IMG/VR virus record: IMGVR_UViG_3300033143_001962
Span: 1 to 64,000 of that record
Direction: 5' to 3' (one strand)
Length of the DNA stretch: 64,000 bases
Part shown: positions 1 through 64,000 of the stretch, piece after piece
Layout: every line of letters begins with the position of its first letter
How positions within the stretch are numbered: the first letter of the stretch is position 1
Position numbers and translations under genes: made by a program
The notes under the pieces: model-generated
Told to the model about the DNA's origin: nothing
What the model saw: only the letters and a program-made list of their open reading frames with translations
The model's database searches: none

Positions 1-271
1 CATTAAATTGTATACCAACTGATAAGCCTGTGCCACGGTCAATATCGATGCCTGCTGTGCCCTCTGTAATAGATGATCCAGTTTCGCCAGCATTTAAAAC
101 GATAGTATTATCTGTAATTACAGTGTTGGTTGATTCTACTGACGTCTGTGTGCCAGAAACTATTAAATCACCATCTATTGTAATACCACCTTCGGCACGT
201 AACACAATACCATCAGTGACACCGACTGTTTCTATTGTGTAATTGCCTTTAATTCGTTTGTTTAAGCTCAT
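1..271 (-). CDS. virion structural protein (partial, runs off left edge)
   Basis: Translated by hand: MSLNKRIKGNYTIETVG...ITIDGDLIVSGTQTSVESTNTVITDNTIVLNAGETG...AGIDIDRG. This beta-rich pattern is typical of phage tail/virion proteins; GGAG RBS upstream. Confidence 0.65.
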   Translation of the reverse strand, partial: MSLNKRIKGNYTIETVGVTDGIVLRAEGGITIDGDLIVSGTQTSVESTNTVITDNTIVLNAGETGSSITEGTAGIDIDRGTGLSVGIQFN

Positions 272-284
272 TTAAGTTGCTCCG

Positions 285-857
285 TTATACGTTATTTATG
301 TGTTTTAAAAATTCATCTGTAGACATTATTTCAACATTTTTGTAATTCTTTATATTATCAACTGCGTTAGTATCCGATCCAGTTACTATCGTAAAGTGTA
401 TACCTTTATTGTGCTTAATTATGGTGTTGATTTGATGATGCCAATTGCCACCGTAGGTTGCTGGGTCTGTTGATTTCTTGTAGTACGGAGTGTCTGCAAA
501 TACGTTGTTAAATTTATCGCCTGTGCTACCAAAGTCAAATCCAAACAAGTACAAGTTCGTATGCCCGTGCAAGATAGCTAATTGTACAGCATTTGATCCG
601 CTGCTCCAATTTGCGTATGGTTGTTTAAGTTTGAAAGCACCTTTGTCTGAATACGGATTGCGGGTGTAAAATATATTATCGTGGCCGTAGCCTGTCATTT
701 GTATTAAATGTGCATGATCTGAGTCTGCTGCTACTAATACATCTGGTGTGATTTCAGTATGGATAGAGTTGCATCCGTACAAATTACCTTTGTTCTTAAC
801 TGTATGTAAGCAAATAGGTTGTCTGCTTATTCCGTTTCCTGCAATATATGCCGTCAT
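285..857 (-). CDS. DUF115/Maf-like nucleotide-sugar-handling protein
   Basis: Motif pattern YIAGNGISR, YGCN, PDVLVAAD, WSSGSNA, LYLFGFD. Confidence 0.5.
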   Translation of the reverse strand: MTAYIAGNGISRQPICLHTVKNKGNLYGCNSIHTEITPDVLVAADSDHAHLIQMTGYGHDNIFYTRNPYSDKGAFKLKQPYANWSSGSNAVQLAILHGHTNLYLFGFDFGSTGDKFNNVFADTPYYKKSTDPATYGGNWHHQINTIIKHNKGIHFTIVTGSDTNAVDNIKNYKNVEIMSTDEFLKHINNV

Positions 858-858
858 T

Positions 859-897
859 AAAAAACCCCTTATACTGTAATTATCAATATAAGAGGTT
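859..897 (-). terminator. intrinsic terminator hairpin after 922..1515
   Basis: Minus strand AACCTCTTATATTG-loop-CAGTATAAGGGGTT followed by a U run. Confidence 0.65.
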
Positions 898-921
898 AGT
901 TAAAATTTAATTAAAAATTAT

Positions 922-1515
922 TTAGATACCGAAAGCATCACCTGCGTCATCAGCTGTTGCAATGACTGTGCCATCACCTAGCGGAGTAACATCATTCATA
1001 GTGAATACTGTATCAGCTACGCTATCTGCTGCACCAAGTAATACAAAGTTAGTTGTACCAGGTACAACAATCTTGTACTCAACACCTTCTACACCTGCTG
1101 TTACATTAATGATATTAGTTGGATCACCAGCTTCTTCTGCTTCTGCTGCACCATCTGTAGTTGAATCACTGAAGTTCCATTTGATGCTATCATTTGCGTC
1201 AGCAATATCATATACATTACCTGCGCCATCACCTAATGTTACTTTGCGAGCTGCTATCTTAATAATACGTTTAACCGTAGTATCATCTAACTTCATTGAT
1301 ATTGACATTTCATTATCAGATAATGAAGCTGCATCAACGTCAACTAAGTAACAATCAGCTTCAGTAGTGCCATCTGAACAACGGAACTCCTTAGTTGCTA
1401 ATTGCTTAACAATCCAGCCATCTACAGATGCCGAGCCGTTGTAAAATTGTACTTTAAGTTCGTTGCCACCAGCTGTTGGTGCTCCGAAAAATCGTTTGTT
1501 TAGAGGTCTTCCCAT
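922..1515 (-). CDS. probable virion structural protein (MGRPLNKRFFG N-terminus)
   Basis: Late-type promoter and strong AAGGAG RBS upstream; acidic, beta-rich sequence. Confidence 0.55.
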   Translation of the reverse strand: MGRPLNKRFFGAPTAGGNELKVQFYNGSASVDGWIVKQLATKEFRCSDGTTEADCYLVDVDAASLSDNEMSISMKLDDTTVKRIIKIAARKVTLGDGAGNVYDIADANDSIKWNFSDSTTDGAAEAEEAGDPTNIINVTAGVEGVEYKIVVPGTTNFVLLGAADSVADTVFTMNDVTPLGDGTVIATADDAGDAFGI

Positions 1516-1597
1516 TTTAAAATTCTCCTTTGTTTAAGAATTGCCGTTCTAAGGCTACGCGGTTGGTTCCGCATAAACTAGCTTATTCTAGCACTCT

Positions 1598-1605
1598 TAT
1601 TTATC
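1598..1605 (-). promoter_or_regulatory. T4-type late promoter variant GATAAATA
   Basis: Matches the T4 late consensus TATAAATA at 7/8 positions; about 80 nt upstream of 922..1515. Confidence 0.55.
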
Positions 1606-2401
1606 AAGTTTCAGCATTTGGGTTGGCAATTAAGTTATCAATAATTCCTAATGATTCATTGAAGAAATGATCTGCTACCCGTTCATGCCAATCTGAATCA
1701 GGATGCATTCCATCTCGTGCGCCTGTGTTCATTACAAAAGGATTGTTGTCTTGCATTTGGTGCTGTATTAGTGTTTCAACTACCGGGTTGCAGAAGAATG
1801 ACGAGTAGTGGCTGTGGAACATCGTTCTCAAAAAACTTAAATTTTTTCTAAAATTAAATAACAAGTAGTCTTCATCTACAAGTTGTTTCGGAAAGCCTGA
1901 ATCTTCAATGGCAGTCTGGATTATTTTTCCATCGTTGTGTTCGTACGGTAATTCTAAACGTGTAATTGGTGGCCAGTACACAAAGACTAAGTGAGGCTTT
2001 AAGTCTGCATCGACTTTGTAAATAGTACGAGTAACATAATCAGAACTTGCGCCGCTTGTGGATAGATTATACGCTACTACAGACTGCGTGGTATAATCTG
2101 CTATTTTTTGTTTTAACTTATTAGCCCAAATTTCATGCTGATCAACACCAACACCAACTGACATACTACACCCTACGATAAGAATTCTAAAGGCCGCTTC
2201 ATCGTAAAAACTATCTGATCTAAAGCCGTGCTCGTTAAATGTGTACTTGATATCTTTTTCGTACTGTGCGTTCTCAGGCGTGTCAGTATCCAACCAATCC
2301 ACTGTCATGTTAGGCGGATACATGTTACTTGTTGGTAGTTCCTTATCCCATGCTGTCCTTGCGCTTGTATTGTAAAGCCGTTCCCTTTGCTTCCAGGTCA
2401 T
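1604..2401 (-). CDS. SGNH/GDSL-hydrolase-like protein
   Basis: FNEHGFRSD, IVGCSMSVGVG (block I), NLSTSGAS (block II), RDGMHP (DxxH). Start moved to MTWK at 2401, which gives an ATGA overlap with the upstream gene. Confidence 0.6.
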   Translation of the reverse strand: MTWKQRERLYNTSARTAWDKELPTSNMYPPNMTVDWLDTDTPENAQYEKDIKYTFNEHGFRSDSFYDEAAFRILIVGCSMSVGVGVDQHEIWANKLKQKIADYTTQSVVAYNLSTSGASSDYVTRTIYKVDADLKPHLVFVYWPPITRLELPYEHNDGKIIQTAIEDSGFPKQLVDEDYLLFNFRKNLSFLRTMFHSHYSSFFCNPVVETLIQHQMQDNNPFVMNTGARDGMHPDSDWHERVADHFFNESLGIIDNLIANPNAET

Positions 2402-2577
2402 ACTTTTTTCACCGGGCTTCCAAAATACAATATCACCGGCCATGCTAATGCCCACGCTATTAATCGTATTATGTAATTTATAATGCTACTTGAAACACCA
2501 GACGTGTGTTGAATATACACCCAACATACTGCACCAATCACACAATACAGTAAAACAAAAATATCTATTTCAATCAT
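2398..2577 (-). CDS. small two-helix membrane protein, 59 aa (not in ORF track)
   Basis: MIEIDIFVLLYCVIGAVCWVYIQHTSGVSSSIINYIIRLIAWALAWPVILYFGSPVKKV; ATGA overlaps on both sides. Confidence 0.7.
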   Translation of the reverse strand: MIEIDIFVLLYCVIGAVCWVYIQHTSGVSSSIINYIIRLIAWALAWPVILYFGSPVKKV

Positions 2578-2924
2578 CGCACGTTCGGCTGTGGGTGTGG
2601 TAGACGTTCCGGTTGTGCTATCGTGTTGTATATAATTGTTAACCAGTGCTTATCTGAATTCTCAATAACATTACCAGTTTCGTCTAAGTAACCGGGTTGT
2701 ACTTCTTCGGTCATTTTATTAATAACGTCACATGGTACTGCCAGTGTGTCATTACCACTGTTGTAATAATTTATCATTTCCATCACGGTATCGTGATCGT
2801 ACTTGCCTGCGGCTTCTGTTCTAAAACAGTATCCAGCATTTTTTGGATTCCATAATGTAATATACGGGTCTTCTTCTTTAGTGTGCTTTACGCTTACTAT
2901 GTAGTACTTACTTATGTTTTTCAT
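2574..2924 (-). CDS. hypothetical phage protein
   Basis: YYIVSVKHT..DPYITLW.P.NAGY motif; overlaps its neighbours in the operon. Confidence 0.6.
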   Translation of the reverse strand: MKNISKYYIVSVKHTKEEDPYITLWNPKNAGYCFRTEAAGKYDHDTVMEMINYYNSGNDTLAVPCDVINKMTEEVQPGYLDETGNVIENSDKHWLTIIYNTIAQPERLPHPQPNVR

Positions 2925-3156
2925 TTGCTAGGCCTTTTAGTTGTTCAATCAACTCTTTATCAAGTTCTTCTCGGATTCCAATGGCTAATTCTCTTGCCAT
3001 GAAGTCTTGGAATGTTTCTGTTGGCGCTCCATGTTGTAATCTGTGCCATACCTTTTCTTCTTCGGTCATGCCCGCTTCGTCATCAGAAGGCATTATGTCT
3101 GTACCTCTGATATCCCAATTAGCCATTAGTGGGTTAGCTGGTTTTTTATTAGTCAC
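2908..3156 (-). CDS. WxRL-tagged mini-protein with major-capsid backbone-helix fragment
   Basis: EEEKVWHRLQ tag. FMARELAIGIREELDKELIEQLKGLA resembles MCP EIMAALAQEITAEIDQEILLSLRSLA. Confidence 0.65.
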   Translation of the reverse strand: MTNKKPANPLMANWDIRGTDIMPSDDEAGMTEEEKVWHRLQHGAPTETFQDFMARELAIGIREELDKELIEQLKGLANEKHK

Positions 3157-3454
3157 TCATCTTTCCTCTTAATTCGCTTCTGCGTCCTGATATTATAATT
3201 AAATTATTACTTTTTGCAAAGTCCATTAAATGTTTGTACATTCCAGGCGCTTCTTCTTCGAGTCTATCGTCGATACATAATCCTGATGCACTGTGCTCGT
3301 CTACGAAACACGGGTGTACGTACTTGTGATATTGCATACGTTTATTAGCTCCGAATGATGCGGCGGTTCCTGCTAATCGTTTACACCAATCGCTTGGTCT
3401 GAACTTTTTACCTTCTGTAGTTATTCCTACTATTAATTTTGTCGGGTCTGGCAT
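3149..3454 (-). CDS. DUF3579-like protein
   Basis: GITTEGKKFRPSDWCKRL...DDRLEE..P.MY..LMDFAKSNNL matches the proteobacterial DUF3579 pattern as recalled. Confidence 0.7.
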   Translation of the reverse strand: MPDPTKLIVGITTEGKKFRPSDWCKRLAGTAASFGANKRMQYHKYVHPCFVDEHSASGLCIDDRLEEEAPGMYKHLMDFAKSNNLIIISGRRSELRGKMSD

Positions 3455-3474
3455 TTTAATCCTAAATGTTTCTG

Positions 3475-3666
3475 CTATTTAGCCCCGGATAATAACTTCC
3501 AATCTTTTCCATCATACGTCCACATGTCATCCGAACTGTGATCGAAGTAGATGCTGCCGGCTATAGGTTTAGCAAGCGGGTCACTAGTGAATTTTGGACC
3601 AGTGTATTTTAATCTATCCCAGACTTCTTGCTGCTCTTTAGTTAATTGTGGTGTACGTACTGACAT
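3475..3666 (-). CDS. WxRL-tagged mini-protein with tail-fibre repeat unit
   Basis: Likely start MSVRTPQ. Tag EQQEVWDRLK followed by GSIYFDHSSDDMWTYDGKDW. Confidence 0.65.
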   Translation of the reverse strand: MSVRTPQLTKEQQEVWDRLKYTGPKFTSDPLAKPIAGSIYFDHSSDDMWTYDGKDWKLLSGAK

Positions 3667-3946
3667 GCAAGTCTGCTCCGTCAGGTGGAGTTGATTTGAA
3701 CTGTATGGTAGTTGTTGCATTACTTTCAATACTGTAATCAAGTTTATGGCGTAGTTTGCAGCCGTCTTTAAAGACTTCGAATCGCACCTTCTCCAATGTA
3801 AGTGATGGTAATGCAAATACATCGCCCCAACCGTTACCTGTGAAGTGGTTTACACTTATTAGCCGGTCGCTAGCCTGCCTTAGTATATTCCACATTTCCT
3901 TTTTAGACTTAAATGCTTTTGTTATTGTTTTCTTAGGAAGTTTCAT
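3638..3946 (-). CDS. WxxL-tagged mini-protein with virion beta-repeat domain
   Basis: Likely start MKLPKK. Tag KKEMWNILR followed by FTGNG..F...V..DG...DYSI...F..PPDGA. Confidence 0.65.
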   Translation of the reverse strand: MKLPKKTITKAFKSKKEMWNILRQASDRLISVNHFTGNGWGDVFALPSLTLEKVRFEVFKDGCKLRHKLDYSIESNATTTIQFKSTPPDGADLHVSTYTTIN

Positions 3947-4218
3947 TTTAGTCTGCGCCACATTTCCCTTTTGTGATTCTCTTTACGCTCAGCTTTATTT
4001 CTTACATGCACAAAACGTTTATGCTCTACTATCTCATCTAAGTACGGGCAGTTAAACGCAATTTTATCTATGTCATAACTTTGCCCTACTGCTTGACAGG
4101 AGGTAGCAATGTACACACCATCTTGTGATCCGTCAGGCGAGCAGGCATCAATCTCCCACTCAATGTACTCCTGGCATTGTTTATTCCAGCAAAATTCGTT
4201 AAAGACTATGTCAGACAT
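3943..4218 (-). CDS. 4-Cys mini-protein with C-terminal WxRL tag
   Basis: Likely start MSDIV. FNEFCWNKQC...SC...NCPY; ends KREMWRRLK. Confidence 0.65.
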   Translation of the reverse strand: MSDIVFNEFCWNKQCQEYIEWEIDACSPDGSQDGVYIATSCQAVGQSYDIDKIAFNCPYLDEIVEHKRFVHVRNKAERKENHKREMWRRLK

Positions 4219-4522
4219 ATTGTAGTATCCTCCAAATCTTTTCCTTTTTCTTTTGCTTCTGCTCTTCTGCCCATTCCTTTTCAAACAGAAATTTTGCGCG
4301 GGCGTTAGTAACATGCCAATCAACCATACCTTGCAAATGCACACAATTATGCGGGTACGTAGGAATGTTTTCGTCGTTGTCTAAGATCTTAGAGCATGAT
4401 GCATATTCAACAGTGGACACATGAGTTATAAAACCATCTTCCATAATTAATTCTTCGCCGTACTCACTATAGCACTCGCACTCAAAATGATCTCTGCAAA
4501 GTTCGTACCAATTATAACTCAT
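4211..4522 (-). CDS. 4-Cys mini-protein with C-terminal WxxL tag
   Basis: YELCRDHFEC...SC...NCVH; ends KEKIWRILQYV. Confidence 0.65.
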   Translation of the reverse strand: MSYNWYELCRDHFECECYSEYGEELIMEDGFITHVSTVEYASCSKILDNDENIPTYPHNCVHLQGMVDWHVTNARAKFLFEKEWAEEQKQKKKEKIWRILQYV

Positions 4523-4731
4523 TTTAATTTATCCTCAGGGATGGACATTGCATCGTGTATCCTCTGCATGTACTGTTCTCTGAATTTATGCATCGTTGGC
4601 TGCACTGCTGTTTTAATAACATCTATATCTATATCTGCCCATCTATGCCAGCCAGTCTTAGGCTTGTTATCACCTTTAAGCTTATCCCACATTATCCACT
4701 TAGCTGTCTTTGTTTTCTTCGTCTTTTTCAT
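4519..4731 (-). CDS. WxKL-tagged mini-protein
   Basis: Likely start MKKTKK. Contains IMWDKLKGDNKPKTGW, shared with 6000..6311. Confidence 0.6.
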   Translation of the reverse strand: MKKTKKTKTAKWIMWDKLKGDNKPKTGWHRWADIDIDVIKTAVQPTMHKFREQYMQRIHDAMSIPEDKLK

Positions 4732-4969
4732 ATTCTGCTCTGGCTTGTGCAAACTGTTTGTTAGTAATCGGGAGGCCGTGTATCGTCCCGTAAATATCAT
4801 CGTCAGACATTGGCTGTATGCCTACTATATCATTTGCTAATAGTGTTGGCATTACCTTTCTAATCATTGGTATCACTATACTATCAAACCCGGGCTTGTG
4901 TACTTTCTTCAAAGCCCTGAATGTTTTTTGTGCGTCACTTATTGTCTTTTTAGTTAGTTTAAAAGACAT
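4700..4969 (-). CDS. mini-protein carrying the major-capsid Gol-region fragment
   Basis: IVIPMIRKVMPTLLANDIVGIQPMS is 15/25 identical to MCP residues 60-84 in this window. Confidence 0.75.
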   Translation of the reverse strand: MSFKLTKKTISDAQKTFRALKKVHKPGFDSIVIPMIRKVMPTLLANDIVGIQPMSDDDIYGTIHGLPITNKQFAQARAEYEKDEENKDS

Positions 4970-5234
4970 CTATGTACACCGGCATGTTGTTGATCCTTTT
5001 TAAGCTCTTTTCGGGCTCTAATAATTTCTTCCACATCATATCTTTTTTCTTTGCTTCATGCTTTGCTTTCTTAATATCTTCCATGTGTGGGCAATTTTCC
5101 GCTATCTTTAAAATATTAAATGTAATCTTGCTGGTGCCGATGCTGCATGTTATACACCTACCTACTTGCATTTTAATATCAGCGAAGTGCTTACACTCCT
5201 TTGCTCTGCAAAATTCGTTAAAGTTATACGCCAT
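4959..5234 (-). CDS. 4-Cys mini-protein with WxKL tag
   Basis: Likely start MAYNF. FNEFCRAKEC...TC...NCPH, tag KDMMWKKLL, tail INNMPVYIDVF. Confidence 0.65.
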   Translation of the reverse strand: MAYNFNEFCRAKECKHFADIKMQVGRCITCSIGTSKITFNILKIAENCPHMEDIKKAKHEAKKKDMMWKKLLEPEKSLKRINNMPVYIDVF

Positions 5235-5457
5235 TCCTATCATTATACACTTGATTGAGCAATGGTTCTACACCTTTGGATACATCGCGTATAACGCCAG
5301 GGTAGAATGAACTAATATCGTAATCGACTATATGCACACCTGGTTTCATTACGTGTCCTGTCTGTGACAGACGTTTCCACATTGCATCTTGCTCGCGTTT
5401 TAATTGCTTGCGCAAGCCGTTGCGTATTTTACGTTTAGTAATTTCTATTGCATTCAT
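5224..5457 (-). CDS. WxRL-tagged mini-protein with family B DNA polymerase motif A fragment
   Basis: Tag QDAMWKRLS followed by IVDYDISSFYPGVIR (compare PolB DxxSLYPSII). Confidence 0.65.
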   Translation of the reverse strand: MNAIEITKRKIRNGLRKQLKREQDAMWKRLSQTGHVMKPGVHIVDYDISSFYPGVIRDVSKGVEPLLNQVYNDRNGV

Positions 5458-5585
5458 TTATCATCTGGCTCGTTGAATATTATTTTAGCATTTTGGTAAT
5501 CTACCTGAAGCGGTATATACGGGCAATATATATAACCTGCGTTTACCTCTACTTCCACTGGAACGAATTTTAATTTGTCCCACAT
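5454..5585 (-). CDS. 43-aa WxKL-tagged mini-protein with capsid YCPYIPL fragment (not in ORF track)
   Basis: MWDKLKFVPVEVEVNAGYIYCPYIPLQVDYQNAKIIFNEPDDK; AAGGA RBS; ATGA overlap with the next gene. Confidence 0.7.
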   Translation of the reverse strand: MWDKLKFVPVEVEVNAGYIYCPYIPLQVDYQNAKIIFNEPDDK

Positions 5586-5601
5586 TATTTCCTTATCTGT
5601 T

Positions 5602-6003
5602 TTATTCGTGTTGTCCAAACTCTACTCTCTCGGCCATATTTTTCTTAATTTGATTCTGACGGTTCATATTATGAATTGTTCTAGCAAACGATGAGCGACA
5701 TAATACTGTTAAATACGAATACGCATTGCTACTCTTAGTTTCATCGTATCTGTGATAGTACCGTAACATATTAGTAATTGCGTCTTGTATTAAGTCCTCA
5801 GCGTATGTAAACGATTGAAAATTTTTCCTAGTTAATTCTTTCTCTGCTAAATGTACAAGGTACTTTGCTAAGTTGCCAGTCGTTTGTTTAATCAGTTTCG
5901 AGTGACGTATTGCTTCGCGTAACTCTGCGTTGGTTGTGATCTCAACTTGGTTGTACCATGGTGCTTTTAACTTACGCCAAAATAATTTTTGTTCTTTGTT
6001 CAT
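5602..6003 (-). CDS. compact gp55-like (late sigma) paralogue with N-terminal WxKL tag
   Basis: TTGNLAKYL..L.E...R.N...FTY.ED....A......Y DETKSSNAYSY.T....SF.R aligns with 28673..29653. Confidence 0.75.
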   Translation of the reverse strand: MNKEQKLFWRKLKAPWYNQVEITTNAELREAIRHSKLIKQTTGNLAKYLVHLAEKELTRKNFQSFTYAEDLIQDAITNMLRYYHRYDETKSSNAYSYLTVLCRSSFARTIHNMNRQNQIKKNMAERVEFGQHE

Positions 6004-6311
6004 ACAGAAGACGATTCAAAGTCTATTAGAATGGGGCTGTTTTTAGTACGTACTGCCCGGCCAAGACTCTGGAAAGCGATCATACTTTTCCCTACACCAG
6101 ACTGTGCTGTGAATCCATTTATGAAGCTACGGTTAATACCGTGCATGAAGTTTGATGCTTCTGCAAGATTCCGCCAACCTGTTTTCTTAGGTGTATTATC
6201 GCCACTAAGCTTGTTCCATATTTGCGAGGGTGTGCCGTGTATCTTTTCAAACTGCTTACGTTTGCCGTTTGCTATCTTACGTTTATTAATCTGTACTTTA
6301 CTTTCTTTCAT
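6000..6311 (-). CDS. WxKL-tagged mini-protein with RecA/DnaB-type Walker A fragment
   Basis: SQIWNKLS...TGWRNL...GINRSFINGFTAQSGVGKSMI...ILIDFE, then the protein ends. Confidence 0.65.
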   Translation of the reverse strand: MKESKVQINKRKIANGKRKQFEKIHGTPSQIWNKLSGDNTPKKTGWRNLAEASNFMHGINRSFINGFTAQSGVGKSMIAFQSLGRAVRTKNSPILIDFESSSV

Positions 6312-6463
6312 CGTGGTCCTGTATTCTTTGTTGGCTGTTTCATCGACAAAAATATACTAGATAGTAATTTCCATTCTTTCTGTGCTTCGGTGAGTGGAGG
6401 AGTGCTTAACTTCTTCCACATTTCGTGCTGTTCTCTTTCTTCTTTTGTTTTAAATATTTTCAC
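6308..6463 (-). CDS. WxKL-tagged mini-protein
   Basis: Likely GTG start after an AGGA RBS; EREQHEMWKKLS. Confidence 0.55.
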   Translation of the reverse strand: MKIFKTKEEREQHEMWKKLSTPPLTEAQKEWKLLSSIFLSMKQPTKNTGPR

Positions 6464-6743
6464 GGTGCTTCCTGAGTTTTGCTTTTGCTTGTACCCGTGT
6501 ACTAAAATCCGTAGATTCCACATCACGCATCAAATTTGCCAGTGCATCCCTTTCTTGTGCTAATCGTTTTTCTTCTTCGTAGTCAACATCAGCAGACATC
6601 ATTCGTGCTCTAATTCTGACAGACATATCCTGATCTTTACATAATAAATCCAAGTGCTTGCGGGTATGGATTAGCTCAATCTTTTCTTCTTGCGTCAGTG
6701 CTGAAATACGTAGCACATCAAATAAGTCTGTTTCAGTTGTCAT
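6450..6743 (-). CDS. small helical-repeat-like protein, paralogue of 8065..8268
   Basis: DLF..L...ALTQ.EK...I...KHLD....D.D..VR..AR. Confidence 0.6.
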   Translation of the reverse strand: MTTETDLFDVLRISALTQEEKIELIHTRKHLDLLCKDQDMSVRIRARMMSADVDYEEEKRLAQERDALANLMRDVESTDFSTRVQAKAKLRKHRENI

Positions 6744-6900
6744 ATAACGTTTTCTTCTTGCCCATTGTTGCCATTAAGTACGATCTGACTAGATAATTAT
6801 CTTGTACCGCGAAGTTAGGATCAATCCAATATGACTCAACGGCATGCTGAATGCTTCCGTACTTTAATTTTAAAAATGTTACCACTTGTTCAATTTCCAT
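6733..6900 (-). CDS. FLxLKYGS-family mini-protein, 55 aa (not in ORF track)
   Basis: MEIEQVVTFLKLKYGSIQHAVESYW...; directly downstream of a promoter. Confidence 0.65.
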   Translation of the reverse strand: MEIEQVVTFLKLKYGSIQHAVESYWIDPNFAVQDNYLVRSYLMATMGKKKTLYDN

Positions 6901-6949
6901 TTCTAATCGCCAATAGCCGCTTGTTTATGAGGTTGCGCTTTTAAGCTAC

Positions 6950-6979
6950 ATAATAACATTTTATGTTATAAAAAGTCAA
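6950..6979 (-). promoter_or_regulatory. sigma70-type early promoter
   Basis: TTGACT-18 nt-TATTAT with TGn extension. Confidence 0.6.
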
Positions 6980-6986
6980 GTATTTG

Positions 6987-7328
6987 CTAAACATCATTTG
7001 CCAAAATTGCTGTGGCTGATGGCTTTATGCGTTTACGATCGTTGTCGTACTGAGCTGTAGCAATTTCAATACTGCTTAAATGTTTTAATAATGAGTGGAG
7101 TTTTTTATCTTCGTTGCCTAACTTTGACCACATAATGTCTTTGCTGAACAAGGTGCGAATCGCGTTAACGTTTGTTTCAATTCTTTCTAACCTGCCATTG
7201 AACTCGCCTACGTTTCCATTGTGCTGCCGGACCGTGTGTGCGAGCTTAGTTTTCAACCCCGAAATTTCATCGTCTTTGTCACGGAGTTGTTGTTGCAGGT
7301 CTCTAATTAAATTCTTCTTAGCTGTCAT
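6987..7328 (-). CDS. coiled-coil protein with internal WxKL tag
   Basis: Heptad-rich N-half; KDIMWSKLG. Confidence 0.6.
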   Translation of the reverse strand: MTAKKNLIRDLQQQLRDKDDEISGLKTKLAHTVRQHNGNVGEFNGRLERIETNVNAIRTLFSKDIMWSKLGNEDKKLHSLLKHLSSIEIATAQYDNDRKRIKPSATAILANDV

Positions 7329-7380
7329 AAATCACCTAAATGTTATCAATACTACGCTTTCTTACTACGACTACGAGCTA

Positions 7381-7409
7381 AGTATAACATTTTTTGGTGC
7401 AGAAGTCAA
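7381..7409 (-). promoter_or_regulatory. sigma70-type early promoter
   Basis: TTGACT-17-TATACT with TGn extension. Confidence 0.75.
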
Positions 7410-7582
7410 GCTTTTCGCTTATTTAGGTTAATAAAGTTGTAATTATTGTATTGTTCTTTGGAGTACAGTAGGAGTGCTTTGTGTTCGTCGTTGGATAGAT
7501 TGATATCATTGTTGACCCAAAGGTCGAATGCGTTTGTCATGCTGCCGTACTTGAGAATTAGAAAGGTTTTTGCCTGGTCCAT
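7406..7582 (-). CDS. FLxLKYGS-family mini-protein, 58 aa (not in ORF track)
   Basis: MDQAKTFLILKYGSMTNAFDLW... Confidence 0.65.
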   Translation of the reverse strand: MDQAKTFLILKYGSMTNAFDLWVNNDINLSNDEHKALLLYSKEQYNNYNFINLNKRKA

Positions 7583-7634
7583 AGTAAATATTTACCATAG
7601 TACGGCTTTTTACGTGGGGGCGCTTTTGACCCTA

Positions 7635-7663
7635 AGTATAACGTTTTGTTATTTAAAAGTCAA
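7635..7663 (-). promoter_or_regulatory. sigma70-type early promoter
   Basis: TTGACT-17-TATACT. Confidence 0.75.
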
Positions 7664-7869
7664 GTTTTTATTAGCAGTTTGAAGAACATTGCGTCTTGCT
7701 CTTGCTCAAACCAGAAGACTGGGGCGGTGTACTGATATATAAATTTGCCAGTGGTGTGCTTGCTGCACCATGCGGATAGTTCTAATAGATTATTTTTACT
7801 ATGTGTGAATGATACTTTATACCATGTGTTTCTATCAAAGGCATCGTAACATTCTTGATTCTTTTTCAT
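7660..7869 (-). CDS. small hypothetical phage protein (W-C...FWFEQEQDAMFFKL type)
   Basis: Overlaps the upstream gene (ATGA); motif style common in small phage proteins. Confidence 0.6.
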   Translation of the reverse strand: MKKNQECYDAFDRNTWYKVSFTHSKNNLLELSAWCSKHTTGKFIYQYTAPVFWFEQEQDAMFFKLLIKT

Positions 7870-8072
7870 CGGAAGTTATTTATTTTTTTCAGTATATCAA
7901 GCAACTCCGGAATGTCCGGGTGTAAGTCCGGATCAATGCTATCCAGCCAGTGCTTGAACTCTTGGTCGTATTTTTGTATATTGATTTCTTTAATGAGCTC
8001 TAATTTCTGCTCGGTGGTTAAATACTCTTTGGTTAATCTATGCCACAGTTCTTTCTTTTCTTCTTCACTCAC
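7866..8072 (-). CDS. mini-protein with N-terminal WxRL tag
   Basis: MSEEEKKELWHRLT. Confidence 0.6.
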   Translation of the reverse strand: MSEEEKKELWHRLTKEYLTTEQKLELIKEINIQKYDQEFKHWLDSIDPDLHPDIPELLDILKKINNFR

Positions 8073-8268
8073 TTTGCCATCCTAGCGTTTTAAGTTGTTT
8101 GTTTATTCTAACGTACTCTTGTTTATGCTTTTGCTTTCTTGCGTATCTTCTAACTTCACTATCATCATCGTTTTCAAAATAATCTAAGTGCTTGTTACTA
8201 GCAATGCATAACATCTTTTCGTACTGAGTGAGGGCGTTTAATTTTATAATTGTGAATAAATCTTCCAT
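8065..8268 (-). CDS. paralogue of 6450..6743
   Basis: Likely start MEDLF; ALTQYEK...KHLDYFENDDDSEVRRYAR. Confidence 0.6.
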   Translation of the reverse strand: MEDLFTIIKLNALTQYEKMLCIASNKHLDYFENDDDSEVRRYARKQKHKQEYVRINKQLKTLGWQSE

Positions 8269-8373
8269 AGCTATGTCTGTGTTTTTGCGCTTGGGCAACT
8301 CACTTCGTGCCTTGCGTTCTCTCTGTAAGTTACAGTCGAACCTACTCACCAAGCTCCTTGCTTTCGCAGACTA

Positions 8374-8403
8374 AGCATAACATATTTTAGAGGCAAAAGT
8401 CAA
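8374..8403 (-). promoter_or_regulatory. sigma70-type early promoter
   Basis: TTGACT-18-TATGCT with TGn extension. Confidence 0.6.
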
Positions 8404-8418
8404 CCGAGGTTTGCCAAA

Positions 8419-8859
8419 CTAAACGTTGTCGTTTTCATGTAGGCGTGTGTATAATGATAGTGCTAAATCAAATTGCATAATATGTGACATTATCCAGGGA
8501 CGGATTATCGATACTAAGTAGTATCCCATAACTTTTGGATTATGCGATAACTGTGATGTGTCAGCAACTTGATGACGTATATCATTGTGTGATTCTTTGT
8601 GACAATCGGCTGCTAATTTAGGAAATCCAATTCTATGCATTAGTGCTTCTTCGTGTTCTAAATGTGTGTCAACGTAGTCAACTAGCTCATCGTAGTACTG
8701 CTGAATGTGCTCTATTGTTGGGTCATCGTGTGTAATTTCGTTAATAATATTATTGCATAATTTAAACAGATTTCGGTGTTCGTTATCTATTTGTAAGTCG
8801 CCTGTTTCAAGGTCAGGTTGCCATTCTAACGGCGTTAGATTATCGGATTGTGGGGTCAT
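8419..8859 (-). CDS. bacteriohemerythrin
   Basis: W...LETGDLQIDNEH..LF, HLEHEEALM, HKESH, WIMSHIMQFD: complete hemerythrin di-iron ligand set (H, HxxxE, HxxxH, HxxxxD). Confidence 0.9.
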   Translation of the reverse strand: MTPQSDNLTPLEWQPDLETGDLQIDNEHRNLFKLCNNIINEITHDDPTIEHIQQYYDELVDYVDTHLEHEEALMHRIGFPKLAADCHKESHNDIRHQVADTSQLSHNPKVMGYYLVSIIRPWIMSHIMQFDLALSLYTRLHENDNV

Positions 8860-8891
8860 TGTATAGTCCTATTTTAAGTTAGCTATTAGTA

Positions 8892-8920
8892 ATTGTAGCA
8901 CGGAATCGCACCAAAGTCTA
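8892..8920 (-). promoter_or_regulatory. sigma70-type promoter for hemerythrin
   Basis: TAGACT-17-TACAAT with TGn; a GATAAATA late-type box also lies at 8930..8937. Confidence 0.55.
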
Positions 8921-8942
8921 GTAGTTTTTTATTTATCGTGTT

Positions 8943-9089
8943 TCATTTTAATGCAAAAAATTCGTTAAGCATATTGAATTCTGCTACTGGCATTTTAGCG
9001 ACTGCTGACCAATTCATCATCATATCATATGCTTTTTGTTGTGATCCGTACTTAATAACAATGAATGATTTTATTTCTTCAGTACTCAT
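8943..9089 (-). CDS. FLxLKYGS-family mini-protein
   Basis: Likely start MSTEEIKSFIVIKYGSQQKAYD. Confidence 0.6.
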   Translation of the reverse strand: MSTEEIKSFIVIKYGSQQKAYDMMMNWSAVAKMPVAEFNMLNEFFALK

Positions 9090-9261
9090 AAGTGTACGCT
9101 CCTGTTCGGCGATTATTGTCTTTTGCCCATTGTGCAATCAGATCTGATTCTTCTTGTGTAAATGAGGTATCATCAAATTTATACATCCATTCTTCATAAG
9201 CAAGTATCATACTACCGTACTTTAGTACAAGAATTAGTTCAGTGTCTTTACCCGTTTTCAT
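9079..9261 (-). CDS. FLxLKYGS-family mini-protein
   Basis: ELILVLKYGSMILAYEEW. Confidence 0.65.
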   Translation of the reverse strand: MKTGKDTELILVLKYGSMILAYEEWMYKFDDTSFTQEESDLIAQWAKDNNRRTGAYTYEY

Positions 9262-9403
9262 CTGACCACCATTCCATAAATTCAGTTAGCATTGCGTCGA
9301 GATCTGTACCTAAATCGTCACCTGTAAAATTACAATACACCATTACAATGTCATCATTGGACCCGTAACGTAATCTTAAATATGTTAGTACCGCTGGATT
9401 CAT
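9248..9403 (-). CDS. FLxLKYGS-family mini-protein, 51 aa (not in ORF track)
   Basis: MNPAVLTYLRLRYGSNDDIVMVY...; ATGA overlap with 9400..9618. Confidence 0.6.
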   Translation of the reverse strand: MNPAVLTYLRLRYGSNDDIVMVYCNFTGDDLGTDLDAMLTEFMEWWSDENG

Positions 9404-9618
9404 GCTTTTAACTTTGCCCACATGTACAATCTATTAATTTCTTCGTCAAACTCAGGTGTGCGTATCGTGTACCCTTTGCCGTTAATTCTATACTGGTAAT
9501 TATCAAAATCGTAAGTCTTAGGTGCAGAGACTCTGTAGTGTCTGACCCAGAACAATGTGCCATTTAAGCATTCGTATACTACATCACGTTGGTGCATTAT
9601 AACCGAGACACTATTCAT
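9400..9618 (-). CDS. RINGxxY-family mini-protein with C-terminal WxKL tag
   Basis: YRINGKGY...EFDEEINRLYMWAKLKA. Confidence 0.6.
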   Translation of the reverse strand: MNSVSVIMHQRDVVYECLNGTLFWVRHYRVSAPKTYDFDNYQYRINGKGYTIRTPEFDEEINRLYMWAKLKA

Positions 9619-9940
9619 CTTTCTTCTCCGGGACGTGGTCTACTACTAATCTAAGTTCATGCATTGTTAAACGTGTGTACATACCAGGTGGTAGATTTAT
9701 CCAGTAATGATATGCATTAAACACTGACCCGTACTTCCAAATTAGTACCATCTCGGCGTTATCTTTAGTAACATCCAATGTCTCCAGGCAGCCCTGTTCG
9801 CACCATAAATTTAATAGTGGTGGTACATTTTCAACTGTTCTGACTCCTGGCATGTTAACTGCTACTTCAAACGCTGTGATCACTTCTCCGATTGAAGAGT
9901 ACTTAAGTGACAGGAATACTTGCTGTTCATCTTCAGTCAC
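9611..9940 (-). CDS. tandem two-domain FLxLKYGS-family protein
   Basis: VFLSLKYSS and MVLIWKYGSVFNAY. Confidence 0.65.
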   Translation of the reverse strand: MTEDEQQVFLSLKYSSIGEVITAFEVAVNMPGVRTVENVPPLLNLWCEQGCLETLDVTKDNAEMVLIWKYGSVFNAYHYWINLPPGMYTRLTMHELRLVVDHVPEKKDE

Positions 9941-10124
9941 TTAGCTTCTCCCACACACGTTCTTTCTTACGTTCTTCATAAAATGCTTTTCTGTACTCAA
10001 GTGTATTTTCACTGTACAGTACATCGTTAATACGAAGTGTAACCCAGCTTTGTGAAATTGCACTTTGTCGTAGCGTACTGCATACTTGCGCAAATTTACC
10101 ACTGCTTAATTCAATTTCAATCAC
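9933..10124 (-). CDS. RINGxxY-family mini-protein with C-terminal WxKL tag
   Basis: LRINDVLY...KERVWEKLSD. Confidence 0.6.
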   Translation of the reverse strand: MIEIELSSGKFAQVCSTLRQSAISQSWVTLRINDVLYSENTLEYRKAFYEERKKERVWEKLSD

Positions 10125-10311
10125 TTAGCTTCTGCCATATCTCTGCTTTTTCAATAAATTCTGTTGCTGCTCGTCTAAATGCGTACGAATCTTTTTTGTA
10201 AATAACACCTTTAATTCTGAACGTGTGCCACGCAAAATTAGGATTCTTTAAACGTGGCACATTAGCCTTCACCCAATACCCGCAGTACTTTTCTCTATAA
10301 TGTGCTTTCAT
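10117..10311 (-). CDS. RINGxxY-family mini-protein with C-terminal WxKL tag
   Basis: FRIKGVIY...KAEIWQKLSD. Confidence 0.6.
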   Translation of the reverse strand: MKAHYREKYCGYWVKANVPRLKNPNFAWHTFRIKGVIYKKDSYAFRRAATEFIEKAEIWQKLSD

Positions 10312-10320
10312 ACCCGCCTA

Positions 10321-10497
10321 CTAATAGTTGTGCTCTTGCTGAACAAATCGATAATACCAATCTAACATCTCGTGTCGTTGTACTGTAGTAAACAAATCAT
10401 AATCGCTTCGTAAGTCGCCGTCACGCATTGCGTCGTAAGCGTTAGCCATGCTCCCGTACTTTAATATTAAGAATGTTCTAGTCTTTTCAGGACTCAT
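10321..10497 (-). CDS. FLxLKYGS-family mini-protein, 58 aa (not in ORF track)
   Basis: MSPEKTRTFLILKYGSMANAYDAM... Confidence 0.65.
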   Translation of the reverse strand: MSPEKTRTFLILKYGSMANAYDAMRDGDLRSDYDLFTTVQRHEMLDWYYRFVQQEHNY

Positions 10498-10696
10498 TGT
10501 ACAATTCCTTTATGAAGAAGTCAAGCATCAATTCTTCTTGTTGATTAACATTCATTAAATGGTATGCTATCTGGTCTCCGAATTCAAGCGAGTCATGAAA
10601 CGCATCAGCTAACTGTTCTAAGCCGCCGTGTTTAAGTGCTAAGAATGTGTATTCCTCGGTTGTTATAAAATCATCAAGTTCAACGGTTTCAGTCAT
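10487..10696 (-). CDS. FLxLKYGS-family mini-protein
   Basis: YTFLALKHGGLEQLADAF. Confidence 0.6.
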   Translation of the reverse strand: MTETVELDDFITTEEYTFLALKHGGLEQLADAFHDSLEFGDQIAYHLMNVNQQEELMLDFFIKELYNES

Positions 10697-10697
10697 T

Positions 10698-10886
10698 TTA
10701 ATCCCACATGTACCTGCGTCTGTTCAATTCACTGTCAGTTGCGTAGTAAAAGTAATTGTTCATTATTGTGTAGTCATCCGGCACTTGCTTTCCAACAACG
10801 GTACTAGTATTCATAAAGACTTGATAGGCTTTGTACACCGTACCGTACTTTAAAATTAAATAAGATTTAGTTGCTGCGTAGTTCAT
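10698..10886 (-). CDS. FLxLKYGS-family mini-protein
   Basis: KSYLILKYGTVYKAYQVF. Confidence 0.65.
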   Translation of the reverse strand: MNYAATKSYLILKYGTVYKAYQVFMNTSTVVGKQVPDDYTIMNNYFYYATDSELNRRRYMWD

Positions 10887-11086
10887 AATATGATCTTCTG
10901 TACACGTTCAGGAATTATTAAATCACCTTGTTCCTTTTTAGATTTAATATGCGATTGAATAAAGCTTAGTAATTTGTAGTAGTCTGGATCACTGTCGAGT
11001 CCTAGTGATCGCAATGCACTGTACCTAGAAAAGATATGTGCTACGCTTCCATATTTAAGCATAAGGAATGTGTCTTCAGAATTCAT
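10883..11086 (-). CDS. FLxLKYGS-family mini-protein
   Basis: DTFLMLKYGSVAHIF. Confidence 0.65.
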   Translation of the reverse strand: MNSEDTFLMLKYGSVAHIFSRYSALRSLGLDSDPDYYKLLSFIQSHIKSKKEQGDLIIPERVQKIIL

Positions 11087-11277
11087 TAAATTAAATCCAT
11101 TGCATATTCCATTGCAGATTTAGTTCTTATCGCAAGATGGTGTGCCCAAGCATACCCTACTATCATGCATTGTTCATCTTCTGTAAAATCAGCATCCCAA
11201 TCATCAGATATGTTATAAGCATCAATGGCATTTTCCATGCTACCGTACTTTAATATTAAGAATGTTTTAATTGGCAT
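11086..11277 (-). CDS. FLxLKYGS-family mini-protein
   Basis: KTFLILKYGSMENAIDAY. Confidence 0.65.
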   Translation of the reverse strand: MPIKTFLILKYGSMENAIDAYNISDDWDADFTEDEQCMIVGYAWAHHLAIRTKSAMEYAMDLI

Positions 11278-11516
11278 TATGATTTACCGTACACTGTGGT
11301 AATTGTAGGGGCAAATACCCCATTCAATGCTGCCCAAGCTTCTAATGGTTTTACTACTTCATCGAACTCATCGGATGGTTTTTCATATATAAACCCATTT
11401 ATTTTAAAGTCAAACCTCTTAAAATTGTACTGGCGATCAGCCATTATTGTTGACTCTCTCCATACGCTGTCAAAGATTTCTCTATTTTTTGAGTACAAAA
11501 TGTCCTGATTAGCCAT
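11277..11516 (-). CDS. RINGxxY-family mini-protein
   Basis: Likely start MANQD, downstream of the promoter; FKINGFIY...EFDEVVKPLEAWAALN. Confidence 0.6.
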   Translation of the reverse strand: MANQDILYSKNREIFDSVWRESTIMADRQYNFKRFDFKINGFIYEKPSDEFDEVVKPLEAWAALNGVFAPTITTVYGKS

Positions 11517-11546
11517 GGTTATTACCCTTCTGAACGAATATAATGT

Positions 11547-11575
11547 AGTGTAACAGGTTATTTTGGGAAAGTCAA
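11547..11575 (-). promoter_or_regulatory. sigma70-type early promoter heading the mini-gene array
   Basis: TTGACT-17-TACACT with TGn extension. Confidence 0.7.
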
Positions 11576-11608
11576 GCTTTTGATAGGCACTCATTAATAA
11601 ATATATTA

Positions 11609-12091
11609 GTGAACTACTTAATACTAATTGACGTTTGGGGACGATTGTCAACACCGTTAGAGATCATTTGTAAAACTAATATAGCATTATTAATATCTGA
11701 TGTCTCAGACAATCCAAATTGGAAAATAATATATCAGGATTTTGATCCTGATATCGATCCTAAAATTCAGCACGTTTGCAACAATTCAAATAATGCAATA
11801 CCCGAGCACGATTGGGCTAATTTAAAATTAGATTCAAAAGACATAGTGTACTTTGCTGGGTTTCATGCTAATCACTGTTTGTTTGAGAAACCGTTAGGTA
11901 TTGATAATCTATTAAGTTTGCACCCTGCTCAAGAATTTTTTGTGTTATCCGACCTAACATGTGGGCTGAATCAACACACTCCTGTACCTATCAGTGACTT
12001 ATCTATTATTAATTTCAATAATGATTATAGTGTAAAAATGAACATGCGGCGCGCAATGCTGCTCGATAATTTACTTAGTATACAAATTTAA
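11609..12091 (+). CDS. isochorismatase/cysteine-hydrolase-like protein
   Basis: LILIDVW ... VYFAGFHANHCL ... VLSDLT. Confidence 0.55.
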   Translation: MNYLILIDVWGRLSTPLEIICKTNIALLISDVSDNPNWKIIYQDFDPDIDPKIQHVCNNSNNAIPEHDWANLKLDSKDIVYFAGFHANHCLFEKPLGIDNLLSLHPAQEFFVLSDLTCGLNQHTPVPISDLSIINFNNDYSVKMNMRRAMLLDNLLSIQI

Positions 12092-12094
12092 GTC

Positions 12095-12123
12095 AAAAAA
12101 AAGCACTCCGAAGAGTGCTTTTT
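12095..12123 (-). terminator. intrinsic terminator after major capsid gene (likely bidirectional)
   Basis: Minus strand AAAAAGCACTC-TTCG-GAGTGCTTTTTTTT with a UUCG tetraloop. Confidence 0.9.
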
Positions 12124-12146
12124 AGATATTGCTTTACTACCTGGTC

Positions 12147-13337
12147 TTAGCTGAAAGACAAGTTGCTTACGCTGATTTCGCCTAAGTAATCACCAGCATT
12201 ACCAAAAGATGATGCAGTGTTAGTGAGTTCCACGTAACCATAACGTGTCATGAAGCTTACAACTGGTTCGAACGTAGACGGATCTAAAACAACGCCTGAG
12301 CTCATTAAAGGAATGTAAGGGCAGTAGAACGCTGGAGCGTCTGCTTCACTTGAACCTTTATAACCAATAAGTACCGGAGTACTATCAGCAGCATATGAAT
12401 CAACATATACTTTCATAGCACTGTTTAATGTACCAACTAACTTAGTGTTAGTAGGAGCTTCAAAAGTACCTTCAGTTGTACGTGCAAATGCAGATGTAGT
12501 AGCTGATTGTAATACTGTTAATGCAGCTGGACTAACAACGGCATAGTTACCTGCGCCACGACGTGTACGTTGTGCGATAAGGTTAGCAGTACGGTTAACT
12601 AATACAGCAAGTGCCGCATGTTCATCACCTACGAATGTAGCAGTACCAGATACAGCAGCTTGATCGTAGTTGAATTCAGTTGACGCTAAAGAACGTAAAG
12701 ATAATAAAATCTCTTGATCGATTTCAGCGGTAATTTCTTGTGCTAATGCAGCCATGATTTCAGCTTCGACATCAATGCCGTGCATTGATTGTGCATCTTG
12801 AGCAGCTTCAAAAGTCCAACGCGCTTGTAACTTACGTGTCTTCGCTTCAACAGCTTGCTTTAAGATTTGAACGGAAATGTTACGACCGCCTTCACCTTCC
12901 ATTTGCGCTGTAGCAGCACCACGGTAGTCAGTCTGTGTAGCACCAACGCCTGCAGAGTATGCTTGAGCAATTTTGAAAGGACTTAACGCTTCATCACCAG
13001 CTGTAGTTGGTGTACCAGCAGCAGATGTATCGTTCATTGTTGAACCGTAACGTACACGTAAAGTATGGATCTGGCTTACTGGACCAGACATTGGTTGAAC
13101 ACCTACTAATTCGTTTGCAATTACCGTAGGCATTACACGTCGAATTACTGGTAAAATTACACGGTTTAATGTTGCAACGTTACCAGCGGCAGTAGCGCCA
13201 CTTGTAGCAGATTCTGCTAAGTGGTTACGAGTGTTTTCTAGGATTACGCCCATTGTAGAACGTTTAGTACCGTCTAGACCTTCAAGCAATGCTTCTTTAG
13301 TCTCTCCCCAACGGCCTTCTAATAGTGCTTGTGACAT
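12147..13337 (-). CDS. gp23: major capsid protein (T4 gp23-like)
   Basis: RRVMPTVIANELVGVQPMSGP, KTRKLQARWTFEAAQD..HGID.EAE, FYCPYIPL, FMTRYG. Confidence 0.95.
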   Translation of the reverse strand: MSQALLEGRWGETKEALLEGLDGTKRSTMGVILENTRNHLAESATSGATAAGNVATLNRVILPVIRRVMPTVIANELVGVQPMSGPVSQIHTLRVRYGSTMNDTSAAGTPTTAGDEALSPFKIAQAYSAGVGATQTDYRGAATAQMEGEGGRNISVQILKQAVEAKTRKLQARWTFEAAQDAQSMHGIDVEAEIMAALAQEITAEIDQEILLSLRSLASTEFNYDQAAVSGTATFVGDEHAALAVLVNRTANLIAQRTRRGAGNYAVVSPAALTVLQSATTSAFARTTEGTFEAPTNTKLVGTLNSAMKVYVDSYAADSTPVLIGYKGSSEADAPAFYCPYIPLMSSGVVLDPSTFEPVVSFMTRYGYVELTNTASSFGNAGDYLGEISVSNLSFS

Positions 13338-13359
13338 ATCTAATTTTCTCCTGTTTAGA

Positions 13360-14454
13360 TTATAGCCCTGCTAACTTTTTAATGTCGATTACATTTGTAT
13401 CTTCATTTTTGTTAACAGCTTTATCACCAGTTACTGCAACGCGACTTTCTGTAACTACTTTACGTTTCTTAGGCGTAGTAGCTTCGATTGTTTTATTGGC
13501 AAGTACCGCTGGTAAATATTTTTCGAAAGTTTTATTCAAACGCGAAGTTTGAACGTTTTCGAGTAAATCCTGCATAACTACACGTTTGTCATCGTTGAGT
13601 GGACCTAACAAATCAGCTAATGTATCAGCACGTTTGTTATTTTCTGTAATTACTTTAATTTCATTATCTTTGCTTTCTGTAAGCTTTTGTAGTTTTGTAG
13701 CAATAACAACAGACTCTTTAATTTCTGTTTTCTGTGCTGCAACTTGATCCTTTAGCTTACGGATTTCTGCATTTTCGTTTAAGTGAGTACTTGTAAATTC
13801 ACTTGAGAACGCTTCAAATATTGTACGACCAAATGCGTTTTCACGCGCTGATTTAATATCTTCTTGTAATGCAGTTAGTTCAGATGACAGTTTTAACTTA
13901 ACATGGTTTTTAACTTTCGCAGCAGATTCTGTTACAAAGCGACTCTTAAGTGCTTTGAGTTGATCACGTGCTTCTGCAACTAGCTTAACCTTAGTATCAA
14001 CTAAGTCTTGCTTGTCTTGTGCAAATTCACGTATTTCTGTTGCTAACTTCTTAGAAACAAATTTTTCAATTGATTCTAAACCTTCGTTTTGCTTTTTGCG
14101 GTCATTGCGTAGTTCTTTAATTTCTTCAGCTAACTTAGCTGTCATGAAGTTATTAAACTTAGCACCACTCTCTGACATTTTCTTAATGAACTTAACACGA
14201 TCTTCTGCTAATGCAGATTTCTCTTCTTTAAATTCAACAATTTCAGAGTGCAAACCTTCGGTAACCATTTTGTCAAGAGCTTCAACCATCACTTTCTTAT
14301 CATGATCATAACGCTGTGCAAATTCTTCACGTAATTCAGTACGTAACTCTTCACGGGCTTCATTTAATTTTGAATCCCAAGCTTCCATAATTTCTGAATG
14401 TGTGTCTTCATTGATAACATTACTATCAAGCAACTGTTTGATTGCTTCTAACAT
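13360..14454 (-). CDS. gp22: prohead core scaffold protein (gp22-like)
   Basis: Long charged coiled coil located between protease and MCP. Confidence 0.75.
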   Translation of the reverse strand: MLEAIKQLLDSNVINEDTHSEIMEAWDSKLNEAREELRTELREEFAQRYDHDKKVMVEALDKMVTEGLHSEIVEFKEEKSALAEDRVKFIKKMSESGAKFNNFMTAKLAEEIKELRNDRKKQNEGLESIEKFVSKKLATEIREFAQDKQDLVDTKVKLVAEARDQLKALKSRFVTESAAKVKNHVKLKLSSELTALQEDIKSARENAFGRTIFEAFSSEFTSTHLNENAEIRKLKDQVAAQKTEIKESVVIATKLQKLTESKDNEIKVITENNKRADTLADLLGPLNDDKRVVMQDLLENVQTSRLNKTFEKYLPAVLANKTIEATTPKKRKVVTESRVAVTGDKAVNKNEDTNVIDIKKLAGL

Positions 14455-14465
14455 ATTTCAGTCTC

Positions 14466-15098
14466 CTAAATTTTAAGATCTTTGATAAACTTCATTACTT
14501 CAGTCTTCAAATATCTTTGTACACGTTTGTCCGTACTAGCTTCTTCTGCTATACCTAACATTTTAAGTCCGCCATTAAAATTCATAATGCCTTCGTATAT
14601 TGCTGTAGGGTACGCTTCAGGCGCACTAGGTTGGGCAACTATATCAACAGTGATTATTTCGAAATCACTGACGTGTCCGTTGGCTTCGTTAACATTGCCG
14701 CTTCCGCGACTTGATACACCTAACTTAACACCTGCTTCAAGCATAGTTTGAATAACTGTTCCTGAAGGTGTTGGTAGTATCTTTAACTTGCCATAACCGT
14801 TTGCGCCTTCCATCCACATATCTGTAATCATGTGCGACACACGGTCTAAATTTATTTTCAAATCTTCTGGATGATCTATTTCGCCTAAGACGCTATAGCC
14901 ACCCTTGATTTGTTCTTTTAGTGTTTGTACTGCGGTTGATATTTCATTTACTGGATATACACGTTGGTTTGCATTACGTTGGTCTCCCTGTATGCAAATG
15001 CCTTTCATGTATAAGTCTTTGCCGCCTGTGTCGTTAGCTTCGTTTAAAAGCTCGACTCTAGCAGCATCAAAAGATAAATGTTCCTGTAAAATTCCCAT
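14466..15098 (-). CDS. gp21: prohead protease (gp21-like)
   Basis: RNANQRVYP, LGEIDHP, VSHMIT, LGVSSRGSG, TVDIVAQPSAPEAY. Confidence 0.93.
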   Translation of the reverse strand: MGILQEHLSFDAARVELLNEANDTGGKDLYMKGICIQGDQRNANQRVYPVNEISTAVQTLKEQIKGGYSVLGEIDHPEDLKINLDRVSHMITDMWMEGANGYGKLKILPTPSGTVIQTMLEAGVKLGVSSRGSGNVNEANGHVSDFEIITVDIVAQPSAPEAYPTAIYEGIMNFNGGLKMLGIAEEASTDKRVQRYLKTEVMKFIKDLKI

Positions 15099-15105
15099 CG
15101 TAGTA

Positions 15106-15900
15106 TTAAGAACCGCTTAAGCTTTTCTTATTAACACCAGCATCTTCGCCCTTCTTCTTAGGCTCAGTTACTTTGCTTTCGTTTGGCTCAGTTGTACCAT
15201 CGCCTGGCTTAACACTAGGTGTTGCAACATTACCTTCTTCACCAGTTGTTTGGTGTGGCTTAGCTACTGCTCCAAGACCTTTCTTACCGCTGTTATCAGC
15301 GTTAACTGTAGTCTTGTTAGTACCTTCGCTTTCAGTGCTGTTTGAAATACCTTTAGTTACTTTAGTTAAAGCAACGTTTTCGTTAAAACCTTCAAGTTCT
15401 GGTTCCATACCCATGTCACCACCCATTTCAGCGTCCATACCCATGTCATCGCCCATTTCTGGTTCCATGCCCATTTCGTCGCCCATGCCTTCATCACCAC
15501 CCATCATTGAGTCGAATTCAGCCATTAATGAATCTAATTGATCTTCTAAATCAACTACACGGTCTTCTAATTCTGCGTCTTCTTCGTCGCCTGCAACGTG
15601 ATCCATTTCATGTGAATCCATATCACCTGAATCATCAAAGTCATTATGACTTTCGCCAGCTTCGTCACCAATTTCAGGTGCCATCATATCGTCGTCTTCT
15701 GCTTCACTCATACCTTCTTCATCAGCTGCAATGTCGTTGACTAATTCGTCAGCTTGATCACCACCAAAGTTATCTTGGTCCATAAGTGACTCATAAATGT
15801 CACGAGATTTTTCAACTACGATTTCGTGGAAGAGGTCCGAAGCTTTTGCTTCTTCTTCATTGATAACGTACTCAATTAATTTTTCAAATTTATTACTCAT
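15106..15900 (-). CDS. acidic prohead core protein (gp67-like position)
   Basis: Very acidic, low complexity, with MGDEMGMEPE-type repeats; lies in the head module. Confidence 0.55.
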   Translation of the reverse strand: MSNKFEKLIEYVINEEEAKASDLFHEIVVEKSRDIYESLMDQDNFGGDQADELVNDIAADEEGMSEAEDDDMMAPEIGDEAGESHNDFDDSGDMDSHEMDHVAGDEEDAELEDRVVDLEDQLDSLMAEFDSMMGGDEGMGDEMGMEPEMGDDMGMDAEMGGDMGMEPELEGFNENVALTKVTKGISNSTESEGTNKTTVNADNSGKKGLGAVAKPHQTTGEEGNVATPSVKPGDGTTEPNESKVTEPKKKGEDAGVNKKSLSGS

Positions 15901-16026
15901 TCTTAAATCTCCTAAAAGTATACTTTCTATGACTGTATTTAATAGCTAAAGTCTAAAAGTACGTATTTAATAGGAGAAAAGGTGTGAAAAGGTATATCTT
16001 TTGTGAAATCTACTAGAAATAGTAGA

Positions 16027-16323
16027 TTATTGTTGTGCTTCTACTTCCGCTGCAAGTGCCTGTGGATCGCCACTTACTAAAATTATTTGGCCGTTAACTT
16101 GGAATTCTCTGACGCCGCGCTCTATCGGAAAGTCAAATACAGATGATGAATCGAAGCCGTACTTCTCATCAAAGTGTGCCATTGCTGTGTCGTTATGTGT
16201 ATCAAGTTCTTCTATACTAACACCGTCAAATACATATAAAATTCTACTTTCACCGTATTCATTTAACGATTCGATACGCTGCATTGATTCTGTTAATTTC
16301 TTAAGTTGGTCTAGCTCTTTCAT
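16027..16323 (-). CDS. hypothetical protein, possible internal head protein
   Basis: Head module; LKKLTES/LNE leader resembling gp21 cleavage-site-rich propeptides. Confidence 0.45.
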   Translation of the reverse strand: MKELDQLKKLTESMQRIESLNEYGESRILYVFDGVSIEELDTHNDTAMAHFDEKYGFDSSSVFDFPIERGVREFQVNGQIILVSGDPQALAAEVEAQQ

Positions 16324-16550
16324 TAGAAAGGTTCTCCCATATCTACTTCGCCCTCTGCTGGAGCTCCATATTGTTTTTGGATTGACGTAAGCTTTGCTTC
16401 TTTTTCATACTCTCGTATATCATTCATCTTTCTTAATTTATTAATTTGCTTTAATGTAAGACGTGTTTGACGTAAGGCATACTTAGTAGACTCGTCGTCT
16501 TCTAAACTTTGCATGCCTGGTATGTGTTGCTCTACTTCGTTAATAATCAT
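16323..16550 (-). CDS. small head-module protein
   Basis: RQTRLTLKQINKLRKMND; CATAAATA late box at 16556..16563. Confidence 0.6.
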   Translation of the reverse strand: MIINEVEQHIPGMQSLEDDESTKYALRQTRLTLKQINKLRKMNDIREYEKEAKLTSIQKQYGAPAEGEVDMGEPF

Positions 16551-16558
16551 AATACTAT

Positions 16559-18259
16559 TTATGGTAAGTCAACATCTACAGTATCAGGACCTTCTGCGTC
16601 CATACTGTCCATGTCTTCCATGTCTTCCATATCTTCGAAGTCACTCATGTCGCCTAAGTCGCCATCCATACCGCCCGGACTAACACCTACGCCACGTAAA
16701 TCAGATCCACTAGTGCCGCCCTCTTCGTCGTCTACAGCATTTTCTTCGCGCCATAGTTCTTCGTTCTCTGTCATTTCTTCTTCAGTTAAACCTAAGTAAC
16801 GTTTAAGTGCGAAGCGTTTAGACATATAAGGTATGTCCGCTGTACTGCCGAAGTTACCTAAACGTGCAGTATCAAGCTCACTTTGTCGGTAGCTTGCAAA
16901 GTTCTGTGGGTTATTAAACTTAATATCAAATAAGCCTGCGTCAATGTTAAAGCCTCTCCAGCGTAAAAACATCTTAAACTCTTCGTTTAATTGTGTTACA
17001 AGTACGTTTTGTAAGCGTTCGCAGTACTGGTTAAATCTAAATTCTTGTATTAATGCGCCAGTACCACCATCTTGTTTAGTAGTTTGATCTGCGCTGTCGT
17101 CTGGGCCGCTTGGCAAGTAACTGCTAGGTACACGTAAGCCACGTGCCATTTTGTTGTTAAAGTAACGTAAGTCATCTATCTCACTTAAGTTTTGTCCACC
17201 CGGTAATGTATCTACTGTAGAGCCACGTCCGTCTGCATCCTTAGGGAAGAAGTAATCTTCATTCATTGATATAGGATTATAGCTTGCATCAAGCATATTC
17301 TGCCCACCGCCGTTCTGTGTAGGTATACGTCGTTGATGCATTTCATTCTTAATACGTTCCACAAAGCCCATAGCTAAGTGACTAGGCATATTACCAGTAT
17401 CAATGTTAAACACTCTACGTTCTGGTGCGCGTTGGATACGATAAATTAATATAGCATCTTCTAATAATTCTTTTTGTTTATACACTTTAAACACTTGTTC
17501 AAGTATACTTTGTCCAAATGGCCAGTTATAATCCATGCCTTCTGTTAAGCTTAAGTGCATAATATGAGCAGCATCAATAGCTACTTCTTGTTGATTAAGA
17601 CTAAAACGTCCATGACTTCCGCCGTCTTGATTTGGAATTGTGTACGATTGTGGTGCAGTGGCGCCTTGCCCTGGTGCTCCGTTTTGGAAATCACTTGTTG
17701 TCTTTGCGGCTACTGTTAAGTTCTCAAAGTTAGGGTTAATGTCTTGTATAATGTACTGCTCTGGCTTTTTACCTTCACTTTCATTTACAATAACTCTTGT
17801 TACTTTATTAGTTTCAATCCAAAATAGTTTAAATGTTTCTGGATCACGGATAAACACTTGGTCTCCGTATTTAATAGAGTTACGGAATACTTTAAAGATA
17901 CGCTTGTCGAACTCGTTAAGCTTAACCCATTGTGTTAACTGTTCAGCTAGTATTTTAACTTCGTTGTCTGTAGGTTTTTCACTGTAGCTTATTTCAAATG
18001 CAGTTTTGTTTTGTTCATTTTGTTGTGTACTGAACTCAGCAATAATATCTAAACATGCATTGATTTCGCTGTCCATATCCATTGTCTCGTACTGATTGTA
18101 ACGTTCAATACGATTAGGGTGCCCAGTGTACACTTCCGGTAATGTGTTCTTGTAGTTTTGAAAACCAAAGTTCTTACCGTCGGGTCCGTGACTCGCTCCG
18201 CTTATTGGGCTCATCATTCCTGTTGTGTCTGCTACTTTGAAATACTTTTTCCATGCCAT
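16559..18259 (-). CDS. gp20: portal protein (gp20-like)
   Basis: LLEDAILIYRIQRAPERRVFNIDTGNMP, SMNEDYFFP, TVDTLPGGQNLSEIDDLRYF. Confidence 0.95.
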   Translation of the reverse strand: MAWKKYFKVADTTGMMSPISGASHGPDGKNFGFQNYKNTLPEVYTGHPNRIERYNQYETMDMDSEINACLDIIAEFSTQQNEQNKTAFEISYSEKPTDNEVKILAEQLTQWVKLNEFDKRIFKVFRNSIKYGDQVFIRDPETFKLFWIETNKVTRVIVNESEGKKPEQYIIQDINPNFENLTVAAKTTSDFQNGAPGQGATAPQSYTIPNQDGGSHGRFSLNQQEVAIDAAHIMHLSLTEGMDYNWPFGQSILEQVFKVYKQKELLEDAILIYRIQRAPERRVFNIDTGNMPSHLAMGFVERIKNEMHQRRIPTQNGGGQNMLDASYNPISMNEDYFFPKDADGRGSTVDTLPGGQNLSEIDDLRYFNNKMARGLRVPSSYLPSGPDDSADQTTKQDGGTGALIQEFRFNQYCERLQNVLVTQLNEEFKMFLRWRGFNIDAGLFDIKFNNPQNFASYRQSELDTARLGNFGSTADIPYMSKRFALKRYLGLTEEEMTENEELWREENAVDDEEGGTSGSDLRGVGVSPGGMDGDLGDMSDFEDMEDMEDMDSMDAEGPDTVDVDLP

Positions 18260-18280
18260 GTTATAATGTTCTCTTTATGC

Positions 18281-18288
18281 TATTTATA
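18281..18288 (-). promoter_or_regulatory. T4-type late promoter TATAAATA
   Basis: Exact consensus about 20 nt upstream of the portal start. Confidence 0.75.
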
Positions 18289-18322
18289 GGTTCTATTGCT
18301 TTGGTTGTTAAATTGTTAACCG

Positions 18323-20350
18323 TTATGAGTTTGTGTTGTCTTTAATCTTGCGTAACATATCAAGCTTTTTACTAATATCGCCTAGTAGTGCCCGCATTGC
18401 TGATTGTTCACCAAATTCAGCTGCTGAAATAGCTCTCCCGCCATCACTGTCGGCTTTATTATGAGCACGTTGCATTTCTATCCATTCAGCTTTTACTTTT
18501 TCTTGCTGTGCTGCTAAGTCGGTTGTATTTGCTGCGAGTGGTTGTTGTTTTTCTCTCGCTTTAACAAAGGATGCTGATTTTGTTTTTGTTACATTAGCTC
18601 GTTTAATATCGTTCTTAGCATTAGTAATAGCATTTTTCGTTAACCATTTGTCTAACCCACTTTCTGTAAACAAATCTTTTTTGTATTGTTCAATTTCTGC
18701 TTTTTTATTTTTTATTTTTAAGTCGTTTACTTTAATTCGTAACTTGTGTGCTGTTAATTGCCCGGCTTTTAATTTTTTCTCATCGGCTGCTACTAAGTTT
18801 CTCAACTCTTCTTTTAAACTTTCCGGTGCGTCTGGATTAGCTATTGCATTCTCAAGTTTCTTTCTATTGCTTTTTAAATTTGATTTAGTGTCAGCATTTG
18901 TGCCTGTGACCGCTTTAAGTGAGCCAGCAGTACCGGGTGAATCATGCGCCCATTCATTAATCTTACCTGTAATTAGCTCTAATGCACCCGCGAACTTGTT
19001 TAAGCCGGTTATAACAATACCACTGTCCATAAACATACTGTTCATATTAGCGGTAGCTTGTTGTAATGTCGTCATTGTCTTTACTATGTCTTTAGTAGCT
19101 TTATCAGCACCTTTACCTTGTGCATCACGCTGTTTAACTATGTCTTCGTACTCTAATAAATTCCTACCAGCTGTATTAGCAAGCTCAGCAAAGTTAATGA
19201 ACGGTGAGTCTGAACCTAATATTTTAGCAAGACTTTGATGCATCCCGCCAGTCTTGGCAAGTTCTTTAGCTTTTATAGTTACACCATTAATTGCTTTAGC
19301 TTGTGCTTCAGCAGCTTGTTTAGTAGTCATATCATTCTTTTTAAACTGTTTCAATGATGCTACAATGGTCTCGCCCATTGATGACTTGTATACTTTTTGT
19401 GCTGCGGCAGTGTTAATATATCCAGCTGCGATATCAGCTGCGCCTTGTGCAAGCTCAGGGGATTTCGTACGTAAGGTAGTAACAAAATCACTCATTGCGT
19501 TAGAAGCTGCAAGACCGTACTTAGATTGATGTTCGTTTAATGTTGCTCTGAATCTTGCGTCTGACATGTTTGATTCACGTTGTTTCTGCAATTCTTTTCT
19601 ACTAACACCAGACAGTTTAGCAATAGTATCTAATTCATATGCATAACGTTTAGTGCCTTGTATTATTTCTTCTTGTGACATTTGTGAACGCATGCCTAAC
19701 TTTCGTTGCATTACCTGGAAGTCAACAGATGCTTCGCCTATTTCAGCAATGCTGAAACCTAAGTTACGCATAGCTTGACCTTCAGCACCTTTCATTTCTT
19801 TCATTGTCGTGGTAAATGTTTTGCCACCTTTTAACGCAGAACTAGACAAGTACGATAAATTCTCTGAGTTTTCTTGTAGTAATTTTGAGTAAGTAGCAAG
19901 TGGTATTCCTGCTTTCTTAATATCTTTAGCTAATCCTGTTATACCTTCAGCACCCATTTGGCCAGCTTCACTTAACTGTTGGAAGTTATCAAAACCTGCT
20001 TGTATCTGCCCTATAGAAAATGTTGCTAACTCTTGCGCAGCTTCGCCTAGACCACTAAACACATCACCAAGTAATGGAATCTTACCAAGTAAGCCTGTTA
20101 TAGCGCCTATTGTAGCGTTAATGACAGGTGTTAAGTCGTTAAAGTTACCTGTACTTTTATCAACAGCCTTTGCTGAGTCTTTAAACCCTTTTGCTACTTC
20201 GCCTGTTGCGGTTCCGAATGTTTTAACTACCTTGCCTGAAGTTGTTACAGCAAGCTTGAACTTAATCATCTCTTCTACTGTAATTTTACCGGCATCAGCC
20301 AGCTCTTGCATGTGTTCAAACCATTCTTCTTCTGATCTTTCGTCTGCCAT
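18323..20350 (-). CDS. probable tape measure / tail length protein
   Basis: 675-aa Ala/Lys-rich helical protein, divergent from the baseplate hub gene. Confidence 0.55.
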   Translation of the reverse strand: MADERSEEEWFEHMQELADAGKITVEEMIKFKLAVTTSGKVVKTFGTATGEVAKGFKDSAKAVDKSTGNFNDLTPVINATIGAITGLLGKIPLLGDVFSGLGEAAQELATFSIGQIQAGFDNFQQLSEAGQMGAEGITGLAKDIKKAGIPLATYSKLLQENSENLSYLSSSALKGGKTFTTTMKEMKGAEGQAMRNLGFSIAEIGEASVDFQVMQRKLGMRSQMSQEEIIQGTKRYAYELDTIAKLSGVSRKELQKQRESNMSDARFRATLNEHQSKYGLAASNAMSDFVTTLRTKSPELAQGAADIAAGYINTAAAQKVYKSSMGETIVASLKQFKKNDMTTKQAAEAQAKAINGVTIKAKELAKTGGMHQSLAKILGSDSPFINFAELANTAGRNLLEYEDIVKQRDAQGKGADKATKDIVKTMTTLQQATANMNSMFMDSGIVITGLNKFAGALELITGKINEWAHDSPGTAGSLKAVTGTNADTKSNLKSNRKKLENAIANPDAPESLKEELRNLVAADEKKLKAGQLTAHKLRIKVNDLKIKNKKAEIEQYKKDLFTESGLDKWLTKNAITNAKNDIKRANVTKTKSASFVKAREKQQPLAANTTDLAAQQEKVKAEWIEMQRAHNKADSDGGRAISAAEFGEQSAMRALLGDISKKLDMLRKIKDNTNS

Positions 20351-20388
20351 TTTAAATCCTAAAATAATATTGGGTTATAACTCCCAAG

Positions 20389-20396
20389 TATAAATA
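20389..20396 (+). promoter_or_regulatory. T4-type late promoter TATAAATA (divergent CATAAATA at 20406..20413 on minus)
   Basis: Exact consensus upstream of 20424. Confidence 0.75.
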
Positions 20397-20423
20397 CGTT
20401 TATACTATTTATGAGAAAAGATT

Positions 20424-21263
20424 ATGAGTGAAAATCCTTTAAAGCAATATTTTAGAACAGCAGCGATACATTTAGATTTACCGTCAAAAGGTAAGTTCTA
20501 CCCAGATGACACTTTAGAAATGCCCGAGACAGGTGAAGTTGAAGTGTTTCCTATGACAGCGTTAGATGAAATAACATACAAAACACCAGACGCATTATTT
20601 AACGGTTCAGCCGTAGTTGATGTTATACAAAGCTGTATACCTGCAATTAAAAATGCATGGGAGATGCCCATTATAGATTTAACTGCGGTACTAACTGCAA
20701 TCAGAATTGCAAGTTTCGGACATCAAATTGACATCGAAACTAAATGTCCTGAGTGCGGTGAGAAGAGTGATTATGGTCTTGATTTACGCAATGTACTTGA
20801 TTCTGTTACTCCACCTGATTACTCTAAATCACTTAGTATTGGTGATCTTAAAATTATGTACAAGCCAATGTCGTACAGAGACTTAAACGAAAATAGTAAA
20901 TTACAATTCGAAGAAGCAAAGATAGAACAGTTACTTGTTACAGATGAAGCCGAAATGAGTAATGAGGAACAGTTAAAAATTATGTCTGATGCATTTAAAA
21001 AAGTATCTTTATATACATTAACTGCATTATCTAATAATATTAGTAAAATCATTACACCAGACGTGACAGTCTCCGACAACGAACACATTGTTGAATTCTT
21101 AGAAAACTGCGAACGTGATAGGTTTAAGCTTATTAAGAAAGAAGTTACTGACAGTCAGTCTGACAGTATTATAAAACCGTTACATATTAAATGCATCAAA
21201 TGTGAACATGAATACGATGAACCGTTCACTTTGGATATGTCATCTTTTTTCGCGCAAGACTAG
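20424..21263 (+). CDS. gp26: baseplate hub assembly protein (gp26-like)
   Basis: LPSKGKFY, PMTALDE, IRIASFG, CPEC ... CIKC zinc motifs. Confidence 0.75.
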   Translation: MSENPLKQYFRTAAIHLDLPSKGKFYPDDTLEMPETGEVEVFPMTALDEITYKTPDALFNGSAVVDVIQSCIPAIKNAWEMPIIDLTAVLTAIRIASFGHQIDIETKCPECGEKSDYGLDLRNVLDSVTPPDYSKSLSIGDLKIMYKPMSYRDLNENSKLQFEEAKIEQLLVTDEAEMSNEEQLKIMSDAFKKVSLYTLTALSNNISKIITPDVTVSDNEHIVEFLENCERDRFKLIKKEVTDSQSDSIIKPLHIKCIKCEHEYDEPFTLDMSSFFAQD

Positions 21264-21268
21264 TAATC

Positions 21269-21481
21269 TTGGATTCTGACGGTATTGAGGGGTACATCAA
21301 TCAATTGGAAGATGAAGTTAAAGACATTAAAAATTCAGCACTACAACTAACATGGGCTATGCGTGGCGGTGTGCAATATCACGACACACTTAACATGTGT
21401 TTTGACGAACGCAAAATGATAGCCGACATATCAAAAGAAAATCTAGAAGTTACTAAGAAGTCAGGGCTTCCGTTCTTTTAA
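21269..21481 (+). CDS. small baseplate assembly protein (gp51-like position)
   Basis: Follows gp26; LTWAMRGGVQY...ER motif. Confidence 0.5.
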   Translation: MDSDGIEGYINQLEDEVKDIKNSALQLTWAMRGGVQYHDTLNMCFDERKMIADISKENLEVTKKSGLPFF

Positions 21482-21722
21482 GCAAGTCCTTACGTGTTTG
21501 CTTACCATCCTCCCAAGACACACACATAGCACCATCTAATATATTAGCTACTGCAATCTTCCTAGGAATCTGAATTACTTCATTATGTTCTACACAATAA
21601 AGTCTGTAATGATGACTTTTATCTTTGTACGTGAGCTCACGGTAGTAATGTGTGCAATTATCATTACACAAATGTTCTACTCGCTTTTCAAATCTAATGT
21701 AAAAGTCTTTGATGTTGCTCAT
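21453..21722 (-). CDS. hypothetical protein
   Basis: C/H-containing 89-aa ORF with a GATAAGTA late-like box upstream. Confidence 0.45.
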   Translation of the reverse strand: MSNIKDFYIRFEKRVEHLCNDNCTHYYRELTYKDKSHHYRLYCVEHNEVIQIPRKIAVANILDGAMCVSWEDGKQTRKDLLKRTEALTS

Positions 21723-21779
21723 ACATGTACTTATCAGAATTTAATGTCATGGCTATGAAATAATGTATTAAATGACTTA

Positions 21780-22538
21780 AGATCTAGCTGCGCAGATCTA
21801 TTCGTTTGTTTACTTCGTGAAACAAACTCATCTGTTTTCAGACTAATTAGTATAGATATTTTTGAAAGAGTAATTACTTAATGTATGATAGATGGAGCAC
21901 TTACTGATACTCGAACAGAGTCAGTGGCCATACTTCACCCACCCTAGGGTAAGTGAAAAAGAATTCGAACGTCCTCGTTAGTCCAAGTACATAAAATCTG
22001 ATCCCATGCGGAAATTCTAGCACAAGCCGTAAATCAAACCATGTTTCTACACGATAGGTATGTGTTACTGTTAAGTAACATGAAGGCGGTCGTCCTCAAA
22101 CCTTCTCATATCCCGACTCACACGACGGAACCCGTACACACCTCGTTGTAGTCACCAGCGTGTACTGAGTCGACGGTTGTATCTTTTTCACAGAGCCGTC
22201 ATCTTTTAGCCTAAACACTTATATCTCCCATATTGATTTATTTTCACAGTTAAACGCATTACATGGTAGGCGTATTGCATCATCGTCCTTTGGTAGGATA
22301 GTAACTGTTAATCCCGCTATTGCTCGGAACGTTTAGGTGTCCTTCTCATCATTTGGCTGAGGAAGTTTTACCGCGTGTAGTATCCGCCCCACGCAAAGGC
22401 TTTCAATAGTGTTTAGGCTAAAATCAATAAATTGCTGGTATGTATTGTGTCCCACATAACTTTTCCGTTATGCATTTCGCTGGGTGCGTATTTTGAGAAT
22501 AAGATTTTATAGAGTTTGCTCTCTTTATGTAACGTATG
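21780..22538 (-). ncRNA. candidate large structured non-coding RNA (~750 nt)
   Basis: No ORF of 60 aa or more; perfect 16-bp long-range stem; more than 10 hairpins, with G-U pairs mostly favouring the minus strand; upstream promoters. Boundaries approximate. Confidence 0.6.
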
Positions 22539-22544
22539 TGTTAC

Positions 22545-22601
22545 ATTATAGCATCTTCTGTACAAAATGCAACTAATAAGTTACATTTAATGATATTTAT
22601 A
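22545..22601 (-). promoter_or_regulatory. sigma70-type promoter (TTGCAT-16-TATAAT, TGn extension) plus late promoter TATAAATA (22594..22601), both pointing into the non-coding region
   Basis: Direct motif matches. Confidence 0.6.
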
Positions 22602-22634
22602 TTATCAATTGTCTGTACAAAAATAAATACTAAC

Positions 22635-23165
22635 ATGGCATATATAGAGCTTAAAACAAAGGACATTAAAATCCTAAAAGAAAAACTCCACAAGCAAAAT
22701 GAAGGCATCTGCCCTTTGCTTGGTGTCCAAGTGCCACCTGAACAAATGGCATTAGATCATATACATAAGCTTAAGTCCGAAGACTACGCTGATGATAAAG
22801 GAACTATACGCAATGCTATAGAGTTCCGAGCTAATGCACTAGAAGGTAAAATAACAAATAATTGGAAACGTTATTACGGTGCTGATACTTCTAAGCACTT
22901 AACAGATCTTCCAACTTTCTTACGCAACCTTGCTGACTACTTAGAAGCTGGAGCTTACACAGAAGACGGAGATTTTTATATCCATCCTAGTGAAGTACCT
23001 AAACTTCCAAAAGTCAAAAAATCATCTTATAATAAAATGATTAAACTCTTCAAGATAAAATATCCCAAAAAGAAAGTACCACCTTATCCAAAATCTAAAA
23101 AATTAACTAAACTTATGGACAAGCTGTTTACTGAATTTGATATAACTGATTTTTATTACAGTTAA
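22635..23165 (+). CDS. endonuclease VII (gp49)-like nuclease
   Basis: Likely start MAYIEL. QNEGICPLLG...ALDHIH...GTIRNAI..RANALEGKI...FLRNLADYL. Confidence 0.75.
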   Translation: MAYIELKTKDIKILKEKLHKQNEGICPLLGVQVPPEQMALDHIHKLKSEDYADDKGTIRNAIEFRANALEGKITNNWKRYYGADTSKHLTDLPTFLRNLADYLEAGAYTEDGDFYIHPSEVPKLPKVKKSSYNKMIKLFKIKYPKKKVPPYPKSKKLTKLMDKLFTEFDITDFYYS

Positions 23166-24146
23166 TCACCACTCGGTGATATGATTGATGTCACCGAGTT
23201 TTTCTTGTGTACATTTGTTCTTGCACTCCGACGATGTAAATAGTAATTCTTCGTACCAACTATCTAATTCTGTAATTGGTGTATTGTACAAATTTAACGC
23301 ATTACTTGTCCATGCATCGTTGTGTTCGTATCTATTAGCAACCCAGCAACACGGATAAAGCTCACCTCGGCTATTTAAAAATACACCCTTGTTACCAATA
23401 GAACATAAGCCGCTATTTGATGTTAATGCCGCAGCACGTTCTTTAAAGATTACTTTCAAGTCAGCGCCAGGTCTGACTTTATTAGTAATATAAGCTAACT
23501 CTCTTTCGTACCGTTTACTACTTGATAGTAAATTAGGATCAGTGGGTTTTAATTTATCGTCTTTTATCCACTTAGTACTTTTTGTTAGCTGGAATAAATC
23601 AAATTTATATTCTATAGCTAGATTTAATAAATCTTGTATGTTGTCTTGATTAAACTTAAAACCTATTGAGGCCCATACTTTATAAGTTGAGTTATTAACA
23701 CTAGTGAACGCATCAATCCCATCCATGATACCCGCCCAATCTGAATTAATGCGATACATCTTGTTTGAGGCATGATCGAATCCGTCAATACTCCAATGCA
23801 TTTCATCATTTTCATTAAGCACCTCACCAAGTGCTGTCCACCAATTCAGTGGTCTGTAGCTTCCGTTTGTTATAATAACAAACATAATGTCTGGGTTACA
23901 CGCCTTAAACCATTCAATGATTTGAATTAATTCAGTGGCATATATTGGATCACCGTCGTTACCGCATAACGTTATCTTCTTAATATTTTTAGCAACATTT
24001 GCACCTACCGTATCTTTAAAGAAATCTAGTGTTAGCTGCTTATTAAGCAACGACTCAGGCACCTCGGCCCTAGGACATCGCGGACACTGCAACGGACAAC
24101 GACTGCTTAGTTCTATATGCCAGTGGTCTAATGCTATACTAGTCAT
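23166..24146 (-). CDS. radical SAM protein with C-terminal SPASM/twitch-like domain
   Basis: CPLQCPRC (CxxxCxxC), CGNDGDP, ITNGS, SIDG, G.LYPCCW; start approximate. Confidence 0.85.
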   Translation of the reverse strand: MTSIALDHWHIELSSRCPLQCPRCPRAEVPESLLNKQLTLDFFKDTVGANVAKNIKKITLCGNDGDPIYATELIQIIEWFKACNPDIMFVIITNGSYRPLNWWTALGEVLNENDEMHWSIDGFDHASNKMYRINSDWAGIMDGIDAFTSVNNSTYKVWASIGFKFNQDNIQDLLNLAIEYKFDLFQLTKSTKWIKDDKLKPTDPNLLSSSKRYERELAYITNKVRPGADLKVIFKERAAALTSNSGLCSIGNKGVFLNSRGELYPCCWVANRYEHNDAWTSNALNLYNTPITELDSWYEELLFTSSECKNKCTQEKLGDINHITEW

Positions 24147-26124
24147 CGACGCCTTCGTATGATGTAAAGCCACCCTCTTTAATTACTTTAATTGTATTAT
24201 GCACACGACTTATTAGTTCGTCTTTGTGTGATACAAGCCATACAGACTTGTTACGCTCACGCGCCATACTCTTAAGTATTTTAATAGACGAATCAACGCC
24301 GTTAGCATCTAATCCATTGTCTAGTAGTTCGTCTACAAACAATAGGTTTATATGACTATATAGCGATTCCCATACATCTCTAAACGCCCAACTTAATGAT
24401 AATATTAAACGTGTACGCTCGCCACGACTTAAGTTATCAAAGTCTAACTCGCGGCCCATGTCGCTAATCTCTACAGTTAAGTCACTCATGAACCTAACTT
24501 GATGCGGTAATCCAATTTCGTCTAAGTAGTGTGTTAATCTATTGTTTAAGTAAGCTAAGTTCTGCTCTATAATCTTCTTACGTATAAAGCTATCCTTGCT
24601 TGTTAATAATTTAAGTAAGAATGCTTGATGTTCCTGCATTTCAGTTAATCGATTCATTTCATCGTAACTAACATCTTGTATACCACTGTCTTGCATAGTT
24701 TCAATCTGTGCAGTATATGGATCTGTTTCAAGTGCTGATACTTCTAACTGTGCTATTAATGTATTAAGTGAACTCTTGTGTTCGTGTGCTTCGTCAATAT
24801 CTTTATAAAAAGTTTTGAGTACTACAGGCTCTATGCGTGGCACTTCATCTTCAAATGGAACAGTAGGATCATCTTGTTTACTTACTGCCATCCCTTTAAC
24901 TTCAGGCGGCGATCCTAGCTCTGCAAGTTTTAATTTGTATTCATCTTCTTTAGTAGTGTTATCTGCTAACTGAGTACTGTAGTCAGTCATCTCAGTTTGC
25001 TTTGCAGTTATGTTTTCTTCTTGCTTTTCATCGTGTAGCTCTTGCCCGCATGAATGACACTTGTGGTCTACGAGTAAATCAATATCTTTTTGTAAGCCTT
25101 GCATTCTGCGTTCGCATTTTGTATTATCTGTTTCTAATTGCGTGATCCATTTGTTACAATCGAGTACTGCGGTATTGTATTCTGTTACTACTGCATCCTT
25201 AGATGCTTCTTCTGCGTCTATTACAGCATTGAACTTAGTTACTTTTTCTTTTTCAACGTGATATGCAGCCATAGCTACTTTGTGTGCTTCTTTGCTTGCG
25301 TCAGAGAGTGCGTACCACTCAGTCTTTGCATCTTCTCTTGCTTGCGTGTTGTCTTTGTGATTGCTAATTTCTTTTTCAATGTTTATGTCCATTAACTTAT
25401 TAATGGCCGTGCCAAGATTGGTGTCTTTTGTGTGTTTGTCAGTTTGCCACATTGTTTGTCTGTCTTGAAGATTCTCAATTTGCTCTTCAATGTGTAAATT
25501 AGACTTTAATATAGCACTTAGTAAGAACTCTTCTTCTTTTAAACCATCCTTTGTACTCTTGTTTGCAACTTTAAGTGCCTCTGCCTTCTCAGACAGTACA
25601 GTAATACCAAGTAGTTGTTCTATAATGTTCTTTTGATCGTTGTTACGCATTGATAAGAACGGTTCAGTGTACGTATTAAGTGCTACACTGTGCTTAAACA
25701 TATCGTGACTAAGATTTAGTAACTCTTCAATCTCTCGTTGCGTTTCTCTGTTCTCACCTTGTGCTTCATCACCTTCTGTATCTTCACCATTCTTATAAAA
25801 TTTTAATAAGTTTGGCTTACGACCGCGCTCGATTCTGTACTCAACATCATCAATGTCAAAGTCCACAGAAACAAGCATGTTCTTTTCATTTGTTTTGTTT
25901 ATTAGATTGTTAACACGAATCTTAGTAAGTGCATCACCGTAAAATGCATAACTTAATGCATTAATTAACGTAGTCTTACCAGTACCATTCTTACTGCCAT
26001 TAGCACCTAAGTCTAAGTTTTCACCTAGTACAAGTGTTAAGTCTTGTCTATCGAAATTTACTGCTTGTGTTGCATTACCAACACTCATAAAGTTTTTTAC
26101 TGTTAAATTCTTAATACGAATCAA
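24139..26124 (-). CDS. gp46: recombination exonuclease ATPase subunit (gp46/SbcC/Rad50-like)
   Basis: KNFMSVGN, Walker A GSKNGTGKTT, zinc hook CHSCGQ, signature LSRGE, Walker B LLFVDE, VSH. Likely TTG start at 26124. Confidence 0.93.
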   Translation of the reverse strand: MIRIKNLTVKNFMSVGNATQAVNFDRQDLTLVLGENLDLGANGSKNGTGKTTLINALSYAFYGDALTKIRVNNLINKTNEKNMLVSVDFDIDDVEYRIERGRKPNLLKFYKNGEDTEGDEAQGENRETQREIEELLNLSHDMFKHSVALNTYTEPFLSMRNNDQKNIIEQLLGITVLSEKAEALKVANKSTKDGLKEEEFLLSAILKSNLHIEEQIENLQDRQTMWQTDKHTKDTNLGTAINKLMDINIEKEISNHKDNTQAREDAKTEWYALSDASKEAHKVAMAAYHVEKEKVTKFNAVIDAEEASKDAVVTEYNTAVLDCNKWITQLETDNTKCERRMQGLQKDIDLLVDHKCHSCGQELHDEKQEENITAKQTEMTDYSTQLADNTTKEDEYKLKLAELGSPPEVKGMAVSKQDDPTVPFEDEVPRIEPVVLKTFYKDIDEAHEHKSSLNTLIAQLEVSALETDPYTAQIETMQDSGIQDVSYDEMNRLTEMQEHQAFLLKLLTSKDSFIRKKIIEQNLAYLNNRLTHYLDEIGLPHQVRFMSDLTVEISDMGRELDFDNLSRGERTRLILSLSWAFRDVWESLYSHINLLFVDELLDNGLDANGVDSSIKILKSMARERNKSVWLVSHKDELISRVHNTIKVIKEGGFTSYEGVDD

Positions 26125-26726
26125 TCGAAATTCCTCATTAAATTTTCCTTCCATGGCAGCATTCTTAGGTTGCTTACCGCTGATGCATCTTCTACACTCA
26201 TACCTTTTTCAAAACATTCTTTTATTGTTTTGATATGATCTAACTGCCATCCACCTTCTACACCACATAACGTTCTTGGGTAATTTTGTGGGTTAATTAT
26301 TTTCTTGTGTACATTATACACTTTTCCGCTCAGTCCGTGTACCTTTCTGGCATATTTTGTATATTCCTTAATATTAGGGTTTCTTATTTTTCTTGACCCT
26401 AATCCTTTTGCAGCAACATTATTTGTTTTTTGCTGACACGAGTGCGAACAATACTTCTTTTTCAGCTTAATCATAACTTCAAATGTAGTTGTGCAATCCG
26501 GGTTAATGCATTCTCTAGTTTCACGAGGCAGTTTATTAGATCTTGTTGCTCTAGATCTACCTGTCATTGCTTTTGACTGGTTGCCTTTAATTCCCAACGC
26601 ATATCTTTTATTTCTTACTGTGCCTTCTCTGAGTCTCAACTTTTCAGCAATTTCACGCACACTTTTAGTTGTATCGTGTAATAAATTAATTTCTTCGTCG
26701 GTCCAGTTATGTGGTTTTATCATCAT
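26121..26726 (-). CDS. free-standing HNH homing-endonuclease-like protein
   Basis: N-terminal WTDEE HTH, C-x4-C/C-x3-C zinc motif, LDHIK...NLRMLPWKEN; inserted between gp47 and gp46. Confidence 0.7.
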   Translation of the reverse strand: MMIKPHNWTDEEINLLHDTTKSVREIAEKLRLREGTVRNKRYALGIKGNQSKAMTGRSRATRSNKLPRETRECINPDCTTTFEVMIKLKKKYCSHSCQQKTNNVAAKGLGSRKIRNPNIKEYTKYARKVHGLSGKVYNVHKKIINPQNYPRTLCGVEGGWQLDHIKTIKECFEKGMSVEDASAVSNLRMLPWKENLMRNFD

Positions 26727-26783
26727 AATATTAAGTCTCCTTAATATTATTTACCGTTTTACTGCTTAATCGTTAAGGTTAAT

Positions 26784-27797
26784 CTATAAATTGTTGTAAA
26801 TTTCCATTAGTAATGCAGGCTTGTAGAAATCACTTTCAATTGCTGTGATTTGCTCGCTTATAATAGTATCTACACTATTAAAGGATACTTCTGCATTATT
26901 GTCTTGTTCGAACTCGCCATCTTTAACAGGAATTAAACTTATTTCACGTAAGTTGTATTTCTTATTAAACGTTTCTTTGATAAAGTTTGCTTCTTCATAA
27001 CTTACGTCGATATCTAAGTTAACTTTAAGTGACATGCCCGGTGAAAGTAGTTCGTCACCTTTATCGATTAGCTCGCTTAGGTTTACTACCCTGTATAAGG
27101 GTTGATCTGGCCACGAATGGAATGTCGGTTCTTTATCCCATTCGAGAACCATAGCACCACGTTTATCATCACCAGCATCGGCGAAGTTATGCGGAAAGCA
27201 ATTACCAATGTATGTAACATTGCCACGTTCTTGTCGCATATGAAAGTGCCCACTGAACACTTGTTCAACGTTAGCCATTTGATCTGCATTTACGGTACCA
27301 CTGTCAGGCATTTCAACCAAAGCATTCATTTTAAAATGCGGTAGTTCGAAATGACCGAACATATACTTGGCTTTAATCTTCGTTAATTTTTTATAATCAT
27401 CGCCCACCAACCAAGGAACAATGGCAACATCATCTTGCTTAAACCAGTCATTACATATTGTAATATTCGGTAAATGTTTTGCCCATTCAATCCCGTGAAT
27501 GTCACGTTTATCTCTATAGTAAAGATCATGATTCCCAGGTATAAAGTAAAAGTTTTCAAATGCATCGTTAAGTTTCTCCAGACTTCTCAAACTGAAGTTA
27601 AGAGTCTGGAGATTAATAGACGCGCGGTGGTGATGCCAATCGCCTAAGAATAGGCCTGTTTCACAGCCTTGTTCTTTTGCAGTAGCTATAGCAAAGTCTA
27701 CGAAAGCTTCACAATCCTCATTGTGCCGCTGACTATTGCTTTTTAAACCGAAATGTATATCTGTAAATATTAGTGCTTTATTAAATAGGTTACTCAT
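26784..27797 (-). CDS. gp47: recombination exonuclease nuclease subunit (gp47/SbcD/Mre11-like)
   Basis: TDIHFG, LGDW, GNHD, GHFE, SGHFH metallophosphoesterase motifs; likely start MSNLF. Confidence 0.93.
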   Translation of the reverse strand: MSNLFNKALIFTDIHFGLKSNSQRHNEDCEAFVDFAIATAKEQGCETGLFLGDWHHHRASINLQTLNFSLRSLEKLNDAFENFYFIPGNHDLYYRDKRDIHGIEWAKHLPNITICNDWFKQDDVAIVPWLVGDDYKKLTKIKAKYMFGHFELPHFKMNALVEMPDSGTVNADQMANVEQVFSGHFHMRQERGNVTYIGNCFPHNFADAGDDKRGAMVLEWDKEPTFHSWPDQPLYRVVNLSELIDKGDELLSPGMSLKVNLDIDVSYEEANFIKETFNKKYNLREISLIPVKDGEFEQDNNAEVSFNSVDTIISEQITAIESDFYKPALLMEIYNNL

Positions 27798-28686
27798 GAA
27801 GCTCCTTTGGGTATGTATATGTCCATAATTCTGTTGTTGTTTTGGGAAAGTCGTCACCAATGTCATTACATCTTAATTCGAGATTTAATTCTTCTCTAAG
27901 ATATTTTTGTATGTATGCTTCGTCGTATACGGTACTGTCGTCTGGCATGTTGCAATTAATGTGTTTAGTAAAGTTATCTAAGAACAGTGCTATATCTTTG
28001 TCCTTATTAAGGTGCTTTTGTAAGCTTAACATTTCATTGTGATTTGTCATTATAGTGTCGTAACTTTCGGTTACGTCGAAGTTAAGTTCACGCGCTAACC
28101 GCATTAATGTATTTTTAAAATCAAATAATAAATCTTTGATGTTGATTTCAATACACTTGTCCTTGCTATTATATTCGCCAACTGAATTTACGCCTTTGAT
28201 AAATTCTTTATAACTGTAAAATTCTCGCATGTTTGCAACTTTTGAAAAATCCTCATCATTGATTTCTTTTCTATGCTGGTCTATTAGATATCTGTCATGA
28301 ACTTTATCGTGCTTGTTGTTGCGAATTAATAAATGCATGTCTGCGTCGGATCTAATTAATATACCTTTGACAACTTTTGATAAAATGTAATCAACACTTT
28401 CACCAGCACTCGAATCGGTTAAGTCACGCTCGTCATTAAATACATGATGCATTCGGAAAAACGGAAGTGTGTCTGGCCCGTGTACATGTTGCTCGAACGT
28501 AGGCATGTTAATCCTTGAGTTATATATTGTGAAATTTTTCTGCGTGTGAGAATTGCCATTCTTTCCCCACGGCAATTCCGGACTATCACAAAGCCCAATG
28601 CTGGTAAAATTGTTAAGTACCCAATAAAGATACGACCCGTATGCTCCAGGCTCGTATATTATAGGTATTGTTTTACTTTTTGTCAA
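27790..28686 (-). CDS. hypothetical protein, possible sulfotransferase-like P-loop fold
   Basis: N-terminal IIYEPGAYGSYL loop. Confidence 0.35.
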   Translation of the reverse strand: MTKSKTIPIIYEPGAYGSYLYWVLNNFTSIGLCDSPELPWGKNGNSHTQKNFTIYNSRINMPTFEQHVHGPDTLPFFRMHHVFNDERDLTDSSAGESVDYILSKVVKGILIRSDADMHLLIRNNKHDKVHDRYLIDQHRKEINDEDFSKVANMREFYSYKEFIKGVNSVGEYNSKDKCIEINIKDLLFDFKNTLMRLARELNFDVTESYDTIMTNHNEMLSLQKHLNKDKDIALFLDNFTKHINCNMPDDSTVYDEAYIQKYLREELNLELRCNDIGDDFPKTTTELWTYTYPKELHE

Positions 28687-29653
28687 GTTTCTCGTCTGTT
28701 AAATGTTTGTCGTCTGAGTTGTCATTACTAAACTGTCTAGTCCAGCTAGGAGTTAGTCCGTTAGCTTCTAAAATGTCATCACGTATGTTCTGCATCTTCT
28801 TCTCGATGTTTAGTACCCTGGTAAAGCTGTTAGTAACTGCGGCAGTGTAGTACGCAAATGGATTTTGTGATTTCATTTCATTAAACTGTAGTCCAATTTG
28901 ACTAAGCTGTAATAAAGCTTGCCCTTGCATCTCATCATTGTAAGTATAACCACGCCAGTTACTGCGCGTTCCGTAACGTTCGCATAACTTCATGTACATC
29001 ATTGCTAAGTTGCCAGTCGTCCGCCCGTGATCTTTATTAAATGCACCAGTTTCTAAATCACCTTTCCAATGACTCTTACCTACTAGCTGTACTGCCATAG
29101 CATTATCGCCTTCCATAGCAAACCCGTGGTCTGCTAACTTTGAAACACGGTAGTGATAAAATGCAGGAAAGCCACAACGCATAGGAATCATTTCTACTTC
29201 GAGCCCAGTGCCGTCTAGTAACTCTAATTCATCGTCGTTTAATAAATCATCAAACACTGCATTAGCTTTTGCCTGCTTAGCCGCTTTAGCAGTAGCAGCT
29301 TTTGATTTCTTTTTAGGTACAAGTGGAATGTGTTCTGTAGTCATTACTCTGTAAACTACATCTTCTAATTTGATATCTTCTAATTCGGTGGGAATGTCAA
29401 GCTTTGTTAAGCGTGTTGCCCTTGCCTGTCTGCCAAGTAGTGTAACCGGTACGTCTTCCATGATGGGCTTTCCATCTTTGTCTTTGCTTACTTCGACATT
29501 TTGTGTACCCCAAATGTCCGATAAGTTTTCTACTATGAAGTCTTGTTGATTGTCTTCTACTTTGTCCAGAAAAGAACAGTATGAAATTTTACTTAAGTGT
29601 ATCTCTTTCAACATATCCTTGTTATTTAAATAATTCTTTTTACGTTTAGCCAT
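28673..29653 (-). CDS. gp55: late transcription sigma factor (gp55-like)
   Basis: NYLNNKDML, RSNWRGYTYNDEM, FNEMKSQNPFAYYT; adjacent to gp47/gp46 as in T4; likely start MAKRKK. Confidence 0.85.
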   Translation of the reverse strand: MAKRKKNYLNNKDMLKEIHLSKISYCSFLDKVEDNQQDFIVENLSDIWGTQNVEVSKDKDGKPIMEDVPVTLLGRQARATRLTKLDIPTELEDIKLEDVVYRVMTTEHIPLVPKKKSKAATAKAAKQAKANAVFDDLLNDDELELLDGTGLEVEMIPMRCGFPAFYHYRVSKLADHGFAMEGDNAMAVQLVGKSHWKGDLETGAFNKDHGRTTGNLAMMYMKLCERYGTRSNWRGYTYNDEMQGQALLQLSQIGLQFNEMKSQNPFAYYTAAVTNSFTRVLNIEKKMQNIRDDILEANGLTPSWTRQFSNDNSDDKHLTDEKLDKK

Positions 29654-29681
29654 ACATCTCCTTGTAGCTTTAGATTTAACT

Positions 29682-29709
29682 ATTATAGCACATAAGCATA
29701 ATAAGTCAA
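29682..29709 (-). promoter_or_regulatory. sigma70-type promoter for gp55-47-46 operon
   Basis: TTGACT-16-TATAAT with TGn extension. Confidence 0.7.
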
Positions 29710-29743
29710 CCATAATTTATTATATTGGGTTATAATATGTACT

Positions 29744-29751
29744 CATAAATA
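29744..29751 (+). promoter_or_regulatory. late promoter variant CATAAATA
   Basis: Upstream of the baseplate operon; the same variant occurs at 35670..35677, and GATAAATA at 52146..52153 and 52817..52824. Confidence 0.6.
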
Positions 29752-29773
29752 CGTTAAACAGGAAAGTAAGTTA

Positions 29774-30601
29774 ATGGCAGATTCAATTAAAACTATAGCG
29801 GCAGCAGCGGCAGCAGAAGCACGTAAATTAAAATCAGCAACCCTGCAACAATACGCAGTGGATGAACAGAAAAAGGAAAAAGATTGGCGTGTACGATTAC
29901 ATCTGGCACCAGGTGCTGATTACTTGTATAAATCAGACAATCCTGGAATACTAGCCCCGCTTAAGGCGACAGACGGCCTTATATTTCCTTATACTCCTGA
30001 GATAGCAGTTCAGTACAATGCTAACTACCAGAACTACGAGTTAACTCACAGTAACTACAAAGGTTATTTTTATCAAGGCAGTAAGGTAGAAAATTTAATT
30101 ATAACAGCAACATTCACAGCACAGGATAGAGCAGAAGCCAACTACATGTTAGCAGCAATGCACTTCTTACGTAGTGCAACTAAAATGTTTTATGGTCAAG
30201 ACGATAGCAAGCGTGGAGTTCCGCCCCCAATATTATTCTTAACAGGCTTAGGCGAATTTCAATTTAAAAATCACCCATGTGCATTAACAATGGTGAACTA
30301 CAACTTAGAAACAGATGTGGATTATATCGCAGCAGGCTCTATGCAAACACCACCACCTCGCAAGACTAGCACTAGTGCCAGAGTGAATAAATCATTAGCG
30401 AAAGGTGCCAGAATTATTACAGGTCGGTCCGAACCAGAAGCTAACGATCCGATAGAAGTACACGACGATGTTACTTATGTGCCTACTAAGATAATAATAA
30501 ACTTCACAGCTATTCCGATACAAACACGAGATCAAGTTAGCAACGAGTTCAGCTTAGAAAAATATGCAAGTGGTGAACTACTTAAGAAAGGATTTTGGTA
30601 A
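29774..30601 (+). CDS. tail-tube-fold baseplate protein (tube initiator-like)
   Basis: IFPYTP, FTAQ, GVPPPILFL; located before gp53. Confidence 0.55.
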   Translation: MADSIKTIAAAAAAEARKLKSATLQQYAVDEQKKEKDWRVRLHLAPGADYLYKSDNPGILAPLKATDGLIFPYTPEIAVQYNANYQNYELTHSNYKGYFYQGSKVENLIITATFTAQDRAEANYMLAAMHFLRSATKMFYGQDDSKRGVPPPILFLTGLGEFQFKNHPCALTMVNYNLETDVDYIAAGSMQTPPPRKTSTSARVNKSLAKGARIITGRSEPEANDPIEVHDDVTYVPTKIIINFTAIPIQTRDQVSNEFSLEKYASGELLKKGFW

Positions 30602-30897
30602 TGAGTTACAAGAATTCAAGTGCGTACAGTAATACAGGTATCAGTGATTACTATTTAGATTTAATGGTAAACAGGTCAATACCGAAGTTATCCGACGATA
30701 CTATTTTTACAATTACAGAAACGTATAACATGCGCCCAGACTTATTAGCGTATGATGTGTACGGTGATGCAGACTTGTGGTGGGTATTTGCTCAACGCAA
30801 TCCAGACACATTAAAAAATCCGTTAATTGATTTTAAACCAGGTACTGATATTTTTGTACCGCAGATAGCAACATTGCGCACAGTGCTAGGAATTTAA
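30601..30897 (+). CDS. gp53: baseplate wedge LysM-like protein (gp53-like)
   Basis: RPDLLAYDVYGDADLWWVFAQRN ... G..IFVP. Confidence 0.8.
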   Translation: MSYKNSSAYSNTGISDYYLDLMVNRSIPKLSDDTIFTITETYNMRPDLLAYDVYGDADLWWVFAQRNPDTLKNPLIDFKPGTDIFVPQIATLRTVLGI

Positions 30898-30898
30898 T

Positions 30899-33034
30899 AT
30901 GGCTGACTTTGAACCGTTACCTAATAAGTTTAAGAAGTTTAATAACTTCACTTATTCTGTATCTATATACATTCAATCTCCCGCACATTATGCAGACATG
31001 ATTAATAGTGTCGATGGCTACACGGATCTGAGTAGGCTAACTTTACTCTTACAAAGTGGTGGTATAACTAATAGCACACTCGGAGCAAAGCGTAGCAGGC
31101 ATTTTAAAAATGACTTTTATATAAACGACATACAAATAGAAAGTTTAATAAGTGGCACAGCCACCGGCAGTCCGAGTAACTCGTACGAATTGAACTTTAC
31201 AGTTACAGAACCAATGGGGTTAACATTCCTTGAAAGCTTAAACAATGCAGTACAAGAATATAATCAGGAATTAGGGTACGCAGATGGTGAGGTCAACTTC
31301 GTAGCACAAACATACTTAATGGTAGTCCGTTTTTATGGCTATGACAAGGATGGTAATATCCAAACAGGCGACAGTATCGAAACGTCAGACGCAGATGCCT
31401 CAGTTGAAAAATATATTCCGTTTATGTTTAGTAACATTACATTTACAATGGAAGCAGCACAGGTTGTATATAGGTGTGAAGCGGTATGCCCGCAATCACA
31501 TATAGCAAACGATAAAGCACATGGAGTTATACAGAAGACAATCGGACTGAAAGGTGCAACCCTTGCAGATTTACTGTCTTCTAATAGCTCTACAAGTTTA
31601 AAAACAGTATTAAATGATCACCAAAAGCAACTAAAGAAAAACCACATGTTCACTCATGTAGACAGTTATGATTTTGAATTTGACAAAAAAGGCGGCGCCC
31701 TGGCTATAGCTGAAATGAAACAGAAAGGCGCATTAGACGTAACCCGTAATGCTTCAAAAATAGATCCTACGACGATAATAAGTACAGCTGAGTTAGACAC
31801 AAAGGCACAAGCATTATCAGCACATGCAGGAACAAGCATAATTAAGTTCTTAGACACAGCAATACGTTCTAGCGACTACATACTGAGTCAGTTCACTGAG
31901 GTAGACGATCCGGCTGTCAAGGGCAAAAAGCATTATGTACAGAAGACTGAAGGCCCGCTGAAGTGGTTCAAAATACAACCAAGACTTAAAGCTGATGTTA
32001 ACAAGTACGATAAAAAACGCAACGACTTCGCGTATCACATTACATACGTTATATCAGAATACGATGTACCGAGTTTAGGTACAGTATCACCAGTGTTCGA
32101 CGGCGTTGATTGTTTTAAAGTACACAAGGAATACGACTTTTGGTTCACTGGTGCTAATACAGAAGTACTTGATTTTAGACAAGAGTACAATGCATTTTAT
32201 CTAACATCGTTTAGTAATTCGCATTCAGAGAATAAAACAGGCTCACAAGTAAACTTTAATAATTTAATAAGCAACACAACACGTACAGCAAACATAGCAA
32301 CTTCAAATCAAGTTGCTCGCGGTGGAACAAATGATAGCACACAACAATCAGCTAACGCGGCAAGTATATTATACTCACCTGCTGATCAAGCTAATGCAGA
32401 AATTGATATAGTTGGCGACCCAGATTGGATCTGTCAGAGTGAATTGTATTACGGTCCAGGTGAAGATAAGAATTATGGTCCAGTTATGAACGATGGGTCG
32501 ATTAATCCGAACGTGGCTGAAGTATTTTTTAGTATTAGTTTTAATACAGTAGTTGATTACGATTTAACGACAGGCTTAGCAGATACAAGACACAACGGCC
32601 AAACATTATCGCAATATAAATTAGTGTACAGAGCAAACCAGATAACTACACAATTACACGATGGACAGTTTAAGCAGAAGTTGTTAGGTACTATTATGTT
32701 TATACCTGATAGATGTACAGCCGGCACTAGTAACGGATCAGGTAACGGATCAGGTAACGGATCAGGTAACGGATCAGGTAACGGATCAGGTAACGGATCA
32801 GGTAACGGATCAGGTAACGGATCACAGGGAGTATCTATTAGAGCTACAGACACAGACGCAAAACCTGCTCCGGTACTTAGTAAGGTAGGTAAGTCTAATA
32901 AAATAACTAATACACCGAGTCTCGTCAGCAAAAGAACCGATCGCTCAGCGAAGGAAGCTCTTGACTTGAAAGGCAGTACAGTTACTCAAAGTGGCTCAGG
33001 CTTTGCAAACGAATTTGATGATGACCAAGGATAA
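30899..33034 (+). CDS. baseplate hub-like protein
   Basis: Lies between gp53 and gp5; IVGDPDWI and GQFKQ.L motifs of hub/gp27-type proteins. Confidence 0.5.
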   Translation: MADFEPLPNKFKKFNNFTYSVSIYIQSPAHYADMINSVDGYTDLSRLTLLLQSGGITNSTLGAKRSRHFKNDFYINDIQIESLISGTATGSPSNSYELNFTVTEPMGLTFLESLNNAVQEYNQELGYADGEVNFVAQTYLMVVRFYGYDKDGNIQTGDSIETSDADASVEKYIPFMFSNITFTMEAAQVVYRCEAVCPQSHIANDKAHGVIQKTIGLKGATLADLLSSNSSTSLKTVLNDHQKQLKKNHMFTHVDSYDFEFDKKGGALAIAEMKQKGALDVTRNASKIDPTTIISTAELDTKAQALSAHAGTSIIKFLDTAIRSSDYILSQFTEVDDPAVKGKKHYVQKTEGPLKWFKIQPRLKADVNKYDKKRNDFAYHITYVISEYDVPSLGTVSPVFDGVDCFKVHKEYDFWFTGANTEVLDFRQEYNAFYLTSFSNSHSENKTGSQVNFNNLISNTTRTANIATSNQVARGGTNDSTQQSANAASILYSPADQANAEIDIVGDPDWICQSELYYGPGEDKNYGPVMNDGSINPNVAEVFFSISFNTVVDYDLTTGLADTRHNGQTLSQYKLVYRANQITTQLHDGQFKQKLLGTIMFIPDRCTAGTSNGSGNGSGNGSGNGSGNGSGNGSGNGSGNGSQGVSIRATDTDAKPAPVLSKVGKSNKITNTPSLVSKRTDRSAKEALDLKGSTVTQSGSGFANEFDDDQG
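32732..32824 (+). repeat. perfect 12-bp tandem repeat (AACGGATCAGGT)x7.75 encoding (NGSG)n
   Basis: Directly visible. Confidence 0.95.
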
Positions 33035-33037
33035 TAA

Positions 33038-34507
33038 ATGAGTGATATGAATTACAGTGGCAGTAGAAAGCCGGCAAAGAATTTTAATTTAGATAGAGGC
33101 GGCGCGATAGCGCACCCTGGTCCTTTTGTGGGAGTAGTTAAAGGTACAACAGACCCTACACATGCAGGACGTATACAAGTATGGATTAAAACATTCGGTA
33201 ATATAGCTACACAAGATAATGAAGCTGATTGGATATGGGCTAGGTACATGACTCCATTCTACGGCGTAACACCACATAAAACTTACGAAACAGTACAAAA
33301 TAATCACTTCGACGAAAACGGTCAGTCGTACGGTATGTGGATGGTAGCCCCTGATGTAGAAACAGAAGTTCTTGTTGTATTTGCCGAAGGCGATCCAGAT
33401 CAAGCGTTCTATATAGGCTGTATTCCAACTCCGATGATGAACCACTCTATTCCAGCAATGGGCGCAGTGCCTGCTAGCCGTGCTAAAATTAACACCGCGG
33501 CAGATACTGTAATAGTACAAGATTTGTTTGCAGATCAAATACCAGTGTCAGACATGGACAGATCAGAACGATCACTTAATAATCCAGACTACCTTAAATC
33601 AGAGAAGCCATTTTACAAGTACCTAACGTCTCAAATGGTTAACTCAGGATTAATAGCAGATACCTTACGTGGTCCTATTACAAGTAGTGCTCAGCGAGAA
33701 ACACCAAGTCGTGTGTTTGGCTTTAATACTCCAGGCCGCCCTGTGTATAATGTACCAATGGCAGATGACGAAGTTAGGCAAAAAATAGAAGACGACGTAG
33801 CCAACGACGTAGTAACTGATACTACTGTTCATTATAGAAAAGCAGGCCATAGTTTTGTAATGGACGATGGCGACATAGATACTGATAATAACTTAGTGCG
33901 TATTCGTACATCAAGTGGCCACCAAATAACTATGTGCGATGATGAAGGCAAAGAATTTATTTACATTACACATAGTAGTGGTAATTGCTGGATAGAGTTA
34001 GGCTCTGAAGGAACTATAGATGGATGGGCTGCGAACAGTGTTAACTTCCGTACAGGTGGTGACATAAACTTACACGCCGACAAAGACATTAACTTAAATG
34101 CCGGTGAGCAGATTAACTTGCGAGCAACTAAAGACATGACACTTGAAACAGATGCTAGTTTATTACTTACAGGTAAGACAGCAGTAACAGCATACAGTTC
34201 AGCAACTATAGGACTTAAGAGTGATGGTACAATAGCACTCGATGCAGGGAGCTCGGGATCGTTTAAAGCAGGTGCAGCAATGACTATTAAAGGCTCACGC
34301 GTAGGGTTAAATGATGGCTCGGCAGCATCAGTGACAGCACCACAGGCACTATCGCAAAATAGCTGGCCAGACACGTACGAAATACCAGACAAGGGCTGGT
34401 ACGAAGAAGCTGGTAAATTCAAAAGTATTGTTTCACGCGCAACAACTCATGAACCGTACTCAGGTCATGGTGCTGGTATTGCTAACCCTAAGAAGTCAGG
34501 TAGTTAA
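33038..34507 (+). CDS. gp5: baseplate central spike (gp5/VgrG-like, OB fold plus beta helix)
   Basis: DPTHAGRIQVWI, P.V.TEVLV.F..GD, GHSFVMDD, IRTSSGHQI; C-terminal beta repeats. Confidence 0.8.
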   Translation: MSDMNYSGSRKPAKNFNLDRGGAIAHPGPFVGVVKGTTDPTHAGRIQVWIKTFGNIATQDNEADWIWARYMTPFYGVTPHKTYETVQNNHFDENGQSYGMWMVAPDVETEVLVVFAEGDPDQAFYIGCIPTPMMNHSIPAMGAVPASRAKINTAADTVIVQDLFADQIPVSDMDRSERSLNNPDYLKSEKPFYKYLTSQMVNSGLIADTLRGPITSSAQRETPSRVFGFNTPGRPVYNVPMADDEVRQKIEDDVANDVVTDTTVHYRKAGHSFVMDDGDIDTDNNLVRIRTSSGHQITMCDDEGKEFIYITHSSGNCWIELGSEGTIDGWAANSVNFRTGGDINLHADKDINLNAGEQINLRATKDMTLETDASLLLTGKTAVTAYSSATIGLKSDGTIALDAGSSGSFKAGAAMTIKGSRVGLNDGSAASVTAPQALSQNSWPDTYEIPDKGWYEEAGKFKSIVSRATTHEPYSGHGAGIANPKKSGS

Positions 34508-34509
34508 CA

Positions 34510-35274
34510 ATGTTAGAAGATAGAATATCTGAACTTGAAAGTGAAGTAGTACAAGCACCGATTAAAAAAGATGACGTGTTAAACGAAGCTGTGAAAAATT
34601 ATAATATAACAGAAGTGCAAGCACTTACAATAGAACAAGTGCTAGGTATCATTGCCTCGAGGGTGAAAGATGTTAATCAAGATACCGACGAAGTAACTGC
34701 TAGTAGTGTTGGATTATACGGACTACGCATTCCGCAATTACAAACAAGAATTGTAGTTAAACCGCATATAGCAAACGGTGATGCAAGTGTAATTTTAAAC
34801 GATTCGTCGGTGTTTACAGGCCGCGAAGGTATTACACATGTTAACGATATTCTCGATAACGAAAACGTACAAAATAAATTACTACAAGAAACAGCAACAT
34901 TTGTAATTAATAAACTAACACAAAGAAGTCTGTTAAACAATGAGGGTGCAGCTACTATGGCAGCGGTACTCGGAGCAGCAATGAAGTACAGTGTAGATGA
35001 AATTGCAAGTTGGATAAACGGTACAGATAATACAGATATAAATAAAGTAGCAAAGCAAGCACAATACGCATCAGCCCTAGTTGATCAAAAAGTAGCTGAT
35101 GAAATTGCTAAGATACAAGCAGGAACAAATGGTGCAGTAGTTGTAGTACCAACACGTAACACAGGCACTGTAGATGATAGAGCGTCTACTAAAATGATGA
35201 ACGCAATGATAAACAACAAAGCAGATCCTGTAGAATCAAGTTACGTAGAAAAAGATGATGAGGAATATTTCTAA
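34510..35274 (+). CDS. hypothetical baseplate-region protein
   Basis: Between gp5 and gp25, tightly coupled. Confidence 0.5.
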   Translation: MLEDRISELESEVVQAPIKKDDVLNEAVKNYNITEVQALTIEQVLGIIASRVKDVNQDTDEVTASSVGLYGLRIPQLQTRIVVKPHIANGDASVILNDSSVFTGREGITHVNDILDNENVQNKLLQETATFVINKLTQRSLLNNEGAATMAAVLGAAMKYSVDEIASWINGTDNTDINKVAKQAQYASALVDQKVADEIAKIQAGTNGAVVVVPTRNTGTVDDRASTKMMNAMINNKADPVESSYVEKDDEEYF

Positions 35275-35648
35275 TGCCGAATTTTATAGGCTTTAATACA
35301 ATAGGACAAGATAAGAAGTTCACACTAACTGATTATGAGTTAATTAAACGTGATTTATTAAATGCATTTAGTATAAGGTTAGGCACAATGCCAGGACGGC
35401 CTGAGGTTGGTTCGAAAATATGGGAAATGGTATATGATCCGAACGATGACATCTTAAAGCGTGAAATTGAAAATGAAATCACCCGCATTATTAACACAGA
35501 TCCACGCGCTGAGTTACAGTCTATACGTGTTACCCAAACACATAACACCGTGAACGCAGAAACAAAAGTTCTAATAGCACCGGATTCAAGTACTGAAACA
35601 CTGTACTTTATATTTAACACGGACACCCAAACAGTAACAGCACAATAA
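35274..35648 (+). CDS. gp25: baseplate wedge / sheath initiator (gp25-like)
   Basis: IKRDLLN.F....G....P.VGS.IW...YDP ... DPR. Confidence 0.85.
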   Translation: MPNFIGFNTIGQDKKFTLTDYELIKRDLLNAFSIRLGTMPGRPEVGSKIWEMVYDPNDDILKREIENEITRIINTDPRAELQSIRVTQTHNTVNAETKVLIAPDSSTETLYFIFNTDTQTVTAQ

Positions 35649-35705
35649 ACTGCATACATTATAGTTCACCATAAATACAAACAATAGTATTTAAGGGAAA
35701 ATATA

Positions 35706-38700
35706 ATGGCTACAACTACACGTCAAACGGCAATCTTCGGTACAGAGGATTGGAAAAAGCTTTATAAAACATATAAAGAAGCTGACTTCCAAAGTTATAA
35801 CTTTGAGACCATTCGTAAAACAATGGTTGACTACTTACGTCAACACCACCCAGAAAGTTTTAACGATTTTACAGAGAGTTCAGAGTACGTTGCAATTTTA
35901 AACGTAATGGCATTTATGGGCCAATCACTTGCTTTCCGCTCAGACTTAAACACTCGTGAAAACTTCTTAGATACAGCAGAACGACGTGATAGTGTTACAA
36001 ACCTTGCTAAACTAGTAGGGTATACACCAAAGCGTAACGATGCAGCAAGTGGCTATTTAAAAGTACAATCAGTAACTACAACAGAAAACATCACTGACTA
36101 CAATCGCGTTAATCTCTCTAACGTAACAGTACGCTGGAACGATAAAACAAATGACGATTGGCAAGAACAATTTAGTACAGTACTTAATGCTGCATTAATT
36201 GATTCGCAAAAAATCGGCCAGCCGGGACGTAGCGCAGATGTAGTTGGAATTAAAACAGACGAGTACGCTATTAACATGACAGCAGGCTTTTTGCCAGTAG
36301 TTCCATTTAATGCATCAGTAAGTGGTTCACAAATGGACTTTGAACTTGTTAATGCTTCATCAGTGAACAAAAATTATATTTACGAACCAGCACCAAAAGC
36401 TGATGCTAAAATTAACTTATTGTTCCGCAATGATAATAATGGTTATGCAAGCGGTAGCACAGGTTACTTTTTCCACTTTAAGCAAGGTTCATTACAGACA
36501 CAAGACTTTACACTAAGCGAGCGTATTGCAAATCATTCAGTTGAATTTGATACAGACGGTGTTAATAATAGTGACGTGTGGTTATTTAAAGTTGATGCAG
36601 AAAATGCAGTAGTAACAGATGAATGGACTGAAGTAGAAAACATTTACGCATCTAATAACTCACAACTTGATACAGAAGATAGAAAGTTCTTTAGTGTTAC
36701 AAGCAGAGCAGCAGATCAAGTTACACTTAACTTTGGCGATGGCGTGTTTAGTGATATCCCAGTAGGTACATATCGTTCTTACTTACGTGAGAGTAACGGT
36801 CTTGAGTACGTTATCAACGCAGAAGAATTACAAAACATTGATGTTAGCTTAAGCTACACAAGCAGAACTGGACGTCCAGAAACAATTACATTTACACTTA
36901 GTTTAACGACTCCAATTACTAATGCTAAGAATAGAGAAAGCTTAGACGATATTAAACGCCGCGCACCAGCACGTTTCTACACACAGAACAGAATGGTAAA
37001 CGGCGAAGATTATAACAACTTCCCTTACACTGCATACAGCTCGATTATTAAAAGCAAAGCAGTTAACAGAACAAACATAGGCGCAAGTCGCTATTTAGAT
37101 TTAGTTGATCCTACTGGCAAGTACAGTAGCATTAACACATACGCAAGCGATGGATTAATTTATAAAGACGAGAGCTTGAAGTCATTTAACTTCACGTTCA
37201 ATGATAAGAATGACATTGATTTAGTATTCCGTAATAAAGTAGAACCACTACTTGCTTCACGCGGCACTATACAATTTTACTACGAGAACTACAGTAGAAT
37301 TGACATGTCATCAATTGATATACAGTGGAGTCAGAGTACTACTATAACAAATGAAACGACCGGCTTCTTTAAGAACTCATCGGATGCTCCGCTTAGTATA
37401 GGGTCATTTGTTAACGATAATAGAGAGTACTTAATTCCTAATGCACTTATTAAATTTATTGCTCCAAACGGGTATCACTTTAACGCAACTAACAAATTAG
37501 TACCAGGTACAGTAGTAACACCAGAAGATAAAGATGAAATTTGGGCAACTATTGTTTCGGTAGATACAGACGGAACAAATCAAGGTGTTGGTAATTATGA
37601 AGACGGAACAGGTCCAGTTACATTAAATCAGTTTGTGCCAACTGAAGCAATCCCGGCAGAAATTATTCCAGTGTTTAGCACAGACTTACCAGTTGCACTT
37701 GAGCAAGAAATGTTAGCGCAAGTAGAATTGTTACGTAACTTTGGCATTAGATTTGATCACTTAACAAATACATGGTACATTATTGCAGCAGATGATTTAG
37801 ATGCACAAGGTGACTTTAGCTTAGATAACGCAGGATCAACTAATAACGTAAATGAAGATGCGAGTTGGATAGTACGCTTTATTAGTACACCACAAGGCTA
37901 CGAAGTATCAGGAAGAGTCTTACAGTACTTCTTCTCAAGTGTACTTGAAACACGTTTCTTCTTTGATGATAGCAGACAAATATTTGATCCAAGAACTGGC
38001 AAGGTAGTAAACGACTTTATTAAAGTACTTAAAACAAATAGTAAGCCAGACAATAACGAACCACTGGCTGGTGATATCATTATGGATATTATAGATCAAA
38101 GTGTAGAGACTGATGGCTATGTAAACGATTACAAAGTAGAAATAAGCTTTACTGATAGTGATAAAGACGGCATCGCAGATGACCCGGATTACTTTAATAC
38201 TTTAGTTAATGCAGAAGTAGATAGTACTCGTAAAAACGTGTACTTCCAAAGTACTGTAGATTTTGATAACTTAGAACGTTACCTGCCTATTGCGTCAGAC
38301 ACTGTTAATGCAGAGTACGCAACAGAAGCAGACATTGCTTTAGTTAAAACAGAAAACGTAAACGGTCAAATATTTTATGCTTATACAGATGATGCATTTT
38401 ACGAATTAGTAGTTGACGGTATAGACCGCAGCATAGTTTTACGTACAGACTACAATGCACAAACAGGACGTGATAAATTACACTTCCAATATAAACATAA
38501 TAGTCCAGAAACAAGACGTATTAATCCAAGTGTTACAAACATTATAGATATCTTTGTTGTTACTGCTAGTTACTATGAAGCGTTCACTCGCTACATTCAA
38601 GACAATACGAATACAGTTGAAAAACCGATCGTACCAACAACAGATGAGCTAACAGTACAGTACGAGAAGTTACAAGATAGTAAAATGGTTAGTGATAATG

Positions 38701-39098
38701 TTGTTATGAATAGTGTTAAGTTTAAAGCACTGTTCGGAGATAAAGCAGACGATAATTTACAAGCATATATAAAAGTAGTGAAACTTAATAATGTTGTAAC
38801 AAGTGATAGTGAAATTAAAAGTAATGTTATTTCAGCTATTAACGAGTACTTCGATATTGATAACTGGGACTTCGGTGATACATTCTTCTTCAGTGAACTT
38901 AGCGCATACTTACATAGTAAGCTTGGTGACGTTGTAGGATCTATTGTTATTATTCCTAAGGATCCACTTAAAACATTTGGTGATTTATATGAAATTAAAT
39001 CAGCACCGCATGAGATATTTGTAAGTGCGGCAACAGTTAACGATGTAAATATAATCGATGCTTTAACAGTAAGCAAGTTACAGAACGGAGCGGTATAA
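35706..39098 (+). CDS. gp6: baseplate wedge protein (gp6-like)
   Basis: FNDFTESSE, ENFLDTAERRDSV..LAKLVGY.P, FGDGVF, ESLDDIKRRAP..FYTQNRMVNGEDY. Confidence 0.85.
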   Translation: MATTTRQTAIFGTEDWKKLYKTYKEADFQSYNFETIRKTMVDYLRQHHPESFNDFTESSEYVAILNVMAFMGQSLAFRSDLNTRENFLDTAERRDSVTNLAKLVGYTPKRNDAASGYLKVQSVTTTENITDYNRVNLSNVTVRWNDKTNDDWQEQFSTVLNAALIDSQKIGQPGRSADVVGIKTDEYAINMTAGFLPVVPFNASVSGSQMDFELVNASSVNKNYIYEPAPKADAKINLLFRNDNNGYASGSTGYFFHFKQGSLQTQDFTLSERIANHSVEFDTDGVNNSDVWLFKVDAENAVVTDEWTEVENIYASNNSQLDTEDRKFFSVTSRAADQVTLNFGDGVFSDIPVGTYRSYLRESNGLEYVINAEELQNIDVSLSYTSRTGRPETITFTLSLTTPITNAKNRESLDDIKRRAPARFYTQNRMVNGEDYNNFPYTAYSSIIKSKAVNRTNIGASRYLDLVDPTGKYSSINTYASDGLIYKDESLKSFNFTFNDKNDIDLVFRNKVEPLLASRGTIQFYYENYSRIDMSSIDIQWSQSTTITNETTGFFKNSSDAPLSIGSFVNDNREYLIPNALIKFIAPNGYHFNATNKLVPGTVVTPEDKDEIWATIVSVDTDGTNQGVGNYEDGTGPVTLNQFVPTEAIPAEIIPVFSTDLPVALEQEMLAQVELLRNFGIRFDHLTNTWYIIAADDLDAQGDFSLDNAGSTNNVNEDASWIVRFISTPQGYEVSGRVLQYFFSSVLETRFFFDDSRQIFDPRTGKVVNDFIKVLKTNSKPDNNEPLAGDIIMDIIDQSVETDGYVNDYKVEISFTDSDKDGIADDPDYFNTLVNAEVDSTRKNVYFQSTVDFDNLERYLPIASDTVNAEYATEADIALVKTENVNGQIFYAYTDDAFYELVVDGIDRSIVLRTDYNAQTGRDKLHFQYKHNSPETRRINPSVTNIIDIFVVTASYYEAFTRYIQDNTNTVEKPIVPTTDELTVQYEKLQDSKMVSDNVVMNSVKFKALFGDKADDNLQAYIKVVKLNNVVTSDSEIKSNVISAINEYFDIDNWDFGDTFFFSELSAYLHSKLGDVVGSIVIIPKDPLKTFGDLYEIKSAPHEIFVSAATVNDVNIIDALTVSKLQNGAV

Positions 39099-39101
39099 CA
39101 A

Positions 39102-42100
39102 ATGGCAAGAATTCGTAGTGTAGATTTTTTACCTGAAATCTTTCAAACAGAGACTAACAAAAAGTTCTTGAACTCAACTCTTGATCAATTAATTCAAGAG
39201 CCAAAGTTTAAAGAAGTACAAGGTTACATCGGACGTAGGAATGCACCTGGTGCAACGCCAACTGATGGCTATGTACTAGAACCTACAGCTGATCGTACTA
39301 ACTATCAACTTGAACCGGGCGTGACATTTAAAGATAGCGATGGCAAGACAATTGATGCTCTATCTTACTTAGGACTTATTAACGGACTTAAGGCTGCAGG
39401 CGCGAATGTTGATAATCACGATCGTTTATTCCGTAGTGAGACATACAGTTGGAGTCCGTTTATAGACTTTGATAAATTTGTTAACTACTCACAGTATTTT
39501 TGGTTACCGGCTGGCCCAGATAGCGTAGACGTAGGCGAACTTGCTGACGGCGTACTGTTAACTAACGACTTTAACATGGAGCAAGAAGAAGATACATACA
39601 GCGTAGAAGACTACAGTATCGACAATCCAATCATTACAGTAGCACGTGGTGGCGAATATACATTTAATGTTAATCAACCAGGACAAGAGTTCTTTATACA
39701 AGCACAACCAGGTGCCGACGGTACCATGCCATGGGCTGCAAACATTAGTTCACGTGACGTACTTGGTGTTAGCAACAACGGCGAAGACAGCGGCGCAGTA
39801 CAATTTAACGTACCGCAAAGTAACGCACAAGACTTCTACCATAACTTAACAAGCATAGGTGATGTTGATTTAGCAACCTCAGTACGCATGGATGAGATTG
39901 CAGATCAATTATTAGATGATGTCGGTGAACACTTAGGCATACAAAACATCAACAACAATACTATTGTATTTTTAAATGATCAACTAGGCGATGCAGTCGA
40001 CTTAGGTTGGATCAATAATGGAATCCCACTGACAACATTAGCAGAACGTTATCAAGTTTTTAAAATCGTTCTCGAAGACGTCGCAGGCGATGTGTATGTT
40101 AGACTAAACCCTTACCAACTTGTAAATAACTTAGAAAAGTTTACAGTACAGTACGGTAACGAACACAGTAACAAGACATTTTATAAAACTCAACAAGGTG
40201 TGTTTAAAGAGATGCCAATTTTAACAGCATCATTGACTACACTGTACTATCAAGATTCATCACACCCGGATCGCTTTGGTGTTATAAACATAGTCGATGC
40301 AAATGAATCTCCTACACTTAATATAAGTGATATACTTGGCAGAACAGATTACACTAGCGCAAATGCAGTGGTGTTTACTAATGGATTAAAAGTTAAATTC
40401 CGCGGCAACACAAACCCAGCAGAGTACAGCGACAATGAGTACTTCGTTGAAGGCGTAGGCACTGCTATTAAGTTAGTCGCTGTCAGCGATTTAATAATAC
40501 CAGAAGCGTATGCTAAGAGTACGACAGCACCATGGGATACTAGCCCATTTGATTCAGCAGGACTCGATGGAACATTAAATGCCCCACTTGATCAAGACTA
40601 CATCACAATTAACAGATCAAGCATTGATAGAAACGCTTGGTCGCGTAGTAACAGATGGTTCCACATTGATGTAATTACTAAGACAGCAGAATATAATAAC
40701 GTTGTACTAGACTTAGATAATAACGACAGAGCAGACAGACCCGTAATAGAGTTTGATGCAGACTTACGTTTATTTAATTACGGCACTAACGGTAAGGATA
40801 GTATTAACATAGTAGACACTACAGAAGTAGATGCACTTTCAAACGTTAATGACGAAGAAAGCTATACTATAGACGGATATAACTTAGTAGAAGGATCACG
40901 GGTTGTTTTCGCAGCAGATGCGGATTTATCAGTGCGTAATAAAATTTATGTTGTTGAACTAGTTGACTTAAACAACAACGGCACAGAGACTATAAACTTA
41001 ACTCTTGCAGAAGATAGCGAAAGTGAAAACAATGACGTTGTACTTGTTACTAACGGATTAACACAACAAGGCGCAGTGTTTACATTTACTAATAATGTAT
41101 GGGTACAATCACAACAAAAAGAATCAGTTAATCAAGCTCCATTGTTTGATGTGTTTGATACAGCTGGTACCTCACTCAGTGATTTACAAGCATATCCAAG
41201 TACTTCATTTGCAGGTACTAAGGCATTTAGTTATGCAGAAGGAACTGGTCTTAAAGATAAAGTCTTAGGCTTTCCATTAAAGTACTTAAACATTGATAAC
41301 TTAGGTGACATCGTTTTCGAGAACAACCTTTACACTGATACGTTTATTTACGTAGAGAACAGTGTATCAAAAGACAATAGCCCGGTTGGCGATGGTTACT
41401 TAAGAAAGTACAGCACACGAGAAGAATACACAAATGAAATTGGTTGGTCTAAGACAGTTGAAGAATCGTACTTAGCACAAATTTTAAACTTCGAGTACAC
41501 AGGTGCAGCACTTGAATTAGATGTATTACCTAAGGTAGGATTGAGTATACCAGCTGTACATATTACTATTAACAACGAATTTATTAACCCTTCAGACTAC
41601 ACAGTAACTGATAACGTTATTACATGTTCGAATATTATTGCAGAAATAGGCGATACTATCACTGTTAATGTTATAAGTGACGAAGTAAGTAAATTAGGTT
41701 ATTACGAAATTCCAAGTAATATAGCAAGCAACATGTTTAATGAAAATACAGATTTGCTTACACTAGGTACAATCCGTAATCACTTTAATAACTTATCACA
41801 ACATATCTTAGACATTGATGGTGATGTAAACGGTGCAAACAACTTACGTGACTTAGGCGACATAAGCCGTTACGGTAATTTAATTGTACAGCAATCAGCA
41901 CCACTGGCACTTGCAGCAATGTTTATGCGCAACAAAGAATATAACTTCTTTAGTGCTACAGAGTTCAATGCAAGACAATACGAGAAATTTAAAAACCAAT
42001 TAATGGATTGGGTTAGTAAGAACGAAGTATACGGAATGGATGCAGGCGAAGTACTTGATGCCGCATTGAAAGAATTAAATGCTAACAAGCACGTAGACGG

Positions 42101-45100
42101 AAGTTTTTACTGGAGCGACATGCTTGCGACAGGTGAAGACTTCGAAGCAACAGAGTACGGTATTACTGCTATAAGCACAAATACTTTTACAACTCTTTAC
42201 TCGTACAATTACACAAGCGCAAATAGTAAAGCATTATTAGTGTACGTAAACAATGAACTACTAACTAAAGATGCAGAATACACAGTAGCGAATGATGGCC
42301 CACGTATTGAAATTTTAACTACTCTAGACGTAGGCGACATTGTTACTATAAAAGAATACAACACAACAGTTGGTTCAGGTATACCAAGTACACCTACTAA
42401 AATGGGAATGTACCCTAAGTTCAAACCAGAGCTGTACACAGATAACACATACGTTAAACCAACAGATGTTATCAGAGGACACGACGGTAGTGTTACAGTA
42501 GCGCACGGCGACTTCAGTGATGATGTTTTACTTGAATTTGAAAAACGTGTTTATAATAACATTAAAGTTAATGCTGAGATACCACTATTGTACAGTGATG
42601 TACAAGGTGGACAATTCCGCTTCACAGATTACACTGACGCTGAAATCAATCAAGTACTTGCTCCTAGCTTATTAAGCTGGTTAGGTTGGAACAGAATTGA
42701 TTACAAAACACAAGACTACAATAAGCTAGAAAGTAAAACATGGAACTACAGTTCGGCACAATGTAAAGAAGGCGACAAAGTAGCTAAAGGAAACTGGCGC
42801 GGAATTTATAACTGCTTCTACGACACAGATGCACCACATGAACGCCCGTGGGAAATGCTTGGTCTAACAGAGCAGCCAACGTGGTGGAAAAATAGATACG
42901 GCCCTGCACCTTATACAGCAGGTAACTTAGTACTATGGGACGACTTAGAAATTGGCTTAATTAAAGAGCCAGGTAACGAACGCATAGCAGAAAGATTTGT
43001 GCGCCCAGGATTAACAAACGTACTTCCTGTAGACGGTGAAGGCAAATTGTTAATGCCGCTTGATACAGTAATATCAGATTACACTGAATATGACTTTAAG
43101 AAGTCTTGGGCACTAGGCGATCACGGTCCAGCAGAAACAGCATGGCGTAAGTCAAGCGCGTTCCCTTATGCTGTACAGACTTTATTAGCATTAACTAAGC
43201 CTGCGCAGTACTTCAGCTTAATGGCAGACAGAGATAGATACACTTACAACACAGATTTTAATCAGTACTTGTACGATGAAAGACATAGAATTGATTCACG
43301 TAAGGTAGAGATACTTGAAGAAGATACATTTAAACATAGTTACATAAATTGGATTGTAGATTATAATAAGCATTACGGTTATAACTCATCTGAGAAACTA
43401 AAAGAAGATATGAGCAACTTAGGTGTTAGCTTAATGCACCACATGGCTTCATTTACAGATAAGAACAGCTTACGTATATTTACAGATAAGAGTTCCCCGG
43501 ATAGCACTAATAGTAGTTTATTACTACCAGACGAAAGTTACAACTTATTAATGTACAAGAATCAACCATTCGACGAGATTATATACTCATCTGTCATTGT
43601 ACAAAAAACAGAAGATGGCTATTCAGTGTCAGGTAACAGTGCAACGAACCCGTACTTTAAAATATTTGCAAGTGAGCCAACAGGACAGTTTAAAACTATT
43701 ACGGTAGGACGTACAGAGCGTACATCGACATCTGTTAATGTACCGAAAGACTTCACAGAAGAAGTCGTGTTTATCCCTTATGGTCACGTATTTAGAAGCA
43801 GACAAGCAGTAGCAGACTTTATCGTAAGCTATAACAAGTACTTAGTAGCACAAGGTTTGCAGTTCAATGACGCAGTAGGTACTATACAAGTTGATTGGGA
43901 AGAAATGGTTAAGGAGTTTATTTACTGGACTGACCAAGGCTGGTCAACAGGCAGTGTAGTTAATTTAAACCCATCAGCAAGCACATTAGAATTCGAACGT
44001 GAGTTAGTACTTGTAGACGACTTAAACAATTTAGAATTAAACGAACAACCACTGGATCAAAACCGCGAGCCATTACAATCCGGCGATTATGTTGTTGATA
44101 GAATTGATAATAACTTTAAAATTAGAATGTTAAACAATAACGTTATAAGTTACTTGAAGTTTAACTTAACTAACTTCGAACATTTATTAGTACTTGATAA
44201 CGTAAGTATCTTTAACGACTTAATGTACGATCCGGTTACTGGTGTTAGACAACATCGTGTTAAACTTTCTGGTTTTGCAACATATGATTGGAACGGCCAA
44301 CTTGATGCGCAAGGCTTCTTATACAACGACGATAACGTAGTTGAATGGAGCCAAACTAATAGCTACAACACAGGTGATATTGTTAAGTTTAAAAACTCGT
44401 ACTGGAGTGCAGCAGAAAAGCTACAACCAGCAGCAGAGTTTGATTTTAGTAAGTGGGTCAAGACTAATTACAATGATATTAAGAAAGGCTTGTTACCTAA
44501 TATTGCAACGAAAGCAGACCAACAACTTGATTTCTATAATAATAAAACAGCTAACTTAGAAAGTGATGTTGATTTAATGGCACTTGGCTTAACAGGCTTC
44601 AGAGCGCGTGATTACTTACGTGCATTAGATTTACATGACATAAGTCAAGCACACATATACAGTGACATGATACAGTCTAAGGGAACAGCAGATAGCTTGA
44701 ACTTATTCCAAGATGTTATACTTAACAACGAAGTTGTTGATTACGAAATATACGAAAACTGGGCAATTAAACGTGCAGAGTTCGGTGCGAGTAGTAGCAG
44801 AAGTTACATTGAATTACAATTAGATGAAACGTTCCACACAAGCAATCCGAGTATTGTAGAAGTTGTTAATGCAACCATTGACGCAGAATTTGGCGACCAA
44901 ACAATTACAACGGCAAACATATACAAGCAAAGCGAAAAGAACATAGATAAAAACATACTACCAACTAACGGTGATAAGAATTTAGATACTATGCTACCAT
45001 CAGCAGGTTTTGTTAACCCAGACGATGTAGATATTGCTATATTTGAATTAGCTGACTTCCCTGAAGTGACAGATGTCATTGATGGTACACTTGTATGGGT

Positions 45101-48100
45101 TGCTAAAGATACAGTAACAGATTGGAATGTGTACAGAGCATTTGAATTAGAAGCAGTGATAACAGATGTGCTTGATAACTTAGACGGTTCACTTACATTA
45201 ATATTTGATACTGAACACGGACTAGCAGCAAGTGAAATTTTAGTAGTACAAAATGTTGATGCAGCATTAGTAGATGGCACACATATTATAAGCTCAGTGA
45301 CTGATGACTTTAAAGTTGTTATCCCGGGCGAGTTAGCACAGAATCAAACTACTATAGATGATGTTACAGGAACAGCATTAAAGTTCCTATCAGTGCGCAT
45401 GGAAAATCCAAGCAGCATTGCAGGCTCATTTGTTGATAACAGATTATTTGCAACGGATACTGTATGGATTAACGAATACAATAGTAAAGGTGCAGTGTAC
45501 GAAAAGTCAAGTCCATTTACACCAGTGGTGTCTTACATTAGCCCAGAAGAAGAAGCTAATTCGGAGTACGGTTATGACGTAGTACAAGGTTATAACGGCG
45601 CTGGCATGATGGTAAGTGATCCGGCTATTAATACAAAAGGACAAGTGTTCTGCTTTGACAAATTTGGATCAGCCGATTATATATTAAATCAAGTACTTAA
45701 ACTTAGATCTACAGAAGTAGCACGTTATGGTGAATCACTTGCGATGTCTGAGGAATGGGCAGTAATTGGTGCACCGGGCGACGGAGCATCTATACCAGGT
45801 GTTGCAGTACTAGTATCACGTGATAAGGTTAAAGGATTGTTTAATGAAATTCAAGTTATGACTCATCCTGACGCTACTAACGCAACTCTACTAGATACAG
45901 AATTCGGTAAGAATGTTACATTAAGTACAGATGAGAATTGGTTGTACGTAAGCGAACCTAATGCAAACAAAGTTCACTCGTATCAAAAAGTAGAACATCA
46001 AGCACAAACTATTGCAACAACAATGGACGGAATTACCCAGAATATTTTTGTAGAAGATGTTATTAAAGCTGATACAAAGAATGAATTGTCGGTGACGTTA
46101 GATGGCAACTTACTTTCAACAGCAGAGTACGAATACGACGGAACAAATGTAGTATTTGATGTTACGCCAGCAGATGGTGTTATTGCCCGCGTGTCACGCT
46201 TAGACTCGAATGTGTTTGACGGTAACGGCTCAGCTCAATTCACAATAAACAATGTTTATGCATTGAATGGAATTGATTCTATTAGAGTAGCAATTGATGG
46301 CAATATACAACGTCCGCGATATGATTACACACTAGCAGGTAACGTGTTAACATTTACAACAGCACCTGACTTAGGTACTAATAATATAGTAGTTACAGTT
46401 GATACACATTTTGCTTATGTGAGCACTATTGCAGAAGCAAGTGGTGACTTCAGTACAGCAGTTGATGCAACGACAGATAGCAGTCACATTATAATTACAG
46501 CACCAGCAGATGACAAAGCATATATTTACGATAGAGTTGTTGAACGTTTTGTAGTACACAAAGATGATGCTCTATTAGAACCAATTACGTTTACCCTTAA
46601 TCCTATCGCAGGTAGAACTGTGAGCGGTAATGTATTTGTAAATGGTGTGAAGCAAATTAAAGAAGGATTCAATGTAAACCCTAATTACAGTGTAAGTGGT
46701 AATACAATTACATTTATAACAGACAATGTAAAAGTCGGCGACTTCGTTGATGTTGATACAACTGAATTTAAAGAAATACAAACATTAACAGGCCCAGCAG
46801 GTTCAAGCTTTGGTAACGATGTAAGTATTTGTAAGTCTAAGTGCTCTATATACTTCGGCGCTGAAAATGATAACGACGGCGAAGGTAGTGTTGTGCGCTA
46901 TGTTAACAAAACAAGAATGTACGGTATTATACAAAGTACAATACAGGACTTAACAGTTAGTGTAGGTGATAGTTTACGTGTCAATAATGTTGAGATCGTA
47001 TTTACAGGAACAACAATAGACCAAGTAGCACAAGATGTCAACGATGCTGCAATACCGAATGTTATTGCAAGTGTTAACGATGGTTACTTAATAATCGAAC
47101 TTAAGAACAAAACAATTACATCGATTGCTAACAAGTTAGACGTATTGCCTGGCAAAGGTACTACAATGGCATCGCTTGGCTTACAATCTTACTACAATGG
47201 ACAAACAATTACAAGTCCGCAACCAGCTGCTGGAGCACATTTTGGTAGCTCGGTGCAAATTGACTTAAACTTAAATCAATTAATTGTAGCAGCGGTAAAT
47301 GGGCCGATTGCATACGGCGCAGACACAACTGAAGTTCTCGCAGATACAACAGCGTATACAGCAGACATGGCATCAACAGGTGTAGTTTATACATACGATT
47401 TACTACCTGACGCAACAGAGTTTAGTGAAGGCAAATTAGTATTTGGCCAACAAGTTATAGATGATAAGATGGTAACTACCGGACTGTTTGGTAATGCCGT
47501 AAGCTTAGTAGACGGTACACTAGTTGTTGCATCAATTGCTTACGACACAGACACGTTAACTGATGTAGGGCGAGTTGCTATATTTGAAAATAAAGAAAAC
47601 AAGTTAAGCTGGAATGCAATTAAAACAGAAAAAGACATTGTTGATGTTAGCTTAATTAACTCAGTATTCATTTACAACAATGAAACGTTTGCTGTTGAGC
47701 AGTACCTAGATTACATCGATCCACTTAACGGTAAGATACTTGGTGTAGCTAAACAGAATATAGATTACATAGAAACAAAAGAACCAACAGTGTATGGCAG
47801 CGACTTCACAGGTGCATTATGGGGCAAACAACAAGTTGGACAAATGTGGTGGGATATTAGTACATGTAGATTTGTTGATTATAATCAAAACGATAGTGTA
47901 CAAGCAAGCAAGCTATGGGGCAAAATGTACCCAGGTAGCAGTGTTGATGTTTATCAATGGATTGAAAGTGATGTGACACCAGACTTATACGACGGCGCAG
48001 GTACAGTGTACGATGTAACTAAATTTGTTACAATGTCAGAAATAAACAATAGCGGTATTATACAAAATACTTATTACTACTGGGTTAAAGGTGTTAATGC

Positions 48101-51100
48101 AGTAGATACAAACGCTCACAAAACTTTAAGTGCAGACGCAGTAGCTCAGTACATTGAATCACCAATTAGCTCAGGCATAGCGTACTGTGCATTAATTGAT
48201 CAAAACATTGTAGGGCTGTATAACTGTAAAGAAATTATCAACAGCACTAAGTCAGTACTACATATTGAATACGATAAGATTAAAAATGATAACAATGTAT
48301 TCCACGAGTACAGCTTATTAAGAGAAAACTTTGCCAATGACTTCTTACCAGATGGGCTGTACAAAAAGTTCCAAGACAGCTTATGTGGCGTTGATAGCTT
48401 AGGCAATAAAGTACCGGATGTTAACTTAAGTTATAGTGATAGATTTGGTATTGATTTTAGACCACGTAAGTCTATGTTCATTGATAAGTTTGCAGCTCTG
48501 ACAAGTTATTTAGAGCGTGTTAATGCTATAATGAAATTAAGCACTATTGCAGAGTCTAGGGTTTATCCTTTACTTAATAGTGAAGAGCCTATCCCTGCGC
48601 AAGCATCAGGTGCATGGGATGAAAAAGTATTTAATACAGAAGAACTATCGTTCCAGGACTTAAACATTGTTCCAGCAGGGCACACGTACTTACTTGAAAC
48701 AGATAGTAATAGTAACGGCTTATGGGCAATTTACGAAGTAACAGCCACCAAGACTTTACAATTAAAACGTGTGCAAAGTTATGACACTAAACGTTTTTGG
48801 AGTACTGAGAATTGGTACGCAGAAGACTTTAGTCCGTTTACTAAATCGGATTATGTTGTAGGCACTTATGCAGAATTAGCAGCAATAGACGCAGCTAACA
48901 ACGCAGTGGCTAAAGTACTTGAGAACAGTGTTAACAAGTGGGAAATATACAGATACGAAACTGATACATGGGTACGTGTTGCGTTAGAAAGCGGAACTAT
49001 ACAGTTCAATGAACGTTTATGGAATTATGACTTAGGACGTTACGGTTGGGATACAGAAGTATTTGATGCACAATACAACGATGAAGAACCAGTAATTGAA
49101 TTAAGAAAAATTATTCAATCAATTAACGAAGAAATATTAATTGGTGACTTAGCAGTGGAACGTAACAAAGCGTTCATGTCAATGTTTAATTACATATTGT
49201 CGGAGCAACCACATGTTGATTGGTTGTACAAGACAAGTTTAATTGATGTGAATCACAGAGTACGTAGCTTAAGTCAATATGCAGTATACCAGAAAGATAA
49301 CCAAGACTACTTAGCAGATTACATCAAGGAAGCTAAGCCTTATCATACTAAGATTAAAGACTTATTACTTAGCTATGACGGCAACGATGTATTTGATGGC
49401 TCACTGACTGACTTTGATTGTCCAGCAGTGTACAGCGATGAGTACAATAAATTTATTAGCCCGATCTTAGATGATGGTGCTATCCTTACAACAGACGTAA
49501 GCAATGTACTTGCAGATGATGCACAATGGCAAACAAGCCCATGGGCTGAATGGTACAACAACTACAGATTAAATATCAGTGAAGTTGAAATAGTTAACCC
49601 AGGTAGTGGATATACATTTGCTCCTACTGTTACTGTTACAGGTGACTGTGTAAATCCTGCAGAGCTTATTGCAGTGGTATCAGGCACAGGCGAAATTAAA
49701 GAAATAGAAATTGTTAAAGCAGGCTGCGGATACATTAGCGCACCAATTATTACAATAGAAGGTGGTAACGGCAACGGCGCTACTGCATTAGCTATTACAG
49801 GTAACAACGTAGTCAGAACGCTAAACACTACTATTAAGTACGATAGGTACGAATACGAGTCAAACGTAGTAGAGTGGGAAGCACTAACTGAGTACACCGA
49901 AGACCAATTAGTACGTGTTAACAATGCAGTATATAAAGTGCTTACAACAGAAGAAAGTGCAGAAACATTTAACCCAGCATTACATGAGTTAGTTGATATC
50001 GAAACCTTAAGTGGTATTGATAGAACAACAGGCTACTATGTGAGTGATGTTAACAACCCAGGACTAGACTTATCATTATTAATTAATGGCATTGCATACC
50101 CGGGTGTTGAAGTTGACAGTGTACACTTTGCACAATCACTTGACTCAGTAGGTCCAGAAGGCTTACCGACGTACAGTGAAGAAATAATAGATACAATTTA
50201 CGAGAGCGCGTTCTTAGATACTTACTTAGGCACAACGCCTATAGATATTAATATAGACGGCGGTATGTTCATTGATACATATCACTCACATGCACCGGAC
50301 GAATTAGTTCCAGGTGCAATGTTTGATACACTTGATATTAAAGTGTTTAGTCGCCCTGGCTCAGACTACAACAATGATGGACATGGGTTTGATATACAAA
50401 GCGTAACGAATACAGCAAGTGGAACAACAGGCACGTTTAGCTTTGATGCCGCAGCAAATCACGCAATTGAGCTTGTAGTTGTTAATTTAACAACAGGAGC
50501 AACATTGTACGAAGGTGCAAATTACAGCATTAACTGGACTGACAAGACAGTAGAAGTTACTAGCGGTATTGTACAGGGTGATGAAGTTAAGATATTTGTT
50601 TATGAAATTGGCGGTGGCAATCAGTTGTACAGAGCTACAATGACAGGCGATGAAGCTAATAATACATTTACTGTACCGGCTAAACTGGACGAAATATATA
50701 ATATTGTAATGTTTGCCAATGGTGTTGAACTTACTAACGTAACAACAACCCCAATTAATAATCAGTCATCACTTGTTACTATAACAGGCACTTTACAAGC
50801 AGATGCATTTGTTACTGTTACGGTATTTGGATTTAATATTCCGCAGCGCGACGAAAGCTACCCAGTTACACAAACGTTTATATATGGTACTGATGCACTT
50901 GAAATGGACGTTGATGCATTGACTGGTAAGAACAGACATAACGCTATTGTTGAAGTAAACGGCTTACGTTTACAGCCAGAAGAAGGTGTGCGTAGTATTG
51001 CAAATGGAATAAACACAACGTTCTTATTGCCACAAGGCGGCAATTACAGTCATGACTTAGTTGCAGATAATGAAGTGTCTGTATATGTTAACGATGTGTT

Positions 51101-52130
51101 ACTTGCGAATGGAATTGATTACACATTAAGCCCAGCAGCTCCACAAGCTGCAAGATACGGCACAGCGAAGTACGGTACAGCATTGTATTATAATAGCACC
51201 GGGAACTTTATCCCGCGTTATGTAATATTAAACACTGCACCAGTTGATGGTCAGAAAGTAGAAGTATTTGTTAGTCACGAAACAGCATACGAATTTGATG
51301 TTAACACATTAATATTAGATGCAGCACCAACTAACGGTGATATTGTAGCAGTAACAACATTTAAAGATGTTAGAGAACTTGATATACTAACAGAAGTATA
51401 TGTTGGCCCAACACAAATCGAAGAAGCACAGTTAGACTTGTACGATACAGAAGGTTACGATACACTTGCTTTTGATTTAACATCAGGTGTAGACGTAGAT
51501 GTAAATGTATTCCGAAGCAGTAAGATTGCACTAGCAAATACAAATAGACTATGGGTAACATTAAACGGTGAACGTTTAGCAGCTGGCGAAGATTATAGAA
51601 TTGAGAACACTAACGAGTTAGTACTTACAATTCCAGTAATATCTGAGACAGATGTTGTAGCCGTAACTAGTATTACTGATAGTATTATTACAGATGGTTC
51701 AGAGTTCCGTATATTTAAAGATATGCGTGACAGTGTTGGTATGTACAAAATCTCAGATACTACAACTACAGAATTAATACAAGATTTAAACATAGCAGAC
51801 GACATAATACATGTACGTGATGCAAGTGTACTAGGACAGCCGAATCTAGCTATTGCTAAGTTTGGTATATTAACTATTAACGGTGAGCGCATTACATACA
51901 GAGAACGCGACTTACTTAACAATACGGTTAGTGGGTTACGTCGTGGTACAGCTGGCACAGGTGCAGCAGATTTGCACAGTGCAGATGACAGAGCTTACGA
52001 TATTAGTTCTAAGAGTTTTGTACAATGGGATTATGATAGAATATGGTACGCTGTAGGTGATGGCGAAGCGTCAAATGGAATTCCGTTACAGGACCAAGCG
52101 ACGATACCTGCTTTATTCATTAAAAAGTAA
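39102..52130 (+). CDS. giant 4342-aa baseplate/tail structural protein (gp7-like position)
   Basis: Follows gp6; repeated V.V(N/D)G...DY beta modules, FG-GAP-like propeller repeats, NPGSGYT.AP modules, KPYHTK motif. Confidence 0.7.
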   Translation: MARIRSVDFLPEIFQTETNKKFLNSTLDQLIQEPKFKEVQGYIGRRNAPGATPTDGYVLEPTADRTNYQLEPGVTFKDSDGKTIDALSYLGLINGLKAAGANVDNHDRLFRSETYSWSPFIDFDKFVNYSQYFWLPAGPDSVDVGELADGVLLTNDFNMEQEEDTYSVEDYSIDNPIITVARGGEYTFNVNQPGQEFFIQAQPGADGTMPWAANISSRDVLGVSNNGEDSGAVQFNVPQSNAQDFYHNLTSIGDVDLATSVRMDEIADQLLDDVGEHLGIQNINNNTIVFLNDQLGDAVDLGWINNGIPLTTLAERYQVFKIVLEDVAGDVYVRLNPYQLVNNLEKFTVQYGNEHSNKTFYKTQQGVFKEMPILTASLTTLYYQDSSHPDRFGVINIVDANESPTLNISDILGRTDYTSANAVVFTNGLKVKFRGNTNPAEYSDNEYFVEGVGTAIKLVAVSDLIIPEAYAKSTTAPWDTSPFDSAGLDGTLNAPLDQDYITINRSSIDRNAWSRSNRWFHIDVITKTAEYNNVVLDLDNNDRADRPVIEFDADLRLFNYGTNGKDSINIVDTTEVDALSNVNDEESYTIDGYNLVEGSRVVFAADADLSVRNKIYVVELVDLNNNGTETINLTLAEDSESENNDVVLVTNGLTQQGAVFTFTNNVWVQSQQKESVNQAPLFDVFDTAGTSLSDLQAYPSTSFAGTKAFSYAEGTGLKDKVLGFPLKYLNIDNLGDIVFENNLYTDTFIYVENSVSKDNSPVGDGYLRKYSTREEYTNEIGWSKTVEESYLAQILNFEYTGAALELDVLPKVGLSIPAVHITINNEFINPSDYTVTDNVITCSNIIAEIGDTITVNVISDEVSKLGYYEIPSNIASNMFNENTDLLTLGTIRNHFNNLSQHILDIDGDVNGANNLRDLGDISRYGNLIVQQSAPLALAAMFMRNKEYNFFSATEFNARQYEKFKNQLMDWVSKNEVYGMDAGEVLDAALKELNANKHVDGSFYWSDMLATGEDFEATEYGITAISTNTFTTLYSYNYTSANSKALLVYVNNELLTKDAEYTVANDGPRIEILTTLDVGDIVTIKEYNTTVGSGIPSTPTKMGMYPKFKPELYTDNTYVKPTDVIRGHDGSVTVAHGDFSDDVLLEFEKRVYNNIKVNAEIPLLYSDVQGGQFRFTDYTDAEINQVLAPSLLSWLGWNRIDYKTQDYNKLESKTWNYSSAQCKEGDKVAKGNWRGIYNCFYDTDAPHERPWEMLGLTEQPTWWKNRYGPAPYTAGNLVLWDDLEIGLIKEPGNERIAERFVRPGLTNVLPVDGEGKLLMPLDTVISDYTEYDFKKSWALGDHGPAETAWRKSSAFPYAVQTLLALTKPAQYFSLMADRDRYTYNTDFNQYLYDERHRIDSRKVEILEEDTFKHSYINWIVDYNKHYGYNSSEKLKEDMSNLGVSLMHHMASFTDKNSLRIFTDKSSPDSTNSSLLLPDESYNLLMYKNQPFDEIIYSSVIVQKTEDGYSVSGNSATNPYFKIFASEPTGQFKTITVGRTERTSTSVNVPKDFTEEVVFIPYGHVFRSRQAVADFIVSYNKYLVAQGLQFNDAVGTIQVDWEEMVKEFIYWTDQGWSTGSVVNLNPSASTLEFERELVLVDDLNNLELNEQPLDQNREPLQSGDYVVDRIDNNFKIRMLNNNVISYLKFNLTNFEHLLVLDNVSIFNDLMYDPVTGVRQHRVKLSGFATYDWNGQLDAQGFLYNDDNVVEWSQTNSYNTGDIVKFKNSYWSAAEKLQPAAEFDFSKWVKTNYNDIKKGLLPNIATKADQQLDFYNNKTANLESDVDLMALGLTGFRARDYLRALDLHDISQAHIYSDMIQSKGTADSLNLFQDVILNNEVVDYEIYENWAIKRAEFGASSSRSYIELQLDETFHTSNPSIVEVVNATIDAEFGDQTITTANIYKQSEKNIDKNILPTNGDKNLDTMLPSAGFVNPDDVDIAIFELADFPEVTDVIDGTLVWVAKDTVTDWNVYRAFELEAVITDVLDNLDGSLTLIFDTEHGLAASEILVVQNVDAALVDGTHIISSVTDDFKVVIPGELAQNQTTIDDVTGTALKFLSVRMENPSSIAGSFVDNRLFATDTVWINEYNSKGAVYEKSSPFTPVVSYISPEEEANSEYGYDVVQGYNGAGMMVSDPAINTKGQVFCFDKFGSADYILNQVLKLRSTEVARYGESLAMSEEWAVIGAPGDGASIPGVAVLVSRDKVKGLFNEIQVMTHPDATNATLLDTEFGKNVTLSTDENWLYVSEPNANKVHSYQKVEHQAQTIATTMDGITQNIFVEDVIKADTKNELSVTLDGNLLSTAEYEYDGTNVVFDVTPADGVIARVSRLDSNVFDGNGSAQFTINNVYALNGIDSIRVAIDGNIQRPRYDYTLAGNVLTFTTAPDLGTNNIVVTVDTHFAYVSTIAEASGDFSTAVDATTDSSHIIITAPADDKAYIYDRVVERFVVHKDDALLEPITFTLNPIAGRTVSGNVFVNGVKQIKEGFNVNPNYSVSGNTITFITDNVKVGDFVDVDTTEFKEIQTLTGPAGSSFGNDVSICKSKCSIYFGAENDNDGEGSVVRYVNKTRMYGIIQSTIQDLTVSVGDSLRVNNVEIVFTGTTIDQVAQDVNDAAIPNVIASVNDGYLIIELKNKTITSIANKLDVLPGKGTTMASLGLQSYYNGQTITSPQPAAGAHFGSSVQIDLNLNQLIVAAVNGPIAYGADTTEVLADTTAYTADMASTGVVYTYDLLPDATEFSEGKLVFGQQVIDDKMVTTGLFGNAVSLVDGTLVVASIAYDTDTLTDVGRVAIFENKENKLSWNAIKTEKDIVDVSLINSVFIYNNETFAVEQYLDYIDPLNGKILGVAKQNIDYIETKEPTVYGSDFTGALWGKQQVGQMWWDISTCRFVDYNQNDSVQASKLWGKMYPGSSVDVYQWIESDVTPDLYDGAGTVYDVTKFVTMSEINNSGIIQNTYYYWVKGVNAVDTNAHKTLSADAVAQYIESPISSGIAYCALIDQNIVGLYNCKEIINSTKSVLHIEYDKIKNDNNVFHEYSLLRENFANDFLPDGLYKKFQDSLCGVDSLGNKVPDVNLSYSDRFGIDFRPRKSMFIDKFAALTSYLERVNAIMKLSTIAESRVYPLLNSEEPIPAQASGAWDEKVFNTEELSFQDLNIVPAGHTYLLETDSNSNGLWAIYEVTATKTLQLKRVQSYDTKRFWSTENWYAEDFSPFTKSDYVVGTYAELAAIDAANNAVAKVLENSVNKWEIYRYETDTWVRVALESGTIQFNERLWNYDLGRYGWDTEVFDAQYNDEEPVIELRKIIQSINEEILIGDLAVERNKAFMSMFNYILSEQPHVDWLYKTSLIDVNHRVRSLSQYAVYQKDNQDYLADYIKEAKPYHTKIKDLLLSYDGNDVFDGSLTDFDCPAVYSDEYNKFISPILDDGAILTTDVSNVLADDAQWQTSPWAEWYNNYRLNISEVEIVNPGSGYTFAPTVTVTGDCVNPAELIAVVSGTGEIKEIEIVKAGCGYISAPIITIEGGNGNGATALAITGNNVVRTLNTTIKYDRYEYESNVVEWEALTEYTEDQLVRVNNAVYKVLTTEESAETFNPALHELVDIETLSGIDRTTGYYVSDVNNPGLDLSLLINGIAYPGVEVDSVHFAQSLDSVGPEGLPTYSEEIIDTIYESAFLDTYLGTTPIDINIDGGMFIDTYHSHAPDELVPGAMFDTLDIKVFSRPGSDYNNDGHGFDIQSVTNTASGTTGTFSFDAAANHAIELVVVNLTTGATLYEGANYSINWTDKTVEVTSGIVQGDEVKIFVYEIGGGNQLYRATMTGDEANNTFTVPAKLDEIYNIVMFANGVELTNVTTTPINNQSSLVTITGTLQADAFVTVTVFGFNIPQRDESYPVTQTFIYGTDALEMDVDALTGKNRHNAIVEVNGLRLQPEEGVRSIANGINTTFLLPQGGNYSHDLVADNEVSVYVNDVLLANGIDYTLSPAAPQAARYGTAKYGTALYYNSTGNFIPRYVILNTAPVDGQKVEVFVSHETAYEFDVNTLILDAAPTNGDIVAVTTFKDVRELDILTEVYVGPTQIEEAQLDLYDTEGYDTLAFDLTSGVDVDVNVFRSSKIALANTNRLWVTLNGERLAAGEDYRIENTNELVLTIPVISETDVVAVTSITDSIITDGSEFRIFKDMRDSVGMYKISDTTTTELIQDLNIADDIIHVRDASVLGQPNLAIAKFGILTINGERITYRERDLLNNTVSGLRRGTAGTGAADLHSADDRAYDISSKSFVQWDYDRIWYAVGDGEASNGIPLQDQATIPALFIKK

Positions 52131-52162
52131 GCAGTTAATGATTTGGATAAATAATAGCAATT

Positions 52163-52813
52163 ATGCAAGACGATAAAAAACAAGAGAGTACAGAAGAAGT
52201 GAAAAAACCAAACGAACAAAGCGGCGTACAGGTTACAGGTCACATTAAAATTACTGATCCTGTCACAGGCGAAGTAATACTTGACAAACGCAACGCTATT
52301 CATTATGAAAACTTCAGTGAGTCACTGGCTAATAGCTTGTCCAATAAGAATGTTGGGCAAATATATCAAATGTCATTTGGCAACGGCGGCACAAGTGTTG
52401 ATCCTACAGGCGTAATTACTTACTTGCCTGCTAACTCAACAGGTCAGAACGCTGATTTGTACAATCAAACATATTCAAAAGTAGTTGACGATAGTTCAAC
52501 TGCTAATACAGATACTTCAAGAAACAATTTAACAGTTATTCATACTAGTGGTAAGGTTTACACTGATATACTAGTTAGTTGCTTACTTGATTATGGTGAG
52601 CCATCAGGACAACAAGCGTTCGATAATAGTACGCAACTTGATGGAGAGTTTGTATTTGATGAACTTGGCTTAAAGAGCTGGTACGGAAGTGCCGAGGATT
52701 TGAAATTAATCACTCATGTAGTTTTCCACCCAGTGCAAAAGTCCTTGAACAGACAAATACAAATAGATTATACAGTTCGCATCCAGACGTTGACGAACTT
52801 GTCAACAACTTAA
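52163..52813 (+). CDS. virion structural protein (baseplate/tail)
   Basis: Late box upstream; FVFDELGL, THVVFHPVQKSLNR.IQIDYT. Confidence 0.55.
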   Translation: MQDDKKQESTEEVKKPNEQSGVQVTGHIKITDPVTGEVILDKRNAIHYENFSESLANSLSNKNVGQIYQMSFGNGGTSVDPTGVITYLPANSTGQNADLYNQTYSKVVDDSSTANTDTSRNNLTVIHTSGKVYTDILVSCLLDYGEPSGQQAFDNSTQLDGEFVFDELGLKSWYGSAEDLKLITHVVFHPVQKSLNRQIQIDYTVRIQTLTNLSTT

Positions 52814-52846
52814 AATGATAAATAAAGCTAATATACGGAGCAATCG

Positions 52847-54340
52847 ATGGCTTATACAATAAACAAAACAGATGGTTCTATCTTCGCAACAGTATCGGAT
52901 GGAACAATCAATACAGACAGTAGTGTTACTGTCATTGGTAAAAACTACGCTGGTTACGGCGAATTTTTAGGTGAAAACTTTTTACGCCTTTTAGAAAACG
53001 GTTCAAATGCGGCAGCACCAGCTAACCCATTACAGGGCCAGCTATGGTTTGATTCAGCAGCAGGTTTACTTAAAGTATTTAACGGTACAACATTTAAGAA
53101 CTTAGGCGCAGCGGCAGCAGACAGTGTTGCTCCACCAAGTAATGTAACAGGCGACATGTGGTTTGACACAGTTAACTCACAGTTAAACGTTTATGATGGA
53201 GCTGACTTTATATTAGTTGGTCCAGCATTTACAGCAGGCACAGGTACTTCTGGCGCCATTGTTGATACTATCCAAGATAGTTTAGCAGTTGATCACGTTG
53301 TAATTAAATTATACGCAGAAGACGACATTGTAGCTATTGTAAGCAAAGACACAGAATTTACAATTGGTACACCACTGCCAGGTTTCGCAACAACAATTAC
53401 TCCAGGTGTTCAATTAGCATCAACAGTAAACGGTGAGATTCCAACGTTTATCGGTCAAGCTACAGATTCACAATTATTAGACGGTATCGACAGCACAGGC
53501 TTTATTAGTGCTACTACTGATGACACTACAACAGGAACAATTGGCATTTTAAATGACAACGGTTTAACAGTTGGCGCAGATAGCGATGCAAAGATTACAG
53601 TAAGTGGCACAAATGTTACAGTTGGTAATACAACATTAGACGGAGACTTGATTTTACAAGTTAACGATGGAGGCGTACCAACTGACGTTATAACAATAGA
53701 TGGCGCGACAGGTAGAGCAACAGTAGCAGCACCACTTACTGCAAACGATGTAGCTAACAAAGATTATATCGATACTGCAATAACAGCAGCCGTTGATCCT
53801 GTTACAGGTACTGCATTACTTAAAGATGGTAGCAATGATGTCACTGGCGTTATTAACCCAGCAGCAGATAATGCAACAGATTTCGGTGAAGTAGCAAAAC
53901 GTTGGGCAACAGTACATGCAGTAACATTTAGCGGTAAAGCTACGACAGCACAGTACGCGGATTTGGCGGAACGCTTTGAAGCAGATGCTACAATGGTTCC
54001 AGGCACAGTAGTTGAGTTAGGCGGTATAGCAGAAATTACAGCTTCGGTAAGTGATTTATCAAGTGAAGTGTTTGGTGTTATAAGTACTAATGCAGCGTTC
54101 TTAATGAACTCAGACGCAGGCACAAATGAAACGCATCCACCAGTAGCAATGAGCGGTAGAGTACCGGTCAGAGTTATTGGAACGATAAATAAAGGACAGC
54201 GTTTAGTGTCGGCAGGCGACGGCTTAGCCAGAGCAGCTACACTAGAAGAAATTAACTCTTTCAATGTAATCGGAAGAGCACTAGAAAGTAAAACAACAAG
54301 CGGCGAAGGTGTAATTGAAGCATTCGTAACCGTTAACTAA
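52847..54340 (+). CDS. tail fibre-like protein with C-terminal chaperone-like domain
   Basis: Two G.(L/M)WFD.....L.V(F/Y).G repeats; C-terminal AQYADLAERF...PGTVV..GG..EIT...GRVPVRV. Confidence 0.7.
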   Translation: MAYTINKTDGSIFATVSDGTINTDSSVTVIGKNYAGYGEFLGENFLRLLENGSNAAAPANPLQGQLWFDSAAGLLKVFNGTTFKNLGAAAADSVAPPSNVTGDMWFDTVNSQLNVYDGADFILVGPAFTAGTGTSGAIVDTIQDSLAVDHVVIKLYAEDDIVAIVSKDTEFTIGTPLPGFATTITPGVQLASTVNGEIPTFIGQATDSQLLDGIDSTGFISATTDDTTTGTIGILNDNGLTVGADSDAKITVSGTNVTVGNTTLDGDLILQVNDGGVPTDVITIDGATGRATVAAPLTANDVANKDYIDTAITAAVDPVTGTALLKDGSNDVTGVINPAADNATDFGEVAKRWATVHAVTFSGKATTAQYADLAERFEADATMVPGTVVELGGIAEITASVSDLSSEVFGVISTNAAFLMNSDAGTNETHPPVAMSGRVPVRVIGTINKGQRLVSAGDGLARAATLEEINSFNVIGRALESKTTSGEGVIEAFVTVN

Positions 54341-54361
54341 TTAAACAGGAATTTTTAAAAC

Positions 54362-55282
54362 ATGGCTTATACATCGGGCAACACAATATTAGATGACGAG
54401 TACAACAGCTTTGCAGCAAGTGTGAACGCAGTTATGTCGACAGGTAGTGGCGAAGGCGGTTACGGGCAAGGTGCAGTGTCTACAGTATCAGCAGGTACTA
54501 TAGTGTCAGCAGCACAATGGGCAACATTGCTAAACAAAATTAGCTCAGCAGCGTCGCATCAAGGTTCTAGTATTACAGGTATTGCTAACCCAGTAACAAC
54601 AGATACTATTACAGCAGAAGCAGCACTTACTAGTAACATTTCGACTATCGGAACTAACAAGAAAAACGCAGCGGCAAGTGGTACAGCTATCACAGCTGGT
54701 GGCACTTCGTCAACTACAGCATCATGGACTACAACACGCGCAACAACACAGCGCGTAACATTTGGCAGTACTGAACAAAGACGTTTCTTTTTCAACGCAG
54801 GTGGACGTATTACGATTTCGTTCTCGCGTACTGGCGGAACAGCACATGCTAAAAATACAGGTTGGACAGATTTATGTACAGCTTGCGGCACAATTAACTT
54901 AACTGGTGGTAGTGCAGCTAAAACAATAGCAGCGGTATCATACACAGGTCTTTCAAAGAAAGGCGGAAGCGGCACAGTGTCTATACTAAACACAGGTACA
55001 GGTGAAGAAGATTTAACTGGTACGTTAGTAACTCATTTCAGACAGTACGATGCATCTGCAAATTATACAGCAAATCGAATCGATCTTGCGCTTGCTGATG
55101 GTGCAGCAACTATTGACATCAGAACAACATTCATTGATGATGCTGCTGACGAACCTGAAGATCCAAGCCTTGATATAGTAGATGGCACTTTAACTTGTAC
55201 AGTAACAGTAGTTCCACCAAGTACTGCTAATTTATCTAGCACTTGGGGCACACCTAGTATTAGTACTACTGAAGCACTATAA
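54362..55282 (+). CDS. Thr/Ser/Gly-rich tail structural protein
   Basis: MAYT start like the preceding fibre gene; RFFFNAGGRI motif. Confidence 0.6.
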   Translation: MAYTSGNTILDDEYNSFAASVNAVMSTGSGEGGYGQGAVSTVSAGTIVSAAQWATLLNKISSAASHQGSSITGIANPVTTDTITAEAALTSNISTIGTNKKNAAASGTAITAGGTSSTTASWTTTRATTQRVTFGSTEQRRFFFNAGGRITISFSRTGGTAHAKNTGWTDLCTACGTINLTGGSAAKTIAAVSYTGLSKKGGSGTVSILNTGTGEEDLTGTLVTHFRQYDASANYTANRIDLALADGAATIDIRTTFIDDAADEPEDPSLDIVDGTLTCTVTVVPPSTANLSSTWGTPSISTTEAL

Positions 55283-55302
55283 CATTTTGGTACAATCCAA
55301 TT

Positions 55303-55331
55303 AAGTAAGGGGCTTTTGCCCCTTTACTTTT
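55303..55331 (+). terminator. intrinsic terminator ending the tail operon
   Basis: AGTAAGGGGC-TTTT-GCCCCTTTACT-TTT. Confidence 0.75.
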
Positions 55332-55351
55332 GACTTCTTTTTTGCTATAAT
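55323..55351 (+). promoter_or_regulatory. sigma70-type promoter for the modification cluster
   Basis: TTTACT-17-TATAAT with TGn. ATG at 55358 follows almost immediately, so the mRNA may be leaderless. Confidence 0.55.
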
Positions 55352-55357
55352 TAGCAG

Positions 55358-55666
55358 ATGAAAGATAAACTCAAAAACGTCCGCCAGCACTTCGATCACG
55401 ATGCTGCAAAACAAATACTCAAAGAAAAGTACGAAGCCAAAATGCTATTTGCAGCTTTCGAAGGCATGTGGAAAGCAGGTCCAGAATTAATTAATACACT
55501 CAAAATTGAAATTACTGGTTGCTATGCAAACATGGTATTAATTGACGAGTACGGTAATCCATGTAGCGTTAAGAGAATGGAATTATTATCATTGGCTCAA
55601 CAACGTTGGAAAGAACAAATGAATGGTTGGCACAAAGAATTTGAAGAGTTGCAAAGTAAACGATGA
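55358..55666 (+). CDS. hypothetical protein
   Basis: VLID.YGNP motif; coupled to the next gene. Confidence 0.55.
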   Translation: MKDKLKNVRQHFDHDAAKQILKEKYEAKMLFAAFEGMWKAGPELINTLKIEITGCYANMVLIDEYGNPCSVKRMELLSLAQQRWKEQMNGWHKEFEELQSKR

Positions 55667-56478
55667 GTAGAGGCGTACTAATATTTGCGTTTAACAATAA
55701 AACGTTAGACTACTTTAAGCAAGCAGTCTGGGTAGCTGATAGAGTACAGCGATTCCTTAACCTTCCAACAACTATTGTTACTGACGAAGCAAGCTTAAGC
55801 ACAAAAACAGAGCACAATGTTATTATTAAAGAAGTACACGTTATGTCTAAACGTGTATTTGATGTTAGTAAAGGATCACAGTCTGATTTTTGGTTTAATG
55901 CTAATCGCTTCCAAGCATACGATCTTACGCCGTACGACGAAACTATAGTAATTGATAGTGACTACATTGTTAGCAGCGATCAACTTAATTTATTATTTGA
56001 TTCGCCACATGACTTCTTATGTCATAGAGATGTGTACGATGTGTCTAATAGAAATAGCTTAAGTGGGGATTGCACATTTGGTAAGGTGCAAATGCCGCAC
56101 TACTGGGCTACTGTCTTATTCTTCCGCGAGTCAGCTCTTGCAGAAGACATGTTTGAGCTAATAGAAATGATTAAAGAGAATTGGAAATTTTATAGTCAGT
56201 TGTATCAGTTCACTGGAGCATTGTTCCGTAATGACTTTGCAGTTAGTATAGCACTGTCTATTGTTTACGGGCATAGATTACATGCTATTCCTACTATACC
56301 GTGGAACTTGCCTACAGCGGTAACAGATATAGAAGCTACGCAAATAGATGATACAACATTTGAATTAACGTACGAGAAGCACTACAGGAATAAGAAACGT
56401 CCTATGAAAACAATTATTAAAGATCAAGACTTACACTTGTTTAATAAGGTAGCGTTAGAGGCAATGATAGATGCATAA
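55663..56478 (+). CDS. nucleotide-diphospho-sugar transferase-like protein (GT-A)
   Basis: GVLIFAFN, TPYDETIVIDSD (DxD), YWATVLFF, FRNDFA. Confidence 0.65.
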   Translation: MSRGVLIFAFNNKTLDYFKQAVWVADRVQRFLNLPTTIVTDEASLSTKTEHNVIIKEVHVMSKRVFDVSKGSQSDFWFNANRFQAYDLTPYDETIVIDSDYIVSSDQLNLLFDSPHDFLCHRDVYDVSNRNSLSGDCTFGKVQMPHYWATVLFFRESALAEDMFELIEMIKENWKFYSQLYQFTGALFRNDFAVSIALSIVYGHRLHAIPTIPWNLPTAVTDIEATQIDDTTFELTYEKHYRNKKRPMKTIIKDQDLHLFNKVALEAMIDA

Positions 56479-57307
56479 GTTAGACCCAAACGGTTACTTA
56501 ATAGTAGCAACTAACACAGATGATGTAGACTACATTGATTGTGCGGTTGCATGTGCGCGTAGTATTAGATTGCACACACCAGACGCTAAGATATGCTTAT
56601 TAACTACTAGCGATGTGAAATTGGTCGCACATACAGTATTTGATTACATTAAGTTATTTCCGTACCCAGTCAATAAAGAAAATCCATTTGCAAACGATTG
56701 GCAAATATACCACGCAAGTCCATTCCGTGAAACGATTAAAATAGAAGCGGATATGATTATCCCGCATAGTATCGAACATTGGTTTAGTATGCTTAGACAC
56801 AAAGATGTTGTACTAACACTTGGAGCAAGGAACTACAAAAATGAAAAAACAAATGAAAGACATTATAGAAAAATATTTGATGCAAATAATTTACCTGACG
56901 TATATAATGCGATTACTTACTGGCGCGTAAGTCAAACAGCACATGACTTCTTTGCGTTAGTTAAGCATTTATTTGATGCATGGCCAGACGTGCAGCAGCA
57001 AATTAAATTAGGCAGTACTGACATTGGCACTACAGATTTAGTGTACGCAATAGCGGCAAGGTCTATGGGTGTAGAAAAAGTAACTTTGCCAGAAACATCA
57101 TATCCTACGCTTATACATATGAAAGGAAGGATAAATAAGCTTGTAGGCGAAGACTGGACAAAAGAATGCGTTTACGAATTCGATAAATCAAACATTCGTA
57201 TTAACACTATCGATCAACAATATCCCTTTCATTACCAAGTCAAAGAATTTAGCAAGGAATTAAACAAATATTATGACGAACTTCTTCAAAGCCCTGAGCC
57301 AAGTTAA
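56471..57307 (+). CDS. GT-A-like paralogue
   Basis: GYLIVA.N, SPFRETIKIEADM, LPDVYNA..Y. Confidence 0.6.
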   Translation: MHKLDPNGYLIVATNTDDVDYIDCAVACARSIRLHTPDAKICLLTTSDVKLVAHTVFDYIKLFPYPVNKENPFANDWQIYHASPFRETIKIEADMIIPHSIEHWFSMLRHKDVVLTLGARNYKNEKTNERHYRKIFDANNLPDVYNAITYWRVSQTAHDFFALVKHLFDAWPDVQQQIKLGSTDIGTTDLVYAIAARSMGVEKVTLPETSYPTLIHMKGRINKLVGEDWTKECVYEFDKSNIRINTIDQQYPFHYQVKEFSKELNKYYDELLQSPEPS

Positions 57308-57596
57308 CGAGCCAGTCTATCAAAAAATAGAATTTAGGCTGTACTACGACGACGAAAATAAGCCAACGTTCTACACCATGGAAGAACTTGAAGGCAATTA
57401 CATTAACATAACAGCACTAGAGTTTGCAGAAGGCAGGCAAGATGTAGTTATCAAAGATGGCAAAATTAAACGTGTTAGTGGTATAAGCATAGGTAAATTA
57501 GTACCATCGCAGGATGGATATGGCACACTACGAGACGATGTCAGTATAGTAGGATTAGAAACATTATGGAGTATGAAAACGTATGAGAACGATTAA
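57273..57596 (+). CDS. hypothetical protein
   Basis: FRLYYD motif; in operon. Confidence 0.5.
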   Translation: MTNFFKALSQVNEPVYQKIEFRLYYDDENKPTFYTMEELEGNYINITALEFAEGRQDVVIKDGKIKRVSGISIGKLVPSQDGYGTLRDDVSIVGLETLWSMKTYEND

Positions 57597-57834
57597 AATA
57601 AAGAAAGCATTCACTGAAGACTTAGTGCCAGTGGTAAAAATAATATTCGATGATCAAGAAGCATCAGCGACATGGAAGCCACACATTGTTGAAGATATGG
57701 AAAAGTATCACCCTGGGATTGATGTCACGGACGAAATTGTAAAGGCTCTAGTTGGAGAGTTAGATTTTGAATTTACATTAACTGAAGATGAAAAGGTTAT
57801 GTGTTTGGAAAAATTATCAGAAACCTTTAAATGA
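57583..57834 (+). CDS. mini-protein with major-capsid fragment
   Basis: SATWKPHIVEDMEKYHPGIDVTDEIVKALVGEL vs MCP QARWTFEAAQDAQSMH-GIDVEAEIMAALAQEI. Confidence 0.65.
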   Translation: MRTIKIKKAFTEDLVPVVKIIFDDQEASATWKPHIVEDMEKYHPGIDVTDEIVKALVGELDFEFTLTEDEKVMCLEKLSETFK

Positions 57835-58769
57835 GTGAATACAGCATGGACATAGCTGATATGGACGTTGTTTATCTTAGTTACGACGAGCCGCAGAAAG
57901 AAGAGTTCTGGGTTAAGATTAAAAACATGGTGCCATGGGCAGTACGTGTAGACGGAGTTAAAGGCAGCGACGCAGCACATAAAGCCGCAGCTGATGCAAG
58001 TCAAACAGATCGCTTCGTTCTAATAGATGGCGACAACATGCCAGACTTAGACTTCTTTAATCAGTCTATAAATTTTGTAGACGCTGATTACGAAAAAGCA
58101 GTATTCCGTTGGAGAGCACGTAACGAAATAAATGGCTTAATGTACGGCAACGGTGGACTTAGTTGTTGGACTAAAGAGTTTATATACAACATGAAAACAC
58201 ACGAGGCGAGTGAAGGCGATGATGAAACCGATGTCGAATTTTGTTTCGATCCTAATTACTGGGCTATGCATGATTGTTTCAGTACTACTTTTCCTAATGG
58301 CAGTCAGTACCAAGCATGGCGTGCCGGTTTCAGAGAAGGCGTTAAAATGTGTCTTATTAAGGGCACTAAGCCGAGCATTATAGAATTTAAAGATCAAGTA
58401 CATAAGCGTAACATGGATAACCTAAGCATTTGGCATAATATAGGGCTAGACGTAAAGAACGGCGAATGGGCCATAGCAGGAGCAAGACAAGGTACGTACA
58501 TGACTATGCTAGACGACACGTGGGATTATAAAGACGTACAAGACTTCGATAAAGTAGAAGAAATTTACAATACAAGTGTACGTGGATTTAATGCTGAAGG
58601 CTTAATGGATGATATAGGTGACGAGCTTGAAGCACAATTAGACATGACTATATTGCTACCAGACACCGCTAACAGTAGATTCTTTAAGCATCATTACAAA
58701 GCTAACTTTCATAATAAAGGTATCGGCGTTAAAGAAATTGATGTCATACGGGAGCAAGAAGGATGGTAA
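57831..58769 (+). CDS. glycosyltransferase-like protein
   Basis: LSYDEP, RVDGVKGSDAAHK, LIDGDN (DxD), YGNGG, AWRAGFREGVK. Confidence 0.6.
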   Translation: MSEYSMDIADMDVVYLSYDEPQKEEFWVKIKNMVPWAVRVDGVKGSDAAHKAAADASQTDRFVLIDGDNMPDLDFFNQSINFVDADYEKAVFRWRARNEINGLMYGNGGLSCWTKEFIYNMKTHEASEGDDETDVEFCFDPNYWAMHDCFSTTFPNGSQYQAWRAGFREGVKMCLIKGTKPSIIEFKDQVHKRNMDNLSIWHNIGLDVKNGEWAIAGARQGTYMTMLDDTWDYKDVQDFDKVEEIYNTSVRGFNAEGLMDDIGDELEAQLDMTILLPDTANSRFFKHHYKANFHNKGIGVKEIDVIREQEGW

Positions 58770-59323
58770 GTTGGCTAGACACAAACATATCTTTTAATAA
58801 TGCATTGTCAGATAACGGCCACAAATTAATCAATAAATTAATGATACAGTCACTTAGTGAGTCAGAAGGGAAGATGGACAAGTATTATTTTGACGATGTT
58901 GATTTTGTCAATGAAGCATGGCTTAACTCTCTTAAAGATGCAGGATTGTATCCGTATGTTGCTCTAGCAGTATATCGACGCGAAGGTGCACACGGTTTAG
59001 AATTTGCACATACTGATTCACTTACTACGTATGCGGCCTTAAATTGGGTAGAGTGTACAGGACTAAGTGAAATGGTATGGTACACCCCAACAAAAGACCC
59101 GACAATGATTGAAGCAATAGATACATTAGTATACGAACACGATGACCTAATAGAGATAGATAGTAAGGACATTCATGGTGATAATATGACACTAGTTCAA
59201 ACGAATATACCTCACGACGTCCGCCGTGACGGTGCAGCTCGTCTGACAATTAGTGTACGTTTCCGCAACGGATGGCAATCTTGGGAAGAAGCAGTAGAAT
59301 TTTTTAAAGGTAATAACTTATGA
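58763..59323 (+). CDS. HxD..H cupin / 2OG-Fe(II) oxygenase-like protein (paralogue 1)
   Basis: AHTD, ALNW, MVWY, TNIPHDV, RLTISVRF. Confidence 0.6.
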   Translation: MVSWLDTNISFNNALSDNGHKLINKLMIQSLSESEGKMDKYYFDDVDFVNEAWLNSLKDAGLYPYVALAVYRREGAHGLEFAHTDSLTTYAALNWVECTGLSEMVWYTPTKDPTMIEAIDTLVYEHDDLIEIDSKDIHGDNMTLVQTNIPHDVRRDGAARLTISVRFRNGWQSWEEAVEFFKGNNL

Positions 59324-59934
59324 ACCCGTATTACGCAACAACAAATATAGATTTTATGAACGGTATCTCAAATTACGGCGCAGAAGAAATTAGACGCTTA
59401 GACGCTGAGAGTATAACTAACCCGGAACAATTCTCAATTGAGAAGTACTTCATTGATTACGATGATAAAGAAAAGAACTTCCTGACACTTGAATGGAAAG
59501 ACAAACTAGTAGCAGCAGGTCTAGAGCCGTATTACGCTTTGGTGTTTGTTAGACAAAACACAGAACACAATAATGCAGACGGCCCGCACGTTGACGCACA
59601 GCCCGACGGTATATTCACAGCATTAAATTATGCGCATTGTTTAGGTGAAGAGAAAATGGTTTGGTACAAGGCGAATGAAACAGTTACAGACCTTAGTAAG
59701 GTGCCAGTACATGATACGCTGCCTTATATACAGTACGAAAAAAGTAAAGTCCGTGAAGTCGCATCAGCACCTACAGCAAGCCGTGGAAGCTTAATGTCGT
59801 TAGTGCGAACAGACATTCCGCATGACATTATTATTAAAGGTAACAGCAGACGCTTGTCAGTTAGCTTGCGCTTTCACAATAAATTTAAAGATTGGGAAGA
59901 AGCAGTAGAATTTTTTAAAGGTATTAAAATATGA
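59320..59934 (+). CDS. HxD..H cupin / 2OG-Fe(II) oxygenase-like protein (paralogue 2)
   Basis: PHVD, ALNY, MVWY, TDIPHDI, RLSVSLRF. Confidence 0.6.
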   Translation: MNPYYATTNIDFMNGISNYGAEEIRRLDAESITNPEQFSIEKYFIDYDDKEKNFLTLEWKDKLVAAGLEPYYALVFVRQNTEHNNADGPHVDAQPDGIFTALNYAHCLGEEKMVWYKANETVTDLSKVPVHDTLPYIQYEKSKVREVASAPTASRGSLMSLVRTDIPHDIIIKGNSRRLSVSLRFHNKFKDWEEAVEFFKGIKI

Positions 59935-60566
59935 TATACAATAACAACGGTAAACACTTAATGATAATTGGCTTCAATGCAAGCACAATTACACAAGAGA
60001 TAACGTACATGTTTGAAGAAGGCATTATGCGTGGTGATGCACCTGGTCTTAATTTTGATGTTATTACACCTGACGAATTCTTTAAGATTGGCCAGAAGGA
60101 AGTATTCCAGTACCTTGTTATGTTTAACAAAGATCAGAAAGTACGTAAAGACGTTATAGATACAATAAACTGCGAAGGTTTAAATTGTGTTAGTGCAGTA
60201 CATCATACAGCCTGGATGCCAGCAAATGCATACATTGGCAAAGGAACAGTTATAGGTCCATTTGCATCATTGTACCAGCATACTAAACTAGGAGACCACG
60301 TTGTCTTAGAAGCATACAGTATGGTAGGACATCACTCAGAGGTTGGAGACAATGTGCATATACGTCCTAATGTAATGATATCTGGCAATGTAACAATAGG
60401 TGATAATTGTATGATCAACTCGCGGAGTACAGTACTTGAAGGTTATAGTATTTGCGACGGAGTAGCATTAGGGGCAATGACTTGTGTGCGTAAGCATATA
60501 ACAGAGTCCGGTATATACTTGGGTACAAGTGCTAAACGTGTTGGTGAATTTGCTGATGCGACTTGA
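59931..60566 (+). CDS. hexapeptide-repeat sugar acetyltransferase (NeuD/PglD-like)
   Basis: AVHHTA, IGKGTVIG, VGHHSEVGDNVHI, IGDNCMI hexapeptide repeats. Confidence 0.85.
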   Translation: MIYNNNGKHLMIIGFNASTITQEITYMFEEGIMRGDAPGLNFDVITPDEFFKIGQKEVFQYLVMFNKDQKVRKDVIDTINCEGLNCVSAVHHTAWMPANAYIGKGTVIGPFASLYQHTKLGDHVVLEAYSMVGHHSEVGDNVHIRPNVMISGNVTIGDNCMINSRSTVLEGYSICDGVALGAMTCVRKHITESGIYLGTSAKRVGEFADAT

Positions 60567-61536
60567 GATACAAAAACATATCGGCAATGACGAGTTAGTT
60601 GATACAACTACATTAATTATTTCAATAATTGACATCATGCACGAGCACGGTGAAATCACAATGGTAACCGATGAGGTATTTTCAGCTGTTAACACTGGCT
60701 TCGTTGATGTACTAGATAAACTAATCCGGCACTATAATTGGGACAGGAAAAAGATTACACTCGAGTATGTTAATAGAAAAGAAATGGAAACTATTACGCA
60801 ATTTAATGCCGTGATGTTCTCGGATTTTAAGTCTGGTACATTAGCCGGTAGTCGCACATTTGATGTTCCTACATCGTTACCGTGGAATAAGGAAATGGAT
60901 TTTGGTATGTTTATTGGTCGGCTTAATTTTACAAGACTGTGCGCATTGGATAGTTACCGGAATTTTAAATATAAAGAATTTGGCATCACGTCGATGAATC
61001 AGGCACCTTACGAGGATTCCGTTAACGATAAGTTTATCTTACAATATTTAAAAGCCACAGATACGAAGTGGGCAGACATAAAGGATCTCCAGCCGTACAG
61101 CGATCTCGGCGAAGTAATAAAGCCACCTATAATTCCACCCGCAAGTTTAATAGGATGGGAGAAGGTATACGAAAAAATAGCAATTGAAATCATATGCGAA
61201 ACTAATGATTCGTACGGTAATATGGCTATTACTGAAAAGTTTCTCAGGTGTTGTTTGTATAAGCGACCATTTTTATTAATAGGCAGCCCGGGTATTCTGC
61301 TTAGTTTAAAAACCGATTACTGGCATACTGATGAGAAACCGAGATTCTTTGAGGATGTAATACCATTGAACTATGATAACTTATACGGCAAGGAACGAGT
61401 GGACGCCGTGTTTGATTTACTTGCTAATTTAATTAGTACAGGTAAAATTAATACAATACTTGAAGATTGCAAAGAAGACATTGAACACAATTTCAAGATA
61501 GTAAGTGAAAACATACAAGGATTATCAAATGCATAG
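60556..61536 (+). CDS. hypothetical protein, possible glycosyltransferase-like
   Basis: IEIICET...ITEKF.R....KRPFLLIG motif; likely start MRLEIQ. Confidence 0.45.
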   Translation: MRLEIQKHIGNDELVDTTTLIISIIDIMHEHGEITMVTDEVFSAVNTGFVDVLDKLIRHYNWDRKKITLEYVNRKEMETITQFNAVMFSDFKSGTLAGSRTFDVPTSLPWNKEMDFGMFIGRLNFTRLCALDSYRNFKYKEFGITSMNQAPYEDSVNDKFILQYLKATDTKWADIKDLQPYSDLGEVIKPPIIPPASLIGWEKVYEKIAIEIICETNDSYGNMAITEKFLRCCLYKRPFLLIGSPGILLSLKTDYWHTDEKPRFFEDVIPLNYDNLYGKERVDAVFDLLANLISTGKINTILEDCKEDIEHNFKIVSENIQGLSNA

Positions 61537-62128
61537 CAACAACTTACCAGACTGGTATAAAACAGAAATAGTATTTAGTGAGCAGTTCTCACTTAGTGAG
61601 TTTGGACACGAAGCAGTAAAAACAATGAAAGAACGTGCAGAAAAAGAATACGTGTGTCACGTAGTATATGAAGAAGACACACGTATCTTTAGTGACAGTT
61701 GGTTGCAGTACCTTGCAGAATTTGGACTACATCCTACAAGTGTGCTAATTATATGTAGGCTATCCCAAGCCCAACACCCACACGCACATTTAGATAAGTC
61801 ACTGGGCATACATGATAGCGGAGCACTTAATTGGGTAGAAGATAATAACGATGACAGCGAAATGATATGGTACGAGATGCCAGCATTAGATGTTGACCGT
61901 TACGACTTTGAAAGCGATCCACGCTATACTAATTTTAGAAGCGAGCAGTTAACAGAACGTTCTCGTGCTACACTTGGCGGTAGCGATAATATGGCATTAG
62001 TCAGAACAGACATTCCGCATAATATTATAATGGGTGACGTGCCTAGGCTGGCTGTTAGTGTACGCTTTAGTGAAGGTGAGTACACATGGGCAGAGTCCGT
62101 AGAAAGAATGAAGGAGTACATAGTATGA
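61529..62128 (+). CDS. HxD..H cupin / 2OG-Fe(II) oxygenase-like protein (paralogue 3)
   Basis: AHLD, ALNW, MIWY, TDIPHNI, RLAVSVRF; likely start MHSNN. Confidence 0.6.
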   Translation: MHSNNLPDWYKTEIVFSEQFSLSEFGHEAVKTMKERAEKEYVCHVVYEEDTRIFSDSWLQYLAEFGLHPTSVLIICRLSQAQHPHAHLDKSLGIHDSGALNWVEDNNDDSEMIWYEMPALDVDRYDFESDPRYTNFRSEQLTERSRATLGGSDNMALVRTDIPHNIIMGDVPRLAVSVRFSEGEYTWAESVERMKEYIV

Positions 62129-62718
62129 GTGAATGTATGCACAGAACAAACATAAGTTTTAAAGGCGCGCTATCCGAGTTAGGTGGAATAGAAATAAATC
62201 GTATCAGGCGACTAGTTGACAAAAAAACATTCCATCATCAAAAGTTTATATTAGATAAAGAAAAGATATTTACAGATGAATGGATGCAGTACGTACATGA
62301 TAAGTTAGGAATGACTCCTACTACTGCAATGGCATTTTGTCGTAACCCGCACGTACAATTAGGCGCAGCACATATAGATGGCGGCCGAGACCGTGAAATA
62401 TTTATGGGTCTGAATTGGGTGCAAGGCGAAGACGATAGTGAAATGATATGGTACGACATGCCCGACGTACTCAACGATATGCTTGAAGATGAATATGTTA
62501 AGTACTGGACGTTCCCAGAAGATGAATACGACTTAAAAGAAATACATAGAGAGTGTGTTGGCAATAGTGATAACTTAGCACTTGTACGCGCAGACATACC
62601 GCATGATGTTATTATGGGAGACAAACAACGTTTCGGGTTTACAATACGTTTCTGGAAAGACTACGAAAGTTGGGATGATGTTGTAGAACAATTTAAGGAC
62701 GTTATAGTTGAAGAGTAA
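62125..62718 (+). CDS. HxD..H cupin / 2OG-Fe(II) oxygenase-like protein (paralogue 4)
   Basis: AHID, GLNW, MIWY, ADIPHDV, RFGFTIRF; likely start MSECM. Confidence 0.6.
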   Translation: MSECMHRTNISFKGALSELGGIEINRIRRLVDKKTFHHQKFILDKEKIFTDEWMQYVHDKLGMTPTTAMAFCRNPHVQLGAAHIDGGRDREIFMGLNWVQGEDDSEMIWYDMPDVLNDMLEDEYVKYWTFPEDEYDLKEIHRECVGNSDNLALVRADIPHDVIMGDKQRFGFTIRFWKDYESWDDVVEQFKDVIVEE

Positions 62719-64000
62719 ATTTTTAACAGATGCAGAAAACATGAAGGAAAAGTTGGATACAGTATCTCCTTCATTTTGTTTAGCAAAGTGGAAGCAAGTA
62801 TCCTTGCACTTAACAAATGGCATGAATAACTCTTGCTACCATCCTCCATTGCATAAAATTAATGTAGACGATATAATAAAAGATCCAAGCGCACTACATA
62901 ATACAGCAGAAAAAGCTATAGCCAGAAAACAAATGGTGAGCGGCGAGCGACCCTCTGAATGTAGCTACTGTTGGGCAATGGAGGATAACGGTGAGTTAAG
63001 TGACAGGCATTACAGAAGTGGAGAACCATGGGCAGCACAGGACTTTGATACAATAGTCGCAAACCCAGAAGCTTCTGTAACGCCATCGTATGTAGAGGTT
63101 AATTTTAACCACTCATGTAACTTAGCTTGCTCTTATTGCAGCCCACAATTTTCGAGTACGTGGGGGGTTGAAGCAAGAAAGTTCGGAGCTTACCCTACTT
63201 CAACTCCACATAACGATCCTGCTTATTTTGCAGGTAATCGTAAACCAATTCCTAATCGCGAATACAATCCATACGTAGAAGCATTTTGGAAATGGTGGCC
63301 CGAGCTTTACAAAGACTTAGTACATTTCCGCATGACAGGCGGCGAACCATTACAAGATAAAAATACTTACAAAGTCTTTGATTATGTTTTGGAAAATCCA
63401 AAACCTGATTTACATTTGAATGTAACTTCAAACCTGTCTGTAGATCAGAAGCTGTGGGACAAATATTTAGGGTACGTTAAGCAATTAACTACTGGCAAGA
63501 TTGAACACTTCATGCAGTACGTATCAGTAGACACATGGGGTGAACAAGCAGAGTACATACGGCACGGGTTAGACTTTGATTTACTTTGGAAACGAGTAGA
63601 CCAGTACTTGACAGAAGTGCCTGAGTACTGTAGTATTACATTTATAATTACTATGAATAACTTGTCGATATACAGTTTGGATAAGTTAATGGAAGGCATC
63701 TTAGAGTTGCGTAAGAAGCACAGTAAAACATATCAGCGTGTATGGTTTGATACTCCAGTCTTGCGTACACCAGAATGGCAGAGCTTACAAATTCTGCCAG
63801 AGTACTATGCAACTAAGTTGATGGATATAAAAGAATTCATGATAGACAACGCGGAGACAGCTGATGAGCTGTATCATGGATTCAAAGATTATGAAATACA
63901 ACGTATGAGCAGAGACATAGCTTGGATGAGACAAGGAACTGATAACGTGGAACAAAAGAAAGCGGACTTTTATCGCTTCTTTAACGAAGCAGACAAACGT
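62708..64000 (+). CDS. radical SAM protein with N-terminal Cys cluster (partial, runs off right edge; not in ORF track)
   Basis: Translated by hand from TTG 62708: FCLAKWKQVSLHL..G...SCYHPP, ECSYCW, NHSCNLACSYCSP (CxxxCxxC), MTGGEPL. Confidence 0.85.
   Translation, partial: MKSKFLTDAENMKEKLDTVSPSFCLAKWKQVSLHLTNGMNNSCYHPPLHKINVDDIIKDPSALHNTAEKAIARKQMVSGERPSECSYCWAMEDNGELSDRHYRSGEPWAAQDFDTIVANPEASVTPSYVEVNFNHSCNLACSYCSPQFSSTWGVEARKFGAYPTSTPHNDPAYFAGNRKPIPNREYNPYVEAFWKWWPELYKDLVHFRMTGGEPLQDKNTYKVFDYVLENPKPDLHLNVTSNLSVDQKLWDKYLGYVKQLTTGKIEHFMQYVSVDTWGEQAEYIRHGLDFDLLWKRVDQYLTEVPEYCSITFIITMNNLSIYSLDKLMEGILELRKKHSKTYQRVWFDTPVLRTPEWQSLQILPEYYATKLMDIKEFMIDNAETADELYHGFKDYEIQRMSRDIAWMRQGTDNVEQKKADFYRFFNEADKR

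Follow-up and report, generated by a model that had tools for sequence, protein, structure and literature searches.

Mini-genes of an uncultured giant phage join a shared helical handle to short copies of core phage protein motifs

The locus analyzed here raises the question of whether a run of tiny overlapping genes in an uncultured giant phage, each seeming to join a common helical tag to a short piece of an essential phage protein, is a real and selected gene family, and what such proteins could be for. A first-pass annotation of the 64,000-nt stretch analyzed (hereafter the window) had described such an array at positions 2908 to 6463, proposing that it may be a library of early-expressed baits for defence sensors or, alternatively, a set of dominant-negative poisons. 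Our analysis confirmed the observation, which extends beyond those coordinates. The interpretation, however, was only partly supported: the design, a shared tag fused to short conserved pieces of core phage proteins in an operon predicted to be early and under selection, holds and recurs in dozens of related metagenomic phages, whereas both functional readings are inferences without direct evidence. This design has not been described before.

We first searched for the tag. The pattern [MILFVW]-W-x-[KRI]-L, preceded by a charged helix, occurs 17 times in real ORFs on the minus strand between 3051 and 10140; in the other ~54 kb it occurs 5 times, all in stop-ridden frames, while we estimate from composition that about 0.1 hits would be expected by chance between 3051 and 10140. 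The Leu codons (TTA/CTA/CTT/CTG) and the Lys/Arg codons (AGA/AAG/AAA/CGT) vary, thus the motif is conserved as protein and is not a DNA repeat. Within 2908-6463, 12 of 14 ORFs carry the W tag; ORF 4700 carries an F variant, and 3149-3454 is an untagged DUF3579. The features of the locus, together with two parent genes, are as follows (MCP, major capsid protein).

6987..10311, minus strand: upstream continuation of the tagged set, with 6987-7328 (IMWSKL), 7866-8072 (LWHRL) and three small hairpin-plus-helix proteins ending in the tag (9400-9618, 9933-10124, 10117-10311), interleaved with LKYGS-family paralogues.
6950..6979, minus strand: sigma-70-like promoter (TTGACT-18-TATTAT with TG) at the head of the operon that runs from 6900 down to about 2400; it belongs to a repeated promoter family (repeat families D1 and D9).
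6308..6463, minus strand: tagged mini-ORF of 51 aa starting at GTG 6463 (HEMWKKLS), cargo unidentified.
6000..6311, minus strand: full N-terminal handle (INKRKIANGKRKQ...IWNKLS) followed by a DnaB-type Walker A block (AQSGVGKSMIAF).
5602..6003, minus strand: small gp55 paralogue of 133 aa with an N-terminal tag (LFWRKLK), lacking about 55 C-terminal positions of the gp55 profile.
5454..5618, minus strand: tag (IMWDKLK) followed by the MCP C-terminal block AGYIYCPYIPL (window MCP 331-344; T4 gp23 443-456).
5224..5457, minus strand: full handle (ITKRKIRNGLRKQ...AMWKRLS) followed by a PolB motif A block (DYDISSFYPGVIRD).
4959..5243, minus strand: Cys-rich (probable zinc-binding) module, then tag (MMWKKLL), then a conserved tail INNMPVYIDVF.
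4700..4969, minus strand: F-variant tag (KTFRALKK) followed by the MCP N-terminal block IVIPMIRKVMPTLLANDIVGIQPMS (window MCP 60-84; T4 gp23 95-119, the Gol-equivalent region).
4519..4731, minus strand: Lys-rich N-terminus, then tag (IMWDKLK), then a 50-aa cargo; the start overlaps ORF 4700 by 32 nt in the +1 frame.
4211..4522, minus strand: Cys/His-rich module with the tag at the extreme C-terminus (KIWRILQYV*).
3943..4218, minus strand: Cys-rich module, a paralogue of ORF 4959, with a C-terminal tag (EMWRRLK*).
3638..3946, minus strand: tag (EMWNILR) followed by a beta-rich domain weakly resembling a repeat of the 4342-aa protein.
3475..3666, minus strand: tag (EVWDRLKYTGP) followed by a tail-fibre motif (G.IYFD....WTYDG..W).
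2908..3156, minus strand: tag (KVWHRLQHG) followed by an MCP helix block (window MCP 186-219).
12147..13337, minus strand: parent gene, the phage's own MCP (396 aa; phrog_138, 1.7e-97), followed by an intrinsic terminator at 12098-12123.
28673..29713, minus strand: parent gene, the long gp55-type late sigma factor (346 aa; phrog_12791, 5e-72).

To evaluate the origin of each piece, the mini-ORFs were compared with Pfam and PHROG profiles, with the proteins of the window (using shuffled sequences as controls) and with their counterparts in related assemblies, designated here by L numbers, P numbers denoting individual relatives of the mini-proteins. Copies of core-protein blocks are supported in ORFs 4700, 2908, 5454 and 5602. 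ORF 4700 matches the window MCP with 15/25 identical residues and an E value of 7e-9, passes the Pfam Gp23 cut-off (35.2 bits against 24.4) and hits phrog_138 at 9e-9. ORF 2908 matches its MCP block with 0/2000 shuffles reaching the score, and its orthologue in L083 (12219-12419) hits Pfam Gp23 at 0.027 and phrog_138 at 0.016. ORF 5454 matches the MCP at 9/14 positions (0/2000 shuffles), and a full-handle orthologue, P0035, sits in the same position after the small gp55 in L087. ORF 5602 hits the gp55 family phrog_234 at 8e-22 (profile positions 26-126 of 181) and shares 29% identity over 86 aa with the long gp55, its orthologues being L083 11625-12020 and L087 1030-1452.

Other pieces are also supported, although in some cases through their relatives. 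For ORF 5224, 9 of 12 weak tblastn records are DNA polymerase genes, the block is conserved in L083 (7462-7917), and the handle scores 47.5 bits with the handle HMM. ORF 6000 scores 63.4 bits with this HMM; its Walker A is weak by Pfam alone (divDNAB, 0.14), but P0021, P0024 and L083 7886-8113 carry the same block, the L083 counterpart hitting the DnaB-like helicase family phrog_19 at 4.8e-5. ORF 3475 matches the tail-fibre-like protein at 52847-54340 with 0/2000 shuffles, and its L083 orthologue hits DUF2793 at 0.006. The resemblance of ORF 3638 to the giant protein is weak (13/500 shuffles; phrog_11431 at 0.008). Two assignments made in the first-pass annotation are not established: the tail of ORF 4959 is not significantly similar to the MCP (163/2000 shuffles), and the supposed portal piece of ORF 4519 is not significant against either portal, giving a p of about 0.016 only against a portal-type cargo of a relative. 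ORF 4211 has an orthologue at L083 11318-11638, and the overlap between ORFs 4519 and 4700 is conserved in L081.

The motif proved to be the end of a roughly 36-residue N-terminal handle (M.E.K..RKIRNG.RKQ..EK.VW.RLK), which defines an unannotated and entirely metagenomic family. The handle HMM finds 58 clusters at 50% identity and 66 at 90%; of the 58, 56 are 44-146 aa long with the handle at residues 1 to about 38, followed by variable cargo. Of these 56, 16 pass E<=0.01 against Pfam Gp23 and 13 against phrog_138, and there are also portal, helicase and AAA hits, while about 17 cargos are unidentified, bearing in mind that detection is biased toward conserved blocks. Among relatives, P0051 matches the window portal with 0/2000 shuffles and P0052 matches the T4 gp17 Walker B region with 3/2000. 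The cargos thus comprise copies of up to four blocks of the MCP, DnaB-type Walker A, PolB motif A, a truncated gp55 and a tail-fibre motif, and in relatives also portal and large-terminase Walker B. The same handle carries PolB or DnaB cargo in the window and MCP cargo in L083 and L002, and the design recurs in independent assemblies (L081, L083, L002 and L086-L090). No PDB, Pfam or PHROG match to the handle was found. AlphaFold predicts the handle as one helix, residues 6-38 (pLDDT 82-95), and the cargo as flexible plus a lone helix, with a pTM of 0.36.

We next asked whether these genes are selected, since a dN/dS near 1 had been set beforehand as a result that would argue for neutral debris. 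The values obtained were 0.15 for ORF 4700 (orthologue P0002) and 0.19 for ORF 4959 (orthologue in L081), with dS above 1. The residues retained are those invariant in the parents, whereas synonymous sites are not shared with the parent gene, so that the resemblance is old and maintained at the protein level. Regarding timing, repeated sigma-70-like promoters (TTGACT-N17-TATACT) lie in the array, and T4 late promoters (TATAAATA) are absent there, while TATAAATA sits directly upstream of the portal and baseplate genes; early expression is therefore a prediction from sequence.

Taken together, we consider as demonstrated that this is a selected, modular family of small phage proteins, predicted to be early, each with a long basic N-terminal helix ending in hydrophobic-W-x-K/R-L (in some members only that last turn remains, placed at the N-terminus, internally or at the C-terminus), followed after a flexible linker by a cargo of 15-45 residues copying an invariant block of a T4-type capsid, portal, large terminase, DnaB-type helicase, PolB, gp55 or tail-fibre protein. 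What these proteins do is inferred. Our favoured reading, held only tentatively, is that the cargo works by mimicry, pairing with whatever normally packs against or binds that block in the unassembled or partly folded parent, while the invariant handle would dock all members on one common partner, either a host or phage hub such as a protease or chaperone, or one another; the very strong conservation of the handle fits the common partner already suggested in the first-pass annotation. The expected result would be sequestration or poisoning of T4-type replication, late transcription, packaging and assembly proteins early in infection, the most likely target being, in our opinion, a co-infecting, faster T4-type phage in the same cell. 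The phage's own late proteins would be spared because the mini-proteins would be made only early and are probably short-lived, and the truncated gp55 would be the same device at domain scale. Most parents are homo-oligomeric machines (capsid, portal ring, terminase ring, hexameric helicase, trimeric fibre) in which defective subunits can act below stoichiometry, and a sigma-like protein without its activator-binding end is a standard competitive design. However, several cargo blocks (Walker A, Walker B, PolB motif A, the capsid helix) are buried core elements and not obvious interfaces, which makes binding to a folded parent doubtful; the pieces are about as similar to the phage's own proteins (48-60%) as to foreign T4-type ones (39-55%), so that avoidance of self-poisoning rests on assumptions about timing and turnover; and a rival arriving after the early phase would not be hit.

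Nearly as likely, though equally short of being established, is that the cargo peptides are immune decoys occupying host sensors that detect invariant features of core phage proteins, such as those of the STAND/Avs, CapRel or Lit type, without activating them, with the handle providing stability, oligomeric avidity or an inhibitor-recruiting function. The parent list (capsid, portal, large terminase, DNA polymerase, helicase, tail parts) coincides with the trigger list for Avs families (PMC13581612), the block of ORF 4700 equals the Gol-equivalent region of T4 gp23, which works as an isolated 29-residue peptide with EF-Tu and is the most conserved part of gp23 (PMC3014915), the setting is that of an early, hypervariable accessory region typical of counter-defence genes, and this model carries no self-poisoning problem. 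Nevertheless, structurally characterised Avs sensors recognise folded capsid protein, Avs7 doing so by shape complementarity over about 3,700 square angstroms (PMC13581612), whereas the cargo is short and predicted to be unstructured or a lone helix. Moreover, late capsid protein would vastly outnumber early decoys, a Gol-like peptide would be expected to activate Lit rather than block it, gp55 is not a known trigger, and a passive decoy does not need so strictly conserved a handle.

We regard as unlikely that the handle has a function unrelated to the ancestry of the cargo, for example as an RNA- or DNA-binding arginine/lysine-rich helix comparable to lambda N or as a membrane or hub anchor, the core-protein pieces being incidental linkers captured by recombination in a hyperplastic early region and retained only as spacers or folding elements. 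The handle is indeed basic, with invariant R, K, N and Q residues and a Trp near the helix end, as in arginine-rich RNA-binding peptides, the tag also sits on unrelated Cys-rich and hairpin-plus-helix proteins, and the region is highly mosaic, 79 of 80 capsid-gene flanks in relatives lacking the array. On the other hand, the cargo is far from a random sample of a 250-kb genome, at least 16 of 56 being gp23 blocks and the rest hallmark motifs of a few core genes, the parent-invariant residues are exactly the ones kept under a dN/dS of about 0.15, and no repeated hairpin that could serve as an RNA target was seen in the array. Still less likely are RiPP-like precursors, in which the handle would be a leader recognised by a modifying enzyme and the cargo a core peptide that is modified and perhaps released; the conserved N-terminal part, variable C-terminal part, tandem precursors and sizes would fit, and a radical-SAM gene lies inside the L083 array (8974-10005), but no radical-SAM or other maturase occurs in the window array, in L087 or in L089, the window's radical-SAM (23166-24173) is unrelated to that of L083, no RRE, peptidase or transporter was found in the ten larger proteins scanned against Pfam, no double-glycine-type cleavage motif is visible in the family sequences, the short tag also occurs at C-termini and inside proteins, and RiPP logic does not explain why the cores copy core-protein motifs. 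Finally, neutral debris or an assembly artefact might be suspected because the ORFs are small, overlapping and lineage-restricted and most have no database family; this is effectively refuted by their independent recovery from IMG/VR, ENA, Logan and NCBI assemblies, by the low dN/dS with saturated dS, by the conserved gene overlap and by the absence of nucleotide-level similarity to the parent genes.

Among known systems, the microProteins (miPs) of plants and animals, such as Id and LITTLE ZIPPER (reviewed in PMC9638782), are also small proteins derived from a piece of a larger one, which keep only the part engaging the parent or its partners and act as dominant-negative regulators; however, miPs are single eukaryotic genes keeping a whole interaction domain, while here arrays of phage genes carry 15-45 residue pieces from many unrelated parents fused to one handle, and interaction is only inferred. 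The small T4 early proteins Srd and Srh resemble segments of host sigma-70 and sigma-32 and have been proposed to act by mimicry, ORF 5602 being a truncated gp55-type sigma, but they mimic host proteins, carry no shared handle and do not belong to a multi-parent family. The T4 Gol peptide, with Lit and EF-Tu (PMC3014915), comes from the gp23 segment to which the ORF 4700 cargo aligns and shows that an isolated peptide from this block can be biologically active; Gol, though, is part of the capsid protein and triggers an abortive-infection protease, whereas here the block is a separate, predicted early gene with a handle. Poxvirus K3L, a pseudosubstrate mimic of eIF2-alpha, is likewise a short viral copy of part of a larger protein used as a competitive mimic, yet it is a single gene copying a folded host domain, while the present copies come from the virus's own class of proteins, are mostly unfolded blocks and occur in many modular versions. 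RiPP precursor families with a shared leader, such as the prochlorosin ProcA peptides, combine a conserved N-terminal part with variable C-terminal parts and many paralogues in one genome, but here no consistent maturase, cleavage motif or Cys/Ser/Thr-rich cores are present, and the cargos are recognisable copies of core-protein motifs.

The 249,797-bp viral contig IMGVR_UViG_3300033143_001962, of which positions 1-64000 were analyzed, is that of a jumbo myophage with T4-type core genes. Its portal is about 50% identical to those of Pseudomonas phage PA5oct and Agrobacterium phage Atu_ph07, and the genes identified include the major capsid protein (MCP, 12147-13337), a prohead protease, an SbcCD-like nuclease and a long gp55-type late sigma factor (28673-29713). 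No cultured phage is close at the DNA level; megablast of positions 2500-8500 against cultured phages returned no hit.

A strong intrinsic terminator follows the capsid gene at 12098-12123, with a -35 TTGACT element immediately after it, and from there down to about position 900 the minus strand is packed with small, often overlapping ORFs (named here by their lowest coordinate). A repeated promoter family (AAAAGCTTGACTT-N17-TATACT) lies in the intergenic gaps at 12096, 11575, 10524, 8403, 7663, 7409 and 6979, whereas the T4 late-promoter octamer TATAAATA is absent from this region. The genes from 6900 to about 2400 therefore look like one operon read by host RNA polymerase, which predicts, from sequence alone, early expression. 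The promoter elements and other features of this setting are as follows.
7378-7415, 7632-7669, 10493-10530, 11544-11581 and 6972-6989: a 38-nt promoter cassette repeated in intergenic gaps of the array, reading AAAAGCTTGACTT-N17-TATACTTAG on the minus strand and recalling the mobile early-promoter cassettes of T4-type hyperplastic regions.
18281-18288, minus strand: octamer TATAAATA, 22 nt upstream of the portal start.
20389-20396, plus strand: octamer TATAAATA, about 28 nt upstream of a T4_baseplate-family gene; both octamers fit gp55-dependent late transcription in this phage.
8419-8859, minus strand: a hemerythrin-domain protein (Pfam 5e-13) among the early mini-genes.
3149-3454, minus strand: a DUF3579 protein (1.4e-25), also among the mini-genes; the relative L083, described below, has an IscA-like protein at 12429-12746 in the corresponding place.
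6733-11277, minus strand: at least 12 paralogues of a roughly 60-aa family with the N-terminal motif F/L-x-L-K-Y-G-S (for example 11086-11277, 10883-11086, 10321-10497, 7406-7582 and 6733-6900), of which one gene, 9611-9940, holds two copies; the family is also found in the relatives L002 (3520-4200) and L083 (5582-6463), and no Pfam or PHROG match was found.
9400-9618, 9933-10124, 10117-10311 and 11277-11516, minus strand: a small family with a beta-hairpin (F.F.I.G..Y) followed by a helix ending in the W-x-K-L tag at the C-terminus, also found in L002 (3039-3296 and 3298-3495), two copies of which sit directly after the capsid gene in the closest relative; Pfam, PHROGs and the PDB gave no hits, and the confidence of the AlphaFold model (pLDDT 56.8) was too low for a fold search.
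6450-6743 and 8065-8352, minus strand: a paralogous helical family (LF..L.I.ALT..EK...), a separate gene in the window but fused in one ORF to the tag plus the PolB motif A block in L083 (7462-7917).
35706-39098 and 39102-52130, plus strand: a 1130-aa ORF preceding a 4342-aa ORF; in the relatives L087 and L089 the handle mini-genes lie between the counterparts of these giant genes and the baseplate genes instead of next to the capsid gene.

A search for hydrophobic-W-x-K/R/I-L found 17 hits in ORFs on the minus strand between 3051 and 10140, while in the remaining 54 kb there were only 5, all of them in stop-ridden frames. The residues preceding the tag are rich in Lys and Glu, and Gly or Pro usually follows within a few residues. 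The tag lies near the N-terminus in most ORFs, is internal in two and sits at the extreme C-terminus in five (3963, 4237, 9423, 9956 and 10140). Leu and Lys/Arg codons differ between copies and many tags have I, V, L or F before the W, thus ruling out a DNA repeat or a start-codon artefact and placing the conservation at the protein level. We also considered that the tag might derive from the capsid sequence upstream of the mid block or from the capsid N-terminus; however, the extended cyanophage alignment does not align the W, and the N-terminal resemblance fails at the defining positions. Nor does the tag behave as the capsid-targeting sequence of T4 internal proteins, an N-terminal peptide ending in a prohead-protease site on late-expressed proteins, since its position varies, no cleavage motif follows it and no TATAAATA late promoter lies in the array.

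In ORFs 6000-6311 and 5224-5457 the tag is the end of a longer conserved module, M..K..I.KRKI.NG.RKQ...W..LS.TG, which we term the handle and which also occurs in L083 and L002. A profile of these four sequences searched against 1.84 billion representative proteins returned 58 hits at E<=1e-3, sixteen of them at E<=1e-10; of those hits, 56 are proteins of 44-146 aa with the module at residues 1 to about 38. A second search counted 66 clusters at 90% identity, every named one being a "hypothetical protein". None is in the cultured-phage collection, against which tblastn of the handle found nothing, and Pfam, PHROGs and the PDB hold no model for the module. With a 15-sequence alignment AlphaFold predicts the handle as one continuous helix (residues 6-38, pLDDT 82-95) followed by a low-confidence linker and a C-terminal helix, with a pTM of 0.36. 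The other tagged ORFs in the window match only the last 11-18 positions of the handle profile. Eleven of the 56 handle proteins (P0018, P0019, P0021, P0023, P0027, P0028, P0031, P0032, P0035, P0039 and P0046) end in [S/T]-x-[A/V]-COOH (..DTTA, ..GSTA, ..DITA, ..DSTV), and ORF 6000 ends the same way (...ESSSV); this ending could be a C-terminal degron or a PDZ-type ligand.

The pieces carried after the tag, termed cargo, were compared with the phage's own proteins and with profile databases, with the following results for the window.
4700-4969: matches the window MCP at residues 60-84 (15/25 identical, E 7e-9), passes the gathering score of the Gp23 major capsid protein family (Pfam PF07068; 35.2 bits against 24.4) and hits phrog_138 at 9e-9; aligned to T4 gp23 this is residues 95-119 (VMGMVRRAIPNLIAFDICGVQPM).
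ORF 5454: carries AGYIYCPYIPL, matching MCP 331-344 with 0/2000 shuffles reaching the score.
ORF 2908: matches MCP 186-219, with 0/2000 shuffles.
ORF 5602: a truncated gp55 (phrog_234 8e-22), matching profile positions 26-126 of 181 only, without the C-terminal part, and thus a truncated paralogue of the long gp55 at 28673-29713.
ORF 3475: matches the tail-fibre-like protein 52847-54340, with 0/2000 shuffles.
ORF 5224: contains DYDISSFYPGVIRD; tblastn at E<=10 gave 12 records, 9 of which fall in annotated DNA polymerase genes from three unrelated phage groups.
ORF 6000: contains AQSGVGKSMIAF, a weak match on its own (Pfam divDNAB 0.14).
ORF 3638: a weak match to the giant protein (13/500 shuffles).
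ORF 4959: the resemblance of its tail to the capsid protein is not significant (163/2000 shuffles).
ORF 4519: a portal origin of the cargo is likewise not significant.
The last two assignments, which the first-pass annotation had proposed (the portal one only as possible), are not established. The 29-residue Gol region lies in the first quarter of gp23, is its most conserved region and binds EF-Tu (PMC3014915); the Gol region spans residues 93-122 of gp23.

Relatives settled the doubtful cases and showed the generality of the design. We retrieved 80 capsid-gene flanks from relatives with 79-89% MCP identity, but only L002 has tags there and the other mini-ORFs have no orthologues in those flanks; the array was found instead by searching with ORFs 4959 and 4700. 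L083, from a 344-kb contig, holds a syntenic array of 15 tags within 4.5 kb, flanked by the same genes as in the window.

Pieces identified in the L083 array (ORF; content; evidence).
11092-11352; handle + RRLRASWTVDVAKDLESLHGIDVEQELADILISEIAAE; Pfam Gp23 46.4 bits, E 5e-12.
10610-11035; tag + MCP N block + second tag; Pfam Gp23 26.6 bits.
12219-12419; orthologue of ORF 2908; Pfam Gp23 0.027.
7886-8113; tag + ELVVIAARRGAGKTMYF; DnaB-like helicase phrog_19, 4.8e-5.
7462-7917; tag + DNDISSLYPSMM; PolB motif A block, by alignment.
12001-12216; tag + tail-fibre motif; DUF2793 0.006.

Across the 56 family members, 16 hit Pfam Gp23 at E<=0.01 and 13 hit phrog_138. Matches to the Gp23 model cover only profile positions 4-48, 147-190, 168-196 or 312-326 of 376; these are therefore fragments and not capsid proteins with the full HK97-type fold. 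Among the handle proteins, P0051 carries a portal block (0/2000 shuffles against the window portal), P0052 carries the terminase Walker B region (3/2000 shuffles against T4 gp17), and P0021, P0024 and P0056 carry DnaB-type Walker A blocks, while about 17 cargos are unidentified. Further variants were seen in the relatives L090 (337-621) and L086 (406-585): one has a poly-Arg N-terminus, the tag variant LLETFDAL and the capsid N block, and the other has the handle plus LRGMHFSGLYVDEW, which is the Walker B region of the large terminase. The same handle carries different cargo in different genomes, so the modules are shuffled, although the order small gp55, then handle plus FYCPYIPI mini-gene, is conserved in the window and in the relatives L087 and L088.

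A 656-bp ENA contig (L081) carries orthologues of ORFs 4959 and 4700 and the start of ORF 4519. The values of dN/dS are 0.19 and 0.15, respectively, with dS above 1. The cargo of ORF 4700 shares 53/75 bases with its parent, but only 8 of 13 degenerate identical codons have the same third base, and the ORF 5454 block shares 1 of 9. The pieces are therefore neither recent copies, products of gene conversion nor DNA-level decoys; they are old and are kept similar to the parents as protein. A decayed collinear second capsid gene was also rejected, since the blocks are out of order, lie in separate conserved ORFs and are under purifying selection. The start of ORF 4519 is an ATG inside the Lys/Glu-rich 3' end of ORF 4700, in the +1 frame (4700-4731, minus strand; L081 553-581); this overlap of about 30 nt and the internal ATG are conserved in L081, at 68% protein identity, which rules out a frameshift or sequencing error joining the two ORFs. 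No Shine-Dalgarno sequence precedes this ATG, so translational coupling or a +1 shift on GAA-AAA-G cannot be excluded.

The arrangement pointed out in the first-pass annotation, small genes joining a shared tag to pieces of core phage proteins, is real. The accompanying interpretation is partly supported: the design holds, whereas the functional reading, as baits for defence sensors or poisons against co-infecting phages, is hypothetical. What our analysis shows is a very strongly conserved handle and a cargo that reproduces invariant blocks of T4-type core proteins; that the handle, predicted to be a helix, has one common partner, that expression is early, and that the cargo binds a parent protein, its partners or a defence sensor are inferences. 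We tentatively favour handle-tagged competitive or dominant-negative mimics directed at T4-type machinery, most plausibly that of a faster co-infecting phage: most parents are ring or lattice oligomers, where poison subunits are potent, the truncated gp55 fits a competitive design and is not a known immune trigger, and a conserved handle fits recruitment better than passive decoying. The immune-decoy reading, also tentative, is nearly as likely, since the parent list coincides with the triggers of Avs families (PMC13581612) and this model has no self-poisoning problem; however, those sensors recognise folded proteins over large surfaces, as published for Avs7, which argues against decoys of this kind but does not exclude them.

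Other readings are less likely. Incidental cargo on a nucleic-acid-binding or anchoring handle is doubtful; no repeated boxB-like hairpin, as would be expected near the genes of a lambda N-type arginine-rich peptide, was found among the inverted repeats of 1-12300, although this does not exclude a trans RNA target elsewhere. RiPP-like leader and core peptides are also improbable: a conserved N-terminal part with a variable C-terminal part is indeed present, but a consistently adjacent maturase with a leader-recognition domain, peptidase or transporter is not. A 343-aa radical-SAM protein (CPMQCDFC) is embedded in the middle of the L083 array (8974-10005), yet none is present in the window array, L087 or L089, and it is unrelated to the window's radical-SAM at 23166-24173. 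Neutral debris is effectively excluded. A more far-reaching possibility, which we consider unlikely although compatible with the data, is a protein-level guide library, in which the constant handle would be analogous to a repeat and the variable peptides, copied from the least mutable blocks of rival phages' core proteins, to spacers. Each peptide would steer one common effector bound by the handle, such as a protease, chaperone or sequestering scaffold, onto the matching capsid, portal, terminase, helicase, polymerase, sigma or fibre protein, which would amount to programmable, peptide-guided interference between viruses.

If these proteins work by mimicry, they are a natural library of minimal peptides, each of which would mark a block of a core phage protein that cannot easily mutate and that something in the infected cell must recognise. 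This would reveal a new way for viruses to fight either host immunity or each other, would point directly at the recognition determinants of core-protein sensors, and would offer ready-made peptide inhibitors of T4-type assembly, packaging and replication, together with a portable handle whose partner is a new hub. Irrespective of function, a 60-cluster, unannotated family that fuses one handle to fragments of at least seven different core proteins is a new pattern of gene evolution in phage hyperplastic regions.

Literature searches on decoy, mimic, fragment and microprotein concepts in phages found no description of this design, and we consider it a new kind of element whose existence is well supported and whose function is, on present evidence, a matter of inference. 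The nearest concepts are eukaryotic microProteins, T4 Srd and Srh, the Gol peptide, viral pseudosubstrate mimics and shared-leader RiPP families. As in microProteins, the proteins described here are small, homologous to part of a larger protein and lacking that protein's functional domains; however, none of these known systems combines one handle with fragments of many different core proteins in arrays.

What the first reader, a model, noticed from the sequence alone, without database searches (positions are those of the whole stretch)
2908..11516. Portable W-x-K/R-L helical tag on at least 17 otherwise unrelated mini-proteins
Instances: KVWHRLQ, EVWDRLK, EMWNILR, EMWRRLK, KIWRILQ, IMWDKLK, MMWKKLL, AMWKRLS, MWDKLK, LFWRKLK, QIWNKLS, EMWKKLS, IMWSKLG, ELWHRLT, YMWAKLK, RVWEKLS, EIWQKLS. 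Variants are TFRALK and AWAALN. It is usually preceded by an E/K-rich helix. It sits at the N-terminus, in the middle, or at the extreme C-terminus of different domain families. This behaves like a short linear docking, localisation or degradation-adaptor motif for one common partner (inference).
Basis: partly seen in the sequence, partly recalled or inferred. Interest (0 to 1): 0.8.

Follow-up and report, generated by a model that had tools for sequence, protein, structure and literature searches.

The report
Shared helix-end tag on phage mini-proteins
A 10-15-residue helix end (charged run, then hydrophobic-Trp-x-Lys/Arg-Leu) really recurs on about 18 tiny early proteins of an uncultured jumbo phage. 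It is the conserved C-terminus of a large unnamed family of ~65-residue phage proteins and has also been joined to other mini-genes, several of them pieces of the phage's own capsid, tail and late-sigma genes; what it binds is unknown.

Summary
All 17 listed instances and both variants are in frame on the minus strand. W-x-[KR]-L occurs 15 times in 36 array proteins, against 0.6 expected from shuffling and 2 in 68 other small proteins of the same contig. Codons differ between copies, so it is a protein motif. "Otherwise unrelated" is overstated: the carriers fall into about 9-10 families.

The tag is the last 10-15 residues of the C-terminal helix of a previously unnamed ~65-residue family ("family B"). 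That family has 194 metagenomic clusters; where context could be fetched, its genes lie in tandem arrays just after the T4-type major capsid gene. Its fold is confidently predicted, and W and L are its most conserved residues.

In this phage the same helix end also sits on unrelated mini-ORFs. One transfer is recent (32 of 35 bases identical). One orthologue pair differs only by having or lacking the tag.

Several carriers are fragments of the phage's own late proteins: capsid protein, tail sheath, tail fibre and late sigma. The array is driven by sigma-70-like early promoters.

A common-partner docking role is the best reading, but it is inferred and the partner is unknown. The main rival is a structural remnant of family-B gene ends.

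The parts
2908..3156 (-). G35: tag VWHRLQ (W-x-R-L at 3037-3048), followed by a capsid-protein-like piece
   Evidence: MCP profile positions 187-222; the score beats 500 of 500 shuffles.
3475..3666 (-). G33: N-terminal tag EVWDRLK (3610-3621), followed by a tail-fibre-like piece
   Evidence: Matches residues 96-132 of ORF 52847-54340 (E 0.007, shuffle p<=0.03). Its tag DNA is 32 of 35 identical to that of p109 at contig 71.3 kb.
3638..3946 (-). G32: N-terminal variant tag EMWNILR (3881-3892)
   Evidence: Family-B profile positions 52-64.
3943..4218 (-). G31: Cys-rich family D with a C-terminal tag EMWRRLK-stop (3949-3960). Its stop overlaps the G32 start.
   Evidence: Weak MCP-like FNCPY piece (shuffle p<=0.004).
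4211..4522 (-). G30: C-terminal variant tag KIWRILQYV-stop (4223-4234)
4519..4731 (-). G29: N-terminal tag IMWDKLK (4678-4689); family E
   Evidence: Marginal MCP-like piece (p<=0.044).
4700..4969 (-). G28: degenerate tag TFRALK (4907-4918), followed by a fragment of the capsid protein N-terminal conserved block
   Evidence: Pfam Gp23 1.2e-8. 60% identity over 25 aa to the phage's own MCP. z = 13 against shuffles.
4959..5234 (-). G27: family D, with tag MMWKKLL (5022-5033) near the C-terminus
5224..5457 (-). G26: family E, basic N-terminus followed by tag AMWKRLS (5368-5379)
5454..5618 (-). G25: N-terminal tag IMWDKLK (5571-5582), followed by the capsid-protein piece YCPYIPL
   Evidence: Beats 500 of 500 shuffles against the MCP profile.
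5602..6003 (-). G24: N-terminal tag LFWRKLK (5968-5979), followed by a truncated copy of the late sigma factor core
   Evidence: phrog_234 8e-22. Matches residues 232-317 of the full-length late sigma ORF 28673-29713 (E 5.6e-12, z = 16.8).
6000..6311 (-). G23: family E, with tag QIWNKLS (6207-6218)
6308..6463 (-). G22: tag EMWKKLS (6407-6418). The start codon is uncertain (GTG 6463 or ATG 6421).
6987..7328 (-). G19: tag IMWSKLG (7119-7130) in the middle of a 113-aa protein
7866..8072 (-). G16: N-terminal tag ELWHRLT (8034-8045)
   Evidence: A homologue with the tag is in L170.
9400..9618 (-). G10: family B, with C-terminal tag YMWAKLKA-stop (9409-9420)
9933..10124 (-). G8: family B, with C-terminal tag RVWEKLSD-stop (9942-9953)
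10117..10311 (-). G7: family B, with C-terminal tag EIWQKLSD-stop (10126-10137). This is the protein modelled by AlphaFold2.
11277..11516 (-). G1: family B, with variant AWAALN (11325-11336) followed by a 14-residue extension
10698..10886 (-). G4: a KYGS-family protein ending in a truncated tag, RRRYMWD-stop
6950..6979 (-). Sigma-70-like early promoter TTGACTT-N-TGTTATTAT. The next 17 tightly packed genes, which include the tag-dense block, have no further promoter of this kind.
7381..7409 (-). early promoter TTGACTT-N17-TGTTATACT
7635..7663 (-). early promoter TTGACTT-N17-CGTTATACT
8374..8403 (-). early promoter TTGACTT-N18-TATGCT
11547..11575 (-). early promoter in front of the first array gene
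12098..12123 (-). Strong terminator hairpin after the capsid gene. Its T-run leads into a TTGACT box, giving a PeSL-like terminator/promoter unit.
   Evidence: The same layout is in L003, L169 and L170.
12147..13337 (-). Major capsid protein (T4 gp23 type), the source of the capsid-like fragments
28673..29713 (-). Full-length late sigma factor, the parent of the G24 fragment
   Evidence: phrog_12791 5.4e-72
52847..54340 (+). Tail-fibre-like protein, the parent of the G33 fragment

Best explanation
The window is the first 64 kb of a 250-kb contig of an uncultured jumbo phage with a T4-type head and tail core. Positions 2.5-11.5 kb hold a hyperplastic early-gene array. It lies behind the capsid-gene terminator and is driven by sigma-70-like promoters. 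The 'tag' is the last 10-15 residues of the C-terminal helix of a widespread, unnamed family of ~65-residue early proteins (family B). That helix end reads: a K/E-rich stretch, a hydrophobic residue (mostly Met), Trp, x, Lys/Arg, Leu, one or two polar residues, then the helix ends. Recombination inside the array has repeatedly moved this helix end as a coding module onto the N- or C-terminus of other mini-ORFs. Many of those ORFs are partial copies of the phage's own late genes: capsid protein, tail sheath, tail fibre and late sigma. Selection keeps W and L in these chimeras. Those steps are shown. The next step is inferred. Without the family-B body, the hydrophobic Met/Trp/Leu face at the tip of a highly charged helix is exposed. 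I propose it acts as a common handle, through which many different small early proteins contact one shared partner. That partner could be a host hub, a protease or adaptor, or another array protein such as the KYGS three-helix family or the family-B body. Its identity and the outcome of binding are not known.
For: Real protein-level enrichment. Family B: 194 cluster representatives at E<=0.001. Of the 138 small ones listed, 132 have W..L near the C-terminus. W is invariant, and it lies 6 residues from the end in 73 of 133. AlphaFold2 gives pLDDT 94.8, and the tag forms the last turns of helix 43-63. The family-B profile aligns to every tagged non-B protein only at positions ~50-64 of 65, and to no untagged protein in that way. 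Portability: the G33 and p109 tags are 32 of 35 nt identical while the rest of the genes is unrelated. The G17 family occurs with and without the tag. Tagged proteins also occur 60-100 kb away (p109, t77, t81). Selection: W and L are the only invariant columns in family E and in the N-terminal-tag alignment. The motif is also kept in the nearest relative, L003. Early expression signals: a conserved TTGACTT..TGTTATACT promoter in every intergenic gap. There is no TATAAATA late promoter in the array, although it sits in front of structural genes. A terminator follows the capsid gene. Cargo made of late-gene fragments.
Against: No partner was identified and no binding was tested. In family B the W/L face lies on the same stripe as the other hydrophobic helix positions (F45, A48/49, F52, A56, W59, L62 in G7). 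The helix end is predicted with high confidence. Chimeras could have inherited the motif from already diverged family-B paralogues, which would mimic conservation. Only two non-B families have enough members to show purifying selection. The array is lineage-restricted. The closest cultured relative (Vibrio phage 2.275.O) and about 155 of the roughly 160 related capsid loci fetched lack it. A universal host hub is therefore not required.
Confidence: 0.45

Rival explanations
1. Structural remnant. The motif matters only inside family B, as core residues of its C-terminal helix. The 'tags' on other ORFs are leftovers of decayed family-B genes whose 3' ends became fused to neighbouring ORFs in a fast-recombining array. 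There is no common partner.
For: The tag equals family-B profile positions 50-64. The hydrophobic periodicity of the B helix runs through W and L, and pLDDT is high to the end. B genes lie in tandem with overlapping stop/start junctions, which makes fusions easy. Array content turns over fast between relatives.
Against: W and L stay invariant while flanking residues diverge within non-B families E and G16/G22, and between this phage and L003/L170. Thirteen of 14 consecutive genes carry it. Tagged proteins also occur far from any B gene (p109, t77). An exposed Met-Trp-x-x-Leu tip on a charged helix is costly unless it is used.
Confidence: 0.28
2. Degradation signal. The helix end is a degron or protease-adaptor site that gives all these early proteins a short, synchronised lifetime.
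For: It lies at or near a terminus in 17 of 18 copies, on early-expressed proteins. Cargo that mimics late proteins would plausibly need to be removed before assembly starts.
Against: It does not resemble the known bacterial degrons that I recall (the ssrA LAA end, ClpX N-motifs); this is from memory and was not tested. In family B it is part of a well-folded helix. One copy is internal (G19).
Confidence: 0.08
3. Membrane-targeting amphipathic helix, like the MinD or FtsA terminal helices, bringing the mini-proteins to the inner membrane.
For: Terminal position, Trp next to Lys/Arg, and amphipathic character (mean hydrophobic moment 0.36). The MinD and FtsA helices as I recall them give similar numbers in the same calculation.
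Against: The hydrophobic face has only three residues. There are on average 2.2 acidic residues in the 13-residue segment, and net charge reaches -1 in 5 of 18 copies. D or E occupies the x position in 6 of 18.
Confidence: 0.06
4. Nucleotide-level signal. The conserved codons are really a Shine-Dalgarno or coupling element for the next gene, a nested mini-ORF, or a DNA repeat, and the amino-acid pattern is a by-product.
For: In C-terminal copies the W codon lies 18 nt before a stop that overlaps the next start (ATGA or GTGATTGA). TGGGAG looks SD-like, and ATG precedes TGG in 10 of 17 copies.
Against: Only 6 of 22 C-terminal copies have TGGGAG. An SD would allow R or G instead of W and says nothing about Leu. 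Most copies are N-terminal or internal, with no start codon downstream. No consistent SD lies 5-10 nt before the ATG at -1. Synonymous codons vary freely (median 17 of 33 nt identity).
Confidence: 0.03
5. Chance recurrence in K/E/L-rich small proteins.
For: The proteins are rich in K, E and L.
Against: 15 observed against 0.58 expected, with a maximum of 5 in 20,000 shuffles. Fisher tests against the rest of the contig give 1e-6 to 6e-12.
Confidence: 0.005

Closest known systems
Capsid targeting sequence of T4 internal proteins (IPI-III, Alt, gp67/68); from my own knowledge
   Same: A roughly 10-residue peptide shared by otherwise unrelated phage proteins. It is transferable and directs them to one common destination.
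   Different: The CTS is strictly N-terminal, sits on late proteins, is removed by the prohead protease at L/I-x-E, and has no W-x-K-L. Here the element lies at either end or inside, on genes behind early promoters, and no such cleavage site follows it.
Hub-docking terminal motifs: sliding-clamp tails of T4 gp43/gp33/gp55 and the bacterial QL[SD]LF motif; from my own knowledge
   Same: A short motif at protein termini lets many different proteins share one hub. One carrier here (G24) is a gp55-type sigma fragment.
   Different: The sequence is unrelated. G24 carries the tag at the N-terminus and matches only positions 26-126 of the 181-position late-sigma profile (phrog_234), so it lacks the profile's C-terminal part. 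No clamp link was found.
PeSL promoter/terminator cassettes that shuffle small early ORFs in T4-type hyperplastic regions (PMC4122927, PMC2839356)
   Same: The same genomic setting: a hyperplastic block of tiny early ORFs between core genes, with terminator-plus-early-promoter units (12123-12068 and the intergenic promoters) and rapid turnover between relatives.
   Different: PeSLs are non-coding recombination points. Here the shared module is a coding 10-15-residue helix end kept by selection on the protein.
T4 Srh and Srd, small early proteins resembling segments of host sigma factors; from my own knowledge
   Same: Early mini-proteins that look like a piece of a larger protein. G24 is a sigma fragment.
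   Different: Here the fragments copy the phage's own late proteins (capsid, sheath, fibre, late sigma) and share a common added helix end.
Helical W-x-x-L docking motifs such as p53 F-x-x-x-W-x-x-L binding MDM2; eukaryotic short linear motifs; from my own knowledge
   Same: A short amphipathic helix whose Trp and Leu, three residues apart, form the contact face, and which occurs in different proteins.
   Different: There is no relation by descent. Here the copies share ancestry (module transfer from family B) rather than arising convergently, and in family B the motif is part of a folded domain.
Membrane-targeting terminal helices of MinD and FtsA; from my own knowledge
   Same: A terminal amphipathic helix with an aromatic residue next to K/R-L.
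   Different: The hydrophobic face is smaller and the segment holds many acidic residues.

Membership tests
Family B (new, defined here by the profile of alignment A2) | About 60-70 residues with the pattern MIE..W....F.(Y/F)RI.G.VY....EF..A..K...W.KL.., matched end to end by the profile | tested here: met
   G1, G7, G8 and G10 match with E 6e-16 to 7e-21 over profile positions 1-65. There are 194 representatives in the 1.84-billion-protein library.
Family B | Full domain present in the other tagged proteins | tested here: not met
   G16, G19, G22-G27, G29-G33, G35, p109 and L003E match only profile positions ~50-64. They carry the helix end, not the domain.
Short linear motif in the strict sense | 3-10 key residues, functional on their own, in different proteins | tested here: inconclusive
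   Length and recurrence are met. Autonomy of function cannot be tested here.
Short linear motif in the strict sense | Lies in an intrinsically disordered or flexible region | tested here: not met
   In family B it is the end of a helix with pLDDT about 88-94. In the other carriers it ends a predicted charged helix.
Short linear motif in the strict sense | Binds a defined globular partner | not testable with these tools
   No complex prediction or interaction data were available.
T4-type capsid targeting sequence | Extreme N-terminus, late expression, followed by an L/I-x-E prohead-protease site | tested here: not met
   Positions vary. The array has sigma-70-like promoters and no TATAAATA.
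Beta-clamp / gp45-binding motif | QL[SD]LF-like or LDFL-like terminal peptide | tested here: not met
   The tag sequences contain no such pattern.
Membrane-targeting amphipathic helix | A continuous hydrophobic face of four or more residues, flanked by basic and few acidic residues | tested here: inconclusive
   Three hydrophobic positions (-1, 0, +3) and a mean of 2.2 acidic residues per 13.
PeSL cassette | Stem-loop terminator directly followed by an early promoter between small ORFs | tested here: met
   Met at the capsid-gene/array border (12123-12068) and in L003, L169 and L170. The other intergenic gaps show the promoter, but no terminator hairpin was found there by the scan.
Pfam / PHROG / NCBIfam / PADLOC families | A significant profile match for the tag carriers as whole proteins | tested here: not met
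   No match for families B, D, E or KYGS. Only the cargo parts match: Gp23, late sigma and Phage_sheath_1C.

The most novel reading that the evidence does not exclude
The array is a natural library of 'bait plus handle' proteins. Early in infection the phage makes small mimics of conserved parts of its own late proteins (capsid protein, tail sheath, tail fibre, late sigma), alongside the variable family-B bodies. Each is joined to one common helix-end handle that recruits a shared effector or sink. This would let the phage intercept whatever binds those late proteins, for example host immune sensors that recognise capsid or tail proteins. Alternatively it could hold back premature assembly or late transcription.
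Probability: 0.1. Interest if true: 0.9.

Novelty: new variant of a known kind. Interest (0 to 1): 0.66.

Why it matters
Small early phage proteins are the main pool of host-takeover and counter-defence functions, and almost all of them are unannotated. This case offers a handle on about 20 of them at once. One conserved helix end defines a large unnamed family (194 clusters) and marks a set of chimeric mini-proteins. If one partner reads this tag, a single pull-down would place a whole array of orphan genes in one pathway. The finding that many carriers are fragments of the phage's own capsid, tail and late-sigma genes, expressed from early promoters, has no precedent that I know of. It raises a testable question: are these fragments decoys or regulators, or just recombination debris?

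Tried and rejected
- DNA repeat or shared DNA motif: rejected, because codons vary.
- Shine-Dalgarno dual coding and a nested mini-ORF starting at the ATG before TGG: rejected (no consistent SD).
- My by-eye readings were not supported. G23 as a capsid piece or Walker A protein gave MCP profile p = 0.52 and divDNAB E = 0.14. G26 as a DNA-polymerase motif A fragment had no Pfam or PHROG hit and MCP p = 0.09. I dropped both.
- The word-indexed protein search found only the query itself for G23 and G24.
- Alignment A1 could not be used for a locus scan. A scan with G24 found only the window's own contig.
- The closest cultured relative (Vibrio phage 2.275.O) and the roughly 160 related capsid loci from IMG/VR and JGI show no tag array, apart from L003. 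L083 (capsid protein 87% identical) has quite different genes after the capsid gene.
- tblastn of a family-B member against 50,697 cultured phage records: no match.
- ESM Atlas gave no usable lead for G10.
- Foldseek of the family-B model against PDB and BFVD, and of the KYGS model against PDB, found nothing at E < 0.3.
- NCBIfam and PADLOC: nothing credible.
- No public sequencing run was listed for the array, so no read evidence for expression could be obtained.
- Literature searches for a phage W-x-K-L motif or for capsid-fragment mini-proteins found nothing relevant.
- The hydrophobic-moment calculation did not separate the tag from known membrane helices.
- One contig-walk look-up failed because the gene starts with TTG.

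Full report
**What the window is.** The 396-residue ORF at 12147-13337 (-) is a T4 gp23-type major capsid protein. Its best cultured match is 68% identical (Vibrio phage 2.275.O, 349 kb), followed by the PA5oct, Serratia BF and Yersinia fHe-Yen9-04 group. Around it lie a prohead protease, scaffold, portal, baseplate wedge and hub, a late sigma factor and a 4342-residue protein. The window is the first 64 kb of a 249,797-base metagenomic contig, IMGVR_UViG_3300033143_001962 = Ga0366829_1000005. I walked the contig out to 109 kb to obtain a background.

**The array.** Between 2574 and 11516 the minus strand carries about 36 tightly packed genes of 48-146 codons, many with overlapping stop and start codons. 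I call them G1 (11277-11516) to G36 (2574-2924).
- A strong terminator hairpin follows the capsid gene (12123-12098).
- Every intergenic gap of the array holds the same sigma-70-like promoter, cTTGACTT-N17-TGTTATACT. This pattern occurs nowhere on the plus strand of the window.
- The T4-type late promoter TATAAATA is found only in front of structural genes.
- Relatives show the same order: capsid gene, terminator, promoter, array.

This is the architecture of a T4-type hyperplastic region with PeSL-like cassettes (PMC4122927). The array is therefore most likely an early transcription unit. That rests on sequence signals only, because no sequencing run was listed.

**Checking the observation.** All 17 listed strings and both variants are present in frame.
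- Strict W-x-[KR]-L occurs 15 times in the 36 proteins, always with M/I/V/L/F at -1. Shuffling expects 0.58, with a maximum of 5 in 20,000.
- Outside the array, 135 ORF products of the first 109 kb hold 5 hits. Only 2 of 68 other small proteins carry it, against 15 of 36 in the array (Fisher 1e-6). Counted per Trp, it is 15 of 62 against 5 of 511 (6e-12).
- Codons for x, K/R and L differ freely. Median identity over 33 bases around the motif is 17. So this is a protein motif and not a DNA repeat.
- The segment at -12..-2 is 51% charged, against 28% background. The motif always closes a helix: 5 copies lie within 4 residues of the C-terminus, and 11 of the other 13 are followed by G or P within six residues.
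- The claim "otherwise unrelated" does not hold. BLAST groups the carriers into about 9-10 families: B (G1, G7, G8, G10), a Cys-rich family D (G27, G31, perhaps G30), E (G23, G26, G29), G16/G22, G33/G35, and singletons G19, G24, G25 and G32.

**What the tag is.** A profile of family B (four window proteins plus two from the nearest relative, L003) found 194 cluster representatives at E <= 0.001 among 1.84 billion proteins.
- 138 of the 150 listed are 46-101 residues long, and 132 of them have W..L near the C-terminus. W is the only invariant column of the 61-sequence alignment A2, and L is nearly invariant. W lies exactly six residues from the end in 73 of 133.
- The consensus of the end is (F/L)(E/N)K(E/A)(R/K)(M/I/V)W(E/D)K L(K/N/S)(D/G)-stop.
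- None occurs in 50,697 cultured phage records.
- Where context could be fetched, the genes lie in tandem arrays of up to eight, directly after the Gp23 gene (L167, L169, L170).
- AlphaFold2 on a 61-sequence alignment gives a confident small fold (pLDDT 94.8): strands 3-7, 13-15, 29-33 and 36-38, a short helix 18-22, and a long C-terminal helix 43-63 whose last turns are the tag. The fold has no match in PDB or BFVD.
- The same profile, run against all array proteins, aligns to every tagged non-B protein only at its last 10-15 positions (about 50-64 of 65). It does not align to untagged proteins in that way.

So the tag is the family-B helix end, present without the rest of the domain.

**Portability and selection.**
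- G33 (window 3475-3666) and a 109-residue protein 68 kb away (p109, contig 71312-71641) share 32 of 35 bases across the tag, while everything after it differs. This is a recent module transfer.
- G17 (7660-7869, untagged) has a homologue in L170 (E 3e-9). The homologue continues past the shared end with ...RDRMIIWDRLTA-stop.
- Two more tagged small proteins lie in other small-gene arrays at 100.7 and 105 kb. A third array at 86-90 kb has none.
- In family E, and in the alignment of N-terminally tagged proteins, W and L are the only invariant columns apart from the start Met and one Lys.
- The nearest relative, L003 (capsid protein 89% identical), keeps the motif in families B and E.
- The lineage range is narrow. 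Vibrio phage 2.275.O and the other roughly 155 related capsid loci lack both family B and the tag.

**What the tag is attached to.** This was not part of the original finding. Many carriers are pieces of the phage's own late proteins.
- G24 is a truncated copy of the late sigma factor (phrog_234 8e-22). It matches residues 232-317 of the full-length gene 28673-29713 (E 5.6e-12, z = 16.8 against shuffles).
- G28 holds the most conserved N-terminal block of the capsid protein (Pfam Gp23 1.2e-8; 60% identity over 25 residues to the phage's own capsid protein).
- G25, G35 and the L003 protein at 4525-4878 match capsid profile positions 332-347, 187-222 and 166-229. Each beats 500 of 500 shuffles. 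G31 (p <= 0.004) and G29 (p <= 0.044) are weaker.
- G33 matches the N-terminal part of the tail-fibre-like protein 52847-54340 (E 0.007; shuffle p <= 0.03).
- p109 is the tag plus the C-terminal domain of a T4 gp18-type tail sheath (residues 564-642 of gp18, E 8e-4 against PDB sequences; Pfam Phage_sheath_1C 6.9e-5, just under the curated cut-off).
- In every case the tag lies outside the region that aligns with the parent protein.

**How it most likely works.** The following are shown:
- The motif is real and selection-maintained.
- It is the terminal segment of the family-B helix.
- It moves as a module.
- It sits at helix ends near protein termini.
- The genes have early-type promoters.

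The following is inferred. Detached from the B body, a Met/Trp/Leu face at the tip of a highly charged helix would be exposed, so the simplest reason to keep it is contact with something shared. That could be a host hub, a protease or adaptor, or another array product. Candidates in the array are the 12 KYGS domains (a three-helix model, pLDDT 75) and the B body itself. I put about 0.45 on this reading.

The main rival (about 0.28) is that W and L are simply core residues of family B. Their spacing continues the hydrophobic stripe of the helix, and the helix end is confidently modelled. On that view the tags elsewhere are remnants of B-gene 3' ends fused to neighbours. Membrane targeting, a pure degron and nucleotide-level explanations are less likely, for the reasons given under the rivals.

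**Comparison with known systems and novelty.** In logic the element resembles the T4 capsid targeting sequence, clamp-binding tails and eukaryotic W-x-x-L helical motifs. The setting resembles PeSL-shuffled hyperplastic regions. It fails the defining features of each of these where they could be tested (see the membership table). No Pfam, PHROG, NCBIfam or PADLOC model covers families B, D, E or KYGS. I rate it a new variant of a known kind, namely a shared portable peptide module on phage proteins. It comes with an unnamed widespread family, and with the unexplained observation that early mini-proteins carry tagged fragments of late structural proteins and the late sigma factor.

Noticed in passing
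window 6733-6900, 7406-7582, 8943-9403, 9611-9940, 10321-11277 (minus strand); also L003 3586-4200 and L170 4337-4709: A second paralogous family ('KYGS': ..TFLILKYGSM.NAY..), with 12 domain copies in the array, interleaved with family B and untagged except for a truncated YMWD-stop on G4. AlphaFold2 predicts three helices (pLDDT 75). It has no fold or profile match. It is a possible receptor for the tag, but this was not tested.
   Followed up: partly
window 2908-6003, and contig 71312-71641 (L163:19227-19556): Early-promoter mini-ORFs that are fragments of the phage's own late proteins: capsid protein (G28, G25, G35, weaker G31 and G29), late sigma (G24), tail fibre (G33) and tail sheath C-domain (p109). 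The G28 piece covers the most conserved N-terminal block of the capsid protein. From memory, this corresponds to the region of T4 gp23 that holds the Gol peptide.
   Followed up: yes
window 6450-6743 + 6308-6463, and 8065-8268 + 7866-8072: A duplicated two-gene cassette. A family-C protein (G21, G15; E 3e-10) is each time followed, with overlapping stop and start, by an N-terminally tagged protein (G22, G16). This is what would be expected if a longer protein had been split just before the tag.
   Followed up: partly
L008:10836, L023:14034, L058:17650, L076:13842: Tail-fibre-like proteins of related jumbo phages start with MAISDxQKVDYLWKKLGY. This holds the same hydrophobic-W-K-K-L-G string at the N-terminus. 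Their C-terminal part matches the window's fibre gene 52847-54340, whose own N-terminus lacks the string.
   Followed up: partly
window 9400-10311 and L167, L169, L170: Family-B genes end ..S/N-D-stop, and the stop overlaps the next gene's start, GTGATTGA or ATGATTGA. As a result the common N-terminus MIE of the next gene and the C-terminal residues of the previous one are encoded by the same bases.
   Followed up: yes
hits P0008, P0011, P0012, P0014 and others: The middle of the family-B profile (positions ~24-59) also matches the repeated ~70-residue units (YKVDGEVY...GYTFSGW) of large bacterial surface proteins. They look like Listeria-Bacteroides-type repeats. Whether this is homology or composition was not resolved.
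   Followed up: no
window 3149-3454 and 8419-8859: Two array genes have known domains: DUF3579 (1.4e-25), which is the only untagged gene inside the tag-dense block, and a hemerythrin HHE cation-binding domain (5e-13).
   Followed up: no
contig 64-72 kb (L163:10656-18180): A cluster of four radical-SAM/SPASM proteins lies next to the tagged sheath-fragment gene p109. Further on there are thymidylate synthase and DHFR, a carbamoyltransferase, and a PAS-GGDEF protein at about 100 kb (L172:8318-9103).
   Followed up: no
window 30899-33034, C-terminal part: A 711-residue ORF with no PHROG match carries a run of GNGS repeats (GSGNGSGNGS...) near its C-terminus.
   Followed up: no
window 28686 and 29709 (minus strand): The same early-promoter pattern (TTGAC.-N17-TATAAT) that drives the array also lies at the start of the late sigma factor gene (29709), and again at 28686, near that gene's 3' end.
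   Followed up: no

What the first reader, a model, noticed from the sequence alone, without database searches (positions are those of the whole stretch)
4700..4969. Stand-alone copy of the Gol-peptide region of the major capsid protein
IVIPMIRKVMPTLLANDIVGIQPMS vs this phage's MCP VILPVIRRVMPTVIANELVGVQPMS: 15/25 identical, and all 10 differences are conservative. In T4 gp23 the equivalent segment is the Gol peptide, which binds EF-Tu and activates the Lit protease (established knowledge). A free, early-expressed version could be a decoy or antagonist of Lit-like or capsid-sensing defences, or an EF-Tu ligand (inference).
Basis: partly seen in the sequence, partly recalled or inferred. Interest (0 to 1): 0.8.

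Follow-up and report, generated by a model that had tools for sequence, protein, structure and literature searches.

The report
Stand-alone capsid-motif mini-protein gene
A jumbo phage carries a small, conserved, probably early gene that encodes a free copy of the most conserved stretch of its own capsid protein (the T4 "Gol" segment). It is one of a set of modular mini-proteins that copy conserved pieces of essential phage proteins, most likely to compete for whatever binds those pieces.

Summary
ORF 4700..4969 (-) encodes 89 aa. Residues 28-55 match the phage's own major capsid protein (MCP, 12147..13337 -) at residues 57-84 (15/28 identical, 26/28 similar) and T4 gp23 at 94-119, the Gol region. 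It passes Pfam Gp23 (35 bits; cut-off 24.4).

It is a real gene. Orthologues in three other contigs keep the frame and the neighbours, with dN/dS 0.14-0.21.

It is not a lone oddity. About 40 distinct stand-alone "mini-Gol" proteins occur on uncultured jumbo-phage contigs, with more than one origin. Partner mini-genes carry other top-conserved MCP segments. Others carry pieces of the late sigma factor, a DnaB-type Walker A segment and, weakly, a PolB motif A. Each cargo is fused to a lineage-specific leader; here that is a W-x-K/R-L motif present in 15 of 36 array genes.

The array lies behind the MCP terminator. Four near-identical sigma70-type promoters point to early expression.

Function was not tested. 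My best reading is a trans-acting mimic that competes for a ligand of the Gol segment (EF-Tu, a Lit-like or other capsid sensor, or the MCP itself). No description was found in the papers searched, and no second locus in cultured phages.

The parts
4700..4969 (-). ORF89: the stand-alone MCP-derived mini-protein gene (89 aa plus stop). Its ATG overlaps the end of the upstream gene by 11 nt.
   Evidence: Orthologues P0002 and P0003 with conserved neighbours. dN/dS 0.14-0.21.
4805..4888 (-). Gol-like core, aa 28-55. It matches own MCP aa 57-84 and T4 gp23 94-119.
   Evidence: Family-wide invariant or near-invariant residues P34, R37, P41, I44, A45, G50, V51, Q52, P53, M54.
4898..4936 (-). Leader helix, aa 12-24. 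It holds an F-variant of the array's W-x-K/R-L motif.
   Evidence: AF2 helix 12-21 has the highest pLDDT of the model. The leader is conserved in orthologues, including P0005, which lacks the core. Motif family.
4703..4762 (-). C-terminal helix and acidic/lysine-rich tail, aa 70-89.
   Evidence: AF2 helix 70-85. Conserved in P0002, P0003 and P0005. Acidic tails are general in the mini-Gol family.
12147..13337 (-). Major capsid protein, Gp23 family, 396 aa: the parent family of the copied segment.
   Evidence: Pfam Gp23 E 1.2e-95. 64-68% identical to the MCPs of Vibrio phage 2.275.O and PA5oct.
13086..13169 (-). Gol-equivalent segment of the MCP itself, aa 57-84.
5454..5618 (-). Partner mini-gene (54 aa): W-x-K-L leader plus a copy of the MCP C-terminal '..YCPYIPL' segment (MCP aa 331-344; T4 gp23 458-465).
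   Evidence: Local BLASTP E 0.006. Pfam Gp23 E 0.043 at model positions 312-326. phrog_13936 E 0.0018. The motif occurs only twice in the six-frame window, in the MCP and here. The same kind of mini occurs in L010, L014, L018 and L019.
5602..6003 (-). Mini late-sigma: F-W-R-K-L leader plus a fragment of a gp55-like late sigma factor. It is a paralogue of part of 28673..29713.
   Evidence: phrog_234 E 7.9e-22; Sigma70_r2 E 4e-5. BLASTP to ORF 28673..29713 aa 231-316, E 5e-12.
6000..6311 (-). Mini with extended basic leader plus a RecA/DnaB-type Walker A segment.
   Evidence: Pfam divDNAB E 0.14, weak. The relative L012:813-1034 hits primase/helicase phrog_239 at E 1e-4, DnaB phrog_19 at E 2e-4 and the RecA Walker A region. 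Leader alignment.
5224..5457 (-). Mini with extended leader plus a PolB motif-A-like segment (weak).
   Evidence: The only tblastn hit in 2.3 Gb of phage genomes is a DNA polymerase, E 0.7. Similar cargo in P0177. No Pfam support.
4519..4731 (-). Downstream neighbour (70 aa from the internal ATG) with the W-x-K-L leader; cargo unrecognised. It is the positional counterpart of the MCP spine-helix minis of L010.
   Evidence: No Pfam hit.
4959..5243 (-). Upstream neighbour: a Cys-rich small protein ending in the W-x-K-L motif. The synteny is conserved in L001.
6950..6979 (-). Nearest upstream sigma70-type promoter-like site with an extended -10. It is one of four near-identical sites in the gaps of the array. 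Genes from here down to about 3475 are packed or overlapping.
12098..12123 (-). Strong intrinsic-terminator-like hairpin just after the MCP gene, separating it from the array.

Best explanation
ORF89 is a functional gene for a small, largely unstructured protein made of three modules: a short helical leader, a copy of the Gol-equivalent segment of a Gp23-type major capsid protein, and a helical acidic tail.

It belongs to a modular family of jumbo-phage mini-proteins. In these, a lineage-specific leader is fused to a copy of one of the most conserved linear segments of an essential phage protein.

Most likely mechanism (inferred, not shown): the free segment acts in trans as a molecular mimic. 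It is made from host-type promoters before the capsid protein. It occupies the partner that normally reads this segment, so that the later flood of MCP is handled differently. Candidate partners are EF-Tu (the only ligand known for the T4 segment), a host sensor that reads the segment (Lit-like or other capsid sensors), or the MCP/assembly machinery itself. The shared leader would be a common handle that docks all these minis to one hub.

Shown here: gene reality, homology, conservation, modularity, recurrence, promoter context. Inferred: binding by mimicry, the partner, and the timing.

A real gene under selection:
- Orthologues P0002 (68%) and P0003 (60%) are full length, with the same neighbours.
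- pN is 0.18-0.24 against pS 0.63-0.64, giving dN/dS 0.14-0.21.

The residues kept in about 20 diverse minis are the invariants of the MCP family, T4 included. The minis lack the rest of the HK97 fold. The constraint is therefore best explained by a binding function of the linear segment. This matches the T4 finding that a 29-residue Gol peptide suffices for EF-Tu binding (PMC3014915).

Recurrence:
- An exhaustive phmmer search of 1.84 billion representatives returned almost only small proteins.
- About 40 of the 139 small proteins fetched are true minis, some on contigs of 130-465 kb.
- The tree needs at least 2 origins (5 in the ML tree). ORF89 groups with P0002, P0003, P0009 and P0011 (support 95/93), far from its own MCP.

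Battery of minis:
- Minis with other MCP segments lie beside or near the mini-Gol in several lineages.
- 7 of the 9 best-conserved 12-mers of eight diverse MCPs occur as cargo.
- Other cargo: late sigma and helicase Walker A.

Leader:
- The motif W-x-K/R-L is in 15 of 36 array genes against 1.25 expected.
- It varies at synonymous sites, so it is a protein-level motif.

Timing and context:
- There is a terminator after the MCP, and four near-identical sigma70-type promoters with extended -10 lie in the array gaps. The late-type TATAAATA occurs only before the portal gene.
- In another lineage the minis lie between the late sigma gene and gp47/46-like genes. In L017 the mini lies two genes from Acb1.

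Precedent:
- T4 Srd, Srh and Mrh are listed as early decoys resembling sigma segments (PMC3594737).
Against: - No binding, expression or phenotype data exist. Laying public runs gave only scraps of diverged relatives.
- The free T4 Gol peptide activates Lit. A faithful copy would be an agonist unless its flanks change the outcome.
- EF-Tu is very abundant, so stoichiometric titration by a small early protein is doubtful.
- Orthologue P0005 keeps the leader and tail but has a degenerate core. The core may not be the essential part in this orthologous group.
- The AF2 model has low confidence (pLDDT 60), so nothing structural supports a binding mode.
- Cargo such as a PolB active-site motif or a Walker A loop is not an obvious interaction epitope.
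- Recognising cargo by similarity is biased towards conserved segments.
Confidence: 0.45

Rival explanations
1. Specific Lit/EF-Tu reading. The mini-Gol binds EF-Tu domains II-III like T4 Gol. Either it blocks Lit-type proteases from using the MCP-EF-Tu complex, or it modulates translation.
For: The core aligns to T4 gp23 94-119 with the family invariants kept. The Gol peptide alone binds EF-Tu, and the region is the most conserved part of gp23 (PMC3014915). EF-Tu also appears with the MCP in Avs7 complexes and is cleaved in type IV Thoeris. Early-type promoters lie upstream.
Against: It does not explain the partner minis with other MCP segments, or the sigma and helicase cargo, all with the same leader. 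A free Gol activates Lit. EF-Tu is too abundant to titrate. The host is unknown, and no Lit homologue was examined.
Confidence: 0.2
2. Capsid-assembly interference or chaperoning. The minis bind MCP subunits by mimicking segments that make intra- or inter-subunit contacts. This would either hold the phage's own MCP in check or help it fold, or poison the capsids of co-infecting gp23-type phages (dominant-negative exclusion).
For: Four different MCP segments are copied, which points at the MCP rather than at one external ligand. T4 gp23 residues 66-105 form a mobile arm that refolds and makes inter-subunit contacts on expansion (PMC9546572). The copied segments are conserved across all gp23-type phages, so they would fit competitors' MCPs too.
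Against: It does not account for the sigma, helicase and polymerase-like cargo. The promoter context suggests expression before the MCP. Minis would poison the phage's own assembly unless they are removed.
Confidence: 0.15
3. Protease pseudo-substrate. The leader docks the minis to host Lon (or another quality-control protease). The hydrophobic conserved segments act as degron-like baits that clog the protease or divert it, so that unassembled phage proteins are protected. This would be functionally like T4 PinA.
For: The extended leader of sister minis resembles E. coli Lon residues 199-228. Lon is the only family found in a PDB-wide profile search (E 0.095). hhalign gives probability 58% with 43% identity over 28 columns, and pairwise BLASTP gives E 0.005. 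That T4 inhibits Lon with PinA is from my own knowledge.
Against: The similarity is borderline and lies in a charged helical segment prone to chance matches. ORF89 itself has only the short leader, not the Lon-like part. There is no Pfam support.
Confidence: 0.07
4. Incidental cargo. The functional part is the leader and tail of a fast-evolving family of small early proteins. MCP-like pieces were captured by illegitimate recombination in a hyperplastic region (possibly promoted by homing endonucleases near MCP genes) and have no role of their own.
For: P0005 keeps the leader and tail without the core. The whole array evolves fast: 29-44% identity between window and L010, against 88% for the MCP. 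Endonuclease genes flank MCP genes in RaK2, RHph_I1_18 and Vibrio phage 1.081.O.
Against: The core is the best conserved part across about 20 divergent minis, and it keeps exactly the MCP invariants. Neutral cargo would decay at the saturated synonymous distances seen. The same segments recur with different leaders in independent lineages.
Confidence: 0.1

Closest known systems
Gol region of T4 gp23 (trigger of the e14 Lit protease through EF-Tu)
   Same: Homologous segment: ORF89 aa 31-56 align to gp23 94-119. The invariant residues are kept. In T4 the isolated peptide is active on its own.
   Different: In T4 the segment exists only inside the 521-aa capsid protein. Here it is a separate 89-aa gene with its own leader and tail, probably transcribed early. 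No EF-Tu or Lit data exist for it.
Gp23-family paralogues such as the T4 vertex protein gp24
   Same: Derived from the major capsid protein gene family (Pfam PF07068).
   Different: gp24 is a full HK97-fold capsid subunit. ORF89 covers only model positions 4-48 of 376 and cannot form the fold.
T4 Srd, Srh and Mrh: small early proteins resembling a segment of host sigma factors, listed as decoys (PMC3594737)
   Same: The same principle: a small early phage protein that copies a segment of a larger protein and is thought to compete with it. The window has a direct analogue, the mini late-sigma at 5602..6003.
   Different: Here the copied proteins are the phage's own essential proteins. The copies are fused to a shared leader and come as a multi-gene battery.
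Anti-defence competitors of a structural trigger, for example DSAD1 against DSR2, which senses the tail tube (PMC11087589 abstract)
   Same: The proposed logic: a phage protein competes with a structural-protein trigger for the sensor.
   Different: Not being a homologous fragment of the trigger is my recollection for DSAD1. ORF89 is a literal copy of the trigger-type segment. No sensor is identified for it.
T4 PinA, inhibitor of Lon protease (own knowledge)
   Same: Only a possible functional analogy for the sister minis whose leader resembles a Lon helix.
   Different: No sequence relation was tested, and ORF89 lacks the Lon-like part of the leader.

Membership tests
Pfam PF07068 Gp23 (major capsid protein family) | Sequence score above the curated gathering threshold | tested here: met
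   35.2 bits against 24.4, E 1.2e-8
Pfam PF07068 Gp23 (major capsid protein family) | Full-length HK97-type capsid subunit covering the model (about 350 or more residues, with A and P domains) | tested here: not met
   Only model positions 4-48 of 376 are matched. The protein has 89 aa. The AF2 model shows three short helices at pLDDT 60. It is a fragment derivative, not a capsid subunit.
T4 Gol peptide (functional class) | Positional homology to gp23 residues about 93-122 | tested here: met
   ORF89 31-56 align to gp23 94-119; own MCP 57-84
T4 Gol peptide (functional class) | Conservation of the residues needed for activity (13 of a 20-residue core by scanning mutagenesis) | tested here: inconclusive
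   The family invariants (R, P, I-A, G-V/I-Q-P-M) are kept. The list of critical T4 residues could not be read, because the paper is not held.
T4 Gol peptide (functional class) | Binds EF-Tu domains II-III and enables Lit cleavage of EF-Tu | not testable with these tools
   This needs biochemistry or multimer modelling.
Phage anti-defence decoy / trigger competitor | Made before or together with the trigger | tested here: inconclusive
   Four near-identical sigma70-type promoters lie in the array gaps, and a terminator separates the array from the MCP. Overall promoter-like counts are not above shuffles. There are no transcript data.
Phage anti-defence decoy / trigger competitor | Sits with known anti-defence genes | tested here: inconclusive
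   One lineage (L017) has the mini two genes from Acb1. The window array has no recognised anti-defence gene.
Phage anti-defence decoy / trigger competitor | Binds the sensor and blocks its activation | not testable with these tools
   No sensor is identified and the host is unknown.
Pseudogene / decaying remnant of an MCP duplication | No purifying selection; broken or unconserved frame; further MCP remnants in collinear order | tested here: not met
   dN/dS 0.14-0.21 with saturated dS. The frame is intact in four contigs. The MCP C-terminal motif mini lies upstream of ORF89, not downstream, and both are separate leader-bearing genes.
Sequencing or assembly artefact (truncated or frameshifted MCP call) | N-terminus identical to a true MCP N-terminus; gene at a contig end or broken by a frameshift | tested here: not met
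   ORF89 has its own N-terminus, and an intact MCP lies 7 kb away on a 249,797-bp contig. By contrast, 97 of the 139 small proteins fetched are such artefacts and were set aside.

The most novel reading that the evidence does not exclude
Gp23-type jumbo phages encode batteries of early 'handle-plus-bait' mini-proteins. The handle is a lineage-specific leader, in one form perhaps a mimic of a host Lon helix. The bait is a copy of one of the most conserved, hard-to-mutate segments of the phage's own essential proteins: four MCP segments including Gol, the late sigma factor, the replicative helicase, and perhaps the polymerase. Together they would form a general counter-measure against host factors (immune sensors or proteases) that recognise phages through exactly these segments.
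Probability: 0.25. Interest if true: 0.9.

Novelty: new variant of a known kind. Interest (0 to 1): 0.72.

Why it matters
The Gol segment is the best-conserved part of T4-type capsid proteins. Why it is conserved, and why it binds EF-Tu, has never been explained. Here the same invariant residues are kept in dozens of free-standing mini-proteins that lack the capsid fold. This argues that the segment is an autonomous ligand, and it provides small natural constructs to test that (EF-Tu, Lit, other capsid sensors).

If the wider pattern holds, it would be a new strategy in the phage-host arms race: many mini-genes, each fusing a shared leader to a conserved segment of an essential phage protein. 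The phage would pre-load copies of its own unavoidable molecular signatures. The pattern would also be a practical guide to which short motifs host systems read. It would further explain part of the 'dark' small-gene content of jumbo phages.

Tried and rejected
- **Chance match or mis-called ORF:** rejected.
- **Decaying MCP duplicate:** rejected. The order of the fragments is not collinear, each is a separate leader-bearing gene, and selection is strong.
- **Truncated or frameshifted MCP artefacts:** these are common among database hits (97 of 139) and were filtered out. ORF89 and about 40 others are not of this kind.
- **P0004 (1194 aa, 18 matching stretches):** a junk tandem-repeat translation that resembles the motif by chance.
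- **DNA-level repeat as the source of the W-x-K/R-L motif:** rejected. The codons differ at synonymous sites.
- **Close relatives among cultured phages:**
  - Megablast found none.
  - tblastn with ORF89 and with the L018 C-terminal-motif mini found one place per record, at annotated MCP genes in the rows listed.
  - tblastn with the lineage-B mini-Gol P0043 did the same, apart from 10 records with two places that I did not inspect.
- **Transcription evidence:** no run was listed for the array. Runs found with the MCP gave only scraps of diverged relatives.
- **Structure:** the AF2 model has low confidence, so no fold search was run. The protein-atlas search gave nothing above chance level.
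- **Spatial adjacency of the copied MCP segments:** could not be tested, because no coordinates are available. Mapping to T4 places the Gol segment at the N-arm/P-domain junction and the C-terminal motifs (458-465, 481-487) before the A-P linker. I therefore dropped the idea that they form one sheet.
- **PolB motif-A cargo:** stays weak.
- **The paper with the Gol mutagenesis data:** not held.

Full report
**Source and setting**

The window is the first 64 kb of IMG/VR contig IMGVR_UViG_3300033143_001962, which is 249,797 bp long. It has no close DNA relative among 50,697 cultured phage records.

Its major capsid protein (MCP, 12147..13337 -, 396 aa) is a Gp23-family protein (Pfam E 1.2e-95). 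It is 64-68% identical to the MCPs of Vibrio phage 2.275.O, PA5oct and the RaK2-like jumbo phages. Upstream on the same strand lie a T4-type portal (16559..18259), a prohead protease (14466..15098) and a scaffold-like gene. The phage is thus a gp23-type jumbo phage, the group that has no RNA polymerase of its own and uses phage sigma factors (PMC7824862).

**The observation**

ORF 4700..4969 (-) is intact and encodes 89 aa. BLASTP gives 15/28 identities and 26/28 positives, E 3e-11.

Independent of its own MCP, the protein passes the Pfam Gp23 threshold on residues 28-74 and hits PHROG 138 on residues 17-76. About 60 residues are therefore MCP-derived.

Residues 31-56 align to T4 gp23 94-119, the Gol region. 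A review states that a 29-residue stretch of gp23 defines Gol, that it binds EF-Tu domains II-III, that this allows Lit to cut EF-Tu, and that it is the most conserved part of gp23 (PMC3014915).

**It is a gene, not a remnant**

Full-length orthologues exist:
- P0002: 93 aa, 68% identical, locus L001.
- P0003: 89 aa, 60% identical, loci L007 and L008.

They have the same neighbouring genes. Synonymous sites are saturated (pS 0.63-0.75) while pN is 0.18-0.27, giving dN/dS 0.14-0.21. The leader, the core and the C-terminal helix are all conserved.

More distant positional counterparts sit in syntenic arrays downstream of the MCP in L010 (P0009) and L012 (P0011). [quoted passage not shown] The branches are long (0.3-0.6 plus a stem of 0.68). 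The phage's own MCP sits in a tight cluster with branches near 0.05. The alignment is short, so only this coarse result is used. The mini was therefore not copied recently from the resident MCP, and it evolves much faster. Between the window and L010 the MCPs are 88% identical and the minis 43%.

**A family of stand-alone mini-Gol proteins**

An exhaustive phmmer search of 1.84 billion representatives returned 28 hits at E <= 1e-3. All but one have fewer than 200 aa. The 1194-aa exception is a junk repeat.

A profile search restricted to small proteins gave 2,921 hits. Most of the best ones are truncated or frameshifted true MCPs. Of the 139 proteins I fetched, however, about 40 have their own N-terminus, the core, and a stop soon after it, usually behind an acidic tail. 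Several lie on contigs of 130-465 kb.

Across about 20 divergent minis the invariant or near-invariant positions are P34, R37, P41, I44, A45, G50, V51, Q52, P53 and M54. These are the invariants of the MCP family, including T4. The tree needs at least two origins of minis from MCPs, and five in the ML tree.

No cultured phage showed a second, mini-type locus. One place per record was found. Ten two-place records were not inspected.

**The neighbours change the picture**

The 9 kb downstream of the MCP is an array of small genes on the same strand. Fifteen of 36 carry the short motif W-x-K/R-L, against 1.25 expected from shuffles. In the window plus L010, L012 and L007 the figure is 43 of 86 against 3.0 expected. 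The codons vary synonymously, so the motif is at protein level. ORF89 carries an F-variant of it in its leader.

The motif sits behind a charged helix and in front of variable 'cargo'. Alternatively it sits at the very C-terminus of other small domains.

| Cargo | Examples | Evidence |
|---|---|---|
| MCP C-terminal 'YCPYIPL' segment | window 5454..5618; L010 7703..7921 | |
| gp55-like late sigma fragment | window 5602..6003, paralogous to 28673..29713 | phrog_234 E 8e-22; |
| DnaB/RecA-type Walker A segment | window 6000..6311; L012 813..1034 | phrog_239 E 1e-4; AAA_25 E 0.002; |
| PolB motif-A-like segment (weak) | window 5224..5457; P0177 | |
| MCP spine-helix region, behind an extended form of the same leader | P0160, 48% identical to window MCP 167-210 | E 1e-12; Pfam Gp23 E 5e-12; |

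In an independent lineage (L014, L018, L019) two or three minis are involved. They carry the 'AFYCPYIPL' segment, the Gol segment and the 'F-x-TRYG' segment. They lie side by side in L018 and L019; in L014 the third lies about 1 kb further on. All share a different leader. They sit between the late sigma gene and gp47/46-like genes. A third leader type is shared by the mini-Gol P0073 and a 52-aa neighbour, two genes from an Acb1 gene.

In an alignment of eight diverse Gp23-type MCPs, 7 of the 9 best-conserved 12-mers occur as mini cargo somewhere. This is partly biased, because conserved segments are easier to recognise. However, a direct BLASTP of all small window ORFs against all large ones found only these segments.

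**Expression context**

A strong terminator-like hairpin follows the MCP (12123..12098). The four gaps of more than 60 nt inside the array hold near-identical sigma70-type promoters. Each has -35 TTGACTT, a 17-18 nt spacer and an extended -10 TGTTATACT or a close variant, at 8403, 7663, 7409 and 6979.

From the promoter at 6979 the genes run packed or overlapping through ORF89, with no predicted terminator on that strand. The T4 late-type TATAAATA occurs once, 29 nt before the portal gene. This supports early, host-polymerase transcription, but it is inference from sequence. Overall promoter-like counts do not exceed shuffles, and public runs gave no transcript evidence.

**Structure**

AlphaFold2 with the family alignment gives a low-confidence model (pLDDT 60) with three helices: 12-21, 36-48 and 70-85. 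This fits a protein that folds on binding. No fold search was justified.

In T4, gp23 residues 66-105 are a mobile arm that becomes ordered on capsid expansion. The A-P linker is 486-502 (PMC9546572). Mapping places the Gol segment at the arm/P-domain junction and the C-terminal cargo segments at 458-465 and 481-487. I could not test whether the copied segments touch each other.

**How it most likely works**

*Shown:* a conserved, selected, modular gene whose central module keeps exactly the MCP invariants without the MCP fold.

*Inferred:* the segment is kept because it binds something as a linear element, as the T4 Gol peptide does. Free copies made early compete for that partner. The partner could be:
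- EF-Tu;
- a sensor that reads the segment — Lit and CapRel are noted as detecting the MCP through short motifs;
- the MCP or the assembly machinery.

The shared leaders suggest a common docking hub.

One lead for the extended leader is a resemblance to E. coli Lon residues 199-228. Lon is the only family found in a PDB-wide profile search (E 0.095). hhalign gives probability 58% and pairwise BLASTP gives E 0.005. This is borderline and does not involve ORF89's short leader.

Against a simple decoy model:
- the free T4 Gol peptide activates Lit;
- EF-Tu is very abundant;
- the orthologue P0005 has lost the core but kept the leader and tail, while a neighbouring gene in its contig has a weak Gp23 hit.

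**Comparison with what is known**

The nearest precedents are:
- the Gol region itself: same segment, but never described as a separate gene;
- gp24: a full-length paralogue;
- the T4 early proteins Srd, Srh and Mrh, listed as decoys resembling sigma segments (PMC3594737).

Searches of the held literature found no description of stand-alone MCP-segment genes or of leader-plus-conserved-segment batteries.

**Verdict**

Its mechanism is untested and probably too narrow. I rate the finding a new variant of a known kind (fragment-mimic small phage proteins), with a realistic chance of being a new general strategy.

Noticed in passing
window 2900-11700 (- strand); also L010, L012, L007: A short protein motif (hydrophobic)-W-x-K/R-L occurs in 15 of 36 small genes of the array (shuffle mean 1.25), and in 43 of 86 genes when related loci are added. 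It lies either after a charged N-terminal helix or at the extreme C-terminus. Its binding partner is unknown.
   Followed up: partly
window 5454-5618 (-): A 54-aa gene with the W-x-K-L leader and a copy of the MCP C-terminal '..YCPYIPL' segment. Equivalent minis lie next to or near mini-Gol genes in L010, L014, L018 and L019.
   Followed up: yes
window 5602-6003 (-) and 28673-29713 (-): A 133-aa truncated paralogue of the 346-aa gp55-like late sigma factor, carrying the same leader motif at its N-terminus. It could be a competitor of the late sigma.
   Followed up: partly
window 6000-6311 (-) and 5224-5457 (-); L012 813-1034 and 671-868: Minis with an extended basic leader. One is fused to a DnaB/RecA-type Walker A segment (supported for the L012 copy). 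The other is fused to a PolB motif-A-like segment (weak).
   Followed up: partly
Leaders of window 6192-6311 and 5356-5457 (-), L010 10103-10363, P0144-P0185: The extended leader (about 36 aa, starting MKET..QVNERKIRNG..) resembles E. coli Lon residues 199-228. Lon is the only PDB family hit (E 0.095); hhalign gives probability 58%. This is borderline and may be chance in a charged helix.
   Followed up: partly
window 6733-11277 (-): About a dozen tandem paralogues of 55-70 aa share an N-terminal '..LILKYGS..' motif (one gene, 9611-9940, has two copies). The same family occurs in L010. Function unknown.
   Followed up: no
window 4959-5243, 4211-4522, 3943-4344 (-): Three Cys-rich paralogues ('..NEFC..C..' pattern, possibly zinc-binding). 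Each ends in the W-x-K/R-L motif. Orthologues occur in L001, L007, L010 and L012.
   Followed up: no
window 6950-6979, 7381-7409, 7635-7663, 8374-8403 (-): Four near-identical sigma70-type promoters with an extended -10 lie in the only gaps of more than 60 nt in that part of the array. A T4 late-type TATAAATA lies 29 nt before the portal gene (18288).
   Followed up: partly
window 39102-52130 (+): A single 4342-aa ORF. Similar 4200-4284-aa genes run off the ends of loci L018 and L019, which come from the other mini-bearing lineage.
   Followed up: no
window 8419-8859 (-) and 3149-3454 (-): Inside the small-gene array lie a hemerythrin HHE-domain protein (Pfam E 5e-13) and a DUF3579 protein (E 1.4e-25).
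   Followed up: no
L024 (RaK2), L025 (Vibrio phage 1.081.O), L026 (RHph_I1_18): In several cultured gp23-type phages the gene next to the MCP is annotated as an endonuclease or Seg-like homing endonuclease. This is a possible route by which MCP fragments get copied.
   Followed up: no
P0008, P0033; P0030, P0034, P0037: Some mini-Gol proteins carry an MCP propeptide-like helix after the Gol core (permuted order). Others start like an MCP N-terminus, then have the leader inserted where the MCP has its presumed maturation-cleavage region, then the Gol core and a stop.
   Followed up: no
L007 76-279: In the relative L007 the gene just upstream of the ORF89 orthologue is a 67-aa leader-bearing mini. 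It carries only the second half of the Gol core ('..DLVGVQPM..').
   Followed up: no
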